DNA of 64,000 nt from Mustelus asterias (taxonomy: Eukaryota): the NCBI RefSeq assembly GCF_964213995.1, contig NW_027590419.1, positions 248,001 through 312,000 of the forward strand, in the 5' to 3' direction. Shown piece after piece: positions 1 through 64,000 of the stretch. Both the position numbers and the translations under genes were made by a program. The notes beneath the pieces were generated by a model. It had not been told where the DNA came from, did no database searches, and worked only from the letters and a program-made list of their open reading frames with translations. The stretch's first letter is position 1. Every line of letters starts with the position of its first letter.

Positions 1-517
1 GTGCGCTATCCAGACAAAACATTCCGTACATAGAGTGCACAGGGGAGAAGGAGAGGAAAGGGTGCAGAATATAGTGTTGCAGTTACCGATAGACTGTAGA
101 AAAAGATCAGCTCACACACACACACTCTCTCTTACACACTCTTAGACACACACATAATCTCACACACACACACGCTCTCTCACACACACTCTCTCTTANN
201 NNNNNNNNNNNNNNNNNNNNNNNNNNNNNNNNNNNNNNNNNNNNNNNNNNNNNNNNNNNNNNNNNNNNNNNNNNNNNNNNNNNNNNNNNNNNNNNNNNNN
301 NNNNNNNNNNNNNNNNNNNNNNNNNNNNNNNNNNNACACACGCTCTCTCTCACACACACACTCTCTCACACTCTCAGACACACACACACACTCACTCTCT
401 CTCAGACGCACTCTGTCTCCATCACACATTGTCTCTCTTTCTCACACTCTCCCTCTCACACACACACACAAACTCATATTCTCTCTCACACACACACATT
501 CTCTCTCACACACACAA

Positions 518-2510
518 TGTAGAGGGAGATTTACGCTGTATCTCACCCGATGCTGTACCTGTCCTGGGTGTGTTTGATGTGTAGGCAGCTTTTCCCTGTA
601 TCTATCCCCATGCTGTATCTGTCATTGGAATATTTGATAGTCATGATGTGCAGATTTGATAGTTATTTGATAGTGGCAGTGTAGAGGGAGCTTTATCTGT
701 ATCGAACCCCGAGCTGTACCTGTCCTGGGAGTGTTTGATGGGGATAGTGTCGAGGGAGATTTACTCTGTATCTAACCCTGTGCTGTATCTATCCTGGGAG
801 TGTTTGATGGGGACAGTGTAGAGGGAGCTTTACTCTGTCTCTAACCCTGTGCTGTATCTGTCCTGGGAGTGTTTGATGAGGACAGTGAAGTGGGAGATTT
901 ACTCTGTATCTCACTCCGTGCTGTACCTGTCCTGGGAGTGTTTGATGGGGACAGTGTAGAGGGAGATTTACTCTGTATCTAACCCCATGCTGTACCTGTC
1001 CTGGGAGTGTTTGATGGGGACAGTGTCGAGGGAGCTTTTCTCTGTATCTAAACCCGTGCTGTACCTGTCCTGGGCGAGTTTGTTGGGGACAGTGTAGAGG
1101 GAGCATTACTCTGTATCTAACCCCGTGCTGTATCTGTCCTGGGACTGTTTGATGGGGACGGTGTACAGTGAGCTTTACCCTGTATCTACCCCCGTGCTGT
1201 ACCTGTCCTGGGAGTGTTTGATGGGGACAGTGTAGAGGGAGCTTTACTCTGTATCTAACCCCATGCTGTACCTGTCCTGGGAGTGTTTGATGGGGACGGT
1301 GTACAGTGAGCTTTACCCTGTATCTAACCCCGTGCTGTACCTGTCCTGGGAGTGTTTGATGGGGACAGTGTAGAGGGAGCTTTACTCTGTACCTAACCCC
1401 GTGCTGTATCTGTCCTGGGTGTGTTGGATGGGGACAGTGTCGAGGGAGCTTTACTCTGTATCTCACCCTGTGCTGTATCTGTCCTGGGGGGTGTTTGATG
1501 GGGACAGTGTAGAGGGAGCTTTACTCTGTATCTAATCCTGTGCTGTACCTGTCCTGGGGGGTGTTTGATGGGGACAGTGTAGAGGGAGCTTTACTCTGTT
1601 TCTAACCCCATGCTGTACCTGTCCTGGGAGTGTTTGATGGGGACAGTGTCGAGGGAGCTTTTCTCTGTATCTAAACCCGTGCTGTACCTGTCCTGGGCGA
1701 GTTTGTTGGGGACAGTGTCGAGGGAGCATTACTCTGTATCTAACCCTGTGCTGTACCTGTCCTGGGGGCTGTTTGATGGGGACAGTGTAGAGGGAGCTTT
1801 ACTCTGTATCTAACCCCATGCTGTACCTGTCCTGGGAGTGTTTGATGGGGACAGTGTAGAGGAAGATTTATTCTGTACCTAACCCCGTGCTGTGCTTGCT
1901 GTACCTGTCTTGGGAGTGTTTGATGGGGACAGTGTAGAGGGAGCTTTACTCTGTATCTAACCCGTGCTGTATCTGTCCTGGGAGTGTTTGATGGGGACAG
2001 TGTAGAGGGAGGTTTACTCTGTATCTCACCCGTGCTGTATCTGTCCTGGGAGTGTTTGATGGGGACAGTGTAGAGGGTGCTTTACTCTGTATCTAACCCC
2101 GTGCTGTACCTGTCCTGGGAGTGTTTGATGGGGATAGTGTCGAGGGAGCTTTACTCTGTATCTAACCCCATGCTGTACCTGTCCTGGGAGTGTTTGATGG
2201 GGACAGTGTAGAGGGAGCTTTACTCTGTATCTAACCCCATGCTGTACCTGTCCTGGGAGTGTTTGATGGGGACAGTGTAGAGGGAGCTTTACTCTGTCTG
2301 TAACCCCGTGCTGTATCTGTCCTGGGAGTGTTTGATGGGGACAGTGTAGAGGGTGCTTTACTCTGTATCTAACCCCGTGCTGTATCTGTCCTGGGAGTGT
2401 TTGATGGGGATAGTGTAGAGGGCGCTTTACTCTGTATGTAACCCCGTGCTGTATCTGTCCTGGGGGTGTTTGATGGGGACAGTGTAGAGGGAGGTTTTCT
2501 CTGCATCGAA
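518..2510. repeat. 69-bp tandem satellite (~28 units)
   Basis: Unit TGTAGAGGGAGCTTTACTCTGTATCTAACCCCGTGCTGTACCTGTCCTGGGAGTGTTTGATGGGGACAG; gives the 23-aa periodic ORFs. Confidence 0.95.
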
Positions 2511-3482
2511 ACACTTGATGAATCCACTCTTCGATCGCTTCAATGTGGGAACAAAGAGGGATCTAATTTTACCCAGTCATTGGATAGAGCTCTTGGGGCT
2601 AAAATGGGATCAGGATGTTGAATTTGATGATCAGCCATGATCATAATGAATGTTGGAGCAGGCTGGAAGGGCCGAATGGCCTCCTCCTGCTTCTAGTTTG
2701 TGTGTTTATAAATGATGAAAAGGCAGCAGCAGTGGGAGTTCAATATGTGTGGATATTTCACAGCTGTATTCACACAATACACACAGCAATGTCGCTGATA
2801 TTTTGGAAATGCTGCAAATGTTGTCAAACACAATACGCAGGGGACCTTAATGTTGCAATGTTACTCCCAAACTGTCATCCCACAGGGTCAACATTTCTGT
2901 ACAATGTGAGTGAATCGTAAGTTAATATAGTTCAGGTTCAATGTTTAAAATAACCAGTCACTTTTCTGTGGCTGCTTTGGGAATGTCAGTGGAATGTAGT
3001 TCACAGTAAAGTGTGAACAATTGTATTGGGGAATAATTGGAAGCAGTTTCCATTGAGAGCTTCCTGCATTCTGGAAATGTGTGTGATCCATTCAGAGATT
3101 GGAAATGATGGATGAATAAAGATACAGTTCTTTGTTACTGACATTAGATTGTGACTCTTGAAGTTTCACCAGTTCCATGTGCTGAGAGAAAGGAATGAAT
3201 CAGCAACATCCAGCATTCAAATTCTTCAAATAAGTTTAAAAGGCAGTGAAAGACTGAATACACAAACTCTGAGACAGACAGACACAACTGTATCCACAGC
3301 TTAAACTTCATGTTTGAATCTGCAGAGATGAGATCATGGTTGAAATAAACAAGAGTCCACACTGGGATGCTGAGCAATTTCCTAAAAAGTCAATCTAAAA
3401 ACCTGCCATTAAAAATTCCTTGGACAGAGCGGAGGGGATTTTACTCTGTGTGTTGTGTTTGGGTTGGAAGTGTTTTCTGAGC

Positions 3483-3818
3483 AGGGTGGTACAATGGCAC
3501 AGTGGTTGGCACTGCTCCCTCACAGCATCAGGAACCCGGGTTCAATTCCAGCCTCGGATGACTGTCTGTTTTGAGTTTGCACATTCTCCCCGTGTCTGCG
3601 TGGGTTTCCTCCGGGTGCTGCGGTTTCCTCCCACACTCCAAAGCTATGCGGGCTATTTTGATTGGCTATGCTAAATTGCCCCTTAGTGTCCAGGGATGTG
3701 TAGGTTTGGGGAATTAGCTCTGGTAAATGCATGGCGTTATGCGGATAAATGCTCTTTCGGAGAGTCAGTACAGACCCGATAGGCTGAATGGCCTCCTTCT
3801 GCACTGTGGTGATTGTAT
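3483..3818 (+). mobile_element. HE1-type SINE
   Basis: A/B boxes, V-domain, CR1-like tail. Confidence 0.85.
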
Positions 3819-3964
3819 GGTTTTTGTGTCGATGAAGATTTACTCTGAAACACTGGGATTGAGGTTAAGGAGTGATTTAATGAAACCCTTCAAAATAATA
3901 AGCGAAATGGAGAGGGTTAATAATGAAGAAAGCTAAAAGCAAAATACTGCAGATGCAGGAATCA

Positions 3965-4272
3965 TGGGTGGCACAGAGGTTAGCACTGCTGCCTCAGAGC
4001 GCCAGGGACCCAGGGTCGAATCCAGGCTTGGGTCACTGTCTGTGCAGAGTCTGTACATGCTCCCCGTGTCTGCGTGGGTTTCCTCCGGCTGCTCCACTTT
4101 CCTCCCACAGTCTGAAAGACACGATGGTTAGGGTGCATTGGCCGTGCTAAATTCTCCCTCAGTGTAGCCGAACAGGTGCCGGAGTGTGGCGACTTGGGGG
4201 ATTTTCACAGTAACTTCATTGCAGTGTTAATGTAAGCCTACTTGTGACACTGATAAGTAAACTTAAACTTAA
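3965..4272 (+). mobile_element. V-SINE with alternative tail (related copies ~5907-6215, 14632-14935, 23624-23910, 33955-34257(-), 37444-37655, 48459-48760)
   Basis: tRNA head and V-domain, then AAATTCTCCCTCAGTGTA...GTAAGCCTACTTGTGACAC(T)AATAA. Confidence 0.85.
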
Positions 4273-7200
4273 AACTGAAACAAAAACAGAAATTGCTGTA
4301 AAATCTCAGCAGGTCTGACAGCATCTGTGGAGAGAGAATAGAGCCAATGTTTGGAGTCAGGATGACCCACAGATGCTGAGAAAGAGGAACATTTTCTGCT
4401 GGTTGGGGAGTCCAGGACTTGGGGGACATTGGATTTTAGACAATGTTTAGTATTTTAGACTTTTCGGAGTGAAATGAAGAAACACTTTGCCACGTGGAAC
4501 TTACAAAGAAACATAGGAACAGGTGGAGGCCATTCAGCCCTTCCATCCTGCTCCGCCATCCATTGTGACCATGGCTGATCATGGTTTCCTCCGGGTGCTC
4601 CGGTTTCCTCCCACAGTCAAAAGATGCCCGTGTTGGTTGATTGGCCGTGACAAATTGACCCTAGTTTCGGGGGGGATCAGCAGGGTAAATGTGTGGTGTT
4701 ACGGGGATAGGGTGGGATTGTTGTCGGTGCAGGCTCGATGGGCCGAATGGTCTCCTCCTGTTCCTATTTGCTACGTTTCTTTGTAAGTGTCAGGTACAAT
4801 CTGCGACTGTACATCTTGTGTGTGTCTCAGTGTCAGCTCTGAAACCTGTACAGCACAATCCCATCCTGTTTCAGTCCCAGTCTGCCTCTGTATCTGTTTC
4901 TCCCTCTGAAATTAGCTTGCCCTTTTCCTGAATAAGACTGACTACACTCACTCTCTCTCACTCACACACACTCACTCTCTCTCACTCACACACACTCACT
5001 CTCTCTCACTCACACACACTCTCACTCTCTCACACACATTCACTCTCAGACACAGACACTCCCTCTCTCTCACACACACCCTCTCTCTCACACACACTAT
5101 CNNNNNNNNNNNNNNNNNNNNNNNNNNNNNNNNNNNNNNNNNNNNNNNNNNNNNNNNNNNNNNNNNNNNNNNNNNNNNNNNNNNNNNNNNNNNNNNNNNN
5201 NNNNNNNNNNNNNNNNNNNNNNNNNNNNNNNNNNNNNNNNNNNNNNNNNNNNNTCTCTCAGACACAGACACTCCCTCTCACNNNNNNNNNNNNNNNNNNN
5301 NNNNNNNNNNNNNNNNNNNNNNNNNNNNNNNNNNNNNNNNNNNNNNNNNNNNNNNNNNNNNNNNNNNNNNNNNNNNNNNNNNNNNNNNNNNNNNNNNNNN
5401 NNNNNNNNNNNNNNNNNNNNNNNNNNNNNNNNNNNNNNNNNNNNNNNNNNNNNNNNNNNNNNNNNNNNNNNNNNNNNNNNNNNNNNNNNNNNNNNNNNNN
5501 NNNNNNNNNNNNNNNNNNNNNNNNNNNNNNNNNNNNNNNNNNNNNNNNNNNNNNNNNNNNNNNNNNNNNNNNNNNNNNNNNNNNNNNNNNNNNNNNNNNN
5601 NNNNNNNNNNNNNNNNNNNNNNNNNNNNNNNNNNNNNNNNNNNNNNNNNNNNNNNNNNNNNNNNNNNNNNNNNNNNNNNNNNNNNNNNNNNNNNNNNNNN
5701 NNNNNNNNNNNNNNNNNNNNNNNNNNNNNNNNNNNNNNNNNNNNNNNNNNNNNNNNNNNNNNNNNNNNNNNNNNNNNNNNNNNNGTCCACACTGGGATGC
5801 TGAGCAATTTGAGTTCTGTTTTTCCTTTAAGTCAATCTAAAAATCTGCAATTAAAAATTCCTTGGACAGAGCAGAGGGGATTTTACTCTGTGTGTTGTGT
5901 TTGCAGTGGGTGGCACAGAGGTTAGCACTGTTGCCTCAGAGCACCAGGGACTCGGGTTCGATTCACGGCTTGTTCACTGTCTGTGCGGAGTCCGTATGTT
6001 CTCCCCGTGTCTGCGTGGGTTTCCTCCGCGCGCTCCACTTTCCTCCCACAGTCTGAAAGCCACGATGGTTAGGTGCGTTGGCCATGCTAAATTCTCCTTC
6101 AGTGTAGCCGAACAGGTGCCGGAGTGTGGCGACTTGGGGGATATTCACAGTAACTTCATTGCAGTGTTAATGTTAGCCTACTTGTGACACTAATAAGTAA
6201 ACTTAAACTTAAAACTGAAACAAAAACAGAAAATGCTGCAAAATCTCAGCAGGTCTGACAGCATGGGCATGTTCTGGGAACCTTAATGAAAGAAAAACTG
6301 ATATAGGAGAATGGTGGGACAGGAGGAGCTGGGGACGGCCCATAGGCAAGGTGGCACCATGGTTAGCACTGCTGCCTCTCAGCGCCAGGGGCCCGGGTTC
6401 AATTCCAGCCCTGAGTGACTGAATCTGTGAGTCTCCAGATTCTTCCCTTGTCTGCGTGGGATTCCTCCGGGTACCCCGGTTACCTACCACACTCCAAACA
6501 TGCAAAGGTTAGGTGTATTGGCCATGGTAAATTGCCCCTTAGAATCCAAAGATGTGCAAGTTAGCTGGATTGGCCATGTTAAATTGCCCAATATCGTTAA
6601 GGGGTCGAATCACGGAGAATTCAAACATTCTTTCTGTTTCTGTCTTGGCAGAATTAGCAACCTGAGTGCAAATTTCAAGATTGGATTCACACAATACAGA
6701 CAGAACGGTATTTATATAATGGCTTCTACAAATGCTGGTGAGCTCAGTACACGTGGTACCGAATGTTACAATAAGATAGAATCTGTATTCAGACAACTGT
6801 TACTCTCTGCATTGCTCTCTCTCATTCTCCCTACCTCTCTGTTACTCTGTATCTCTTCCTCTCCCTCTCTATCCCTCTCATCCACCATGTTGTTTATCGT
6901 TAAGGGGTCTAATCACGGAGAATTCAAACACTCTTTCTGTTTCTGTCTTGGCAGAATTGGCAACATGAGTGGATATTTCAAGACTGGATTCACACAATAC
7001 AGACAGAACGCTGGTGAGCTCAGTACACGTGGTACCTGAATGTTACAATAAGATAGAATCTGTATTCAGACAACTGTCACCCCACAGGGTCCAAACTTCA
7101 CCGTGTTAATTTGATTTGATTTGATTGATTTGTATTGGGATGCAGTGAGAAGTATTGTTTCTTGTGCGCTATCCAGACAAAACATTCCGTACATAGAGTG

Positions 7201-8170
7201 CACAGGGGAGAAGGAGAGGAAAGGGTGCAGAATATAGTGTTGCGGTTACCGATAGGGTGTAGAGAAAGATCAGCTTAATATATGGCAGGTCCATTGAAAC
7301 GTTGTCATTCTGACCAAGCAGTAAAGCTTTCCACAAAACAAGGCTCACAAATTCAACAACACTTTCCTTTGTCCACTCTCCCATCATGCTGTGCGCGGAG
7401 TCTCTGATCGATGCTAAGGGCCTAGTATTTGAGGCTCTGAGCTGAACCCACAATCTGTCTGATTCTGAGGGAAGATTACTGCCACTCAGATACAGCTGGC
7501 TGCAATATCCCCTTGAAATATATCTGTTGTGTAAAGAGCCGCATGATTTTTTGATCTGTGTCCCTGAAAGAACTATTGAATAATCTTTAAACACCTGCAT
7601 TCATTATCACAGAACAGGGCCAACATGGGGGAATCCAGTATCAGGGAGGGCACAGTTTAAAATTCATACAGCTCCCATTAAAGATGGAGATGAGGAGGAA
7701 TAATTTCTTCTCTCAGGGGGTGGTTAGTGTTTAGAATTCCCTTCCCCAGAGAGCAGTGGGCGTTGGGACATTGAACATATTCAAGGGAGTTGAGGGTTAT
7801 GGGGAGACAGACAGCAAAAAGGAGCTCAGACCACAGTCAGATCAGCCATGATCTTATCAATGGGAGGAACAAGCTCGAGGGGCAGAATGGCCCACTCCTG
7901 CTCCTATTTCTTATGTTCTGTGTGGTACCTTCAAAGGCCACCGCACTCAGCTTCACAGGAACACTGCCTGACACTCTCTATCTCAATCACTTCCCCTCTC
8001 TCTGTGTGACTCTCACCCCATTCCTTTCCTCCCCTCTCTCTGTTACTCTCTCTCTATCTCTATCCCTGTTTCTCCAGCTGGATGGAGAGTGGGAAAGAGA
8101 GGCTGATATGGAGGGAGTTTTCATCTGTATCTAACTGCATTTTCTGAACTGCCTTGTCCTTGTTTGATGA

Positions 8171-8299
8171 GAAGTCTCACAACACCAGGTGAAGGTCCCC
8201 AACAGGTTTGTTGGACAGGTCCAAACCTGTTGGACTTTAACCTGGTGTTATGAGACTTCTTACTGTGTTTACCCCACTCCAACGCTGGCATCTTCACAT
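8171..8299. mobile_element. Penelope-like fold-back fragment with 12-bp TSD (duplicate ~41796-41925)
   Basis: TSD CTTGTTTGATGA at 8159-8170 and 8300-8311; inverted repeat ~8170-8211 / 8223-8260; 3' end matches the end of 15423-15646. Confidence 0.7.
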
Positions 8300-8410
8300 C
8301 TTGTTTGATGAAACAGTGAAATGGGAGATTGACTTTGTAATGGGATGTGTGTGTGTGTGTCTGCATGTGTGTGTATCGGTTTGTGTATCAGTGTGTGTGT
8401 ATGCATCGGG

Positions 8411-9160
8411 GTGTGTGTCGGTGTATGTATCAGTGTGTGTGTATGTATCAGGGTGTGTGAGTGTGTATCGGTGTATGTATCAGTGTGTGTGTATGTATCA
8501 GGGTGTGTGAGTGTGTATCGGTGTATGTATCAGTGTGTGTGTATGTATCAGGGTGTGTGAGTGTGTATCGGTGTATGTATCAGTGTGTGTGTATGTATCA
8601 GGGTGTGTGAGTGTGTATCGGTGTATGTATCAGTGTGTGTGTATGTATCAGGGTGTGTGAGTGTGTATCGGTGTATGTATCAGTGTGTGTGTATGTATCA
8701 GGGTGTGTGAGTGTGTATCGGTGTATGTATCAGTGTGTGTGTATGTATCAGGGTGTGTGAGTGTGTATCGGTGTATGTATCAGTGTGTGTGTATGTATCA
8801 GGGTGTGTGAGTGTGTATCGGTGTATGTATCAGTGTGTGTGTATGTATCAGGGTGTGTGAGTGTGTATCGGTGTATGTATCAGTGTGTGTGTATGTATCA
8901 GGGTGTGTGAGTGTGTATCGGTGTATGTATCAGTGTGTGTGTATGTATCAGGGTGTGTGAGTGTGTATCGGTGTATGTATCAGTGTGTGTGTATGTATCA
9001 GGGTGTGTGAGTGTGTATCGGTGTATGTATCAGTGTGTGTGTATGTATCAGGGTGTGTGAGTGTGTATCGGTGTATGTATCAGTGTGTGTGTATGTATCA
9101 GGGTGTGTGAGTGTGTATCGGTGTATGTATCAGTGTGTGTGTATGTATCAGGGTGTGTGA
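8411..9160. repeat. 50-bp near-perfect minisatellite, 15 units
   Basis: Unit GTGTGTATCGGTGTATGTATCAGTGTGTGTGTATGTATCAGGGTGTGTGA. Confidence 0.95.
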
Positions 9161-12100
9161 GTGTGTATCGGTGTATGTACCAGTGTGTCTGTGTGTGTAT
9201 ATCTGTGTATTTATCTGTGTGTGTATGTTGTGGTATGTATCAGTGTGTCTGTGTATGGATTAGTGTGTGTGTGTGTGTATCAGTATGTGTATCGGGGTGT
9301 GTGCGTATGTACCGACGTGAATATGTATCTGTGTGTGTATGTATCAGTGTGTGTGTCAGTGTGTGTGTCAGTGTGTGTATATCGGGGTGCTGTGTATCAG
9401 TCTGTGAGCTGGTCTGCACAGGTGTATTTGGGTGTGTGTGAAAGTGTGTGTGTGTATTCTGCATGTGTGTATGTGCGTGTGTGAGTATCTGTGCATGGGA
9501 GGTGTGTGTGCATCTGTGTGCCTATATGTGAGAGTGTGGGTGTGTATGTGAGAGAAATTGTGTGTGTGATTCTGTGTGAGTGTGTCAGTGTTTGCCTGCA
9601 TGGGGGTTAGTGAGTGAAACATAGAAACGAGAAGCAGGAGGAGGCCATTCGGCCCTTCGAGCCTGCTCCACCATTCATTTTGATCACGGCTGATCATCAA
9701 ATTCTATATCCTGATCCCCCGCCTTCCCCTCCATATCCCTCGATCCCTTTAGCCCCAAAAGTTATATCTAATTTCTTCATGAAATCACATGTGCAAGTTC
9801 CTAGCCACCTGTGTGTGTGTGTGTGTGTGCATGTACCCGTGTCTGTATACATGAGAGTGTGCATGTAGTTGTGTGTGTGTGTGTGTATATGTGTGTGTTG
9901 TGGGTCAGTCTGTGTGTCTCTGCTCCCATTCTCTGTGTCTCTGGAACACAGATTCTGCCTGAGCAGCTCAGCATTTGATCATTTTCTGTTTCAATATCTG
10001 CCCTTTCCCCAGTGGGACTGAACTGTCTGTAAATCATGTTGGAAGGGACCTTTGGGCCCAGTCCTGCAACTAGGGGAGAGACAGAGAGGGAGAGACAGAA
10101 AGAGGAACAGATTGGGATTGGTAATGAGGGCCAAGGTTCCCACAAACACTTCAAGATAAGAAGGGAAATGGAGAGGACTGATAAAGAACAACTTTTTCTG
10201 CTGGTCGGGGAGTCCAGGACTTGGGGGACATTGGATTTTAGACAATGTTTCGGGTTTTAGACTTTTCGGAGTGAAATTCAGGAACACTTTGCCACACCAG
10301 GTGTGATATTAGTTTGGAACTACCTTCTATAATTCACAGTTGATGCTCAGTCGCTTATTAATGTTCAAACCTGAAGTTGATAGATGGTATTTTACACACA
10401 GGAGAAGCAATTTAAAATCAATGGGTCAATGTTAAAATAGTTGCAGGAACAGAGAGACCTGGGGTTTCAGTTCATTTTTACATCTTAAAGATTCAACCTG
10501 GGGCTCAGAATCTGTCAGTTGAATCTACTTTTTCTGTCCCGAAAACGTGTCAACAATTGTGTTGGGGAATGTGACAAAAGGTGACATTCCTGCATCCTGC
10601 ACAGTGGGGTTGGGAGGTTGTTTGAAAGGAGATTCAGAAAGCGTCAATTAGATTGTGTCTCTTTGCAGAAGGTGAGTATTTCACAGGAGATGCCTTGAGA
10701 TAAAGGAAAGTTTTACCAATGTCTGCGTAACTTTCAAAGTCTCCAGACGCATGAAGGGGGCAGAGATTTTGTAATATTCAGAGCAGGAGATGGGGGACAA
10801 TCACAGAATTGAAGATGTGAGGCCATCTCTTGTTTCTGAATGTCAATCTGTAGCTTTTAAACTTTAGTCCGAGGCTAATCATTCCAAGTTTGCAATCCCA
10901 CACTTTGCTGTTGTGAATTTTGAGTTGTAAATTTTCTGAAATTGATTCTGTAATAAAAATCCCTGCAGGATGCAATGATTCCCATTCTGTCTGCTGCTGC
11001 AAAGCCCCAGTTTGTGTCTCAGTTTCACTATTTATCAGCCATTTAAGATCCAAGAGTCATAGAATTCCTACACTGCAGAATGAGGCCATTCAGCCCAACA
11101 AGCCTGCCCCGACAATAATCCCACCCAGGCCCGAATCCCCCTGACACTAAGGGGCAATTTAGCAAACGTGCAAACTCCACACAGACAGTCACTCGAGGCG
11201 GGGAATCGAACCCAGATCCCTGGCGCTGTGAGTCAGCAGTGCTAGCCACTGTGCCACCGTGTCGCCCGGTGATGAGACAGAACGTTTGCCAAAGTGCACA
11301 GAAATAGGCAGCATTGTCAGCATTTTAGCTGGAAGCTTCAAATGACAAAGGGATCTTAATAGTAGAGTCACAGAATCCCTGCAGTGCAGAAGGAGACCAT
11401 TCAGCCCATCAAGTCTGCACTGACTCTCTGACACAGCATCTTGACCCAGCCCTATCCCCGTAACCCCACACATTTACCTTAATCCACCGAACCAACACAG
11501 CTTTGGACAGTAAATGGCAATTTACTGTGTCCAATCCACCTCACCTTCACAGCTTTGGAATACACTGGCACGGATTTAGAAATGGTTAAAGGACAGAAAA
11601 CAGAGCTGAGGTACAAATGGGTCATTTTCAGGGTGGCAGGCTGTGACCAGCGGCTTATCACAAGGATCAGTACTCGGGAGCCCAGCTATTCACAATCCAT
11701 ATAATTGATTTGGACGTTTGGGATCAAATGTAATATTTCCCAGTTTGTACATGACATGAAAGCAGGTGGAAGTGTGAGTTGTGAGGAGGATGTAGACTCT
11801 TCAAGGGGATGTGGGAGAGGCTGAATTAGTGGTGAAACCACACACAGAGTGTTGTGGACAGTTTTATCCTCTTACCTAAGGAAAGATATTCTTGTCATCG
11901 AGAGACTTCAATGAGGTTTCACTGCATTAATTCCTGGGATGGAGGGAGTGCCCCCTGAGGAAAGATTAAATAGACTGGACTTTTATTTTATGCACTTTGG
12001 AAAAATGAGAGGTGATCTCATTCAAACTCAGACAATTCTTACAGGGCTCAGCAGGGTAGAGTCATAGAGGTTTACAGCATGGAAACAGGCCCTTTGGCCC

Positions 12101-12959
12101 AACTTGTCCAATGCCAACCAGATTTTACCATTAAGCTAATACCAATTGCCTGCATTTGGCCCACATCCTTCCATGCCAATCTTACCAATATAACTGTCTA
12201 AATTGTACCCGCCGCTACTACAACATCTGGCAGCTTGTTCCAATCCCCCACCACCCTATGTGTGAAAAGAATTGCCCTCTGGACTCTCATCCCACTCATC
12301 TGAAACTTATGTCCTCTAGTTTTAGACTCCCCTCCCTTTTGGAAAAGATGTTGACGAGCTTATCAAAGAACAAAGAGAATTACAGCACAGGAACAGGCCC
12401 TTCGGCCCTCCAAGCCTGCACCAACCATGCTGCCCGACTGAACTAAAACCCCCTACCCTTCCGGGGACCATATCCCTCTATTCCCATCCTATTCATGTAT
12501 TTGTCCAGACGTTCCGTAAAACTCACTATCGTATCTGCTTCCACTACCTCCCCCGGCAGCGAGTTCCAGGCACCCACCACCCTCTGTGTAAAAAAACGTG
12601 CCTTGTACATCTCCTTTAAACCTTGCCCCTCACACCTTAAACCTATGCCCCCTAGATTTTGAATCTTCCACCCTGGTAAAAAGCTTCTGACTATCCACTC
12701 TGTCCATGCCCCTCATAATCTTGTATACTTCTATCAGGTCTCTCCCCCCCCCACCCACCCCCCCCCCCCATCCCCCCCCCCCCACCCCCCCCACCCCCCC
12801 CCACCCCCCCCCCCCCCCCCCCCCCCCCCCACACTAGATCGGTTGTGGGGAGGGGATAAAAATGAGGTGACTGAGAGTGAGGAAGGTAGCTCGCAAACAG
12901 AGAAGGGTTATGGGCAGTGCAAGAGGGCGGATGGACAGGGAATAGAGAAGGGGAGAGCT

Positions 12960-13170
12960 CAGACCTAAGGATTGAGATGTGTTTACTTTAATGCCAGGAG
13001 TATAGTGAGTAAAGGGGATGAGCTCAGAGCGTGGATCGATGCCTGAAAGTGTGATGTGGTGGCCATTACGGAGACTTGGATGTCTCAGGGACAGGACTGG
13101 ATACTCCAGGTGCCGGGATTCAGATGTTTCAGGAAGGACAGGGAGGGAGGCAAGAGAGGGGGTGGAGTGT
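12960..13170 (+). mobile_element. LINE ORF2 endonuclease N-terminal fragment (duplicate ~46790-47000)
   Basis: LRCVYFNARSIVSKGDELRAWIDA*KCDVVAITETW, with an internal stop. Confidence 0.75.
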
Positions 13171-13249
13171 CTGAAATATTAAAAATATTCTGAAACCCTT
13201 TCAAAGTGAAATTAAGGAACACTTCTTCACACAAAGGGTGTTCTCGAAT

Positions 13250-14363
13250 CACAGAACAGCAGGAGGCCATTCGGCCCATCATGTCTGCCCCGATCCCGGA
13301 AGAGCCACCCAGCGAGTCCCATTCTCCAGCCCTGTCTCCTCAGCCCCCTAAATCAATCACTTTCAAATATGTATCCGCCTCTCTTTTGAATCCTCCTATG
13401 GAATCTGCCTCCACCACTCTCCCAGGCAGCGCATTCCAAATCCTAACAACTCTCCGAGTAAAGAAGTTTCTCCTCATCTCACTCCCAGCTCCCTTTCTGA
13501 CCATCTTGAAATTGTGACCCCTTCGTCACTGACACACCAACGAGTGGAAACAGAATATCCTTCTTCACCCTGTCAACATTGTTCATCATTCTGAACACCT
13601 CGATAAGGTCACCTCTTCACCTTCTCTGCTCCAAGGAGAATAAGACCAATTTCTCTCATCTTTCCTTGGATCTAAAATCTCTCATTCCTGGAATCATTCT
13701 AGTGAATCTCCTTTGCACTCTCTCTCTCTCTCTGCCTCTCTCGAGGACTTTAACGTCCTTCCTTAAATAAGGTGCCCAGAACTGATCCCAGTGCTCCGAA
13801 TGTGATCTGTCCAATGATTTGTAGAGGTGTAGCATCACTTCCTTGCTTTTATACTCTATGCCTCTCTTTATAAACCCAAGGATCCTATCAGGCTTCTTAA
13901 CAACTGTTTCATCTTGCCTGGCCACCTTCAGAGAATGAATCACTTGAAACCCAAGGCCCATCTGCTCCTGTAGTCCCCTCAACGTTGTACCATTGAGTCT
14001 GTATCGTCTCCCCATGTTTCTTCCACCAAAATGCATTCCCTCCCATTTCGCTGCATTGAAATTTATCTGCCAGGTGTCTGCCCATTTGGCCAACTTGTCC
14101 ATGTCCCTCTGAAGTCGCTCAGTGTCATCCTCACAATTCACTCTTCTCCCGAGCTCAGCATCATCTGCAAATTTGGAGATTGTGCGTTCAACCCCCGTCG
14201 CTGAGCTGTTAATATAAATCAGAAAAAGCAAGGATCCCAACACTGATCCCTGGGGAACACCACTTTCAACTCGTCTCCAGTCTGAGAAATGCCCATCTCT
14301 ACCTCCCCTCTGTTTCCTATCTCTTACCAAACTTCTAATCCATGCTGCCAAGGACTCATCCAT
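13250..14363 (-). mobile_element. CR1-type LINE ORF2 reverse transcriptase fragment and 3' end (duplicate ~47076-48189)
   Basis: ESGVPQGSVLG(S/P)LLFLIYIN...ISKFADD...[14 protein letters not shown]. Confidence 0.9.
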
Positions 14364-14394
14364 CCCTAATATTTCTCATTTGCTGATTTGCATG

Positions 14395-15365
14395 TTAGTG
14401 GAGCGGTGTAAAAGGCATGCGGAACGCTTGCCTTTTTCAGTCGAGGCATAGATTACAAAAGCAGGGTAGACATGTTGGAGCTGTATAAAACTTTGGTGAG
14501 GCCACAGCTGGAGTACTGTGTGCGGTTCTGGTCGCCACATTATAGGAAGGGTGTGAATGGACTGGACAGGATGCAGAGGAGATTCACCAGGATGCATCTG
14601 AGCTGGAGTGTTTCAGCTATGAAGAGAGCTATGGGCCACACGGTGGCACAGTTGTTATCACTGCTGCATCACAGCGCCAGGGACCCAGGTTCGATTCCCG
14701 GCTTAGGCCACTGTCTGTGTGGAGTCTGCACGTTCTCTCCGTGTCTGCGTGCCTTTCCTCTGGGTGCTGCGGTTTCCTCCCACAGTGTGAATGATGTGCT
14801 GGTTAGGGTGCATTGGCCGTGGTAAATTTTCTCTCAGTGTAACCCGAACACCAGAGTGTGGCATCTGGGGAATTTTCACAGTAACTTCACAGTGTTAATG
14901 CAAGCCTACTTGTGACACTAATAAACAAAATTAAAACTGAGATGTTGAGTAGGCTTGTGTTGTATTCATTGGAGCAGAGAAGACTGAGGGGGCGACCTGA
15001 TTGAGGTGGACAAGATTATGAGAGACATGAGCAGTGTGGATCGGGAGCAGCTGTTCCCCTTAGTTGAAGGGTCAGTCACGAGGGGACATAAGTTCAAGGT
15101 GAGGGGCAGGAGGTTTAGGGGAGATGTGAGGAAAATCTGTTTTACCCACAGGGTGGTGACAGTCTGGAATGCGCTGCCTGGGAGGTTGGTCGAGGCAAGT
15201 TGCCTCACACCCTTTAAAAAGTAGCTGGATAAGCACTTGGCACATCATCACATTCAGGGCTATGGGCCAAGTGCTGGTAAATGGGGTGAGGTCGGTATGT
15301 TAGGTGGTCCTCACGTGTCGGTGCAGACTCGATGGGCCGAAGGGTCTCTTCTGCACTGTATGAAT
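14395..15365 (+). mobile_element. CR1 LINE 3' fragment interrupted by a SINE (14632-14935)
   Basis: [24 protein letters not shown]...; continues LFPLVEGSVTRGHKFKV after the SINE. Confidence 0.85.
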
Positions 15366-15422
15366 CTGTGACGAGGAAATGTTTTTAACGTCGTGACTGC
15401 TGGTATCTGGAATGTTCTGCCT

Positions 15423-15646
15423 TGATTCGCTGTAAGGATTCGCATTCCAACCATTATTCATGTAAATTGAGTCTGTGTCTTTATCTGCCCTGTTTGTGAA
15501 CAGAATTCCCACTCACCTGAAGAAGGGGCTTGGAGCTCCGAAAGCTTGTGTGGCTTTTGCTACCAAATAAAGCTGTTGGACTTTAAGCTGGTGTTGTTAA
15601 ACTTCTTACTGTGTTTACCCCAGTCCAACGCCGGCATCTCCACATC
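15423..15646 (+). mobile_element. Penelope-like element terminal fragment with 11-bp TSD
   Basis: TSD ATGTTCTGCCT at 15412-15422 and 15647-15657; internal hammerhead core; related empty site near 21860. Confidence 0.75.
15509..15553 (+). ncRNA. Minimal type I hammerhead ribozyme motif
   Basis: CAC-CTGAAGA-a-GGGGC(ttgga)GCTCC-GAAA-GC-TT-GTG: conserved core, stem II, palindromic AAGCTT stem III, stem I CAC/GTG. Confidence 0.65.
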
Positions 15647-18099
15647 ATGTTCTGCCTAAGTCAGAGGTGGGAGAAGATTCCATCAAGAGGAAATTGAATG
15701 GGAAGCTGAAGGGAAAATATTGACAGGGTTACGGGGAGAGGGTGGAGGATTGGGAACAGTGAAACTGCTCTTGCAGTGTGTCGATCCAGGCTTGACGGGC
15801 TGAATGGCCTCCTGTGCTGTCACTATTCTATGATTCACACACAAGTTAACTTCTCAGTGTCTATTAGGCCCCACTCGTTCCTCCATGATCAGTTCCAGCA
15901 TTTCAAGTTCAGATCCCAGTACTTTTTAGTTGGGGCATTGAGGAGTAAAACAGAAATAGGAATGAGAGTGTCGGTGCGCTTATGTTTTTGTATTTCTGTG
16001 TGTGTGTGTGAGAGAGAGAGACAGTTTCTAAGTGTGTGCAAGTGTCTATTTCAATGTGTGTTTCTGTGTGTGTGATTGTGTTTCTCTGCGTGTGTCTGTG
16101 AGTGAGTGTGTGTCTGTGTGTCTCTCTCTCTCTGTGTCTTTGTGCATGTGTGTCTGTGAGTGTGTGTTTGTGTCTCTCTGCGTGTGTGCGTGTGTGTCCG
16201 TGAGTGTGTGTTTGTGTCTCTCTGTGTGTGTGTCCGTGAGTGTCTGNNNNNNNNNNNNNNNNNNNNNNNNNNNNNNNNNNNNNNNNNNNNNNNNNNNNNN
16301 NNNNNNNNNNNNNNNNNNNNNNNNNNNNNNNNNNNNNNNNNNNNNNNNNNNNNNNNNNNNNNNNNNNNNNNNNNNNNNNNNNNNNNNNNNNNNNNNNNNN
16401 NNNNNNNNNNNNNNNNNNNNNNNNNNGTGGAGCAGGCTCGATGGGTCAAATGGCCTCCAACTGCACATATTTGAGATTCAAATACATTGNNNNNNNNNNN
16501 NNNNNNNNNNNNNNNNNNNNNNNNNNNNNNNNNNNNNNNNNNNNNNNNNNNNNNNNNNNNNNNNNNNNNNNNNNNNNNNNNNNNNNNNNNNNNNNNNNNN
16601 NNNNNNNNNNNNNNNNNNNNNNNNNNNNNNNNNNNNNNNNNNNNNNNNNNNNNNNNNNNNNNNNNNNNNNNNNNNNNNNNNNNNNNNNNNNNNNNNNNNN
16701 NNNNNNNNNNNNNNNNNNNNNNNNNNNNNNNNNNNNNNNNNNNNNNNNNNNNNNNNNNNNNNNNNNNNNNNNNTTGATATATTTATTGACCATTTAATGT
16801 GACTGAATGCTACACATCCTGGTTTGCCAATGACACAAAACATTAGACAGCATTGTAAGCAGTGTAGCTGGAAACATCACATTGCAAAGAGTTATTCATA
16901 TTTTGTACATGGACAAAACTGGTGGAGAGGTTTCAGTGCAGGGAAATGTAAACTGACACAACTTAGATTTAAAAGGGAGAGAACAGCGTACTTTAATAAA
17001 TGATGAAATGACAGAAACAGTGGAAGCTCCAAATGTCCAGATATTTCACAGCTGGATTCACACAAAACACACAGCAATGGGTCTGATATTGCGGAATTGT
17101 TGTAAATGTGGTGAATCTCAGTACGGAGGCTGTCTTCATGTTACAATGTTAATCTGATCACTCTCATCAAAACAGGATCAACATTTCTGTACAATGTGAG
17201 TGAATCATCAGCTCAAATAGTTCAGGTTCAATGTTTAAAATAACCAGTCACTTTTCTGTGGCTGCTTTGGGAATGTCAGTGGAATGTAGTTCACAGTAAA
17301 GTGTGAACAATTGTATTGGGGAATAATTGGAAGCAGTTTCCATTGAGAGCTTCCTGCATTCTGGAAATGTGTGTGATCCATTCAGAGATAGGAAATGGAC
17401 GGATGAATAAAGATGCAGTTTGTTGTGAATTACATGAGATTGTCTGCCTTGAAGATTCACAAGTTCCATGTGCTGAGAGAAAGGAATGATTAAACAATGT
17501 CGAGAATTCAAATCCTTCAGACAAGTGAAAAAGCAGGAGAATAACTGAATCCACAAACGCTGCCACAGACAGTATTCGAAGCTTCAACTTCATGTTTGAA
17601 TGTGAAGGGTTGATTGAAATAAACAGGAGGCCACACTGGGATGCTGAGCAATTTGATCCCTGTTTTTCCTAAACTTCAAATAAAAATCTGTGATGAAACA
17701 TTCCTTGGACAGAGCAGAGGGGATTTTACTCTGTATTTACCCCATTACAGTATTTGTGTTGGGAACATTTGATGAACAGTGCAGATTAAACATTATTCTT
17801 AACCGCTGGAATTTAAGTTGGGGGCTGATTTAATCAAACATTGAAAATAATGAGGGAAAGGGAGAGGCTGATAAAGAACAAGTTTTTCTGCTGTCTGGGA
17901 ACTCCGGGATTTGGGAATATTTGAATGTTAACCTCAGTTTAGAATTTTAGAATTGTAGAAATGGAAACATTGCCAGATGTGGTGTGGAGTTAGTTTGAAA
18001 CAATCTTCTGCAAATGGCTATTGATGCTCAGTCACTTGTTATTATTTTAAATCTGGGGTTGATAGATTTTCCTTAGTCCAAGGGGTTAAGAGACAGAGA

Positions 18100-18640
18100 G
18101 TTAGATCACAGATCAGCCAGGATCTTATTGAATATTGGAACAGGCTTTCAGGAAGATTGTTCCAGATTCCAAACACCCTCTTGATGAAGTGCTTTTCCTC
18201 ACTTCACTTCTGATCCATTTCCCCATCATTTAGAATCTGTGCCCTCTAGTTCATGACCATCTCTTGAGAGGGAAGAGTTTCTCACTCTTTAACCTGTGGA
18301 TACCCCTTAGGATCTTGAATCTCTCTCTCAAGTCTCACCTCAGCCTTCTTTTCTCCAAGGAAAACAGTCCCAACCTCTCCAATCTACCCTCGTAGCTACG
18401 GATCTTATTCCCTGGAATCATTCTTGTGAATCTCCTCTGCACTCTCTCCAATGTCTTCACATCCCTCCTCAAGTACGGTGCCCAGAACTGGGCGCAGTCT
18501 CCAGATGAGGCCTAACAAGTGTCTTATACAAGTTCAATATGAACTCCTTACTCTTGTCCTCAATTCCTCCATTAATAAAAGCTGGGATACCATATACTTC
18601 ATTTACTGCTCTCTCAAAGTGCCCTGCCACCTTCACTGAC
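18100..18640 (-). mobile_element. CR1 LINE fragment (duplicate ~51800-52330)
   Basis: The duplicate translates LNLYKTLIRPHLE...[14 protein letters not shown]. Confidence 0.8.
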
Positions 18641-19264
18641 ATATGTACATATTAGAATCATGGAATCCCTCCAGTGCAGAAGGAGGCCATACAGCCCATC
18701 GAGCCTGCGCTGACAACATTCCCACCCAGGCCCTATCCCCGTGATGCAACGTATTTACCCTGATAATACTGGCATGAATTGAGAAATGGTTAACAGAGAG
18801 AAAACAGAGCTGAGGTACAAATGGGTCATTTTCAGGGTGGCAGGCTGTGACCAGCGGCTTATCACAAGGATCAGTACTCGGGAGCCCAGCTATTCACAAT
18901 CCATATCATTGATTTGGACGTTTGGGATCAAATGTAATATTTCCGAGTTTGCAGATGACAGGAAAGCAGGTGGAAGTGTGAGTTGTGAGGAGGATGTAGA
19001 CTCTTCAAGGAGATGTGGAGAGGCTGAATTAGTGGTGAAACCACACACGGAGTGTTGTGGACAGTTTTATCCTCTTACCTAAGGAAAGACATTCTTGTCC
19101 GAGAGGGACTTCAATGACATTTCACTGCATTAATTCCTGGGATGGAGGGATTATCCTCTGAGGAAAGAAAATAAACTGGACTTTTACTTTATGCACTTGA
19201 GAAGCATGAGAGGTGACCTCATTCAAACTTGGACAATTCTTACAGGGCTCAGCAGGGTCGAGTC

Positions 19265-19978
19265 ATAGAGGTTTACAGCATGGAAACGCGCTTTGGCCCA
19301 ACTTGTCCATGCCGTCCAGTTTTTACCATTAAGCAAATCACAATTGCCTGTGTTTCGCCCATATCCCTCTATACCAATCTTACCCATGTAACTGTCTAAA
19401 TGCTTTTTAAAACATAAAATTGTACCCGCCACTACTACTGCCCCTGGCAGCTCATTCCAGACACTCACCACCCTCTGTGTGAAAAGAATTGCCCTCTGGA
19501 CCCTTTTGTATCTCTCACCTTAAACCTATGCCCTCTAGTTTTAGACTCCCCGACCTTTGGGAGAAGATATTGCCTATGTAGCTGATCAATGCCCCTCATT
19601 ATTTTATAGACCTCTATAAAATCACCCCTCAGTCTTCTACACTTCAGGGACAAAAGTCCCAGTCTGTACAACCTCTCCTTAAAACCCAAACCATCATGTC
19701 CCGGTAGCATCCTAGTAAATCTTTTTTGCACTCTTTCTAGTTTAATAATATCCATTCTAAAATAGGGTGACCAGAACTGTACACAGTATTCCAAGCGTGG
19801 CCTTAACAATGTCTTGTACAACTTCAACAAGACGTCCCAACTCCTGCATTCAATGTTCTGACCAATGAAACCAAGCATGCTGAATGCCTTCTTCACCACT
19901 CTGTCCACCTGTGACTCCACTGTCAAGAAGCTATGAACCTGGACCCCGAGATCTCTTTGTTTTATAACTCTCCCCAAC
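19265..19978 (-). mobile_element. CR1 LINE 3' fragment
   Basis: LYKTLLRPRLEYCVQFWSPY...LERVQKRFTRMLPG...RGHRFKV. Confidence 0.88.
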
Positions 19979-20129
19979 CCCCAAACATTAGCTGAGTAGA
20001 TACAGGAAGGATGTTTCCCCTGGCTGGCGGGGGGGGGGGGGGGGGGGGGGGGCGGGGGGTGGTGTCTCGAACCATGGCATAGTCGCAGAGTAAGGGGGCA
20101 GGACATTTAGGACTGAGATAAGAACATAA

Positions 20130-20760
20130 GAAATAGGAGCAGGAGTAGGCCATCTAGCCCCTCGAGCCTGCCCTGCCATTCAATAAGATCATGGCTGATC
20201 TGAAGTGGATCAGTTCCACTTACCCGCCTGATCCCCATAACCCCTAATTCCCTTACCGATCAGGAATCCATCTCTCCGTGATTTAAACATATTCAACGAG
20301 GTAGCCTCCACCACTTCAGTGGGCAGAGAATTCCAGAGATTCACCACCCTTCTTCCACTACCTCTCCCAGCAGCGAGTTCCAGGCACCCACCACTCTCTG
20401 TGTAAAACACTTGCCTCATACATCTCCTTTCAACCTTGTCCCTCACACCTTAAACCTGTGCCCCCGAGTAATTGACTCTTCAACCCTGGGAAAAAGCTTC
20501 TGACTATCCACTCTGTCCATGCCTCTCATAATCTTGTAGACTTCTATCAGGTCACCCCCCTTGCCTCCGTCATTCCAGTGAGAACAAACCAAGTTTCTCC
20601 AAACTCTCCTCATAGCTAATGCCCTCCATACCAGGCAACATCCTGGTAAATCTTTTCTGTACCGTCTCCAAAGCCTCCACATCCTTCTAGTAGTGTGGCA
20701 ACCAGAATTGAACACTATATTCCAAGTGCGGCCTAACAATGGTTCTATAAAGCTGCACTC
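20130..20760 (-). mobile_element. CR1 LINE 3' fragments
   Basis: GDLIEVYKIMRGMDRVDSQKLFPRVEESITRGHRFKV; RVVNLWNSLP. Confidence 0.85.
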
Positions 20761-23700
20761 AATGCGTGTGGCGTCAAAAGTTTGCTTATTTCCTAAATAA
20801 CACTGACAACATTTCAAAAGCGCTCCATTGTCGGTGAAACTCTTTTGGAAACCCTAAAGCCATGAATAGTCCTTTAGAAATGTCCATCCCCCAAGTTGCT
20901 GTGAGGACATTCAGAGTCAGTGTGTGACTTGGGTCAAAGATAGACCAGCGAGGTCTCTCCCTTAATGACATTGAGTGACTCTTTAGCTTTTTATGATGAG
21001 CAGAAACCTTTCATCTCTCTTGTGTCAAATTCATTCCAATTCTGTCCCTGACATTAATCAGTTGTGACTTTCTGTAGGAGCTGGAATGTTCTCTCTGGCG
21101 ACAGAGAATCCATTGAGAGGAGGATCAGGTGTGACCTTTCTCTCCTGGAATCCATCTTTCCTGTTTGTATCTTGTAGATTGTGTGTGGAGAGAGCAGAGG
21201 GAAAAGGCTGAGTGGATTTGTAATGGACAGGGGTTTGCTTTCATTCACAAACTGGAGCTGAAGCCAACGTGTGCAGATGTGAAGAATGGAGATCAGAAAA
21301 GGACCATGGGGAGAATTGGAGACTATTCTGCCCATCCAGATGTGCTGTCTTTTTGGAAGAGAAATCTAGTTAATCTCTATTTACAGAGGGAGAAGGGATT
21401 CCTCCTCCATTATATATCTGTTTAGTTTTAGGCTGTCTGAGTGTGAGTGTTAGTGTGTGTGCATATTTTTCTCAATCTGCCTGTCTCTCAGTCCCCCTGG
21501 TCCCAGAATCTGTTTCTCTCTCCACAGATGCTGCCTGACCTGTTTGGTATGTTCTTATTTTCTGTTTCAGTATCTGAGGAGTTGCGCATGGTGCTGAACA
21601 TTGTGCAATCATCAGCGAACATCCCCACTTCAGACCTTGTGATGGAGGGAAGGTCAGTGTTGGAGCAGCTGAAGATGGTTAGGGCCTCGGACACTCACCC
21701 TGAGGAACTCCTGCAGGGACGTCCCGGGACTGAGAGGATCGGCTTTGAGATATTCGGCACATTGGGGGAAAGGTTGAAAACCAGAGGATGCTGAATTCAG
21801 GTAAATGGCGACAGCGGCAACACGAGGAAATGTTTCTAACGTAGTGAGTGTCCAGTATCTGGAATGTACTGTCTGAGCGTGAGGTAGAAGCAGATTCCAT
21901 CAAGGACTTCCAGGAGAAGTTGAATGGGAAGCTGAAGGGGAAATATTTACAGGGTCACGGGGAAAGGGTGGAGGAGTGGGAACAGTGACATTGCTCTTGC
22001 AGAGTATCGCACTGGCTTGATGGGGCTGAATGGCCTCCTGTGCTGTCACCGTTCTATGATTCAGATGCAAGTTATCTTCTCAGTGTCTATTAGACCCCAC
22101 TCTTTCCTCCATGATCAGTTACAGCATTTTAAGTTCAGATCCCAGAACGTTTTATTTGGGGATTTGAGGAGTGATTTGTTTTCCAGCCTGGCCGAGAATT
22201 TGATGCTGTAACTGAAGCCACAATTGAATGATTCTGAGGTCAGATTATGATCCACTGAGACACAGCTGGCTCCAAGCTTCCCTGAAAAATGTCGCTGTTG
22301 TGTTCCCGGCCAGATGATTTCTCCGTCTTGTGTCGGCCGGCTGTGCCACAAGGATCTGGACTTTGTTCCCAGATGTTCACAATGTTTATCAATGATTTGG
22401 ATGTGGGGACCTAATGTAATATTTCCAAGTTTGCGGTTGACACAAAGCTCGGTGGGAATGTGAGTTGTGAGGAAAATGCAAAGTGGCTTCAAGAGGATTT
22501 GGACAGACATTGTCTCTCAGTGCCTCTCTCAATCTGGCTCTCTCTTTCTCTCACTCTCCTTGACTCTGTCATCTGTTGGTCTCTGCATCTCTCGCTCTCT
22601 CTCTCTCTCTGGGAATCTGTAAAAACATATCCACTAACATGCACACAGACAGAAACACACACACACAAACACACACACATATGCGACTGTGAGAATTGTC
22701 ACAGATCAATCCCAATATCAGTGAGTCATCTCCAATGCAATAGTTTGTGACCAGGTTGTGCAACATGCATTGAAATGTGGCAATATGGAAGTTGGTTCAC
22801 TCAGTTGGCTGGACAGCTGGTTTGAGATGCACAAAGTCTCCAACACGTCATGAAAGCCCAACCCTTTCAACCTTTCCCCTGGCCTGAGGTGTGGTAAATC
22901 ACCGCCAGTGAGTTCTCCCCCTCAAAGGGGAGAGCAGCAGATCGTCATCTGGGACTGTGGTCACTTTCCCTTCACCGATGTTCAACTTTATTTCCCTTCC
23001 TCAATTTCTGCTCATCTCCAAGAGACTCGAGCGAAATTCACCCAATCTTTCAACACCAATATTACACACACAATACTGGAGCAATTGGACATTTCACACA
23101 ACACCCAATAGCTGGTAACAAGACCAAACAAAAACTGTTCCAAACAAGAGTGGTGGCACCAGCTGACCCACACAAATATATAACTTGAAAGGAATATTCG
23201 TCTATCCATCCAGCTGACTCTCTTTCTCTGTCTATCTAACAGAGAGATTTTTCAGTGCAGTAACAACTGAAACAGGGTAGAATGTAGGAATAAGAAAGAC
23301 AGGAACTTGTGTAAAATAAAACTGAGACACAGGTGAGTTGAGTAATGAATGAAACAAGGCCGAACACAGCAGTATCTCCGATGATGCTGAATGTAAGAGA
23401 AACAGATCAAATCTATTCCTGGGGAAGTGCAGCAACAGCTTAGAAATTGTCGGGTGTGGTGTAGATCGAGGCATGGCTGCGTGCGTCAATAACTGTGACT
23501 TCACTGAGTGCATTGGAAACAGTGACATAGTTGAGTGAAGCAATAACTAAGTAAAGACCAATTGTAGTATATACAGAGGGATGGCCCCATGCATTAAGAA
23601 GAGAAACTGTATCTAGTTTATAGGGGTGGTGCAGTGGTTAGCACTGCAGCCTCTCAGCGCCAGGGACCCGGGTTCGATTCCCGACTAGCGTCACTGTCTG

Positions 23701-24399
23701 TGTGGAGTCTGCATGTTCTCCCCGTGTCTGGGTTTCCTCTGAGTGCTCCGGTTTCCTCCCACAGTCTGAAAGACATGCTGTTCGGTGGATTGGCCATGCT
23801 AAATTCTCCCTCAGTGAAGCCGAACGGCGCCGGAGTGTGGCAACTAGGGGATTTTCACAGCAACTTCATTGCAGTGTTAATGTAAGCCTACTTGTGACAC
23901 TAATAAATAACATTGAAACTGTATAAAGTGTTATATACACAGATACAGTGCTGAGGTAAAGAGAAATGGAGACATGCTCCACATTCATTACCCAGACATG
24001 GTCTAGTTTATTTTTTATAAAGAGTGACATGGTTAAATGCAGTGATAATTTAAGCAGGTTCCCTCCCTAACAGCACTGTGGGTGTACCTACACCACATAG
24101 ACAGCAGCGGGTTCAAGACGGCAGCTCACCACCACCTCCTCCAGGGCAACTAGGAATGGGCAATAAATGCTGACCTAGCCAGTGACACCCACATCACAAG
24201 AATCAATAAATATTCATCTAACCCAGCACATTGTCCAATGAAATATCAATCCATACATGGTATTAATACAGTGAGAACTCAAAAAGGGTTGATTGTAGTG
24301 TCCACAGCAGCATGGTGTAATGTAGTATTCACTGAGACAACTGAGCGTATAAACAGCGACTGGGTTGAGTGCAGTGATAACTGGGAAAGGAGCGACTGT

Positions 24400-24593
24400 C
24401 CGGGATTCTCCGGCTGTTCACTCGTGGGGAATTCTCTGCTCTCGTTCCCCTGCCTCTGGTTTCCTGCTAGCGTGAGGTGACTTCAATGGGAAATCCCATT
24501 GACAGCGACAGGACCAAAAACTCCCTCCGCTAGTGAACGGTGTGTCACCTCTCACTGCCCAGAAAGCTGCTGAGGGGAGACTGGAGGATCCCA
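24400..24593. mobile_element. Palindromic MITE-like element
   Basis: Ends GGGATTCTCC / GGAGGATCCC; central palindrome TCAATGGGAAATCCCATTGA. Confidence 0.5.
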
Positions 24594-24689
24594 GAAACTA
24601 TGTTAAAAATAGCCATATTGGCAACAGCAGGAAAATATTACATCCCAAACACAGTAATATTCGCAATGATATTCTCCAATCAGCTGAAG

Positions 24690-26470
24690 GGCAGAGATTA
24701 CTGATACAAGACCCAGATTGTAATAACAGAGGGAGGTTTAGGGCAGAGATTACTGACACCAGGCCCAGAGTGTAATAACTGAGAGAGGTTTAGGGCAGAG
24801 TTTGCTGAATCAAGGCCCAGATTGTAATAACTGAGAGAGGTATCGGGCAGAGATTACTGACACAGTGCCCATATTGTAATAACTGAGAGAGGTTTATGGC
24901 AGAGATTACTGATACAAGTCCCAGATTGTAATAACTGAGAGAGGTTTAAGGCAGAGATTACTGATACCAGGCCCAGATTGTAATAACTGAGAGAGGTTTA
25001 TGGCAGAGATTACTGATACCAGGCCCAGATTGTAATAACTGAGAGTGGTTTAGGGCAGAGATTACTGATACAAAGCCCAGATTGTAATAACTGAGAGAGG
25101 TTTCGGGCAGAGATTACTGATACCAGGCCCAGATTGTAATAACAGAGAGGTTTAGGGCAAAGTTTGCTGAATCAAGGCCCAGATTGTAATAACTGAGAGA
25201 GTTGTAGGGCAGAGATTACTGACACAGTGCCCATATTGTAATAACTGAGAGAGGTTTATGGCAGAGATTACTGATACAAGTCCCAGATTGTAATAACTGA
25301 GAGAGGTTTAAGGCAGAGATTACTGATACAACGCCCAGATTGTAATAACTGAGAGAGGTTTCGGTCAGAGATTACTGATACCAGGCCCAGATTGTAATAA
25401 CTGAGAGAGGTTTCGGGCAGAGTTTACTGATATAAGTCCCAGGTTGTAATGACTGAGAGATGTTTAGGGCAGAGTTTACTGATACAAGGCCCAGATTGTA
25501 ATAACTGAGAGAGGTTTAGGGCAGAGTTTACTGAATCAAGGCCCAGATTGTAATAACTGAGAGAGTTGTAGGGCAGAGATTACTGATACAAGGCCCATAT
25601 TGTAATAACCGAGAGAGGTTTCGGGCAGAGATTACTGATACAAGGCCCAGATTGTAATAACCGAGAGAGGTTTCGGGCAGAGTTTACTGATACAAAGCCC
25701 AGATTGTAATAACTGAGCAAGGTTTCGGGCAGAGTTTACCGATTGAAAACCCAGATTGTAATAACTGAGAGAGGTTTCGGGCAGAGATTACTGATACAAG
25801 GCCCAGATTGTAATAACTGAGAGGTTTAGGGCAGAGATTACTGATACAAGTCCCAGATTGTAATAACTGAGAGAGGTTTCGGGCAGAGTTTACTGATACA
25901 ATGCCCAGATTGTAATAACTGAGAGAGGTTTCGGGCTAAGTTTACTGATACAAAACCCAGATTGTAATAACTGAGAGAGGGTTAGGGCAGAGATTACTGA
26001 TACAAAGCCCAGATTGTAATAACTGAGAGAGGTTTCAGGCAGAGTTTACTGATACAAGGCCCAGATTGTAATAACTGAGAGAGGTTTCGGGCAGAGATGA
26101 CTGATACAAGTCCCAGATTGTAATAACTGAGAGAGGTTTCGGGCAGAGTTTACTGATACCAGGCCCAGATTGTAATAACTGAGAGAGGTTTCAGGCAGAG
26201 ATTACTGATACAAGGCCCAGATTGTAATAACTGAGTGAGGTTTCGGACAGAGTTTACTGATACAAGGCCCAGATTGTAATAACTGAGAGAGGTTTCGGGC
26301 AGAGTTTACTGATACAAAGCCCAGATTGTAATAACTGAGAGAGGTTTCGGGCAGACTTTACTGATACAAGGCCCAGATTGTAATAACTGAGAGAGGTTTC
26401 GGGCAGAGTTTACGGATACAAGGCCCAGATTGTAATAACTGAGAGAGGTTTCAGGCAGAGTTTACGGATA
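24690..26470. repeat. 52-bp minisatellite array (~34 units)
   Basis: Unit CCCAGATTGTAATAACTGAGAGAGGTTTCGGGCAGAGATTACTGATACAAGG. Confidence 0.95.
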
Positions 26471-27004
26471 CATGATCCCGGCAGGATTTACTGTTTGATA
26501 ATCCAGCTGTTTGGCCCCGTTATGAGCACACCTTCCATGGCCATCAAGTCCGGAAGTCGGCCTTGAACCCTTGAAGAATGAGAGGCGATCCCATTGAAAC
26601 AGACTTAAAATTCTTACAGGGAGTGACAGGGTGGATGTAGATTGGATGTTTCCCCTGGCTGGTGAGACACAATCTCAGAATCAGGGGCAGACCATTGAAG
26701 ACTGAGATGAGGAGGAATTTCTTCACTCAGAGGGTGGTGAATCTTTGGAATTTTCTATTCCAGGGGGATGTGGAAGCCCAATCATTCAGCATGTTCAAGA
26801 CGCAAATCGATTGTGNNNNNNNNNNNNNNNNNNNNNNNNNNNNNNNNNNNNNNNNNNNNNNNNNNNNNNNNNNNNNNNNNNNNNNNNNNNNNNNNNNNNN
26901 NNNNNNNNNNNNNNNNNNNNNNNNNNNNNNNNNNNNNNNNNNNTGTGTTTATTACTGTGTGCGTCTGAGTGTTACTGGGTGAGAATATCTGTTTCTGTGT
27001 GTTT

Positions 27005-27320
27005 TCATGGAATCCTAGACTCCTGCAGTGCAGAAGGAGGCCATTTGGCCCATTGAGTCTGCACCGACCACAATCCCACCCAGGCCCTATCCCCATTACC
27101 CCATGCATTTACCCGAGCTCGTCTCCCTGACGCGGAGGGACAATTTAGCACGGCCAATGCACCCGAACCAGAACGTCTTTCAGACTGTAGGAGGAAACCG
27201 GAGCACCCGGAGGAAACCCACGCAGACACGGGGAGAACGTGCAAACTCCGCACAGACAGTGACCCAAGCCGGGAACCGAACCCGACTCCCTGGCACTGTG
27301 AGGCAGCAGTGCTAACTGTG
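27005..27320 (-). mobile_element. HE1-type SINE (duplicate 32452-32766)
   Basis: Reverse-complement V-domain and tail. Confidence 0.85.
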
Positions 27321-29344
27321 TGTTTGATGTGTGTGTGTGTGTTTCTGTGTGTTTGTGTGTGTGCTTTTTGTGCGTGTTTTATGTGTGTTTGTGTGTGCGT
27401 GCTTTGTGTGTGTGCATGTTTTGTGTGTGTTGGAGTGTGCGTGTTTTGTGTGTGTTGGAGTGTGCGTGCTTTGTGTGTGTCGGTGTGTGCGTGCTTTGTG
27501 TGTGTGTGTGTTGGTGTGTGCGTGTTTTGTGTGTGCGTGTTTTGTGTGTGTGCGTGTTTTGTGTGTGTTGGTGTGCGCGTGCTTTGTGTGTGCGTGTTTC
27601 GTGTGTGTTGGTGTGTGCGTGCTTTGTGTGTGTGCGTGTTTTGTGTGTGTTGGTGTGTGTGTTTTGTGTGCGTACGTGCACCATGATCTGTTTGAATGCT
27701 GGCGCAGGATCGATGGGCCAAATGGCCTACACCTGCTCCTATTTTCCTTTGAGATTTAAATACATTGACACACATGCACGCTGACACACACACACAGAAA
27801 GATATACACAGTGTTGACGTATTTATTGACCACTTAATGTGACTGAATGCTACACATCCCAGTTTACCAAAGACACACAATATTCAGCAGCATTGTAAAC
27901 AGCGCAGCTGGAAACATCAAATTGGGGATTTGGTTTGAAAACGGGTCAAAGCCTCTCTTGCTAAAGGCTGTTTGTCTATATTGTGCTGACAGTGATACAC
28001 TGCCATCCTCTGCTGCCTGCTGGACATTGCTCCAGCCGCAGAGAGAGTGAAGTAGATCAGAAACTCACTGGGAGAGAATGCAGCTTCACACAGTATCCAT
28101 CCAAAATGACAGGAGCATCAGCAACACACACAAGCTCCGTGTGGAGACTGAGAGGGGCTCAGTGTGGAACACAAACCTTCACACTAAACCTGGAAGGACA
28201 TTGATAAAGAGTTTAAAACAAAACTTCAGCAAATGCTTTGAAACATTTTGGTCCGTGGAAAAGTGCAGTGTGTAAAAAGCTGAAGATGTTTCCATTTCAC
28301 ATCTTCCTGCTTTGGGGAAATGGGAGTTATCTTTGCATTTACAAGGATATGGGGAGGGAGGTGTTTGAATGGACATTCAGCTTTTTGGGTGATTAAAGTG
28401 TTAATTTGTTTCCAGAAGCTGTTTACAGTGATTGTCCCGAGAGATTGTATTGTTTCAGTGATGTCGACGTCTCCAATACTTCAGACAGACGAAGGAAACA
28501 ATATACAAAAGGAAAGATTGGGGGAATCACTACATTGAAGGTGTGAGGCCTCATCACTCTCTGTCTGGTTTTGTTCTGAAATCTTTACATTTTTAAACAC
28601 TGAAACCTCTTGCCCTTGTTGGGAATATCACTGCGGTTTGAGAAAAGCAAACACTGATCCCACATTAAACACCCCCCCAACACAGGACTGAGCAGAGAGT
28701 GTGAAATGTGACTGGTGTCAGAGTGGATTGTCAAACTGACAGAAGGGATTTGAAAAATCTCTAAATGATTCATTGATTAAAAACTCTAACATTAATGTCC
28801 CGCATCATAAACATCTGCTTCATTATTGTATCTTTCTTTTACAGATCAAGTGATGGGTTGAATTTTGGACGGTGTAGATTTCCCTCAGCTGATTATTAAG
28901 ATTCCTGATTGACACAAATACAATATCTGCTGTCGGTGACTCCAACAGTGAAATTCTCTCAGTTTATCATTCTGAATCTGTCACTGAGACAATTGTGGGC
29001 GGTAGTTCAGTTTTCAGTGTGAAATGTAGAAGGTAACTTTTGTTGTAATGTAATTGTAGTTAATAGTTTTCCTGTAGTTTAAATCTCAGGTATAAATTAA
29101 TAACTTTTCTCGTTCCTTGTTCACAATTGTTCATTTCCCGTGATGTTGAGCTCTGGTTTTCTCTTTCTGGTGTCTGGTACAGCTGTACAGATATTGGGCA
29201 GTTCAGAGCGGGGGGGTTCTGATCTCATTGTGAAGCTCAAAGGTCAGATTCACTTTTGTTAACTTTAAAATCAATTTTCCTGTCAAATATTCTCTGAATT
29301 TGTAAATAAATATTGAATGGAAAATAAAATCTGACTTTGCCAAA

Positions 29345-30025
29345 CTCTCTTTCTGTATTTCTCTGTTGGTGTGTTTATGTGTGTGTCTCTCTGTCTCTAT
29401 CTCTCTGTGTATCTGTGCGTCTCTCTGTGTCTCTATCTCTCTGTGTATCTGTGTGTCTCTCTGTTTCTATCTCACTGTGTATCTGTGTGTCTCTCTGTCT
29501 CTATCTCTCTGTGTATCTGTGTGTGTCTCTGTCTCTCTGTGTCTCTATCTCTCTGTGTGTCTGTGTGTCTCTCTGTGTCTCTATCTCTCTGTGTCTCTAT
29601 CTGTCTGTGTGTCTCTCTGTCTCTATCTCTCTGTGTATCTGTGTGTCTCTCTGTGTCTCTATCTCTCTGTGTGTCTGTGTGTCTCTCTGTTTCTATCTCT
29701 CTGTGTATCTGTGTGTCTCTCTGTGTCTCTATCTCTCTGTGTCTCTATCTCTCTGTGTATCTGTCTCTGTATTTCTCTGTATCTGTGTCTCTCTCTGTAT
29801 ATTTGTATATTTCACTCTGTCTCTGTGTTTGTGTCTCTCTCTTTGTTTCTCTCTGTCTCTATTTCTCTGTATCTGTGTGTCTCTCTGTCTCTGTACTTCT
29901 CTGGATCTGTGTCTCTCTCTCTGCCTCTGTGTTTATATCTCTCGATGTATCTGTGTGTGTCTCTCTGTCTCTGCATTTCTCTGTATCTGTCTCTGTCTCT
30001 GTGTTTCTCTGTCTCTGTGTGTCTC
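29345..30025. repeat. Compound (CT/GT) low-complexity repeat
   Basis: TCTCTGTG/TCTCTA units; other CA/GT/CT tracts at ~112-515, 4945-5280, 9180-9600, 16000-16250, 27320-27670, 39900-40210, 49820-50190. Confidence 0.9.
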
Positions 30026-30760
30026 GATGCTAAGGGCCTAGTATTTCAGGCTCTGACCTGAACCCACAATCTCTCTGACTCTGAGCAAAGATTACTACAT
30101 TGAAGGTGTGAGGCCTCATCACTTTCTGTCTGGTTTAGTTTTGTAATCTTTACATGTTTAAACACTGAAACCTCGTGCCCTTGTTGAGAATATCACTGCG
30201 GTTTGAGAAAAGCAGACACTGATCCCGCACTAAACACCCCCCCCAACACAGGACTGAGCAGAGTGTGTGAAATGTGACTGGTGCGAATGTGGATTGTCTT
30301 TTAAAAGTGGGTAAGAAACACTTCATTTTCAAATCTTTACCCTGCTTCTGTAGCGTCTCAGATTCCACCTAATCTGCACATCTTTGGACTGTGGAAGGAA
30401 ACCGGGGCACCCGGAGGAAACCCACGCAGACACAGGGAGAATGTGCAAACTCAACTCCCAACCGAGAATTGAACCCGGGTTCCTGGTGCTGTGAGGCAGC
30501 AGTGCTAAACACTGTCCACCATGTCGCCCTATCCCATGTATTGGGACACGGTGAAAAGTATTGTTTCTTGCACGCTACACAGACAAAACATACCGTTCAT
30601 AGAGTTCATTCGGGAGAAGGAGAGGAGAGGGTGCAGAATACAGTGTTGCAGTTACCGATAGGGTATATAGAAAGATCAGCTTAATGTATGGTAGGTCCAC
30701 TCAAAAATTAACATTCTGACCAAACACTAAAGCTTTCCACAAAACAAGGCTCACAAATTT

Positions 30761-31950
30761 CCCAGATTGTAATAACTGAGAGAGTTTTAGGACAGAGATT
30801 ACTGATACAAGGCCCAGATTGTAATAACTGAGAGAGGTTTCGGGCAGAGATTACTGAAAGAAAGCCCAGATTGTAATAATTGAGAGAGATTTATGGCAGA
30901 GATTACTGATACAAAGCCCAGATTGTAATAACTGAGAGAGGTTTAGGGCAGAGATTACTGATACAAAGCCCAGATTGTAATAACTGAGAGAGGTTTAGGG
31001 CAGAGATTACTGATACAAAGCCCAGATTGTAATAACTGAGAGAGGTTTAGGCAGAGATTACTGATACAAGGCCCAGATTGTAATAACTGAGAGAGGTTTA
31101 GGGCAGAGATTACTGAAAGAAAGCCCAGATTGTAATAATTGAGAGAGATTTATGGCAGAGATTACTGATACAAAGCCCAGATTGTAATAACTGAGAGAGG
31201 TTTAGGGCAGAGATTACTGATACAAAGCCCAGATTGTAATAACTGAGAGAGGTTTAGGCAGAGATTACTGATACAAGGCCCAGATTGTAATAACTGAGAG
31301 AAGTTTCGGGCAGAGATTACTGATACCAGGCCCAGATTGTAATAACTGAGAGAGGTTTAGGGCAGAGATTACTGATACAAAGCCCAGATTGTAATAACTG
31401 AGAGAGGTTTAGGGCAGAGATTACTGATACAAGGCCCAGATTGTAATAACTGAGAGAGGTTTCGGCCAGAGTTTACTGATACAAGGCCCAGATTGTAATA
31501 ACTGAGAGAGGCTTCGGGCAGAGTTTACTGATACAAGGCCCAGATTGTCATAACAGAGAGAGGTTTCAGGCAGAGATTACTGATACAAAGCCCAGATTGT
31601 AATAACTGAGAGAGGTTTCGGGCAGAGTTTACTGATACAAAGCCCAGATTGTAATAACAGAGAGAGGTTTCGGGCAGAGTTTACTGATACAGGGCCCAGA
31701 TTGTAATAACTGAGAGAGGTTTCGGGCAGAGTTTACTGATACAAGGCCCAGATTGTAATAACAGAGCGAGGTTTCGGGCAGGGTTTACTGATACAAGGCC
31801 CAGATTGTAAAAACTGAGAGAGGCTTCGGGCAGAGTTTACTGATTCAAGGCCCAGATTGTAATAACTTAGAGAGGTTTAGGGCAGAGATTACTGATACAA
31901 AGCCCAGATTGTAATAACTGAGAGAGGTTTCGGGCAGAGTTTACTGATAC
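30761..31950. repeat. 52-bp minisatellite array (~23 units), paralog of 24690-26470
   Basis: Same unit and same downstream flank (GATCCCGGCAGGATTTACTG). Confidence 0.95.
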
Positions 31951-33515
31951 ACGATCCCGGCAGGATTTACTGTTTGATAATCCAGCTGTTTGGCCCCGTT
32001 ATGAGCACACCTTCCATGGCCATCAAGTCCGGAAGTCGGCCTTGAACCCTTGAAGAATGAGAGGCGATCCCATTGAAACAGACTTAAAATTCGTACAGGG
32101 TGTGACAGGGTGGATGTAGATTGGATGTTTCCCCTGGCTGGTGAGACTAGAACCAGGGGACACAATCTCAGAATCAGGGGCAGACCATTGAAGACTGAGA
32201 TGAGGAGAAATTTCTTCACTCAGAGGGTGGTGAATCTTTGGAATTTTCTATTCCAGGGGGATGTGGAAGCCCAATCATTCAGCATGTTCAAGACGCAAAT
32301 CGATTGTGTGAAATAAAATAGGAATCTGTGTGTGTGTGTGTGTTTGTGTGCGTGTGTGCATGCGTGTTTGTGTGTGGACATGTTTCCGTGTGTGTTTATT
32401 ACTGTGTGCGTCTGAGTGTTACTGGGTGAGAATATCTGTTTCTGTGTGTTTTCATAGAATCCTAGACTCCTGCAGTGCAGAAGGAGGCCATTTGGCCCAT
32501 TGAGTCTGCACCGACCACAATCCCACCCAGGCCCTATTCCCGTAACCCCATGCATTTACCCGAGCTCGTCTCCCTGACGCGGAGGGACAATTTAGCACGG
32601 CCAATGCACCCGAACCAGAACGTCTTTCAGACTGTGGGAGGAAACCGGAGCACCCGGAGGAAACCCACGCAGACACGGGGAGAACGTGCAGACTCCGCAC
32701 AGACAGTGACCCAAGGCGGGAACCGAACCCGAGTCCCTGGCACTGTGAGGCAGCAGTGCTAACTGTCAGTTTGATGTGTGTGTGTGTTTTTCTGTGTGTT
32801 TGTGTGTGTGTGTTTATTGTGTTTGTGTGTGTAAATTTGTGTGTGTGCTTTTTGTGCGTGTTTTATGTGTGTTTGTGTGTGCGTACTTTGTGTGTGTGCG
32901 TGTTTTGTGTGTGTTGGTGTGTGTGTGTTTTGTGTGTGTTGGTGTGTGCGTGTTTTGTGTGCGTACGTGCACCATGATCTGTTTGAATGCTGGCGCAGGA
33001 TCGATGGGCCAAATGGCCTACACCTGCTCCTATTTTCCTTTGAGATTTAAATACATTGACACACATGCACGCTGACACACACACACAGAAAGATATACAC
33101 AGTGTGGACGTATTTATTGACCACTTAATGTGACTGAATGCTACACATCCCAGTTTACCAAAGACACACAATATTCAGCAGCATTGTAAACAGCGCAGCT
33201 GGAAACATCAAATTGGGGATTTGGTTTGAAAAAGGGTCAAAGCCTCTCTTGCTAAAGGCTGTTTGTCTATATTGTGCTGACAGTGATACACTGCCATCCT
33301 CTGCTGCCTGCTGGACACTGCTCCAGCCGCAGAGAGAGTGAAGTAGATCAGAAACTCACTGGGAGAGAATGCAGCTTCACACAGTATCCATCCAAAATGA
33401 CAGGAGCATCAGCAACACACACAAGCTCCGTGTGGAGACTGAGAGGGGCTCAGTGTGGAACACAAACCTTCACACTAAACCTGGAAGGACATTGATAAAG
33501 AGTTTAAAACAAAAC
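30761..33515 (+). repeat. Duplicated block (copy of ~24700-28225)
   Basis: 52-bp array, CR1 fragment, SINE, GT microsatellite and unique flank in the same order; paired ORFs 27847/33138 and 27983/33274. Confidence 0.9.
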
Positions 33516-34370
33516 TGTCAGGAGGAGAGGGTGCAGAATACAGTGTTGCAGTTACCGAGAGGGTATAGAGAAAGATCAGCTTAATATATGGTAGGTCCAC
33601 TCAAAAATTAACATTCTGACCAAACACTAAAGCTTTCCACAAAACAAGGCTCACAAATTCAACACCACTTTCCTTTGTCCGCTCTCCCATCATGCTGTGC
33701 GCGGAGTCTCTGATCGATGCTAAGGGCCTAGTATTTGAGGCTCTGAGCTGAACCCACAATCTGTCTAATTCTGAGGGAAGATTACTGCCACTCAGATACA
33801 GCTGGCTGCAATATCCCCTTGAAATATATCTGTTGTGTACAGAGCCACATGTTTTTTTTCCCCTGTGTCTGCTGTCCTTAAAGAACTATTGAATAATCTA
33901 AACATCCGCATTAATTATCACAGAACAAGGCCAACATGGGGGAATCGAGTATCAGGTTTAAAAGTTTATTTATTAGTGTCACAAGTAGGGTTACATTAAC
34001 ACTGCAATGAAGTTACTGTGGAAAATCCGTAGTCGCCATGCTCTGGCGCCTGTTTGGGCAACTTGGGGAGAATTTAGCATGGCTGATACACCTAACCAGC
34101 GCGTCTTTCGAACTGTGGGAGGAAACCGCAGCACCCGGTGGATACCAACGCAGACACGGGGAGAATGTACAAACTCCACACTGACAGTGACCCAAGCCAG
34201 GAATCAAACCCGGGTCCCTGGCGCTGTGAGGCAGCAGCGTTAACCACTGTGCCGCCCCTCATCGAAACATTGTGCAGTTGTGGAATGCACAGGATAGGAG
34301 GGATGTGATAGCACTGGAAAAGGTGCAGAGGAGATTCACCAGGATGTTGCCTGGCCTGGAGAGTTTTAGT

Positions 34371-34645
34371 TCATAGAATCATAGAATCCCTACAGTCCAG
34401 AATGAGGCCATTCAACCCATCAAATCTGCACGGACACTTACCCAGGCTTACCCCGTAACCCCACGTATTTTCCCGCTAATCCCCCTAACCTATACATCGT
34501 GGGACCCTCAGGGCAATTTTGCATGGACAATGCACCCGGAGGAAACCCACGCAGACACGGGGAGAATGTGCAAACTCCACACAGACAGTAATCCGAGGCC
34601 GGAATTGAACCCGGGTCCCTGGCGCTGTGAGGCAGCAGTGCTAAC
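34371..34645 (-). mobile_element. HE1-type SINE
   Basis: Reverse-complement head, V-domain and (TTCTATGA)n tail. Confidence 0.8.
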
Positions 34646-34829
34646 CACTGTGCTACCGTGCCGCCACTCGAACTGAGGAGAGATTTTATAGACTGAGGGT
34701 GTGATCTTACCACCTGTTGACGCCACACTCCCGCTCAGCGAGGTTGGAGAATCTGGTGACCAGCCAAATCTCCTTTCACTGCAGTGGGATGGGAAAATCC
34801 TGCCGGCCTGAACGGTGATAAGATTCCAC

Positions 34830-35210
34830 CCTGGGGTTGTTTTCCGTGGAGCAGAGGAGGCTGAGGGGGAACATGACGGAGATGGATAAGATTATGAGGG
34901 ACATCGATAGAGTAGACGGGAAGAAAGCTTTCCCCTTGGTGGTGGGATCAATGACCAGGGGGTATAGATTTAGGGTAAGGGGCAGGAGGTTTGCAGGGGA
35001 TGTGAGGAAAACCTTTTTCACCCAGAGGGTGGTGGGAGTCTGGAACTCTCTGCCTGAAAGGGTGGTGGAGGCAGAGACCCTCAGAACGTTTAAGAAGTGC
35101 TTAGCTATGCATTTGCAATGCCAAGGCTTACCAGGCCGTGAGCCAAGTTGGGTGATTTGTCTTTGACCGGCACAGATGCAATGGGCCGAAGGGCCTTTTC
35201 TGTTCTCTAG
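34830..35210 (+). mobile_element. CR1 LINE 3' fragment
   Basis: FSVEQRRLRG...FFTQRVVGVWNSLP. Confidence 0.85.
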
Positions 35211-36244
35211 ACCTCCATTGCTAAAACACAACCTCACTGACCCAGCTTCTGGTCATCCATCCAAATCTCTCCCTCCGCAGCTCGGGGACAAATCCTGCCA
35301 CGCAATCTTCCTTTGAAGTGGCTTTGGACATTTCATTCTCCGTGAGGACTTGTCCGGATAGTGGCTGCTGTTGTTGTGTTTGTCTCAGTGTCAGCTCAGA
35401 AGCATGGACAACATGTTAGAAATGGCCGTCTCCCAGTGAGTGTGAGGACAGGGCAGGCTTTGAGCGAGGCCTGGGCCGCTCCCTGAAGGACACAGGGCCA
35501 CCATTGTGCTTTTTGCTGACAAACAGAAAGCTTTCACCTCTCTCTCTCTCTCTCTCTCTCTCGTGTCTCATCTCACTCACATTCTGCCCCTTCCATTCAC
35601 TCTGTGCTGCTTTCTGGAGGAGGCTGCCAGCTTTATCCGCCACAGAGCATCTGCCAACAAGAACATCAGATGAAACCTCCCATTCCCCAAGTCCCTCTTT
35701 CCTCTCTGCTCCTCGCTGTCTTTCCGGAGGAAATGGGATGGGAAGCTGATGGGAAAAGATTTGCAGGGCTCCAGGGACAAGGTGGAGCAGTGGGACTGGC
35801 TCGATTGCTCTAGCAGAGAGTCAACACCAGCTGAATGGGCTGAATGGCCTCCTTCATTCTGTGGCTATTCTATGGTTGACACACAATAGATAGTCAATAT
35901 CTTTTCCCAAAGGTAGGGGAGTCTAAAACCCGAGGGCATGGGTTTAAGTTGAGAGGGGAGACATACAAAAGTGTCCAGAGGGGCAATCTTTTCACACAGA
36001 GAGTGATGAGCGTCTGGAACAAGCTGCCAGAGGTAGTAGTAGAGATGGACACAATTTTATCTTTTAAAAAGCATTTAGACAGTTACATAGGTAAGATAGA
36101 TGTAGAGGGATATGGGTCAAATGTGGGGAATTGGGACCAGCTTAGGGGTTAAAAGAAAAAGGGCAGCATGACAAGTTCGGCCAAAGGGCCTGTTTCCATG
36201 CTGTAAACATCTGTGACACTATGACAACTTGTCATTTGGGTCTC

Positions 36245-37222
36245 AACTTCAGGTTTCTAGGTGTCCAGATCACCAACAACCTGTCCTGGTCCCCCCCATG
36301 CCGACACTATAATTGAGAAAGCCCACCAACACGTCTACTTTCTCAGGAGGCTAAGGAAATTTGGAATGTCAGCTACGACTCTCACCAACTTCTACAGATG
36401 CACCATAGAAAGCATCCTTTCTGTATCACGGCTTGGTCTGGTTTCTGCTCTGTCCAAGACTGCAAGAAATTACAAAAGGTCGTGAATGTAGCCCCGTCCA
36501 TCACGCAGACGAGCCTCCCATTCATTGACTCTGTCTACACTTCCCGCCGCCTTAGAAAAGCAGCCAGCATAATTAAGGACCTCATGCACACATTCTCTCT
36601 TCCACCTTCTTCCGTCAGGAAAAAGGTACAAAGTCTGAGATCACGTACCAACCGACTCAAGAACTTCCCTGCTGCCCTCAGACTTTTGAATGGACCTGCT
36701 ACATATTAGATTTATCTTTCTCTACACCCTCCCTATGACTGCAACACTACATTCTGCACCCTCTCTTTTACTTCTCCCCGATGTACTCTATGAACGGTAT
36801 GTTTTGTCTGTACAGCATACAAGAAACGGCGGCACGGTAGCACAGTGGTTAGCACTGCTGCTTCACAGCTCCAGGGTCCCGGGTTCGATTCCTGGCGCGG
36901 GTCACTGTCTGTGTGGAGTTTGCACATTCTCCTCGTGTCTGCGTGGGTTTCCTCCGGGTGCTCCGGTTTCCTCCCACAGTCCAAAGATGTGCGAGTTAGG
37001 TTGATTGGCCAGGTTAAAAAATTGCTCCTTCGAGTCCTGAGATGCGTAGGTTAGAGGGATTAGCAAGTAAATATGTGGGGGTAGGGCCTGGGTGGGGCTG
37101 TGGTCGGTGCAGACTCGATGGGCCGAATGGCCTCCTTCTGCACTGTAGGGTTTCTATGATTTCTTTGAAACAATACTTTTCACTGTATCCCAATATATGT
37201 GACAATAATAAATCAAATCAAA
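36245..37222 (+). mobile_element. Rex1/Babar-like LINE 3' fragment with an inserted SINE
   Basis: KAHQHVYFLRRLRKFGMSATTLTNFYRCTIESIL; ends in AATAATAAATCAAATCAAA; the same 3' end occurs on the - strand at 1-110, ~7110-7280, ~30540-30690 and ~40740-40910. Confidence 0.75.
36827..37163 (+). mobile_element. Full-length HE1-type tRNA-derived V-SINE
   Basis: GGCGGCACGGTAGCACAGTGGTTAGC A-box, GGTTCGATTCC B-box, V-domain GTGTCTGCGTGGGTTTCCTCCGGGTGCTCCGGTTTCCTCCCAC, CR1-like tail; GAAAC TSD. Confidence 0.9.
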
Positions 37223-37829
37223 ATCCTCCCAATTCTTTCCTCCACGATAGGTCGCAGCATTTAAAGAACACGCCCAGGGCCCAGTGCTGAGTCTGAGGGT
37301 ATCTGACTACAGTAAGGTGAGTGATACAGGAGGGTCTCACTGTCTGAGGGAGGTGAGTCTTAGCCGGGGGGGTGCGTGAGTGACCCAGGTTAATCTGACA
37401 CTCCAGGGACAGTTGGAATGGAGCTTTCCCCCGGGCTGTCCCGTCCCCGTGTCTGCGTGGGTTTCCTCCGGGTGCTCCGGTTTCCTCCCACAGTCTGAAA
37501 GATGTGCCGGTTAGGGTGCGTTGGCCGTGCTAAATTCCCCCTCAGTGTAACCCGAACAGGCGCCGGAGTGTGGGCGACTAGGGGATTCTCACAGTAACTT
37601 CATTGTAGTGTTAATGTAAGCCTACTTCTGAGACTAATAAATAAACTGAAACTGAAGGTCAAGGTGCTGCTGTGACAATGCACTCTTGTTTAAACACTCT
37701 GCAATGCTGAGACTGGGAGAAGTGACCAACAGGGGGCAGCATTGCAGCTTCTGTCCCCCTATTGAAACTGGGATTGTTGCTCCATCTGCTGCACAATCCC
37801 AACCCCATCCACTGGGGGCAATCTGGACA

Positions 37830-38170
37830 ATGGCTGCAGGCAGACCTCACTGCGCACGCGCCGCAATGACACCCCCAGCCGGCGGCCATTTTCCGTTGCC
37901 AAGGGAGACGACCAGCGGCCATATTCCGTTGCCAACGGAGACGGCGGCCACCATCTTGCGTTGCCAGGGGAGACGGCATCAATGCGGCGGCGTCCCCGCG
38001 CGCTGACCTCTGGGAGCATTCCCGTCCCGCACATGCGCACAGGCCGCCCCGCCCCCTCGGCTGACCCCCCCCTGTTGTCCCGCCAACGAGCATGGGCCGG
38101 AGTGGGCAAGAGGTGACACTGGGAGGAGCAGCCCCCCCCCCCGGGAGCGTTACAGCGACGCCTGGTGGCC
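37830..38170 (-). promoter_or_regulatory. CpG island / putative promoter with three YY1+RFX composites, NRF1-like and GC-box motifs
   Basis: GC/CpG-rich island in a CpG-poor background; CCATTTT/CCATATT/CCATCTT each followed by GTTGCC..GGAGAC (37881-37975); TGCGCACGCG 37851; CGCACATGCGCA 38028; GCCCCGCCCC ~38046. Confidence 0.7.
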
Positions 38171-41100
38171 AGGAAGGGCAATAGCAGCAGCACAGTCTCT
38201 GCCCAAAGGCTTCCCCAGTTCAGCTGCTCAGAGACACTGGGAATGTCTTCAAGTGGAAACTTCAGCTTCTCACATTCACCCCCTGTGTTCAGTCATTGTT
38301 TCCTAGACAAAGCAGTAAAGAACATTGGGAGAACATGCTTCCAGCTTAAGAATTCCACAAAATCAGCAGAATTGTAAAATTATGTCAACTCTTGTACTCT
38401 GATGTGAAGAAGTAATTTTATATCATGGGCAGTCCTCATTTATTGGGAGACTAAGAGGCGTTACCCAATGACAGGATTGGCTTGTTGCTCAGTGTTGTCA
38501 AGAATTGGCCACCGAACAACATTGGTTGTAGCCCAATAACTTTACCTGCCCCTGCCTGTCTTTCTCTGCGCCTCTGGTTCTCTGTTCACCTCGGTGTCCA
38601 TCCTGCACTCTCAATATTTTGGCGGCTAATGTCTGTCTCCTCTCTCTGTGTCTCAAAGCCCCTCTCTCCCTCAACCGTTTTCCAGCAACGTGCAGAATTT
38701 AGAACATGCAATTTCTCCCAGTCTCCTATTTCAATAATTTCCCCAAGCCCCATTAGGGGACAGCTGATATGTTAGCCAAAATATCATCATGACAACTCTG
38801 AGGAAAGTTTAAAATTGAAGCAGGTGCACTGAAATCCGACAATCTGTCAGATAAATGTGAGGTTGGAGTCAAATTTACATCCTTTCGATGTGTGGAGAGA
38901 ACTTTAATAAGAGATCGAATCTTAGCAGTATTGCTGTGGTTTCAAATGTTGTAACACGAGTATAGTTGAACAGAAAGGCCTGGAACATTCAAAACAGATA
39001 AAGCAATTAATTGATGAGGATTCAGACTGAAGTTCGTATTAGTTCCGTGCATGGGTCCACCTGAATTTAAGTATATTATAATAAGAATCATGAGAACAAG
39101 AAAAAATACAGCAGCAAAATCCTGCAACAAGATCCTTCAGTAACCTGAGAATTCACTGATCTCCCAAGAAGAGGCAGTTCCTACAGATTGGGGGGTGGCA
39201 AATGTAACCCCACGATTTAAAATCATCTTTTCACTTGCGTGTAATTTATCACAGAACACGGGCAGCATGGGCTTATCGAGAATGATGGGATAGTGTTGGG
39301 GTGGAGAAGTTATTCCTTCAAGTGGAAATCTCTGTCTCTCTCCGTCNNNNNNNNNNNNNNNNNNNNNNNNNNNNNNNNNNNNNNNNNNNNNNNNNNNNNN
39401 NNNNNNNNNNNNNNNNNNNNNNNNNNNNNNNNNNNNNNNNNNNNNNNNNNNNNNNNNNNNNNNNNNNNNNNNNNNNNNNNNNNNNNNNNNNNNNNNNNNN
39501 NNNNNNNNNNNNNNNNNNNNNNNNNNNNNNNNNNNNNNNNNNNNNNNNNNNNNNNNNNNNNNNNNNNNNNNNNNNNNNNNNNNNNNNNNNNNNNNNNNNN
39601 NNNNNNNNNNNNNNNNNNNNNNNNNNNNNNNNNNNNNNNNNNNNNNNNNNNNNNNNNNNNNNNNNNNNNNNNNNNNNNNNNNNNNNNNNNNNNNNNNNNN
39701 NNNNNNNNNNNNNNNNNNNNNNNNNNNNNNNNNNNNNNNNNNNNNNNNNNNNNNNNNNNNNNNNNNNNNNNNNNNNNNNNNNNNNNNNNNNNNNNNNNNN
39801 NNNNNNNNNNNNNNNNNNNNNNNNNNNNNNNNNNNNNNNNNNNNNNNNNNNNNNNNNNNNNNNNNNNNNNNNNNNNNNNNNNNNNNNNNNNNNNNNNNNN
39901 TGCCTCTCCCTCTCTCTGCCCCTCCATCTCTCTGTCTCTCCCTCTCTCTGTCTCTCCCACTCTCTGTCTCTCCCACTCTCTGTCTCTCCCTCTCTCTGTG
40001 TCTCTGTCTCTCTCTCTGTCTCTCTCTTGGTCTGTCCCTCTCTCTCTCTGTCCCTCCCTCTGTGTCTCCCTCCCTCTGTGACTCCCTCCCTCTGTGTCTC
40101 CCTCCCTCTGTGTCTTCCTCCCTCTGTGTCTCCCTCCCTCTGTGTCTCCCTCCCTCTGTGTCTCCCTCCCTCTGTGTCTCCCTCCCTCTGTGTGTCCCTC
40201 CCTCTGTGNNNNNNNNNNNNNNNNNNNNNNNNNNNNNNNNNNNNNNNNNNNNNNNNNNNNNNNNNNNNNNNNNNNNNNNNNNNNNNNNNNNNNNNNNNNN
40301 NNNNNNNNNNNNNNNNNNNNNNNNNNNNNNNNNNNNNNNNNNNNNNNNNNNNNNNNNNNNNNNNNNNNNNNNNNNNNNNNNNNNNNNNNNNNNNNNNNNN
40401 NNNNNNNNNNNNNNNNNNNNNNNNNNNNNNNNNNNNNNNNNNNNNNNNNNNNNNNNNNNNNNNNNNNNNNNNNNNNNNNNNNNNNNNNNNNNNNNNNNNN
40501 NNNNNNNNNNNNNNNNNNNNNNNNNNNNNNNNNNNNNNNNNNNNNNNNNNNNNNNNNNNNNNNNNNNNNNNNNNNNNNNNNNNNNNNNNNNNNNNNNNNN
40601 NNNNNNNTGCGATTGGTTAGTCTGCCTGAGATGATGTTAGCTTTGGACCAATCACTGTTAGTTGACGACGGGTTGACGATAGAATCTGTATTCAGACAAC
40701 TGTCACCCCACAGGGTCCAAACTTCACCGTGTTAATTTGATTTGATTTGATTGATTTGTATTGGGATGCAGTGAGAAGTATTGTTTCTTGTGCGCTATAC
40801 AGACAAAACATTCCGTACATAGAGTGCACAGGGGAGAAGGAGAGGAAAGGGTGCAGAATATAGTGTTGCGGTTACTGATAGGGTGTAGAGAAAGGTCAGC
40901 TTAATATATGGCAGGTCCATTGAAACGTTGTCATTCTGACCAAGCAGTAAAGCTTTCCACAAAACAAGGCTCACAAATTCAACACCACTTTCCTTTGTCC
41001 AGTCTCCCATCATGCTGTGTTCGGAGTCTGATCGATGCTAAGGGCCTAGTATTTGAGGCTCTGAGCTGAACCCACAATCTGTCTGATTCTGAGGGAAGAT

Positions 41101-42035
41101 TACTGCCCACTCAGATACAGCTGGCTGCAATATCCCCTTGAAATATATCTGTTGTGTACAGAGTCACATGTTTTTTTGATCTGTGTCCCTGAAAGAACTA
41201 TTGAATAATCTTTAAACACCTGCATTCATTATCACAGAACAGGGCCAACATGGGGGAATCCAGTATCAGGGAGGGCACAGTTTAAAATTCATACAGCTCC
41301 CATTAAAGATGGAGATGAGGAGGAATAATTTCTTCTCTCAGGGGGTGGTTAGTGTTTAGAATTCCCTTCCCCAGAGAGCAGTGGGCGTTGGGACATTGAA
41401 CATATTCAAGGGAGTTGAGGGTTATGGGGAGACAGACAGCAAAAAGGAGCTCAGACCACAGTCAGATCAGCCATGATCTTATCAATGGGAGGAACAAGCT
41501 CGAGGGGCAGAATGGCCCACTCCTGCTCCTATTTCTTATGTTCTGTGTGGTACCTTCAAAGGCCACCGCACTCAGCTTCACAGGAACACTCCCTGACACT
41601 CTCTATCTCAATCACTTCCCCTCTCTCTGTGTGACTCTCACCCCATTCCTTTCCTCCCCTCTCTCTGTTACTCTCTCTCTATCTCTATCCCTGTTTCTCC
41701 AGCTGGATGCAGAGTGGGAAAGAGAGGCTGATATGGAGGGAGTTTTCATCTGTATCTCACTGCATTTTCTGAACTGCCTTGTCCTTGTTTGATGAGAAGT
41801 CTCACAACACCAGGTGTCGGTCCCCAACAGGTTTGTTGGACAGGTCCAAACCTGTTGGACTTTAACCTGGTGTTATGAGACTTCTTACTGTGTTTACCCC
41901 ACTCCAACGCTGGCATCTTCACATCTTGTTTGATGAAACAGTGAAATGGGAGATTGACTTTGTAATGGGATGTGTGTGTGTGTGTCTGCATGTGTGTGTA
42001 TCGGTTTGTGTATCAGTGTGTGTGTATGCATCGGG

Positions 42036-42335
42036 GTGTGTGTCGGTGTATGTATCAGTGTGTGTGTATGTATCAGGGTGTGTGAGTGTGTATCGGTGTA
42101 TGTATCAGTGTGTGTGTATGTATCAGGGTGTGTGAGTGTGTATCGGTGTATGTATCAGTGTGTGTGTATGTATCAGGGTGTGTGAGTGTGTATCGGTGTA
42201 TGTATCAGTGTGTGTGTATGTATCAGGGTGTGTGAGTGTGTATCGGTGTATGTATCAGTGTGTGTGTATGTATCAGGGTGTGTGAGTGTGTATCGGTGTA
42301 TGTATCAGTGTGTGTGTATGTATCAGGGTGTGTGA
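42036..42335. repeat. Same 50-bp minisatellite, 6 units (in the duplicated block)
   Basis: Identical unit and flanks to 8411-9160. Confidence 0.95.
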
Positions 42336-45300
42336 GTGTGTATCGGTGTATGTACCAGTGTGTCTGTGTGTGTATATCTGTGTATTTATCTGTGTGTGTA
42401 TGTTGTGGTATGTACCAGTGTGTCTGTGTGTGTATATCTGTGTATTTATCTGCGTGTGTATGTTGTGGTATGTATCAGTGTGTCTGTGTATGGATTAGTG
42501 TGTGTGTGTGTATCAGTATGTGTATCGGGGTGTGTGCGTATGTACCGACGTGAATATGTATCTGTGTGTGTATGTATCAGTGTGTGTGTCAGTGTGTGTG
42601 TCAGTGTGTGTATATCGGGGTGCTGTGTATCAGTCTGTGAGCTGGTCTGCACAGGTGTATTTGGGTGTGTGTGAAAGTGTGTGTGTGTATTCTGCATGTG
42701 TGTATGTGCGTGTGTGAGTATCTGTGCATGGGAGGTGTGTGTGCATCTGTGTGCCTATATGTGAGAGTGTGGGTGTGTATGTGAGAGAAATTGTGTGTGT
42801 GATTCTGTGTGTGAGTGTGTCAGTGTTTGCCTGCATGGGGGTTAGTGAGTGAAACATAGAAACGAGAAGCAGGAGGAGGCCATTCGGCCCTTCGAGCCTG
42901 CTCCACCATTCATTTTGATCACGGCTGATCATCAAATTCTATATCCTGATCCCCCGCCTTCCCCTCCATATCCCTCCATCCCTTCAGCCCCAAAAGTTAT
43001 ATCTAATTTCTTCATGAAATCACATGTGCAAGTTCCTAGCCACCTGTGTGTGTGTGTGTGTGTGCATGTACCCGTGTCTGTATACATGAGAGTGTGCATG
43101 TAGTTGTGTGTGTGTGCGTGTGTGTGTATATGTGTGTGTTGTGGGTCAGTCTGTGTGTCTCTGCTCCCATTCTCTGTGTCTCTGGAACACAGATTCTGCC
43201 TGAGCAGCTCAGCATTTGATCATTTCCTGTTTCAATATCTGCCCTTTCCCCAGTGGGACTGAACTGTCTGTAAATCATGTTGGAAGGGACCTTAGGGCCC
43301 AGTCCTGCAGCTAGGGGAGAGACAGAGAGGGAGAGACAGAAAGAGGAACAGATTGGGATTGGTAATGAGGGCCAAGGTTCCCACAAACACTTCAAGATAA
43401 GAAGGGAAATGGAGAGGACTGATAAAGAACAACTTTTTCTGCTGGTCGGGGAGTCCAGGACTTGGGGGACATTGGATTTTAGACAATGTTTCGGGTTTTA
43501 GACTTTTCGGAGTGAAATTCAGGAACACTTTGCCACACGAGGTGTGATATTAGTTTGGAACTACCTTCTATAATTCACAGTTGATGCTCAGTCGCTTATT
43601 AATGTTCAAACCCGAAGTTGATAGATGGTATTTTACACACAGGAGAAGCAATTTAAAATCAATGGGTCAATGTTAAAATAGTTGCAGGAACAGAGAGACC
43701 TGGGGTTTCAGTTCATTTTTACATCTTAGAGATTCAACCTGGGGCTCAGAATCTGTCAGTTGAATCTACTTTTCCTGTCCCGAAAACGTGTCAACAATTG
43801 TGTTGGGGAATGTGACAAAAGGTGACATTCCTGCATCCTGCACAGTGGGGTTGGGAGGTTGTTTGAAAGGAGATTCAGAAAGTGTCAATTAGATTGTGTC
43901 TCTTTGCAGAAGGTGAGTATTTCACAGGAGATGCCTTGAGATAAAGGAAAGTTTTACCAATGTCTGCGTAACTTTCAAAGTCTCCAGACGCATGAAGGGG
44001 GCAGAGATTTTGTAATATTCAGAGCAGGAGATGGGGGACAATCACAGAATTGAAGATGTGAGGCCATCTCTTGTTTCTGAATGTCAATCTGTAGCTTTTA
44101 AACTTTAGTCCTGGGCTAATCATTCCAAGTTTGCAATCCCACACTTTGCTGTTGTGAATTTTGAGTTGTAAATTTTCTGAAATTGATTCTGTAATAAAAA
44201 TCCCTGCAGGATGCAATGATTCCCATTCTGTCTGCTGCTGCAAAGCCCCAGTTTGTGTCTCAGTTTCACTCTTTATCAGCCATTTAAGATCCAAGAGTCA
44301 TAGAATTCCTACACTACAGAATGAGGCCATTCAGCCCAACAAGCCTGCCCCAACAATAATCCCACCCAGGCCCGAATCCCCCTGACCCTCAGGGGCAATT
44401 TAGCAAACGTGCAAACTCCACACAGTCACTCGAGGCGGGGAATCGAACCGAGATCCCTGGCGCTGTGAGTCAGCAGTGCTAACCACTGTGCCACCGTGTC
44501 GCCCGGTGATGAGACAGAACGTATGTTACAGTGCACAGAAATAGGCAGCATTGTCAGCATTTTAGCTGGAAGCTTCAAATGACAAAGGGATCTTAATAGT
44601 AGAGTCACAGAATCCCTGCAGTGCAGAAGGAGACCATTCAGCCCATCAAGTCTGCACTGACTCTCTGACACAGCATCTTGACCCAGCCCTATCCCCGTAA
44701 CCCCACACATTTACCTTAATCCACCTAACTACACAGTTTTGGACAGTAAATGGCAATTTACTGTGTCCAATCCACCTCACCTTCACAGCTTTGGAATACA
44801 CTGGCACGGATTTAGAAATGGTTAAAGGACAGAAAACAGAGCTGAGGTACAAATGGGTCATTTTCAGGGTGCCAGGCTGTGACCAGCGGCTTATCACAAG
44901 GATCAGTACTCGGGAGCCCAGCTATTCACAATCCATATCATTGATTTGGACGTTTGGGATCAAATGTAATATTTCCCAGTTTGTACATGACATGAAAGCA
45001 GGTGGAAGTGTGAGTTGTGAGGAGGATGTAGACTCTTCAAGGGGATGTGGGAGAGGCTGAATTAGTGGTGAAACCACACACAGAGTGTTGTGGACAGTTT
45101 TATCCTCTTACCTAAGGAAAGATATTCTTGTCATAGAGAGACTTCAATGAGGTTTCACTGCATTAATTCCTGGGATGGAGGGAGTGTCCCCTGAGGAAAG
45201 ATTAAATAGACTGGACTTTTATTTTATGCACTTTGGAAAAATGAGAGGTGATCTCATTCAAACTCAGACAATTCTTACAGGGCTCAGCAGGGTAGAGTCA

Positions 45301-45609
45301 TAGAGGTTTACAGCATGGAAACAGGCCCTTTGGCCCAACTTGTCCAATGCCAACCAGATTTTACCATTAAGCTAATACCAATTGCCTGCATTTGGCCCAC
45401 ATCCTTCCATGCCAATCTTACCAATATAACTGTCTAAATTGTACCCGTCGCTACTACGACCTCTGGCAGCTTGTTCCAATCCCCCACCACCCTATGTGTG
45501 AAAAGAATTGCCCTCTGGACTCTCATCCCACTCATCTGAAACTTATGTCCTCTAGTTTTAGACTCCCCTCCCTTTTGGAAAAGATGTTGACGAGCTTATC
45601 AAAGAACAA

Positions 45610-46195
45610 AGAGAATTACAGCACAGGAACAGGCCCTTCGGCCCTCCAAGCCTGCACCAACCATGCTGCCCGACTGAACTAAAACCCCCTACCCTTCCGG
45701 GGACCATATCCCTCTATTCCCATCCTATTCATGTATTTGTCCAGACGCTCCATAAAACTCACTATCGTATCTGCTTCCACTACCTCCCCCGGCAGCGAGT
45801 TCCAGGCACCCACCACTCTCTGTGTAAAACACTTGCCTCGTACATCTCCTTTCAACCTTGCCCCGAGCACCATAAACCTGTGCCCCCGAGTAATTGACAC
45901 TTGCACCCTCGGAGAAAGCTTCTGACTATCCACTCTGTCCATACTCCTCATAATCTTGTAGACTTCCATCAGGTCTCTCTCTCTCCCCCCCCCCCCCAAC
46001 CTCCGTCGTTCCAGTGAGAACAAAGCAAGTTTCTCCAACCTCTCCTCATAGCTAATGCCCTCCATACCAGGCAACATCCTGGTAAATCTTTTCTGTACCC
46101 TCTCCAAAGCTTCCACATCCTTCTGGTAGTGTGTCGACCAGAATTGAACACGATATTCCAAGTGCGGCCGAACTGAGATTCTATAAAGCTGCTAT
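45610..46195 (-). mobile_element. CR1 LINE 3' fragment
   Basis: EYRVQFWSTHYQKDVEALERVQKRFTRMLPG. Confidence 0.85.
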
Positions 46196-46216
46196 ATCCA
46201 TGCCCTCATTATTTTA

Positions 46217-46562
46217 GAATAGAATAGAATAGAAACCCTACAGTGCAGAAGGAGGCCATTCGGCCCATCGAGTCTGCGCCGACCACAATCCCACCCAGGC
46301 CCTACCCCCACATATTTACCCGCTAATCCCTCTAACCTACGCATCCCAGGACTCTAAGGGGCAATTTTTTTTTTAACCTGGCCAATCAACCTAACCCGCA
46401 CATCTTTGGACTGTGGGAGGAAACCGGAGCAACCGGAGGAAACCCACGCAGACACAAGGAGAATGTGCAAACTCCACACAGACAGTGACCCGAGCCGGGA
46501 ATCGAACCCGGGACCCTGGAGCTGTGAAGCAGCAGTGCTAACCACTGTGCTACCGTGCCGCC
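46217..46562 (-). mobile_element. Full-length HE1-type SINE (same subfamily as 36827)
   Basis: Reverse-complement head, V-domain and (TTCTA)n tail; sits inside a CR1 fragment. Confidence 0.9.
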
Positions 46563-49333
46563 CTCTACAAGACCACCCCTAAGCCTACTCAAGGGAAAAA
46601 AGTCCCAGACTATCCAGCCTCTCATTATAACTCAAACCAACAGGACCCCGTAGTTTAAACTAGATAGGTTGTGGGGAGGGGATAAAAATGAGGTGACTGA
46701 GGGTGAGGAAGGTAGCTCGCAAGCAGAGAAGGGTTATGGGCAGTGCAAGAGGGCGGATGGACAGGGAATAGAGAAGGGGAGAGCTCAGACCTAAGGATTG
46801 AGATGTGTTTACTTTAATGCCAGGAGTATAGTGAGTAAAGGGGATGAGCTCAGAGCGTGGATCGATGCCTGAAAGTGTGATGTGGTGGCCATTACGGAGA
46901 CTTGGATGTCTCAGGGACAGGACTGGATACTCCAGGTGCCGGGATTCAGATGTTTCAGGAAGGACAGGGAGGGAGGCAAGAGAGGGGGTGGAGTGTCTGA
47001 AATATTAAAAATATTCTGAAACCCTTTCAAAGTGAAATTAAGGAACACTTCTTCACACAAAGGGTGTTCTCGAATCACAGAACAGCAGGAGGCCATTCGG
47101 CCCATCATGTCTGCCCCGATCCCGGAAGAGCCACCCAGCGAGTCCCATTCTCCAGCCCTGTCTCCTCAGCCCCCTAAATCAATCACTTTCAAATATGTAT
47201 CCGCCTCTCTTTTGAATCCTCCTATGGAATCTGCCTCCACCTCTCTCCCAGGCAGCGCATTCCAAATCCTAACAACTCTCCGAGTAAAGAAGTTTCTCCT
47301 CATCTCACTCCCAGCTCCCTTTCTGACCATCTTGAAATTGTGACCCCTTCGTCACTGACACACCAACGAGTGGAAACAGAATATCCTTCTTCACCCTGTC
47401 AACATTGTTCATCATTCTGAACACCTCGATAAGGTCACCTCTTCACCTTCTCTGCTCCAAGGAGAATAAGGCCAATTTCTCTCATCTTTCCTTGGATCTA
47501 AAATCTCTCATTCCTGGAATCATTCTAGTGAATCTCCTTTGCACTCTCTCTCTCTCTCTGCCTCTCTCGAGGACTTTAACGTCCTTCCTTAAATAAGGTG
47601 CCCAGAACTGATCCCAGTGCTCCGAATGTGATCTGTCCAATGATTTGTAGAGGTGTAGCATCACTTCCTTGCTTTTATACTCTATGCCTCTCTTTATAAA
47701 CCCAAGGATCCTATCAGGCTCCTTAACAACTGTTTCATCTTGCCTGGCCACCTTCAGAGAATGAATCACTTGAAACCCAAGGCCCATCTGCTCCTGTAGT
47801 CCCCTCAACGTTGTACCATTGAGTCTGTATCGTCTCCCCATGTTTCTTCCACCAAAATGCATTCCCTCCCATTTCGCTGCATTGAAATTTATCTGCCAGG
47901 TGTCTGCCCATTTGGCCAACTTGTCCACGTCCCTCTGAAGTCGCTCAGTGTCATCCTCACAATTCACTCTTCTCCCGAGCTCAGCATCATCTGCAAATTT
48001 GGAGATTGTGCGTTCAACCCCCGTCGCTAAGCTGTTAATATAAATCAGAAACAGCAAGGGTCCCAACACTGATCCCTGGGGAACACCACTTTCAACTCGT
48101 CTCCAGTCTGAGAAATGCCCATCTCTACCTCCCCTCTGTTTCCTATCTCTTACCAAACTTCTAATCCATGCTGCCAAGGACTCATCCATCCCTAATATTT
48201 CTCATTTGCTGATTTGCATGTTAGTGGAGCGGTGTAAAAGGCATGCGGAACGCTTGCCTTTTTCAGTCGAGGCATAGATTACAAAAGCAGGGTAGACATG
48301 TTGGAGCTGTATAAAACTTTGGTGAGGCCACAGCTGGAGTACTGTGTGCGGTTCTGGTCGCCACATTATAGGGAGGGTGTGAATGGACTGGACAGGATGC
48401 AGAGGAGATTCACCAGGATGCATCTGAGCTGGAGTGTTTCAGCTATGAAGAGAGCTGTGGGCCACACGGTGGCACAGTTGTTATCACTGCTGCATCACAG
48501 CGCCAGGGACCCAGGTTCGATTCCCGGCTTAGGTCACTGTCTGTGTGGAGTCTGCACGTTCTCTCCGTGTCTGCGTGCCTTTCCTCTGGGTGCTGCGGTT
48601 TCCTCCCACAGTGTGAATGATGTGCTGGTTAGGGTGCATTGGCCGTGGTAAATTTTCTCTCAGTGTAACCGAACACCAGAGTGTGGCATCTGGGGAATTT
48701 TCACAGTAACTTCACAGTGTTAATGCAAGCCTCCTTGTGACACTAATAAACAAAATTAAAACTGAGATGTTGAGTAGGCTTGTGTTGTATTCATTGGAGC
48801 AGAGAAGACTGAGGGGGCGACCTGATTGAGGTGGACAAGATTATGAGAGACATGAGCAGTGTGGATCGGGAGCAGCTGTTCCCCTTAGTTGAAGGGTCAG
48901 TCACGAGGGGACATAGGTTCAAGGTGAGGGGCAGGAGGTTTAGGGGGGATGTGAGGAAAATCTGTTTTACCCACAGGGTGGTGACAGTCTGGAATGCGCT
49001 GCCTGGGAGGTTGGCAGAGGCAAGTTGCCTCACATCCTTTAAAAAGTAGCTGGATAAGCACTTGGCACATCATCACATTCAGGGCTATGGGCCAAGTGCT
49101 GGTAAATGGGGTGAGGTCGGTATGTTAGGTGGTCCTCACGTGTCGGTGCAGACTCGATGGGCCGAAGGGTCTCTTCTGCACTGTATGAATCTGTGATGAG
49201 GAAATGTTTTTAACGTAGTGACTGCTGGTATCTGGAATGTTCTGCCTTGATTCGCTGTAAGGATTCGCATTCCAACCATTATTCATGTAAATTGAGTCTG
49301 TGTCTTTATCTGCCCTGTTTGTGAACAGAATTC

Positions 49334-49378
49334 CCACTCACCTGAAGAAGGGGCTTGGAGCTCCGAAAGCTTGTGTGG
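49334..49378 (+). ncRNA. Minimal type I hammerhead ribozyme motif (duplicate)
   Basis: Identical to 15509-15553. Confidence 0.65.
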
Positions 49379-52300
49379 CTTTTGCTACCAAATAAAGCTG
49401 TTGGACTTTAAGCTGGTGTTGTTAAACTTCTTACTGTGTTTACCCCAGTCCAACGCCGGCATCTCCACATCATGTTCTGCCTGAGTCAGAGGTGGGAGAA
49501 GATTCCATCAAGAGGAAATTGAATGGGAAGCTGAAGGGAAAATATTGACAGGGTTACGGGGAGAGGGTGAAGGATTGGGAATAGTGAAACTGCTCTTGCA
49601 GTGTGTCGATCCAGGCTTGACGGGCTGAATGGCCTCCTGTGCTGTCACCATTCTATGATTCACACACAAGTTAACTTCTCAGTGTCTATTAGGCCCCACT
49701 CGTTCCTCCATGATCAGTTCCAGCATTTCAAGTTCAGATCCCAGTACTTTTTAGTTGGGGCATTGAGGAGTAAAACAGAAAGAGGAATGAGAGTGTCGGT
49801 GCGCTTATGTTTTTGTATTTCTGTGTGTGTGTGTGTGAGAGAGAGACAGTTTCTAAGTGTGTGCAAGTGTCTATTTCAATGTGTGTTTCTGTGTGTGTGA
49901 TTGTGTATCTCTGCGTGTGTCTGTGTGTGTATGTGTGTGTCTGTGTGTGTGTATTTGTGTCCCTCTGCGTGTGTGTCCGTGAGTGTCTGTGTGTTTCTCT
50001 CTTTGCCTGTGTGTCTGTGTGTGTGTCTCTCTCTGTGTCTTTGTGCATGTGTGTCTGTGAGTGTGTGTTTGTGTCTCTCTGCGTGTGTGCGTGTGTGTCC
50101 GTGAGTGTGTGTTTGTGTCTCTGTGTGTGTGTCCGTGAGTGTCTGTGTGCCTCTCTCTTTGTCTGTGTGTGTGTGTGTGTGTGTGTGTTATGATCTGTTT
50201 GAGTGGGGGAGCAGGCTCGATGGGTCAAATGGCCTCCAACTGCACATATTTGAGATTCAAATACATTGANNNNNNNNNNNNNNNNNNNNNNNNNNNNNNN
50301 NNNNNNNNNNNNNNNNNNNNNNNNNNNNNNNNNNNNNNNNNNNNNNNNNNNNNNNNNNNNNNNNNNNNNNNNNNNNNNNNNNNNNNNNNNNNNNNNNNNN
50401 NNNNNNNNNNNNNNNNNNNNNNNNNNNNNNNNNNNNNNNNNNNNNNNNNNNNNNNNNNNNNNNNNNNTTGACATATTTATTGACCATTTAATGTGACTGA
50501 ATGCTACACATCCTGGTTTGCCGATGACACAAAACATTAGACAGCATTGTAAGCAGCGTAGCTGGAAACATCACATTGCAAAGAGTTATTCATATTTTGT
50601 ACATGGACAAAACTGGTGGAGAGGTTTCAGTGCAGGGAAATGTAAACTGACACAACTTAGATTTAAAAGGGATAGAACAACATACTTTAATAAATGATGA
50701 AATGACAGAAACAGTGGAAGCTCCAAATGTCCAGATATTTCACAGCTGGATTCACACAAGACACACAGCAATGGATCTGATATTGCGGAATTGTTGTAAA
50801 TGTGGTGAATCTCAGTACGGAGGCTGTCTTCATGTTACAATGTTAATCTGATCACTCTCATCAAAACAGGATCAACATCTCTGTACAATGTGAGTGAATC
50901 ATCAGCTCAAATAGTTCAGGTTCAATGTTTAAAATAACCAGTCACTTTTCTGTGGCTGCTTTGGGAATGTCAGTGGAATGTAGTTCACAGTAAAGTGTGA
51001 ATAATTGTACTGGGGAATAATTGGAAGCAGTTTCCATTGAGAGCTTCCTGCATTCTGGAAATGTGTGTGATCTATTCAGAGATAGGAAATGGACGGATGA
51101 ATAAAGATGCAGTTTGTTGTTAATTACATGAGATTGTCTGCCTTGAAGATTCACAAGTTCCATGTGCTGAGAGAAAGGAATGATTAAACAATGTCTATAA
51201 TTCAAATCCTTCAGACAAGTGAAAAAGCAGGAGAACAACTGAACCCACAAACGCTGCCACAGACAGTATTCGAAGCTTCAACTTCATGTTTGAATGTGAA
51301 GGGCTGATTGAAATAAACAGGAGGCCACACTGGGATGCTGAGCAATTTGATCCCTGTTTTTCCTAAACTTCAAATAAAAATCTGTGATGAAACATTCCTT
51401 GGACAGAGCAGAGGGGATTTTACTCTGTATTTACCCCATTACAGTATTTGTGTTGGGAACATTTGATGAACAGTGCAGATTAAACATTATTCTTAACCGC
51501 TGGAATTTAAGTTGGGGGCTGATTTAATCAAACATTGAAAATAATGAGGGAAAGGGAGAGGCTGATAAAGAACAAGTTTTTCTGCTGTCTGGGAACTCCA
51601 GGATTTGGGAATATTTGAATGTTAGCCTCAGTTTAGAATTTTGGAATTGTAGAAATGGAAACATTGCCAGATGTGGTGTGGAGTTAGTTTGAAACAATCT
51701 TCTGCAAATGGCTATTGATGCTCAGTCACTTGTTATTATTTTAAATCTGGGGTTGATAGATTTTCCTTAGTCCAAGGGGTTAAGAGACAGAGAGTTAGAT
51801 CACAGATCAGCCAGGATCTTACTGAATATTGGAACAGGCTTTCAGGAAGATTGTTCCAGATTCCAAACACCCTCTTGATGAAGTGCTTTTCCTCACTTCA
51901 CTTCTGATCCATTTCCCCATCATTTAGAATCTGTGCCCTCTAGTTCATCACCATCTCTTGAGAGGGAAGAGTTTCTCACTCTTTAACCTGTGCATACCCC
52001 TTAGGATCTTGAATCTCTCTTTCAAGTCTCACCTCAGCCTTCTTTTCTCCAAGGAAAACAGTCCCAACCTCTCCAATCTACCCTCGTAGCTACGGATCTT
52101 ATTCCCTGGAATCATTCTTGTGAATCTCCTCTGCACTCTCTCCAATGTCTTCACACCCCTCCTCAAGTACGGTGCCCAGAACTGGGCAGTCTCCAGATGA
52201 GGCCTAATAAGTGTCTTATACAAGTTCAATATGAACTCCTTACTCTTGTCCTCAATTCCTCCATTAATAAAAGCTGGGATACCATATACTTCATTTACTG

Positions 52301-53630
52301 CTCTCTCAAAGTGCCCTGCCACCTTCACTGACGTATGTACATATTAGAATCATGGAATCCCTACAGTGCAGAAGGAGGCCATACAGCCCATCGAGCCTGC
52401 GCTGACAACATTCCCACCCAGGCCCTATCCCCGTGATGCAACGTATTTACCCTGATAATACTGGCATGAATTGAGAAATGGTTAACGGACAGAAAACAGA
52501 GCTTAGGTACAAATGGGTCATTTTCAGAGTGGCAGGCTGTGACCAGCGGCTTATCACAAGGATCAGTACTCGGGAGCCCAGCTATTCACAATCCATATCA
52601 TTGATTTGGGCGTTTGGGATCAAATGTAATATTTCCGAGTTTGCAGATGACTTGAAAGCAGGTGTGAGTTGTGAGGAGGATGTAGACTCTTCAAGGGGAT
52701 GTGGGAGAGGCTGAATTAGTGGTGAAACCACACACGGAGTGTTGTGGACAGTTTTATCCTCTTACCTAAGGAAAGACATTCTTGTCCGAGAGGGACTTCA
52801 ATGACATTTCACTGCATTAATTCCTGGGATGGAGGGATTGTCCTCTGAGGAAAGAAAATAAACTGGACTTTTACTTTATGCACTTGAGAAGCATGAGAGG
52901 TGACCTCATTCAAACTTGGACATGTACCCGCCTCTACTACTGCCCCTGGCAGCTCATTCCAGACACTCACCACCCTCTGTGTGAAAAGAATTGCCCCTCT
53001 GGACCCTTTTGTATCTCTCCCCTCTCACCTTAAACCTACACCCTCTAGTTTTAGACTCCCCTACCTTTGGGAGAAGATATTGACTATCTAGCTGATCTGT
53101 GCCCCTCATTATTTTATAGACCTCTATAAAATCACCCCTCAGTCTTCTACGCTACAGGGAAAAAAGTCCCTGTCTGTGCAACCTCTCCTTAAAACCCAAA
53201 CCATCATGTCCCGGTAGCATCCTAGTAAATCTTTTTTGCACTCTTTCTAGTTTAATAATATCTATTCTAAAATAGGGTGACCAGAACTGTACACAGTATT
53301 CCAAGCGTGGCCTTAACAATGTCTTGTACAACTTCAACAAGACGTCCCAACTCCTGTATTCAATGTTCTGACCAATGAAACCAAGCATGCTGAATGCCTT
53401 CTTCACCACTCTGTCCACCTGTGACTCCACTGTCAAGAAGCTATGAACCTGTACCCCGAGATCTCTTTGTTCTATAACTCTCCCCAACAATGAAAATCAG
53501 ATTTAATACCACCAGGCGCAATCAAAAAGAAAAGAAAGTAAAAATATACTTCATACTGAGGAGAATGATCAGCAGTTGTTGGAATCAATCTTGATTCCAA
53601 AATGAAACAGGTTGTTTTAAAGCTGTATAT

Positions 53631-53662
53631 TGTAGTGCTTTTTTTCCACCAGGAGAGGGCAG
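53631..53662 (+). promoter_or_regulatory. Candidate extended CTCF site
   Basis: TGTAGTGCT-N6-CCA-CCAGGAGAGGGCAG: CTCF core plus upstream module at the usual spacing. Confidence 0.5.
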
Positions 53663-54387
53663 AAGGACATTGCATTAAGTTCATTATCGGAGCGCGTGTC
53701 TTTATTGAAGAAAATTTGATTGAAGGAACAAATGCAGAAACATAGTGTTAACACTGATAACAAACTTATTATTTTTTAAAATATTCTTATGAGTTGTCAA
53801 TGTTGCCACTCCTGTAGTTATGTACCAACTATTCGATGGATAGACTAGTTCCCATTGCACAAGTTCCCAAATTATCGAACGATATTTTAGGACTAACATC
53901 AGGACCTTCTTCTTGTCAGACCGGGACTGGTCACAGTGTGGAATGAAACTTCAGAAAGAACGAGAGAGCAAAATGCACTGAAATCGTTGGATCGTAGAAC
54001 AGAAGGAACGTTGTAAGCTCTCCCGCAATGAAAGAGCTATAACAAGAAGGAGGAAACAGCTCTTCTCATTTATAACTATCTCGTGAACTGCAACTTGTCG
54101 AAGATCCAAGTGAAGAATTGCACCCTGGAATTACCAGTATTCACCAGTAGAGAGCAGTGTGTCGCGTGAGAAATATTTAATCTGGGCGTGTCAGGTGTGT
54201 CCTCAGAGGTTGTGTGGGTCTGTGTCAGTGTGAAACGCTCAGTATGGGTGGCTAAAGTAGAACCCGCCTAATGTTGTCAGTTCAACATAAACACGGCACT
54301 GAACTGAACCCGAAGAGAATACTTGGTTCCGGGTTAATTTCCATCTCCTGGTTCAAAGCTGATCTCGGTGTTGTGTGTGAACTGAGA

Positions 54388-54720
54388 ATGGTCAGGATTG
54401 GCATCGACGTTTTGTTGTTTATCACTCTGATCTGCACGGGGATGACCGGAGAAGCTGAGTTGCTGCAGCTCCCTCCACGGATGGTTATCAGTGAAGCGAG
54501 AAATATATCCATGAACTGCACTATTTCCATTACGTTTGACATCGTGCGTTGGTATAAACAGCTCCCGAATCAGTCACCCCAGCATCTGGTGATGGCCACA
54601 AGAGGAACCGATCAACACGGGAGGATCACTGCTTCGATCGGTGAAGGCAACAAACTCAGCATCCTGACTGTGAGGGACGTACAGGTTTCAGACACTGCCA
54701 CCTATCTCTGCGCCGTGAGG
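54388..54720 (+). CDS. TRAV: T-cell receptor alpha/delta variable segment, leader and V in one exon (111 aa, germline, unrearranged)
   Basis: ATG at 54388 gives signal peptide MVRIGIDVLLFITLICTG-MTG, continuous with an Ig V-set domain (MNC, WYKQ, DTATYLCAVR). RSS starts immediately at 54721. Alpha vs delta usage cannot be resolved from sequence alone. Confidence 0.9.
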
Positions 54721-54759
54721 CACAGTGTAAAAAACACAGGCAGGTCCCGTGCCAAAACC
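54721..54759 (+). other. 23-bp-spacer recombination signal sequence
   Basis: CACAGTG (54721-54727), 23-nt spacer, GCCAAAACC (54751-54759; consensus ACAAAAACC). Confidence 0.92.
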
Positions 54760-55118
54760 TGCACCGCTTTCAAAAACCGCTCCGCAGAAATATCAGTGTT
54801 TCAACAAGCGCGGTATTAAATTCCAATGGTAAGGGGAATGAGAGCGAAACATTTCTTGAATCAGAAAATTTTAAAAAGCTTAAAATGAAGAGAGTTGGGA
54901 ATGTATTCAAAGAAAATGGAAGAGGTTACATGCAAATCAGAATGAAAGAAAGACAAAGCGAAAAAGTGCAGTAAGAATACGTAAAGAGCCGGACTGTATG
55001 ACCTGAAGCCAACAGACAGCACGGCCTCCCAGTCTTTCCTGTCGTCTATCACGCAAGTCTTGGACGACGGCGAGCGGGAGAGCCTGACAGACCGGTAGCT
55101 CTGGATGAGCTGACAAAG

Positions 55119-55682
55119 TCCCGTGTCTGCGTGGGTCTCCTCCGGGTGCTCCAGTTTCCTTCAACAGTCCAAAGATGTGCAGGTTAGTTTGATTGGCCAT
55201 GATAAATTGACCCTAGTGTCAGGGGGATTAGCGGGGCAAATGTATGAGGCTACGGGACTAGGGCCTGGGTAGACTTGCGATAGGTACAGACTCGGTGGGC
55301 CGAATGGCATTTTTCTGTACTGTACAAATTCTATGATCTATGATTCTATTATGTGGATATGTGCCAGTCTTTACAGGTGACCGTGCGTGAACCTGTTTCC
55401 AATATGCGGCAGTGCTGTCCACGGGAGGGCGCTCTCTGATCACTTATGAAAAATCACGATTCCCTTCAGAGGGAGCGACTTTTTGGTTGACTTTGGTTGA
55501 CTTTTTGGTTCGGTTGATTGGCCATGCTAAAATTGCCCTTAGTGTCCTGAGATGTGTAGGTTAGAGGGATTAGTGGGTAAATATGTAGGGATATGGAGGT
55601 AGGGCCTGGGTGGGATTGTGGTCGGTGCAGACTCGATGGGCCGAATGGCCTCTTTCTGTACTGTAGGGTTTCTTTTCTATGA
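55119..55682 (+). mobile_element. Two 5'-truncated HE1-type SINEs (55119-55350; 55511-55682)
   Basis: V-domain and tail GCAGACTCGATGGGCCGAATGGCC. Confidence 0.8.
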
Positions 55683-55820
55683 TTGAAGATGTAAAAATGG
55701 GCGGAGAGACGGAGTCACTTTCGACCTCATAACATCCCCCTGACTGTTTCAACTTCTCCATTTCCAGGTCTTATGCAGACAGTGATCACTGCCTCTGTTT
55801 CTGGTGTTCAGACTGGAACT

Positions 55821-55980
55821 ATGGGGGTGAAAGTCTGTCTGTCTCTGGCTATTGTCCTGATCACAGGTTGGTCATTTTGAACCTTTGACTGAAATCCGCC
55901 AATCACCATATTCATTGCCCATTTCCATTTCTAGGCGATTATTCCGTTGTTGTTACTCCTTCTAACCCGCTGCGTGTCTG
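55821..55980 (+). pseudogene. Truncated V-like gene: leader exon 55821-55866, intron 55867-55934, start of second exon
   Basis: 46-nt phase-1 exon ATG...ACA G|GTTGGT encoding MGVKVCLSLAIVLIT(G); acceptor TTTCCATTTCTAG|; then [15 protein letters not shown] before the sequence switches to zinc-finger DNA. Same 46-nt leader architecture as the V at 62835. Confidence 0.65.
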
Positions 55981-55989
55981 TTGTCTATT

Positions 55990-56793
55990 TTCACTCAGTT
56001 ATCCAGCCTGCAGACACACCAGCGAGTTCACACTGGGGAGAGGCCCTTCACCTGCTCTCAGTGTGGGGTGGGATTCACTCAGTCATCCCACCTGTGGATA
56101 CACCAGCGAGTTCACACTGGGGAGAGGCCCTTCACCTGCTCTCAGTGTGGGAAGGGATTCTGTGATTCATCCAGCCTGCTGAGACACCAGCGAGTTCACA
56201 CTGGGGAGAGGGCATTCACCTGCTCTCAGTGTGGGAAGGGATTCTGTGATTCATCCAGCCTGCTGAGACACCAGCGAGTTCACACTGGGGAGAGGCCGTT
56301 CACCTGCTCTCAGTGTGGGGAGGGATTCACTCGGTTAGCCACTCTGCGGATACACCAGCAAGTTCACACCGGGGAGAGGCCATTCACCTGCTCTCAGTGT
56401 GGGAAGGGATTCATTGATTTATCCGCCCTGTGGAGACACCAGCGAGTTCACACTGGGGAGAGGCCGTTCACCTGCTCTCAGTGTGAGAAGAGGTTCAGTC
56501 ATTTATCTGACCTGCAGAGACACCAGCGAGTTCACACTGGGGAGAGGCCATTCACCTGCTCTCAGTGTGAGAAGGGATTCACTCGGTTATCCAGCCTGCG
56601 GACACACGAGCAAGCTCACACTGGGGAGAGACCGTTCACCTGCTCTCAGTGTGGGAATGGATTCACTCGGTTATCCAGCCTGCGGACACACCAGCTGGTT
56701 CACACTGGGGAGAGGCCGTTCACCTGCTCTCAGTGTGGGAAGGGATTCAGAGTTTCATCCCACCTGCTGAGACACCAACAAGTTCACGAGTGA
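55990..56793 (+). pseudogene. 5'-truncated tandem C2H2 zinc-finger array (9 complete fingers plus a partial one); open frame, no in-frame ATG
   Basis: Repeats of CSQCGKGF...L.RHQRVH with TGERPF linkers at an 84-bp period; starts mid-finger ([10 protein letters not shown]); stop TGA at 56791-56793. Confidence 0.85.
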
Positions 56794-57039
56794 TTCCAGG
56801 GGTTGGATTCTGCTGTTATTGTTTCTGCTCTCAATTACATCCAGGACTGCGTTTTGTTCATTCTCACAGTTGGTCAATGGGGAGGGTCGGAGGGTTTCTT
56901 TCTGCTGGACTGGCCGGTCTCATGATTTTGCCTCCAGTGGGCTGATGCTCTTTGAGTCTTGTTGCGAATACCTGGTTTCAAATTTCACAAGGATCACAGA
57001 GTGACAGGGTGTTAGGAAGTTCAGAGATATTTAATCAGC

Positions 57040-57345
57040 ATTTCAGTTTGAATCCTCCCAATGCCCATCCAATTTCCTTTGTAATTGTTTATTGTCTCCA
57101 CTTCCTCCACCCTCGTAGGCAGCGAGTTCCAGGTCATTACCATTCGCTGCATCAAAATATTCGTCCTCACATCCCCCCTTCCTCTCTGACCCAAAACCAT
57201 AAATCTGTGACCCCCCTCGTCCTTGTCCCGTCAGCTAATGGGAACAGCTTTTCTTTGTCCACCTTGTCTAAACCTGTCAGAATCTTGTCCACCTCTATCA
57301 AATCTCCCCTCAACCTCCTTTGCTCCAAGGGGAACAACCCCAGCC
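57040..57345 (-). mobile_element. CR1 LINE 3' fragment
   Basis: LFPLEQRRLRGDLIEVDKIL...EKLFPLADGTRTRG. Confidence 0.8.
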
Positions 57346-59489
57346 TGAGATCGACAATAAAGAACAAACTAACAGAATATGTTAATACCTGAAATCAAAT
57401 GTGAATGTTTAATTCCTGTTTTAAAGATATTGTGAATATATTGTCCTGGACAATAAAGGAATTGGAATAACTCACCTTGGGTGTGGTTGAATGGAATATA
57501 TCAATCTGGTATCCACCTACAGTCTCCCTCCCTCGTGGCACTGTGGATGTACTTACACCTCAGGCATTGTAACAGTTCAGGAAGGCAGTGTTGGGATTGA
57601 CCATGGCCGAGGCAGCTACAGACAGCCACATATTCTGTTATAATTGAAGGACTGCAGATTGAATGTGAGGCATTATGGGACTGGGCTATCTTGACCACAT
57701 TCCTGTGACTGCTCAGTTACTGCAATCACGGACCATTAAAGCTGCTTAGCAGGGCCCCGACAGAGGACCTGGTGAGAATATTTATTCACAATGAGTTAGA
57801 ATTAAACTTATTCCAGGACCGGCTGGTGTTCAGCAGCTGAGATTCCTGAATCTGTAAAAAGGGGGTCCGACCAATCAACAAACAGTACTAGGTAGTTGGT
57901 TAAGAAGTTAAAAAGCATTCTGAACCATTGCTTAACCTATCGTCAATTTGTGATAAGAACTGTGAGGGACTTGTGACCAGATATTTGGTGAAGTGATGGT
58001 CTACTCCAAGTAGCATTGGACTCAAAAGCAGATCTCTGAGAGTAGATTCTAATGGTTATAATCCTACCCAAGCATGGCCAGTGAAAAATCAGAGCTCGAG
58101 TGGGGACCGCACAGGTCTCTTACCTGCCATTTGGAAACTAAGAACAAGAAGCTTATAGATAAAATGATGAGAGAAGAGAGCCAACGTTTCGATTCTGGAT
58201 GACACTTTGTAAGAAGCTCCTCCAGACTCAAAACATTGGCACTATTCTCTCTCCACAGATGCTGTCAGACCTGCTGAGATCTTCCAGCATTTTCTGTTTT
58301 TGTTTCAGATTCCAGTATCCGCAGTATTTTACTTTTATGATAATTTGATTCGGTCTGATTGGAATCCCCACGACCCTCCCGCAAAACAGAGGGAGTGGTG
58401 GCAAAGGGAGAAAAAGGATAAGGATGATAAAGTCTGGGTTCTGATTCTCCGAGCCCACGTAGAATTAACAAAACGAGTGAACCAGTTTATAAAGAATAGA
58501 AGTTACCCATCCCTAACAAAAACTGATCAAATTAAAATAATTAGGTTGATGAATATAACAAAAAACATTAATGGGTGAAGTTTAAAATCAAGTTTGTTTT
58601 GTTGTTCAGTACGTTTTTTAAACTTGTGTAAAGTGTCAAGTTTTTTCTGCTCACTCCCCACCCCTTTAGATTCTGCAGACAGTTGATTTGTTTTTAAATT
58701 GCCCGGAAACTCGTGTCTATTTCAGTTTATAATTGAAGATTTATGGGAATTGGCTGAGATGGTCTTTTGACATTTTTAAAGTATAAAAAAGTGATCTTGA
58801 GAAGCCAACTTGGTAGAAAGAGGTGGAGGGAGAGATGTTTACAGAGAGGTGTTGAGAGCTGTTGGTTTCACAAGTTATCCACGTTTTCGGAGCCGTCACT
58901 TCATGTCCTGGTCTGAGAGGGATGGAGAGAAGTCTGTTCAATTGTTAAAGTTAAGCTTTCTGTAATAACTGTTAATCGACACTTTGCTTTTCATCTCTCT
59001 AACTTGTTACATTTTTAATGGTTAATAAACTTTCTGATTTCACCATTTGAAGCTTTCTTTTTTGCCATATGGTTAAGTCGCTGGAACCTGGTGTGATTCA
59101 CGATTAGAGAATTAAACATTCCCACTGTTTTCTGTGTTAATAAAGTTTCTAACATCACCACAGCAACAACACTGGAAATGAGCTTCCTTGGGTTAGAAAG
59201 TGCTTTCGGACATCGGAAGTCTGTAAAAGGCATCAATAAAAATCTTTCATTCTGTTTTCGACTGAAATATCTTTCTAAAGATTAAATCCATTGTCACCAT
59301 CTTTCTACGGGCCCAGTAAAGTTTATTTTTAATTTCATTTTTAAATTTAAATTCCCGGATTGGGGAAATGAGTGGTCACCTAGGATTTCCCGGATTCTGT
59401 CTCCAGTCGGTTCAGATATTCTTTCCGCTCCAGAGGACACAGGCAGTCTGGCAGGAATAAGAATCCGGGAACTTACCGAGGAGACAGTG

Positions 59490-59755
59490 CCGTGCTCAGG
59501 GAACGCTGCACCGTCAGAGCGGCCAGCCTCTCGGTGACCTGTTCAATCGGGGGCACCGTGTTCCCTCTCAGCTGGAGGTGGTACATCACATGGTCACTGT
59601 TTCCAAGAAGAGCAGAGAAATGTCCTGTTTGATTTCTGTTCACCAATCACAATTCCTGAAACAGACAGAACACTACAATATTACGCTGAGTCTAAATTGG
59701 CTGCTGTGTTTTCAGTGACAGGGAAACACTTTGGGACATCAAACTCTATAAATCG
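59490..59755 (+). mobile_element. Degenerate DeuSINE-like (SacSINE1/AmnSINE1-type) element
   Basis: Resembles the Deu domain from memory (…CCCTCTCAGCTGGA…AAGAAGAGCAG…AAATTGGCTGC…CTTTGGGACATC); no alignment was run. Confidence 0.5.
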
Positions 59756-59937
59756 TCAAATATTCATTCTCTAAGCTGCCCCCATTGTTTTAGTTTGGTA
59801 ATATATTTATTAGTAATACATATGTACATATATTAGAATTAAATTTTGAGATACCAGCACGATTTCAGGTTCCACACCAGACACACTCTGATCACAATGT
59901 TTTCCTAACGCTCTGTTATGTTGAGTGAGGCTCTGAC

Positions 59938-59976
59938 AGTTTTTGTACAGGTTCAGCCCAGCTCTGTGTCTCTGTG
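59938..59976 (-). other. 23-bp-spacer RSS
   Basis: Minus strand CACAGAG (59976-59970), 23-nt spacer, ACAAAAACT (59946-59938). Confidence 0.9.
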
Positions 59977-60314
59977 GGTCTCAGTGCGCAGTAATAAACC
60001 CCGGAGTCTGCCAGCTCTGTTTTAGACACATTCAGAGGGACTGTGCGGGTTGAATCATTGAGTTCTACTGAAAAACGGTCCCCTTTGGATCTCCCTGTGT
60101 TCCCGGTGTATTTATGTGTCTGCAGCAGATATTCCATGGATCCACTGGGATACTGACGGTACCAGAAAAGATCAAAGCTGTTGCTTGTAGCTGTGTAATT
60201 ACAGAGCAACCGAACATCATCTCCTTCAGTGACGGTGACTGCAGCCGCTGTCTGTGAAACAGAATCTCCTCGGGAATGTCCTGTAAGAATCCAAAGAAAT
60301 ATTAAATTAAACAT
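59977..60314 (-). CDS. TRAV: T-cell receptor alpha/delta variable segment (V exon 60280-59977; in-frame ATG at 60314)
   Basis: GDSVSQT...VTEGDDVRLLCNY...LFWYRQYP...DRFSV...DSGVYYCALR; acceptor-like TTCTTACAG|GA at 60281; RSS adjacent. Confidence 0.92.
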
Positions 60315-61763
60315 TGCAATTTCACTCAGTTTTCCCAGAATTTGCCCGTTATCGGCAAAAATAATCTCAGAGAAAAATCAGACAGCAAAACAGAAACATA
60401 TTTTTCACAGTTCAGTGGCTGGAATGGGAAGACGTTTGTGGCGATTAAATAAAACTTCCACCATAAACATTCTCTTCTTTCTAACGAGATCAGTTCCTCG
60501 TCTTCAGTCCCTGTAACTGGAAACAGCTCACGGTCTGTCTGTTTGAAATGTGATGTTTGCCAAAGTGGTATCACTGGTATCAGAGGAGCTTGAATCTGAG
60601 CCCAATTGATTCTCTATCAATCCCGGGGGGAAATGTGCCCAATCCCAACAGTGTTCAGTGTTGAGACCAGAGAGATCCAAATAACTTTTCGATGTTGTGA
60701 TCAATCCATTCCCTGATCAACCCCCTTGCATTGAGCGAACAGCCCGACAGAATATAGTGTGTGGTAATGGTGTGTAACACAGAGTGAGCAACTTGTGAAC
60801 TTACCGATTAACAGAGCTGCCGCTGTGAGGAATAAATACAGAGTAACAAGACACATGATTGCAGAGCTCGCGGTGAATTTGACCAGAACGAGTTGAAGCT
60901 GAATTTGTGTCGGTCAAGAGTTGGGAAAAGGGTGAGTCATATCCGGCTCCCTGTTGATTGGTTTACTGTTGAGAACGTCATCAGATGACATCCAATCGGC
61001 ATCAATCTCCTATGTTCTTCAGTTCAACCAATGACCTCACAGTTCCTTTATCTGCAATTCATCCTATTGGCGGAGGGACGAAAGGAACAAAGTGAATTTG
61101 GTCATCCCACGACAGGGGATTACTTTCCCCTTCAACCATCATTTCAGGAACCGACCGGTCCCCTGAGTCCTGATGGCTCTGTTCTGACATGGAGAATGAC
61201 AATATCCATCCTCACAGCAACATAACAAGCAGTTTGTTATTAATCATGTTTGGGATATCAGCTATAGCGCGGGGGAGGATGATGCTTTAGTCAAAACATC
61301 TACCTGATAAGAAGTGACAGAACAATGAATGGTCTGAGATATTTCCATATGATGTTCTCTCAATTTGTAATTTTGCAGTCTGTCAAATCCTCTTTCAGAG
61401 TGGAAATATAGCTTGCCTCCCCATTGGACTGCTGATCCAATCAGTGCCGAACAGGGAAAAGCAGCAAAGATCAATATCTCCAATGAAATATCCAAGAAAA
61501 CAGCAAAGGAGAGACGGGTCAGAGTGCGAACAACACAGGAAAACTGTGGGTGGGACTACCATAGGCAGTGTGGTGACCGCTAGGATTTATCTGCAAGGAG
61601 CTGAACTCAATAACAATGTCAAATTGGAAATTCTGTAACTTTGTCTCTCTATATGAGAGGCAGCTGAATGTCCATTCCATACTGCGGACCAGCATTCTTG
61701 CACCAGGAGTATCGGATTAGTAAGTGATTCAGTACAAAGCGAAATCCTCATCAGTGATGTTTG

Positions 61764-62061
61764 GACCTGGGTTCGATTCCCGGCTTGGGTCACTGTCTGT
61801 GTAGAGTTTGCACATTCTCCTCGTGTCTGCGTGGGTTTCCTCTGGGTGCTCCGGTTTCCTCCCACAGTCCAAAGATGTGCGGGTTAGGTTGATTGGCCAT
61901 GCTAAAATTGCCCCTTAGTGTCCTGGGATGTGTAGATTAGAGGGATTAGCGGGTAAAATATGTAGGAATCTGGGGGTAGGGCCTGGGTGGGATTGTGGTC
62001 GGTGCAGACTAGATGGGCCGAATGGCCTCTTTCTGTATTGTACGGTTTCTATGATTTCTAT
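61764..62061 (+). mobile_element. HE1-type SINE, slightly 5'-truncated
   Basis: B-box GGTTCGATTCC, V-domain, tail. Confidence 0.85.
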
Positions 62062-62297
62062 GAGAAAGGCATCGAAAACGAAAAAAAAGGGGTGTTGAAG
62101 TATCTCAGATCGATATTGCAAATGTAAGTTCCGATCATTAACTAATGTAACTGCAACTGGACCACACCAGTTGCTGTTTTTGAGTGTTGTCTTTTGTTGC
62201 AATGTTAAGAATCTCTGTCACTCTCTCTGTGGAAACTGAATTACCCGCGTGTGTGCGCGCGCACCCTGCTGGGCACTAACTGGAACTGCCAGTGTGG

Positions 62298-62337
62298 GGT
62301 TTTTGTACGGCAATCGCTATATCTCTGCAGCAGTGTG
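62298..62337 (-). other. 23-type RSS with 24-nt spacer
   Basis: Minus strand CACACTG (62337-62331), 24-nt spacer, perfect ACAAAAACC (62306-62298). Confidence 0.85.
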
Positions 62338-62835
62338 GGTTTCATGGCACAGAAGTACCCGGCGCTGTCGGAAATCAGTGTGTTACTGATCGTCAGCTCG
62401 CTAGTCTTGTTCTTTTTATCAAATTTGGAAGAAAACCGATCATTGAGGTCGGGATTCTTTTGCACAATCTCTCCAATAAGCTGAAACATGTACACTGGAG
62501 CTTTCCCGGGCTGCTGACTGTACCAGTACACATAAGGGTTGGAATCGCTTGTTTTCAAAGCGCAGGTTAGTGTGACATCATTTTCCTCTTTAACCTTTAT
62601 TCCAGGATCCAATTGTTCCACTTCGTCTTGGTGGCTCCTTTCTAACAGAAACAACAGCAATATGACAATCAGAGTTAGCCTCAGATCAAACGATACAATT
62701 ATCATTATCACTATTGTTTTATCAACAAGAATATCTGGGTTACAGCTGTCAGGAGGAGCTTGTAGTTTTACTGGGAAGAAAATACTTACTGAGAAGTGAG
62801 AGAATGATGAGGATCGGAGTGAGATAGTTCACCAT
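62338..62835 (-). CDS. TRAV: T-cell receptor alpha/delta variable segment, two exons (leader 62835-62790; V exon 62641-62338; 148-nt intron)
   Basis: Leader MVNYLTPILIILSLL with A|GTAAGT donor; TTTCTGTTAG|AA acceptor; V: KRSHQDEVEQ...VTLTC...VYWYSQQPGKAP...DRFS...DSAGYFCAMK. Confidence 0.92.
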
Positions 62836-63940
62836 GATGCTTCCTGAGTCTGTAACTCTGCAATGAGAGAAATCCTGTCAGAGACAGAAAGACACTGTTC
62901 CACTGCACTGCTGATCCAACCAATGAGAGGAATGGAGCAGCGGCAGCAATCCGTCCAATCACGAGAGCAGAAAACGGAAGTCGTGGGCGGGGATGCAGTA
63001 GACAAAATATTGAGTGAAGTGTGCGGCAACTTCAGCTGCACCCGGAACAGAAATAGCGAGACTTCCATCTCCGGAATCTGTCACCATTCTGAACCTGCTC
63101 ACTGTCCAAGTGACTGAGAAGAAATAGAGAGGGAGGGGCAAAACGGGGCCAGGGACATGAACAAAATAGAAACATCGCGTATCAATGCAGGAGATGTGGC
63201 CACTCGGCCCATGGTATCTTGGCCTAACAGATTTCAGAGTTGACAGATTTCTTCAATTCATCTTTCAAACCTCGAATCTCTCACAGTCACGGACATTTTT
63301 CTGCTTTCAACTTATCTCTCATTTCCTTCTAAAACTTACTATTATCTCTTCTTCCGCCATCTCTTTCAACACCGCAGGGCCGAGATAAGAGTCGGTGCAG
63401 ACTTGATGGGCCGAATGGCCTCCTTTTGCACTGTCGGGATCCGATGACCACCTTCCAAGTTTAACAAATCGGAGAGTAATCAATTAATCTAATCGTTCCA
63501 TTGCCCTCTCCCCTCCTGAAGTAGACGCTTGTGTTTTCCAAAGTTCTGCCGGCGGAAACACTTTCCCGGAGTTGACCTGAACATCACACCTTGGTTTTAA
63601 AGGAATAAACAATTTATGGGAAGCAGAAAAGGAAGCTTAACTGGCAGATAGATTCTACTGGGAGACCTGTATTAGCAAAACCTTCCTTATATTTGTTTCA
63701 AAACAGAGCTTTTTCTCATAAGCCTTGGCTGTGGATCCCGGTGTTGCTTGTACCACTGGCCCACATGAAGGCAGGACCTCCCTGCTTCTGATTAGATCTT
63801 AATTCCGCAACCTCAGGGCTGGATATTCACATCAGCTCCGGGAGAGATGTTTCAGATCAGCTGTTAATTCCCATCAACTCAGGGCTGAATATTCAGATCA
63901 GCTCCAGGAGAGATGTCTCTGACCCTCAGACCAGACCCAC

Positions 63941-63970
63941 TGATGTCACTCGCAGTTCACAGTGACGTCA
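63941..63970. promoter_or_regulatory. Pair of TCR V-promoter decamer / CRE motifs
   Basis: TGATGTCACT at 63941-63950 (= AGTGACATCA on - strand) and AGTGACGTCA at 63961-63970; both fit AGTGAYRTCA. Confidence 0.55.
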
Positions 63971-64000
63971 CATGGGCTACAGGGTGACGCCACACATTCT

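Follow-up and report, generated by a model that had tools for sequence, protein, structure and literature searches.

Split and single-exon leaders of V genes

The split leader is the canonical arrangement in antigen receptor V genes, and in the passages seen of a 2025 shark paper it is described as "found in all AgR genes" (PMC12227049). The rule of a split leader in TCR alpha V segments (TRAV) has, however, known exceptions, such as chicken TRAV1; according to the relevant part of PMC10972964, leader and V are encoded by one exon in chicken TRAV1 and in most TRGV1 genes, in agreement with the single-exon V-alpha genes of chicken to which the original prediction for the present locus referred. 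The leader intron is also missing from opossum TRMVj, which is germline-joined to D and J (PMC2275272, in part). For sharks, no report of a single-exon V gene was found in a literature search that covered mostly listings, with key shark-locus papers outside its coverage; the passages of the duck paper PMC5278385 and of PMC10322711, and the short text of PMC2192082, are silent on the subject.

The V gene considered here lies in a stretch of 64,000 nucleotides of Mustelus asterias DNA (the window), on an unplaced contig of 362 kb (C387). Like chicken TRAV1, it belongs to an unrearranged multigene family with leader and V in one exon, but the V lineage is a different one, the bird TRAV1-type domains being placed elsewhere in the trees discussed below. 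In contrast to the joined opossum gene, the shark family is unjoined, keeps the 23-RSS and numbers at least 66 copies. Compared with the canonical split leader, the family is colinear in leader length, in the length of the second leader part and at the mature start, whereas the intron is missing, which makes it an exception in a cartilaginous fish.

Structure, copies and apparent expression of the shark family

An uninterrupted forward-strand ORF at 54388 runs from the ATG through a hydrophobic leader of 21 residues and a V domain, with no stop (Table 1). The V domain matches the Pfam V-set model at 34.3 bits (cut-off 26), and its top single-domain PDB matches are TCR alpha chains, while protein searches with single sequences returned no match. 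It is followed by a heptamer CACAGTG, a spacer of 23 nt and the nonamer GCCAAAACC, which is degenerate in this copy compared with the consensus form in most paralogues on contig C71; it has two mismatches to the nonamer consensus. The Cys-Trp-Cys V-set domain and the 3' 23-RSS are thus those of a TCR alpha/delta V segment, the split leader with its phase-1 intron is lacking, and the germline-joined V(D)J without RSS that marks a processed retrocopy is not seen. As had been predicted, the gene is of the TCR alpha type, unrearranged and intronless, with a 23-RSS; the fusion at the usual intron position, Thr-Gly (ACG GGG, with the junction after the first G of the Gly codon), was likewise borne out by the acceptor of an intron-bearing sister family, which falls inside the matching Gly18 codon. 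The 63 residues between Cys 54517 and Cys 54709, against 70 in the V gene at 60.2 kb, were counted correctly, but the compactness read from them is unremarkable, as just two gaps are needed to align the domain with a human TCR alpha chain and the sister family has 60 residues between the cysteines. The copy at 54388 is itself rather likely to be functional.

Table 1. Positions in the window of the single-exon V gene, its 5' region and the two conventional V genes
Feature	Position	Strand	Remarks
Conserved 5' region	54195..54387	+	without CRE or CCAAT motifs
Signal peptide, unsplit, 21 codons	54388..54450	+	presumed cleavage after Gly21
Gly18 codon, at the phase-1 intron position of the sister family	54439..54441	+	junction between 54439 and 54440; intron absent here
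TCR alpha-type V domain	54451..54720	+	Cys 54517-54519, Trp 54550-54552, Cys 54709-54711
23-RSS	54721..54759	+	heptamer 54721-54727, spacer 54728-54750, nonamer 54751-54759 (2 mismatches)
Conventional V gene, internal control	59938..60856	-	524-nt leader intron (60804-60281), 23-RSS
Conventional V gene, internal control	62298..62835	-	148-nt leader intron (62789-62642), RSS spacer 24 nt

Ordinary phase-1 introns split the leaders of both conventional V genes of the window. A C2H2 zinc-finger ORF lies between the V genes (55966-56793, +), and a lone consensus heptamer with a 23-nt spacer and a weak nonamer, with no V frame upstream, is found at 3498-3536 (+), where it may be a chance site or a relic.

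A pattern spanning the fused junction found at least 66 copies genome-wide, some of which may be uncollapsed haplotypes, and 0 in the reversed control. Along 2-2.7 kb, nine loci are 98-99% identical to the window; dozens of full-length leader and V matches were obtained from the own-genome search (150 of the 1250 candidates scored), and the intron is absent from all 30 loci opened, among them one whose start codon is GTG and another whose heptamer is damaged. The sampled regions yielded 11 V clusters, one of which (35 distinct domains) is the intronless family; in eight others most members were called as intron-bearing, and two gave mostly no call. Three loci (L038-L040) are pseudogenes of the intronless family, with a leader stop, an FR1 frameshift and a near-consensus RSS. 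A metagenome scan gave two loci among 87 candidates, neither of them belonging to the family.

Paralogues of the gene share contig C71 with a J array (18.37-18.42 Mb; 32 J found, with 12-RSS) that is followed by an alpha-type transmembrane exon. Twelve intronless V genes stand there in a tandem array (C71:19363811-19397248, spacing about 2.4 kb), about 0.93 Mb downstream of the alpha constant region and on the opposite strand, with the differences between members concentrated in CDR1; such inverted members would join J by inversion. In the V-set search (2601 candidates, 150 scored), V genes in both orientations extended across some 15 Mb of C71 (4.7-19.5 Mb) and were also found on dozens of small, unplaced contigs, and the locus may be read either as very large and recently duplicated or as uncollapsed haplotypes. 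The same J motif occurs in two J-alpha arrays, C546:179911-234752 and that of C71, which are either a second haplotype or a duplicated J cluster.

The expression evidence comes from relatives. In two runs (X1 and X2), guessed to be RNA of another organism at about 90% identity, a contig covers 54375 to 54681 without gaps, so that the leader is unspliced, and a V end continues into an FGxG J segment, with no cover past the RSS; the J motif of X1 maps to the J arrays of C71 and C546. In other contigs of X1, leader and V stand as far apart as in the genome, as read from record lengths. Nurse shark TCR-alpha clones labelled aV9 (PMC5931798, supplement rows 391-394) include this V type by a by-eye comparison. 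The rows seen of that source have the same short V type and motifs as the intronless family and start at the mature domain, the leader and intron state thus being absent from them, and the word "intron" does not occur in its main text (count 0). The aV9-type V is likely, from its sequence, to be of the same family. The label aV9.1 itself spans two unrelated V sequences (PMC5931798, supplement 3, rows 385-396). Use in V-J rearrangements is therefore found for relatives, in the V-J join of X1/X2 and in the nurse shark clones, and the intronless V probably rearranges to J-alpha in the manner of other V genes, the V-J and C-alpha expression having been seen in the relatives only. Two bamboo shark gene models also match the family, with the same kind of leader (the exon structure is not visible in models); one of them, P0005, has 53-62% protein identity to the family.

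The sister family and possible routes to the single exon

In both trees, built from alignments of only 91 columns, the family forms a single starred clade, into which the bamboo shark model falls; sister to it is an intron-bearing family (introns of 171-189 nt) together with an elephant shark V (support 96/87 and 98/89). The acceptor of the sister family, which ends a phase-1 intron, lies 77 nt before the first cysteine. Compared with it, the fused exon is colinear on the 3' side of the junction, whereas the 5' side does not align to the sister exon 1. The account that joins these observations best, a V family of at least 66 copies with a single exon before the 23-RSS, which would have become single-exon once in sharks by recruitment of the intron end as leader, is offered tentatively.

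According to that account, a V exon would have lost its leader exon and promoter by a break or a new start site inside the leader intron, and the T-rich 3' end of the intron would have been recruited as a new signal peptide; the latent frames at intron ends described below, which are common in the locus, count in its favour. Such recruitment is favoured over cDNA-mediated loss and clean deletion as the possible, not the established, route. The junction is suggestive: 12 of the 15 representative acceptors end in ACAG, while the family reads AC[G/T/C]G at the junction, one silent base off, with the codon ACA in none of 34 family Thr codons. However, AC[C/T]G also ends 4 of 15 leader exons, so that a precise loss gives the same junction. 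By a first-order Markov score, whose training rows contain near-duplicates, the family leaders lean towards intron ends (range -1.1 to 6.6) and away from leader exons, 13 of 15 of which score below 0. Direct comparison of the family leader DNA gave no match either with the sister intron end (z up to 1.8) or with the sister exon 1 (z up to 1.4). A codon-position test of the leader was set aside, as the third-position excess was absent even in FR1.

The promoter bears on the same question, since an in-place loss is expected to keep it, and the absence from the family of the CRE half-sites of the sister was therefore counted for recruitment. These half-sites occur in 0/20 and 0/12 members of two subfamilies against 13/13 in the sister, counts that are affected by the family copies not being independent; none stands within 800 nt in 5 of 13 family members examined. 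Of the 12 intron-bearing representatives, 2 likewise lack both promoter motifs, and about half of shuffled 350-mers contain a single hit by chance. No upstream similarity between family and sister was found. The family's own 5' region can be read either as a TATA-like element (54252-54257) with an initiator-like site near 54279 or as containing an 86-nt 5'-UTR intron (54195-54280), for which no spliced joint was seen, one low-depth X1 contig crossing the site unspliced.

Promoter swaps do occur in the locus, a point also counted for recruitment. Six copies of the L033 type (on C436, C591, C124, C900, C88 and C108) carry foreign V sequence upstream (L033:295-815), with a CRE/CCAAT promoter, a decayed start-less leader exon, a 157-nt GT-AG intron and FR1 of another V family, ending at the first-cysteine position of the donor family, just before the intronless ATG. 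This part is 73-74% identical to L147-L152, and the donor family resembles, by eye, nurse shark aV10 (PMC5931798, in part). A protein HMM did not recognise the remnant at a significant level (5.3 bits against a null 95% of 5.0), and X1 contigs do not cover it, which was given no weight in either direction. The chimera would yield a spliced non-coding 5' exon. It is restricted to one subfamily and is thus a later chimera, not a founding scar; a family-wide insertion scar was rejected, 11 of the 13 upstream regions tested being without such homology (z up to 1.3). L147-L152 are aV10-like V pseudogenes without the first Cys and Trp, frameshifted in 6/6 opened, with many dispersed copies.

The principal alternative to recruitment, which we consider somewhat less likely, is intron loss through a reverse transcript, in which the spliced transcript of a germline (or rearranged) V either served to convert the 5' part of the gene in place or, RSS included, was retroposed into the locus, with amplification afterwards. 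It would account for a junction exactly at the phase-1 site of the sister, followed by a second leader part of the usual 11 nt, for an RSS region resembling that of the sister (79% over 43 nt), and for the new promoter, which retroposition predicts just as recruitment does; the intronless opossum TRMVj, ascribed to retrotransposition or deletion in the part seen of PMC2275272, is a precedent. However, no poly-A remnant is seen, the longest A run being at most 9 in 48/48 rows (a weak sign after long decay), with no A tract above 9 nt in the 160 nt after the nonamer. For this route V genes would also have to be transcribed in germ cells and, in the case of retroposition, the copy would have to insert within the locus; in-place conversion should have kept a promoter similar to that of the sister upstream, and the exon-1 parts, 17 against 19 codons, do not align. 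The retained RSS does not discriminate between the routes, because conversion by a cDNA may be limited to the 5' part and an intron end can become a leader without any removal of the intron; the prediction was right that the RSS is kept, but its conclusion that a germline transcript or a precise deletion must be the cause did not hold.

That end joining removed the intron from the genomic DNA, in frame and in place, is still less probable. No germ-cell transcript is needed for it, and rearrangement is extensive in the locus, where V genes stand in both orientations and recent duplicates are 98-99% identical, but under it the promoter should be kept and the leader should show homology to the sister exon 1, neither of which was detected. 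A leader motif DFLLF shared with the sister was considered as a sign of imprecise deletion and, being present in one subfamily only, was treated as chance.

In-frame frames opening with an ATG and a hydrophobic stretch stand at the intron ends of 26 of the 57 distinct spliced V genes sampled, including, on the minus strand, both conventional V genes of the window (60317-60280 and 62705-62642); these pseudo-leaders are an annotation trap and a possible raw material for new leaders. That the leader at 54388 is itself such an intron end read in frame, with the true leader exon upstream of a donor-like site at 54195, is hardly credible: AG is missing at the acceptor position in all 40 distinct family 5' ends, the distance from the ATG to the first cysteine is fixed (43 codons in 43 of 48 rows, 45 in two, the ATG absent in three), the bamboo shark models have the same leader, the X1 contigs run continuously from leader into V, and no leader is encoded 5' of the donor-like site.

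Probable independence from the birds and meaning for V-gene evolution

The original prediction held that the single-exon lineage could predate the split of sharks and bony vertebrates if the gene grouped with the avian ones, and that grouping with intron-containing shark V genes would speak against this. The latter grouping was found, with the support given above, and identity to the bird TRAV1-type domains was 26-27% in that comparison against 41-48% to the intron-bearing sister. The bird rows are domains of curlew and sparrow with the chicken TRAV1 motif of PMC10972964, not chicken itself; they branch with a skink V and the locus L139 (support 97/89). L139, a mammal-like V of TRAV26-like type, has kept an acceptor rich in pyrimidines. 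The mature start of the gene at 54388 is EAELLQ, not the avian TRAV1 motif QVQQ (PMC10972964, in part), and although leader and V share one exon as in avian TRAV1, no clade with the bird TRAV1-type domains appeared in either tree.

A single-exon V lineage common to chicken TRAV1 and the shark family since before that split is very improbable, and the idea of an ancient shared lineage is largely refuted. The single-exon state of chicken TRAV1 (PMC10972964, in part) agrees with it, and with the full 61 rows an AU test did not reject a clade of shark and bird single-exon genes (p 0.207). However, the clade was rejected with 57 rows (p 0.0017 and 0.0011), a set from which five flagged long rows had been dropped and to which L139 had been added, the pruning having come after the first AU result; the two groups stand in separate starred clades with intron- or acceptor-bearing relatives (98/89 and 97/89), and the family and the bird domains are only 26-31% identical. 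The single-exon state likely arose once in sharks, independently of birds. By parsimony this origin would predate the split from the bamboo shark lineage, as judged from the nesting of the bamboo shark model P0005 in the family clade and not from the DNA of that gene.

Thus, the shark family likely represents an independent event, the ancient-origin idea is not supported, and the single-exon lineage is not pushed back to the origin of jawed vertebrates. As a second independent, large and apparently expressed single-exon exception, now in sharks, it indicates that the leader intron is dispensable. V-gene finders that need a splice acceptor would miss or mis-score such genes. It is conceivable, as a more speculative reading, that a whole expressed shark V family took its signal peptide de novo from an intron polypyrimidine tract, and that latent intron-end ATG frames rescue cut-off exons, maybe in birds too, without germ-cell reverse transcription. 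If the leader did come from the intron end, the family would offer an example, open to testing, of how a signal peptide can arise from non-coding DNA.

Follow-up and report, generated by a model that had tools for sequence, protein, structure and literature searches.

A probable chimeric pseudogene of a TCR V leader and a headless zinc-finger array in Mustelus asterias

Background

Truncated V pseudogenes and V relics arise in the birth-and-death turnover of antigen-receptor V families. Complex germline rearrangements that carry microhomology and templated inserts (MMBIR/FoSTeS, alt-EJ) are also known, as are chimeric genes at the junctions of segmental duplications. In passages of a report on the human IGL locus, ZNF280A/B, PRAME and GGTLC2 are placed among the V genes (PMC9282919). 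In elasmobranchs, the main text of another report locates some TCR alpha/delta-type V exons between IgH clusters (PMC12227049). The terms "zinc finger", "ZNF", "scattered", "orientation" and "pseudogene" have no occurrence in that main text; its table S1, which lies outside this count, may bear on the field of V genes described below. A literature search that covered titles and abstract openings, and few subscription papers, returned no fusion of a V leader with a ZNF gene and no interleaving of V and ZNF genes in sharks.

In this report, we analyze a stretch of 64,000 nucleotides of Mustelus asterias DNA (the window; positions 248001-312000 of contig G000:C387) in which the leader and intron of a V gene run directly into a headless array of C2H2 zinc fingers. 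Like the truncated V pseudogenes left by birth-and-death turnover, this locus keeps its leader and intron and has lost its V exon and RSS, but the lost part has been replaced by an unrelated gene piece and has not eroded. With MMBIR/FoSTeS, alt-EJ and segmental-duplication chimeras it shares two joins with 2-4 nt of microhomology, a kilobase-size insert from nearby, an inversion and later duplication. It differs from such cases in its partners, a TCR V gene and a ZNF gene, and its repair path is one that we infer. The IGL passages likewise describe zinc-finger genes between V segments, but these are whole passenger genes that are unfused to a V leader (PMC9282919). The elasmobranch antigen-receptor complex, as described in the main text of PMC12227049, also has TCR alpha/delta-type V exons outside a compact translocon. 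We conclude that the locus described here is very probably a non-functional chimeric pseudogene that resulted from a recent germline rearrangement mediated by microhomology.

Results and discussion

Anatomy of the fused locus

The features of the fused locus are as follows, in window coordinates.

53484..55993, plus strand: duplicated V block (upstream V gene, spacer, and leader and intron of a second V gene); its left edge, 53484, is shared among copies
54430..54759, plus strand: open V exon (54430-54720) with a 23-spacer RSS; V-set E 3.9e-8
55780..55791, no strand: perfect 12-nt palindrome, 30 nt ahead of the leader ATG; promoter role putative
55821..55866, plus strand: leader exon of a TCR alpha/delta-type V family; ATG, phase 1, GT donor, 46 nt, hydrophobic
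55867..55993, plus strand: V intron with 127 of its 128 native nt kept; the final G of the acceptor is missing
55990..55993, plus strand: junction 1, TTCA microhomology common to the end of the V intron and a run of finger codons
55994..55998, plus strand: bases from the ZNF gene that restore an acceptor AG, 4 nt beyond the lost one, and shift the frame
55994..56793, plus strand: headless C2H2 array, consisting of half a finger, 9 complete fingers and a stop (56791-56793)
56794..59107, plus strand: 3' flank of a ZNF gene, collinear with unfused ZNF paralogs at 88-96%; several AATAAA/ATTAAA
59106..59107, plus strand: junction 2, AG microhomology between the ZNF 3' flank and an inverted V block
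59106..63559, minus strand: V block with V exons 59979-60290 and 62340-62639

The block at 53484..55993 is present in three other fused copies (contigs C391, C1126 and C558) and in the unfused contigs C178 and C420, with pairwise differences of 0.2-1.0%. Its V exon is the sole one upstream of junction 1 within the window, positions 1-54,000 having none. The RSS of this upstream V gene (54721-54759) has a canonical heptamer and a nonamer with two mismatches, and is identical in the paralogous blocks examined.

To the right, homology to ZNF loci runs to 59107-59110 and is followed by the V block on the minus strand; therefore, the ZNF piece is about 3.1 kb long. In the unfused contig C119 and in C391, a homologue of this V block precedes the leader by 8-15 kb and has the opposite orientation. 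The structure is therefore of the inversion type, with a templated insert at the join. An earlier note on this DNA, made from its sequence, had proposed that a rearrangement destroyed a V gene and placed a headless ZNF piece behind the V leader. That event is real and recent, as detailed below, although junction 2, which bounds the ZNF piece, had been missed.

Several repeats were also observed in the window. Two SINE-like pieces lie at 55120-55345 and 55507-55682, of which the second (about 55486-55679) is confined to the L001-L009 subgroup and marks the lineage where the fusion arose. The V-free first 54 kb contains direct duplications that are 92-98% identical (7052-12762 versus 40678-45997, and 12833-16246 versus 46659-50067) and satellite arrays (for example, 514-2524 and 30761-31951).

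A V leader and intron that end at the splice acceptor

The region of the leader (55680-55998) was used as a query, for which 40 of 168 candidates were scored (87-100% identical) and 20 loci were fetched. Sixteen of the 20 continue into a V exon, and four carry the ZNF join. V paralogs of the leader, whose lack would by the earlier note's own terms have refuted it, are present in the genome, and one of them is intact: in L005 (contig C178), splicing of a 128-nt intron yields a complete leader, a V domain and a 23-RSS. This V domain matches the Pfam V-set (E 2.6e-11) and 54 PDB entries, mostly TCR alpha chains (best E 1.6e-12). Judged by homology, the left part of the fusion is a true TCR alpha/delta-type V leader. 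A search of the genome with PF09291 for the TCR alpha constant domain gave zero matches, and its control was likewise silent. The leader exon at 55821-55866, which the note had recognized even though it is absent from the ORF track, was confirmed by its ATG and GT donor.

In all 16 unfused paralogs, a 128-nt intron ends in a TTTTCAG acceptor, after which the V exon begins. Since every unfused copy has its acceptor at that site, the break can be placed at the final nucleotide of the V intron, and the fused copy has lost its entire V exon together with the RSS. An intron of 68 nt had been proposed, followed by about 15 framework-like codons, and neither was confirmed by the comparison. The native intron is 128 nt, and because the V exon begins beyond the native acceptor, the segment at 55935-55993 is not framework and lies ahead of the V domain. 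With its V exon and RSS lost, the fused copy is unable to rearrange and does not constitute a functional V segment.

The palindrome at 55780-55791 is indeed a perfect one. It is not peculiar to the fused copy: it is found in all 20 fetched paralogs, altered in two, and is a generic upstream feature of the leader's V family. Among the closest unfused paralogs (L005-L020), the V exon is disrupted by a stop, a frameshift or an insertion in 15 of 16, and L005 alone is intact. In one of these loci (L018, on C1069), unrelated sequence breaks the V exon 17 nt in and is probably a transposon insertion. A tRNA-Val gene was observed upstream of copies of the same V leader family (G000:C71:7174720-7174794 and C119:529212-529284).

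A zinc-finger array without its head

The right part of the fusion exhibits the tandem 28-aa fingers, TGERP linkers, terminal finger and 3' flank of a multi-copy C2H2 ZNF family. When the fingers and 3' flank were used as a query, 40 of 4841 candidates were scored, with 83-96% identity excluding the fused copies. All 28 ZNF paralogs that were fetched encode, within the finger exon, their own start codon and a distinctive first finger. Both are missing in the fused copy, which lacks what a functional member of the family would carry. As had been reported, the finger frame (55994-56793) is open over 9 fingers and has no in-frame ATG.

The exact ZNF donor was not found: among 40 scored of 4145 candidates, the best non-self match is 91%. 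A pattern specifying finger 5 occurs exactly in C387 and C391 only, with 15 further copies at one mismatch, and a pattern spanning fingers 2 and 3 has 100 exact matches. Because fingers are so widely shared, no single ZNF donor can be named.

Four copies of the join and their age

A 20-mer spanning the join occurs at four places, each on a different contig (C387, C391, C1126 and C558), and a 24-mer from the intron end occurs at 40. The fused copies have 9 (C387), 12 (C391), and 5 and 5 (C1126 and C558) whole finger units, they carry private SNPs, and their outer flanks differ. These data bear on the possibility that the join is an assembly chimera, a concern already raised in the earlier note. 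The region is highly repetitive, and the join is not bridged by independent runs among the matches listed. One study of another organism or sample has four public runs whose contigs cover the leader, intron and fingers, with no bridging piece among the matches listed; intron pieces in these matches end at 55993, as in unfused genes, and no splice joint is seen, although a contig gap proves nothing. An artifact would, however, have to create the identical join on four contigs. Because the four copies differ in finger number, SNPs and outer flanks, we consider misassembly exceedingly improbable and take the junction to be real.

Upstream of the join, fused copies differ from each other at 6-15 of about 2480 nt, and from the unfused C178 and C420 at 14-26. 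Downstream, C387 and C391 have 13 differences in 2317 nt. At a divergence of 0.2-0.8%, the event is estimated to be recent. C1126 and C558 (L001 and L002), which could be alleles, share a third junction, with microhomology of up to 3 nt, where the array breaks off after finger 5 and continues into the region ahead of a different V gene in the same orientation.

Predicted products and the question of function

Splice acceptors were scored with a small matrix built from 18 V acceptors. The acceptor at the boundary of 55998 and 55999 scores 9.1 bits, compared with 5.5 bits for the native V acceptor and 0.7 bits for a minor acceptor at 55934. It retains the native pyrimidine tract, and its AG (55997-55998) is in phase 0 for the fingers, as had been stated, whereas the leader is in phase 1. 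Splicing of the leader to 55999 is predicted to read the fingers out of frame and stop at 56163, giving 70 aa. The product described earlier, 97 aa ending at 56180, is correctly predicted for a splice at the AG at 55933-55934, but the best acceptor is the one that yields 70 aa. Unspliced RNA is predicted to reach a stop after 19 aa.

Use of the minor acceptor at 55934 is possible, judging from its conservation: in an intact gene it would extend the reading frame by 60 nt, and 13 of 16 paralogs retain its AG. A codon-position count over the 60-nt segment 55935-55994 in 15 paralogs (L018 excluded) found 10 variable sites, distributed as 3, 2 and 5 by position.

We also considered whether the locus is a functional chimeric gene, in which the V promoter drives a finger protein in T cells, either by a minor acceptor between 56026 and 56027 or by an upstream phase-0 exon, or in which the product is a regulatory RNA. 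Such a gene would fit the retention of the ATG, donor and strong acceptor, the poly(A)-like signals downstream, the existence of four copies, and a finger frame that is open in all four as far as each extends. Yet the in-frame acceptors (56027, 56111 and others) score about -13.6 bits, in a range of -12 to -16, versus 9.1 bits for the out-of-frame site, and splicing at 56026/56027 would give a product of 270 aa whose signal peptide would route DNA-binding fingers to the ER. The upstream phase-0 exon that had been suggested to rescue the fingers has no candidate between 53484 and 55990, where the sole consensus-like donor, at about 54828, is intergenic. Two of the four copies are truncated, one has lost a zinc ligand, and the adjoining DNA was duplicated whatever its content.

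The open frame itself carries little weight. It had been read as a mark of a recent event and as a hint of function, and only the first reading holds. In neutral simulations of the 792-nt finger frame, the share of runs in which it stayed open was 79% at 0.3% substitution, 65% at 0.6% and 46% at 1.0%, and gain or loss of fingers in 84-nt units cannot shift the frame. An open finger frame is therefore expected, because the event is so recent, and is not a sign of function. C387 and C391 differ by two non-linker substitutions, both of which change amino acids and one of which converts a zinc-ligand His to Arg; these are too few to measure selection. The sister fused copies are decaying. Overall, a functional gene is highly unlikely, and the locus is almost certainly non-coding. 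As a pseudogene, the locus would behave as follows: should the V promoter remain active, splicing would join the leader to 55999, the result would be the 70-aa out-of-frame peptide, which lacks the native cleavage residues, and no finger protein would be made.

Mechanism of the rearrangement

The joins have 4 nt (junction 1) and 2 nt (junction 2) of microhomology and no untemplated bases, the pattern of microhomology-mediated joining. A target-site duplication and a poly(A) or other tail, as expected for a retroposed insertion (TPRT), are absent. That the join falls almost at a splice acceptor, beside a T run, might nonetheless suggest that a ZNF transcript was retrotransposed or trans-spliced onto the V acceptor. 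But the ZNF piece aligns collinearly with genomic paralogs over 3.1 kb and lacks a tail, and at least 2.5 kb on the left side is genomic sequence that includes promoter and intron. Moreover, the right flank is not the V exon found beyond the break in paralogs, and so there is no target duplication. Because of this collinearity, the missing tail and a right flank other than the expected V exon, a simple retroposed insertion is ruled out, and we find any origin through a ZNF transcript barely credible.

The reciprocal of junction 1, in which the 5' part of the ZNF gene would be joined to the start of the V exon, has 0 matches in the assembly at <=1 mismatch. A balanced inversion or translocation is accordingly unsupported, although absence from an assembly is weak evidence.

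Because the exact donor copies were not identified, the path of repair is a reconstruction. Repair or replication would have switched template from the V intron to a neighbouring ZNF gene, and from there to a V block in the opposite orientation, in a process of the MMBIR/FoSTeS or alt-EJ type. The rearranged product would later have been duplicated, while 84-nt finger units slipped to give arrays of 9, 12, 5 and 5. In the C1126/C558 lineage, the remaining array would have been lost at the third join into another V unit. The two arms of C391 differ by 3.4%, more than a fusion this young would have accumulated; a simple fold-back within one copy therefore does not fit, and the template was probably another paralog. 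One observation counts against microhomology as the full account: the break is <=1 nt from the V acceptor and a strong AG was restored, which is a coincidence outside the reach of this model.

Germline RAG activity is known in sharks, which have germline-joined Ig genes. RAG might therefore have cut a cryptic RSS inside a zinc finger in the germline, with subsequent microhomology joining of the cut end to the V intron. The kept ZNF piece does begin with CAC, within the TTCA microhomology. With a 13-nt spacer, this CAC scores 2.3 bits, more than any of the 34 other CACs in the array and at the 93rd percentile of a background of 356 CACs. Genuine V RSSs, however, score 21-28 bits (17 sites). The spacer is 13 rather than 12, and six spacer lengths were tried post hoc. 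Of breakpoints placed at random in the array, 23% also fall within 5 nt of a CAC. Neither donor at junction 2 carries a CAC, the CAC at junction 3 scores -12.4 bits, and the V-side break is about 300 nt away from the V gene's own RSS. RAG cleavage at junction 1 is thus very unlikely. The same low probability applies to a broader form of the idea, that germline RAG cuts cryptic signals in ZNF repeats and shuffles the pieces into the V field, junction 1 being one product, transcribed in T cells. Microhomology-mediated rearrangement remains the reading that we prefer.

Genomic setting

To survey V segments genome-wide, we used a pattern consisting of a V end followed by a perfect 23-RSS. The pattern has 501 matches (255 on the plus strand, 246 on the minus strand) and its reversed control has 0; a few sites are double-counted, and haplotype duplicates may inflate the count. 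Among the matches listed, those on C71 extend from 4.5 to 19.4 Mb, at least 15 Mb, in both orientations, and others are located on C87-C104 and beyond. A 200-kb sample of C71 has seven V matches, a tRNA-Val gene and seven ZNF arrays in succession, with the V and ZNF clusters 14 kb apart.

The TCR alpha/delta-type V segments on C71 are interleaved with ZNF clusters and tRNA genes. At G000:C71:19363773-19396927, 11 V-RSS matches of one family lie on one strand at a spacing of about 2.45 kb, and constitute a recent tandem V array.

V genes had been described as lying on the plus strand before the fused block and on the minus strand after it. A local flip does exist, but there is one plus-strand V exon before the block, and after it come four on the minus strand, then +, -, +, -, +. 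Given the mixed orientation genome-wide, the flip does not mark the block as special. With V orientation mixed and V clusters next to ZNF clusters, joins between the two families and flips of strand are the debris to be expected in this region.

Conclusions

In itself, the fused locus matters little: it adds a dead V gene and a dead ZNF copy to two families that turn over quickly. The fusion is useful as a dated marker of shuffling in the V/ZNF region. If it were true that V/ZNF breakpoints are enriched at cryptic RSSs, germline RAG as a driver of locus evolution would become directly testable. The setting is of greater interest than the join: about 500 matches to a V end with a 23-RSS, in both orientations, with ZNF clusters interleaved among those on C71.
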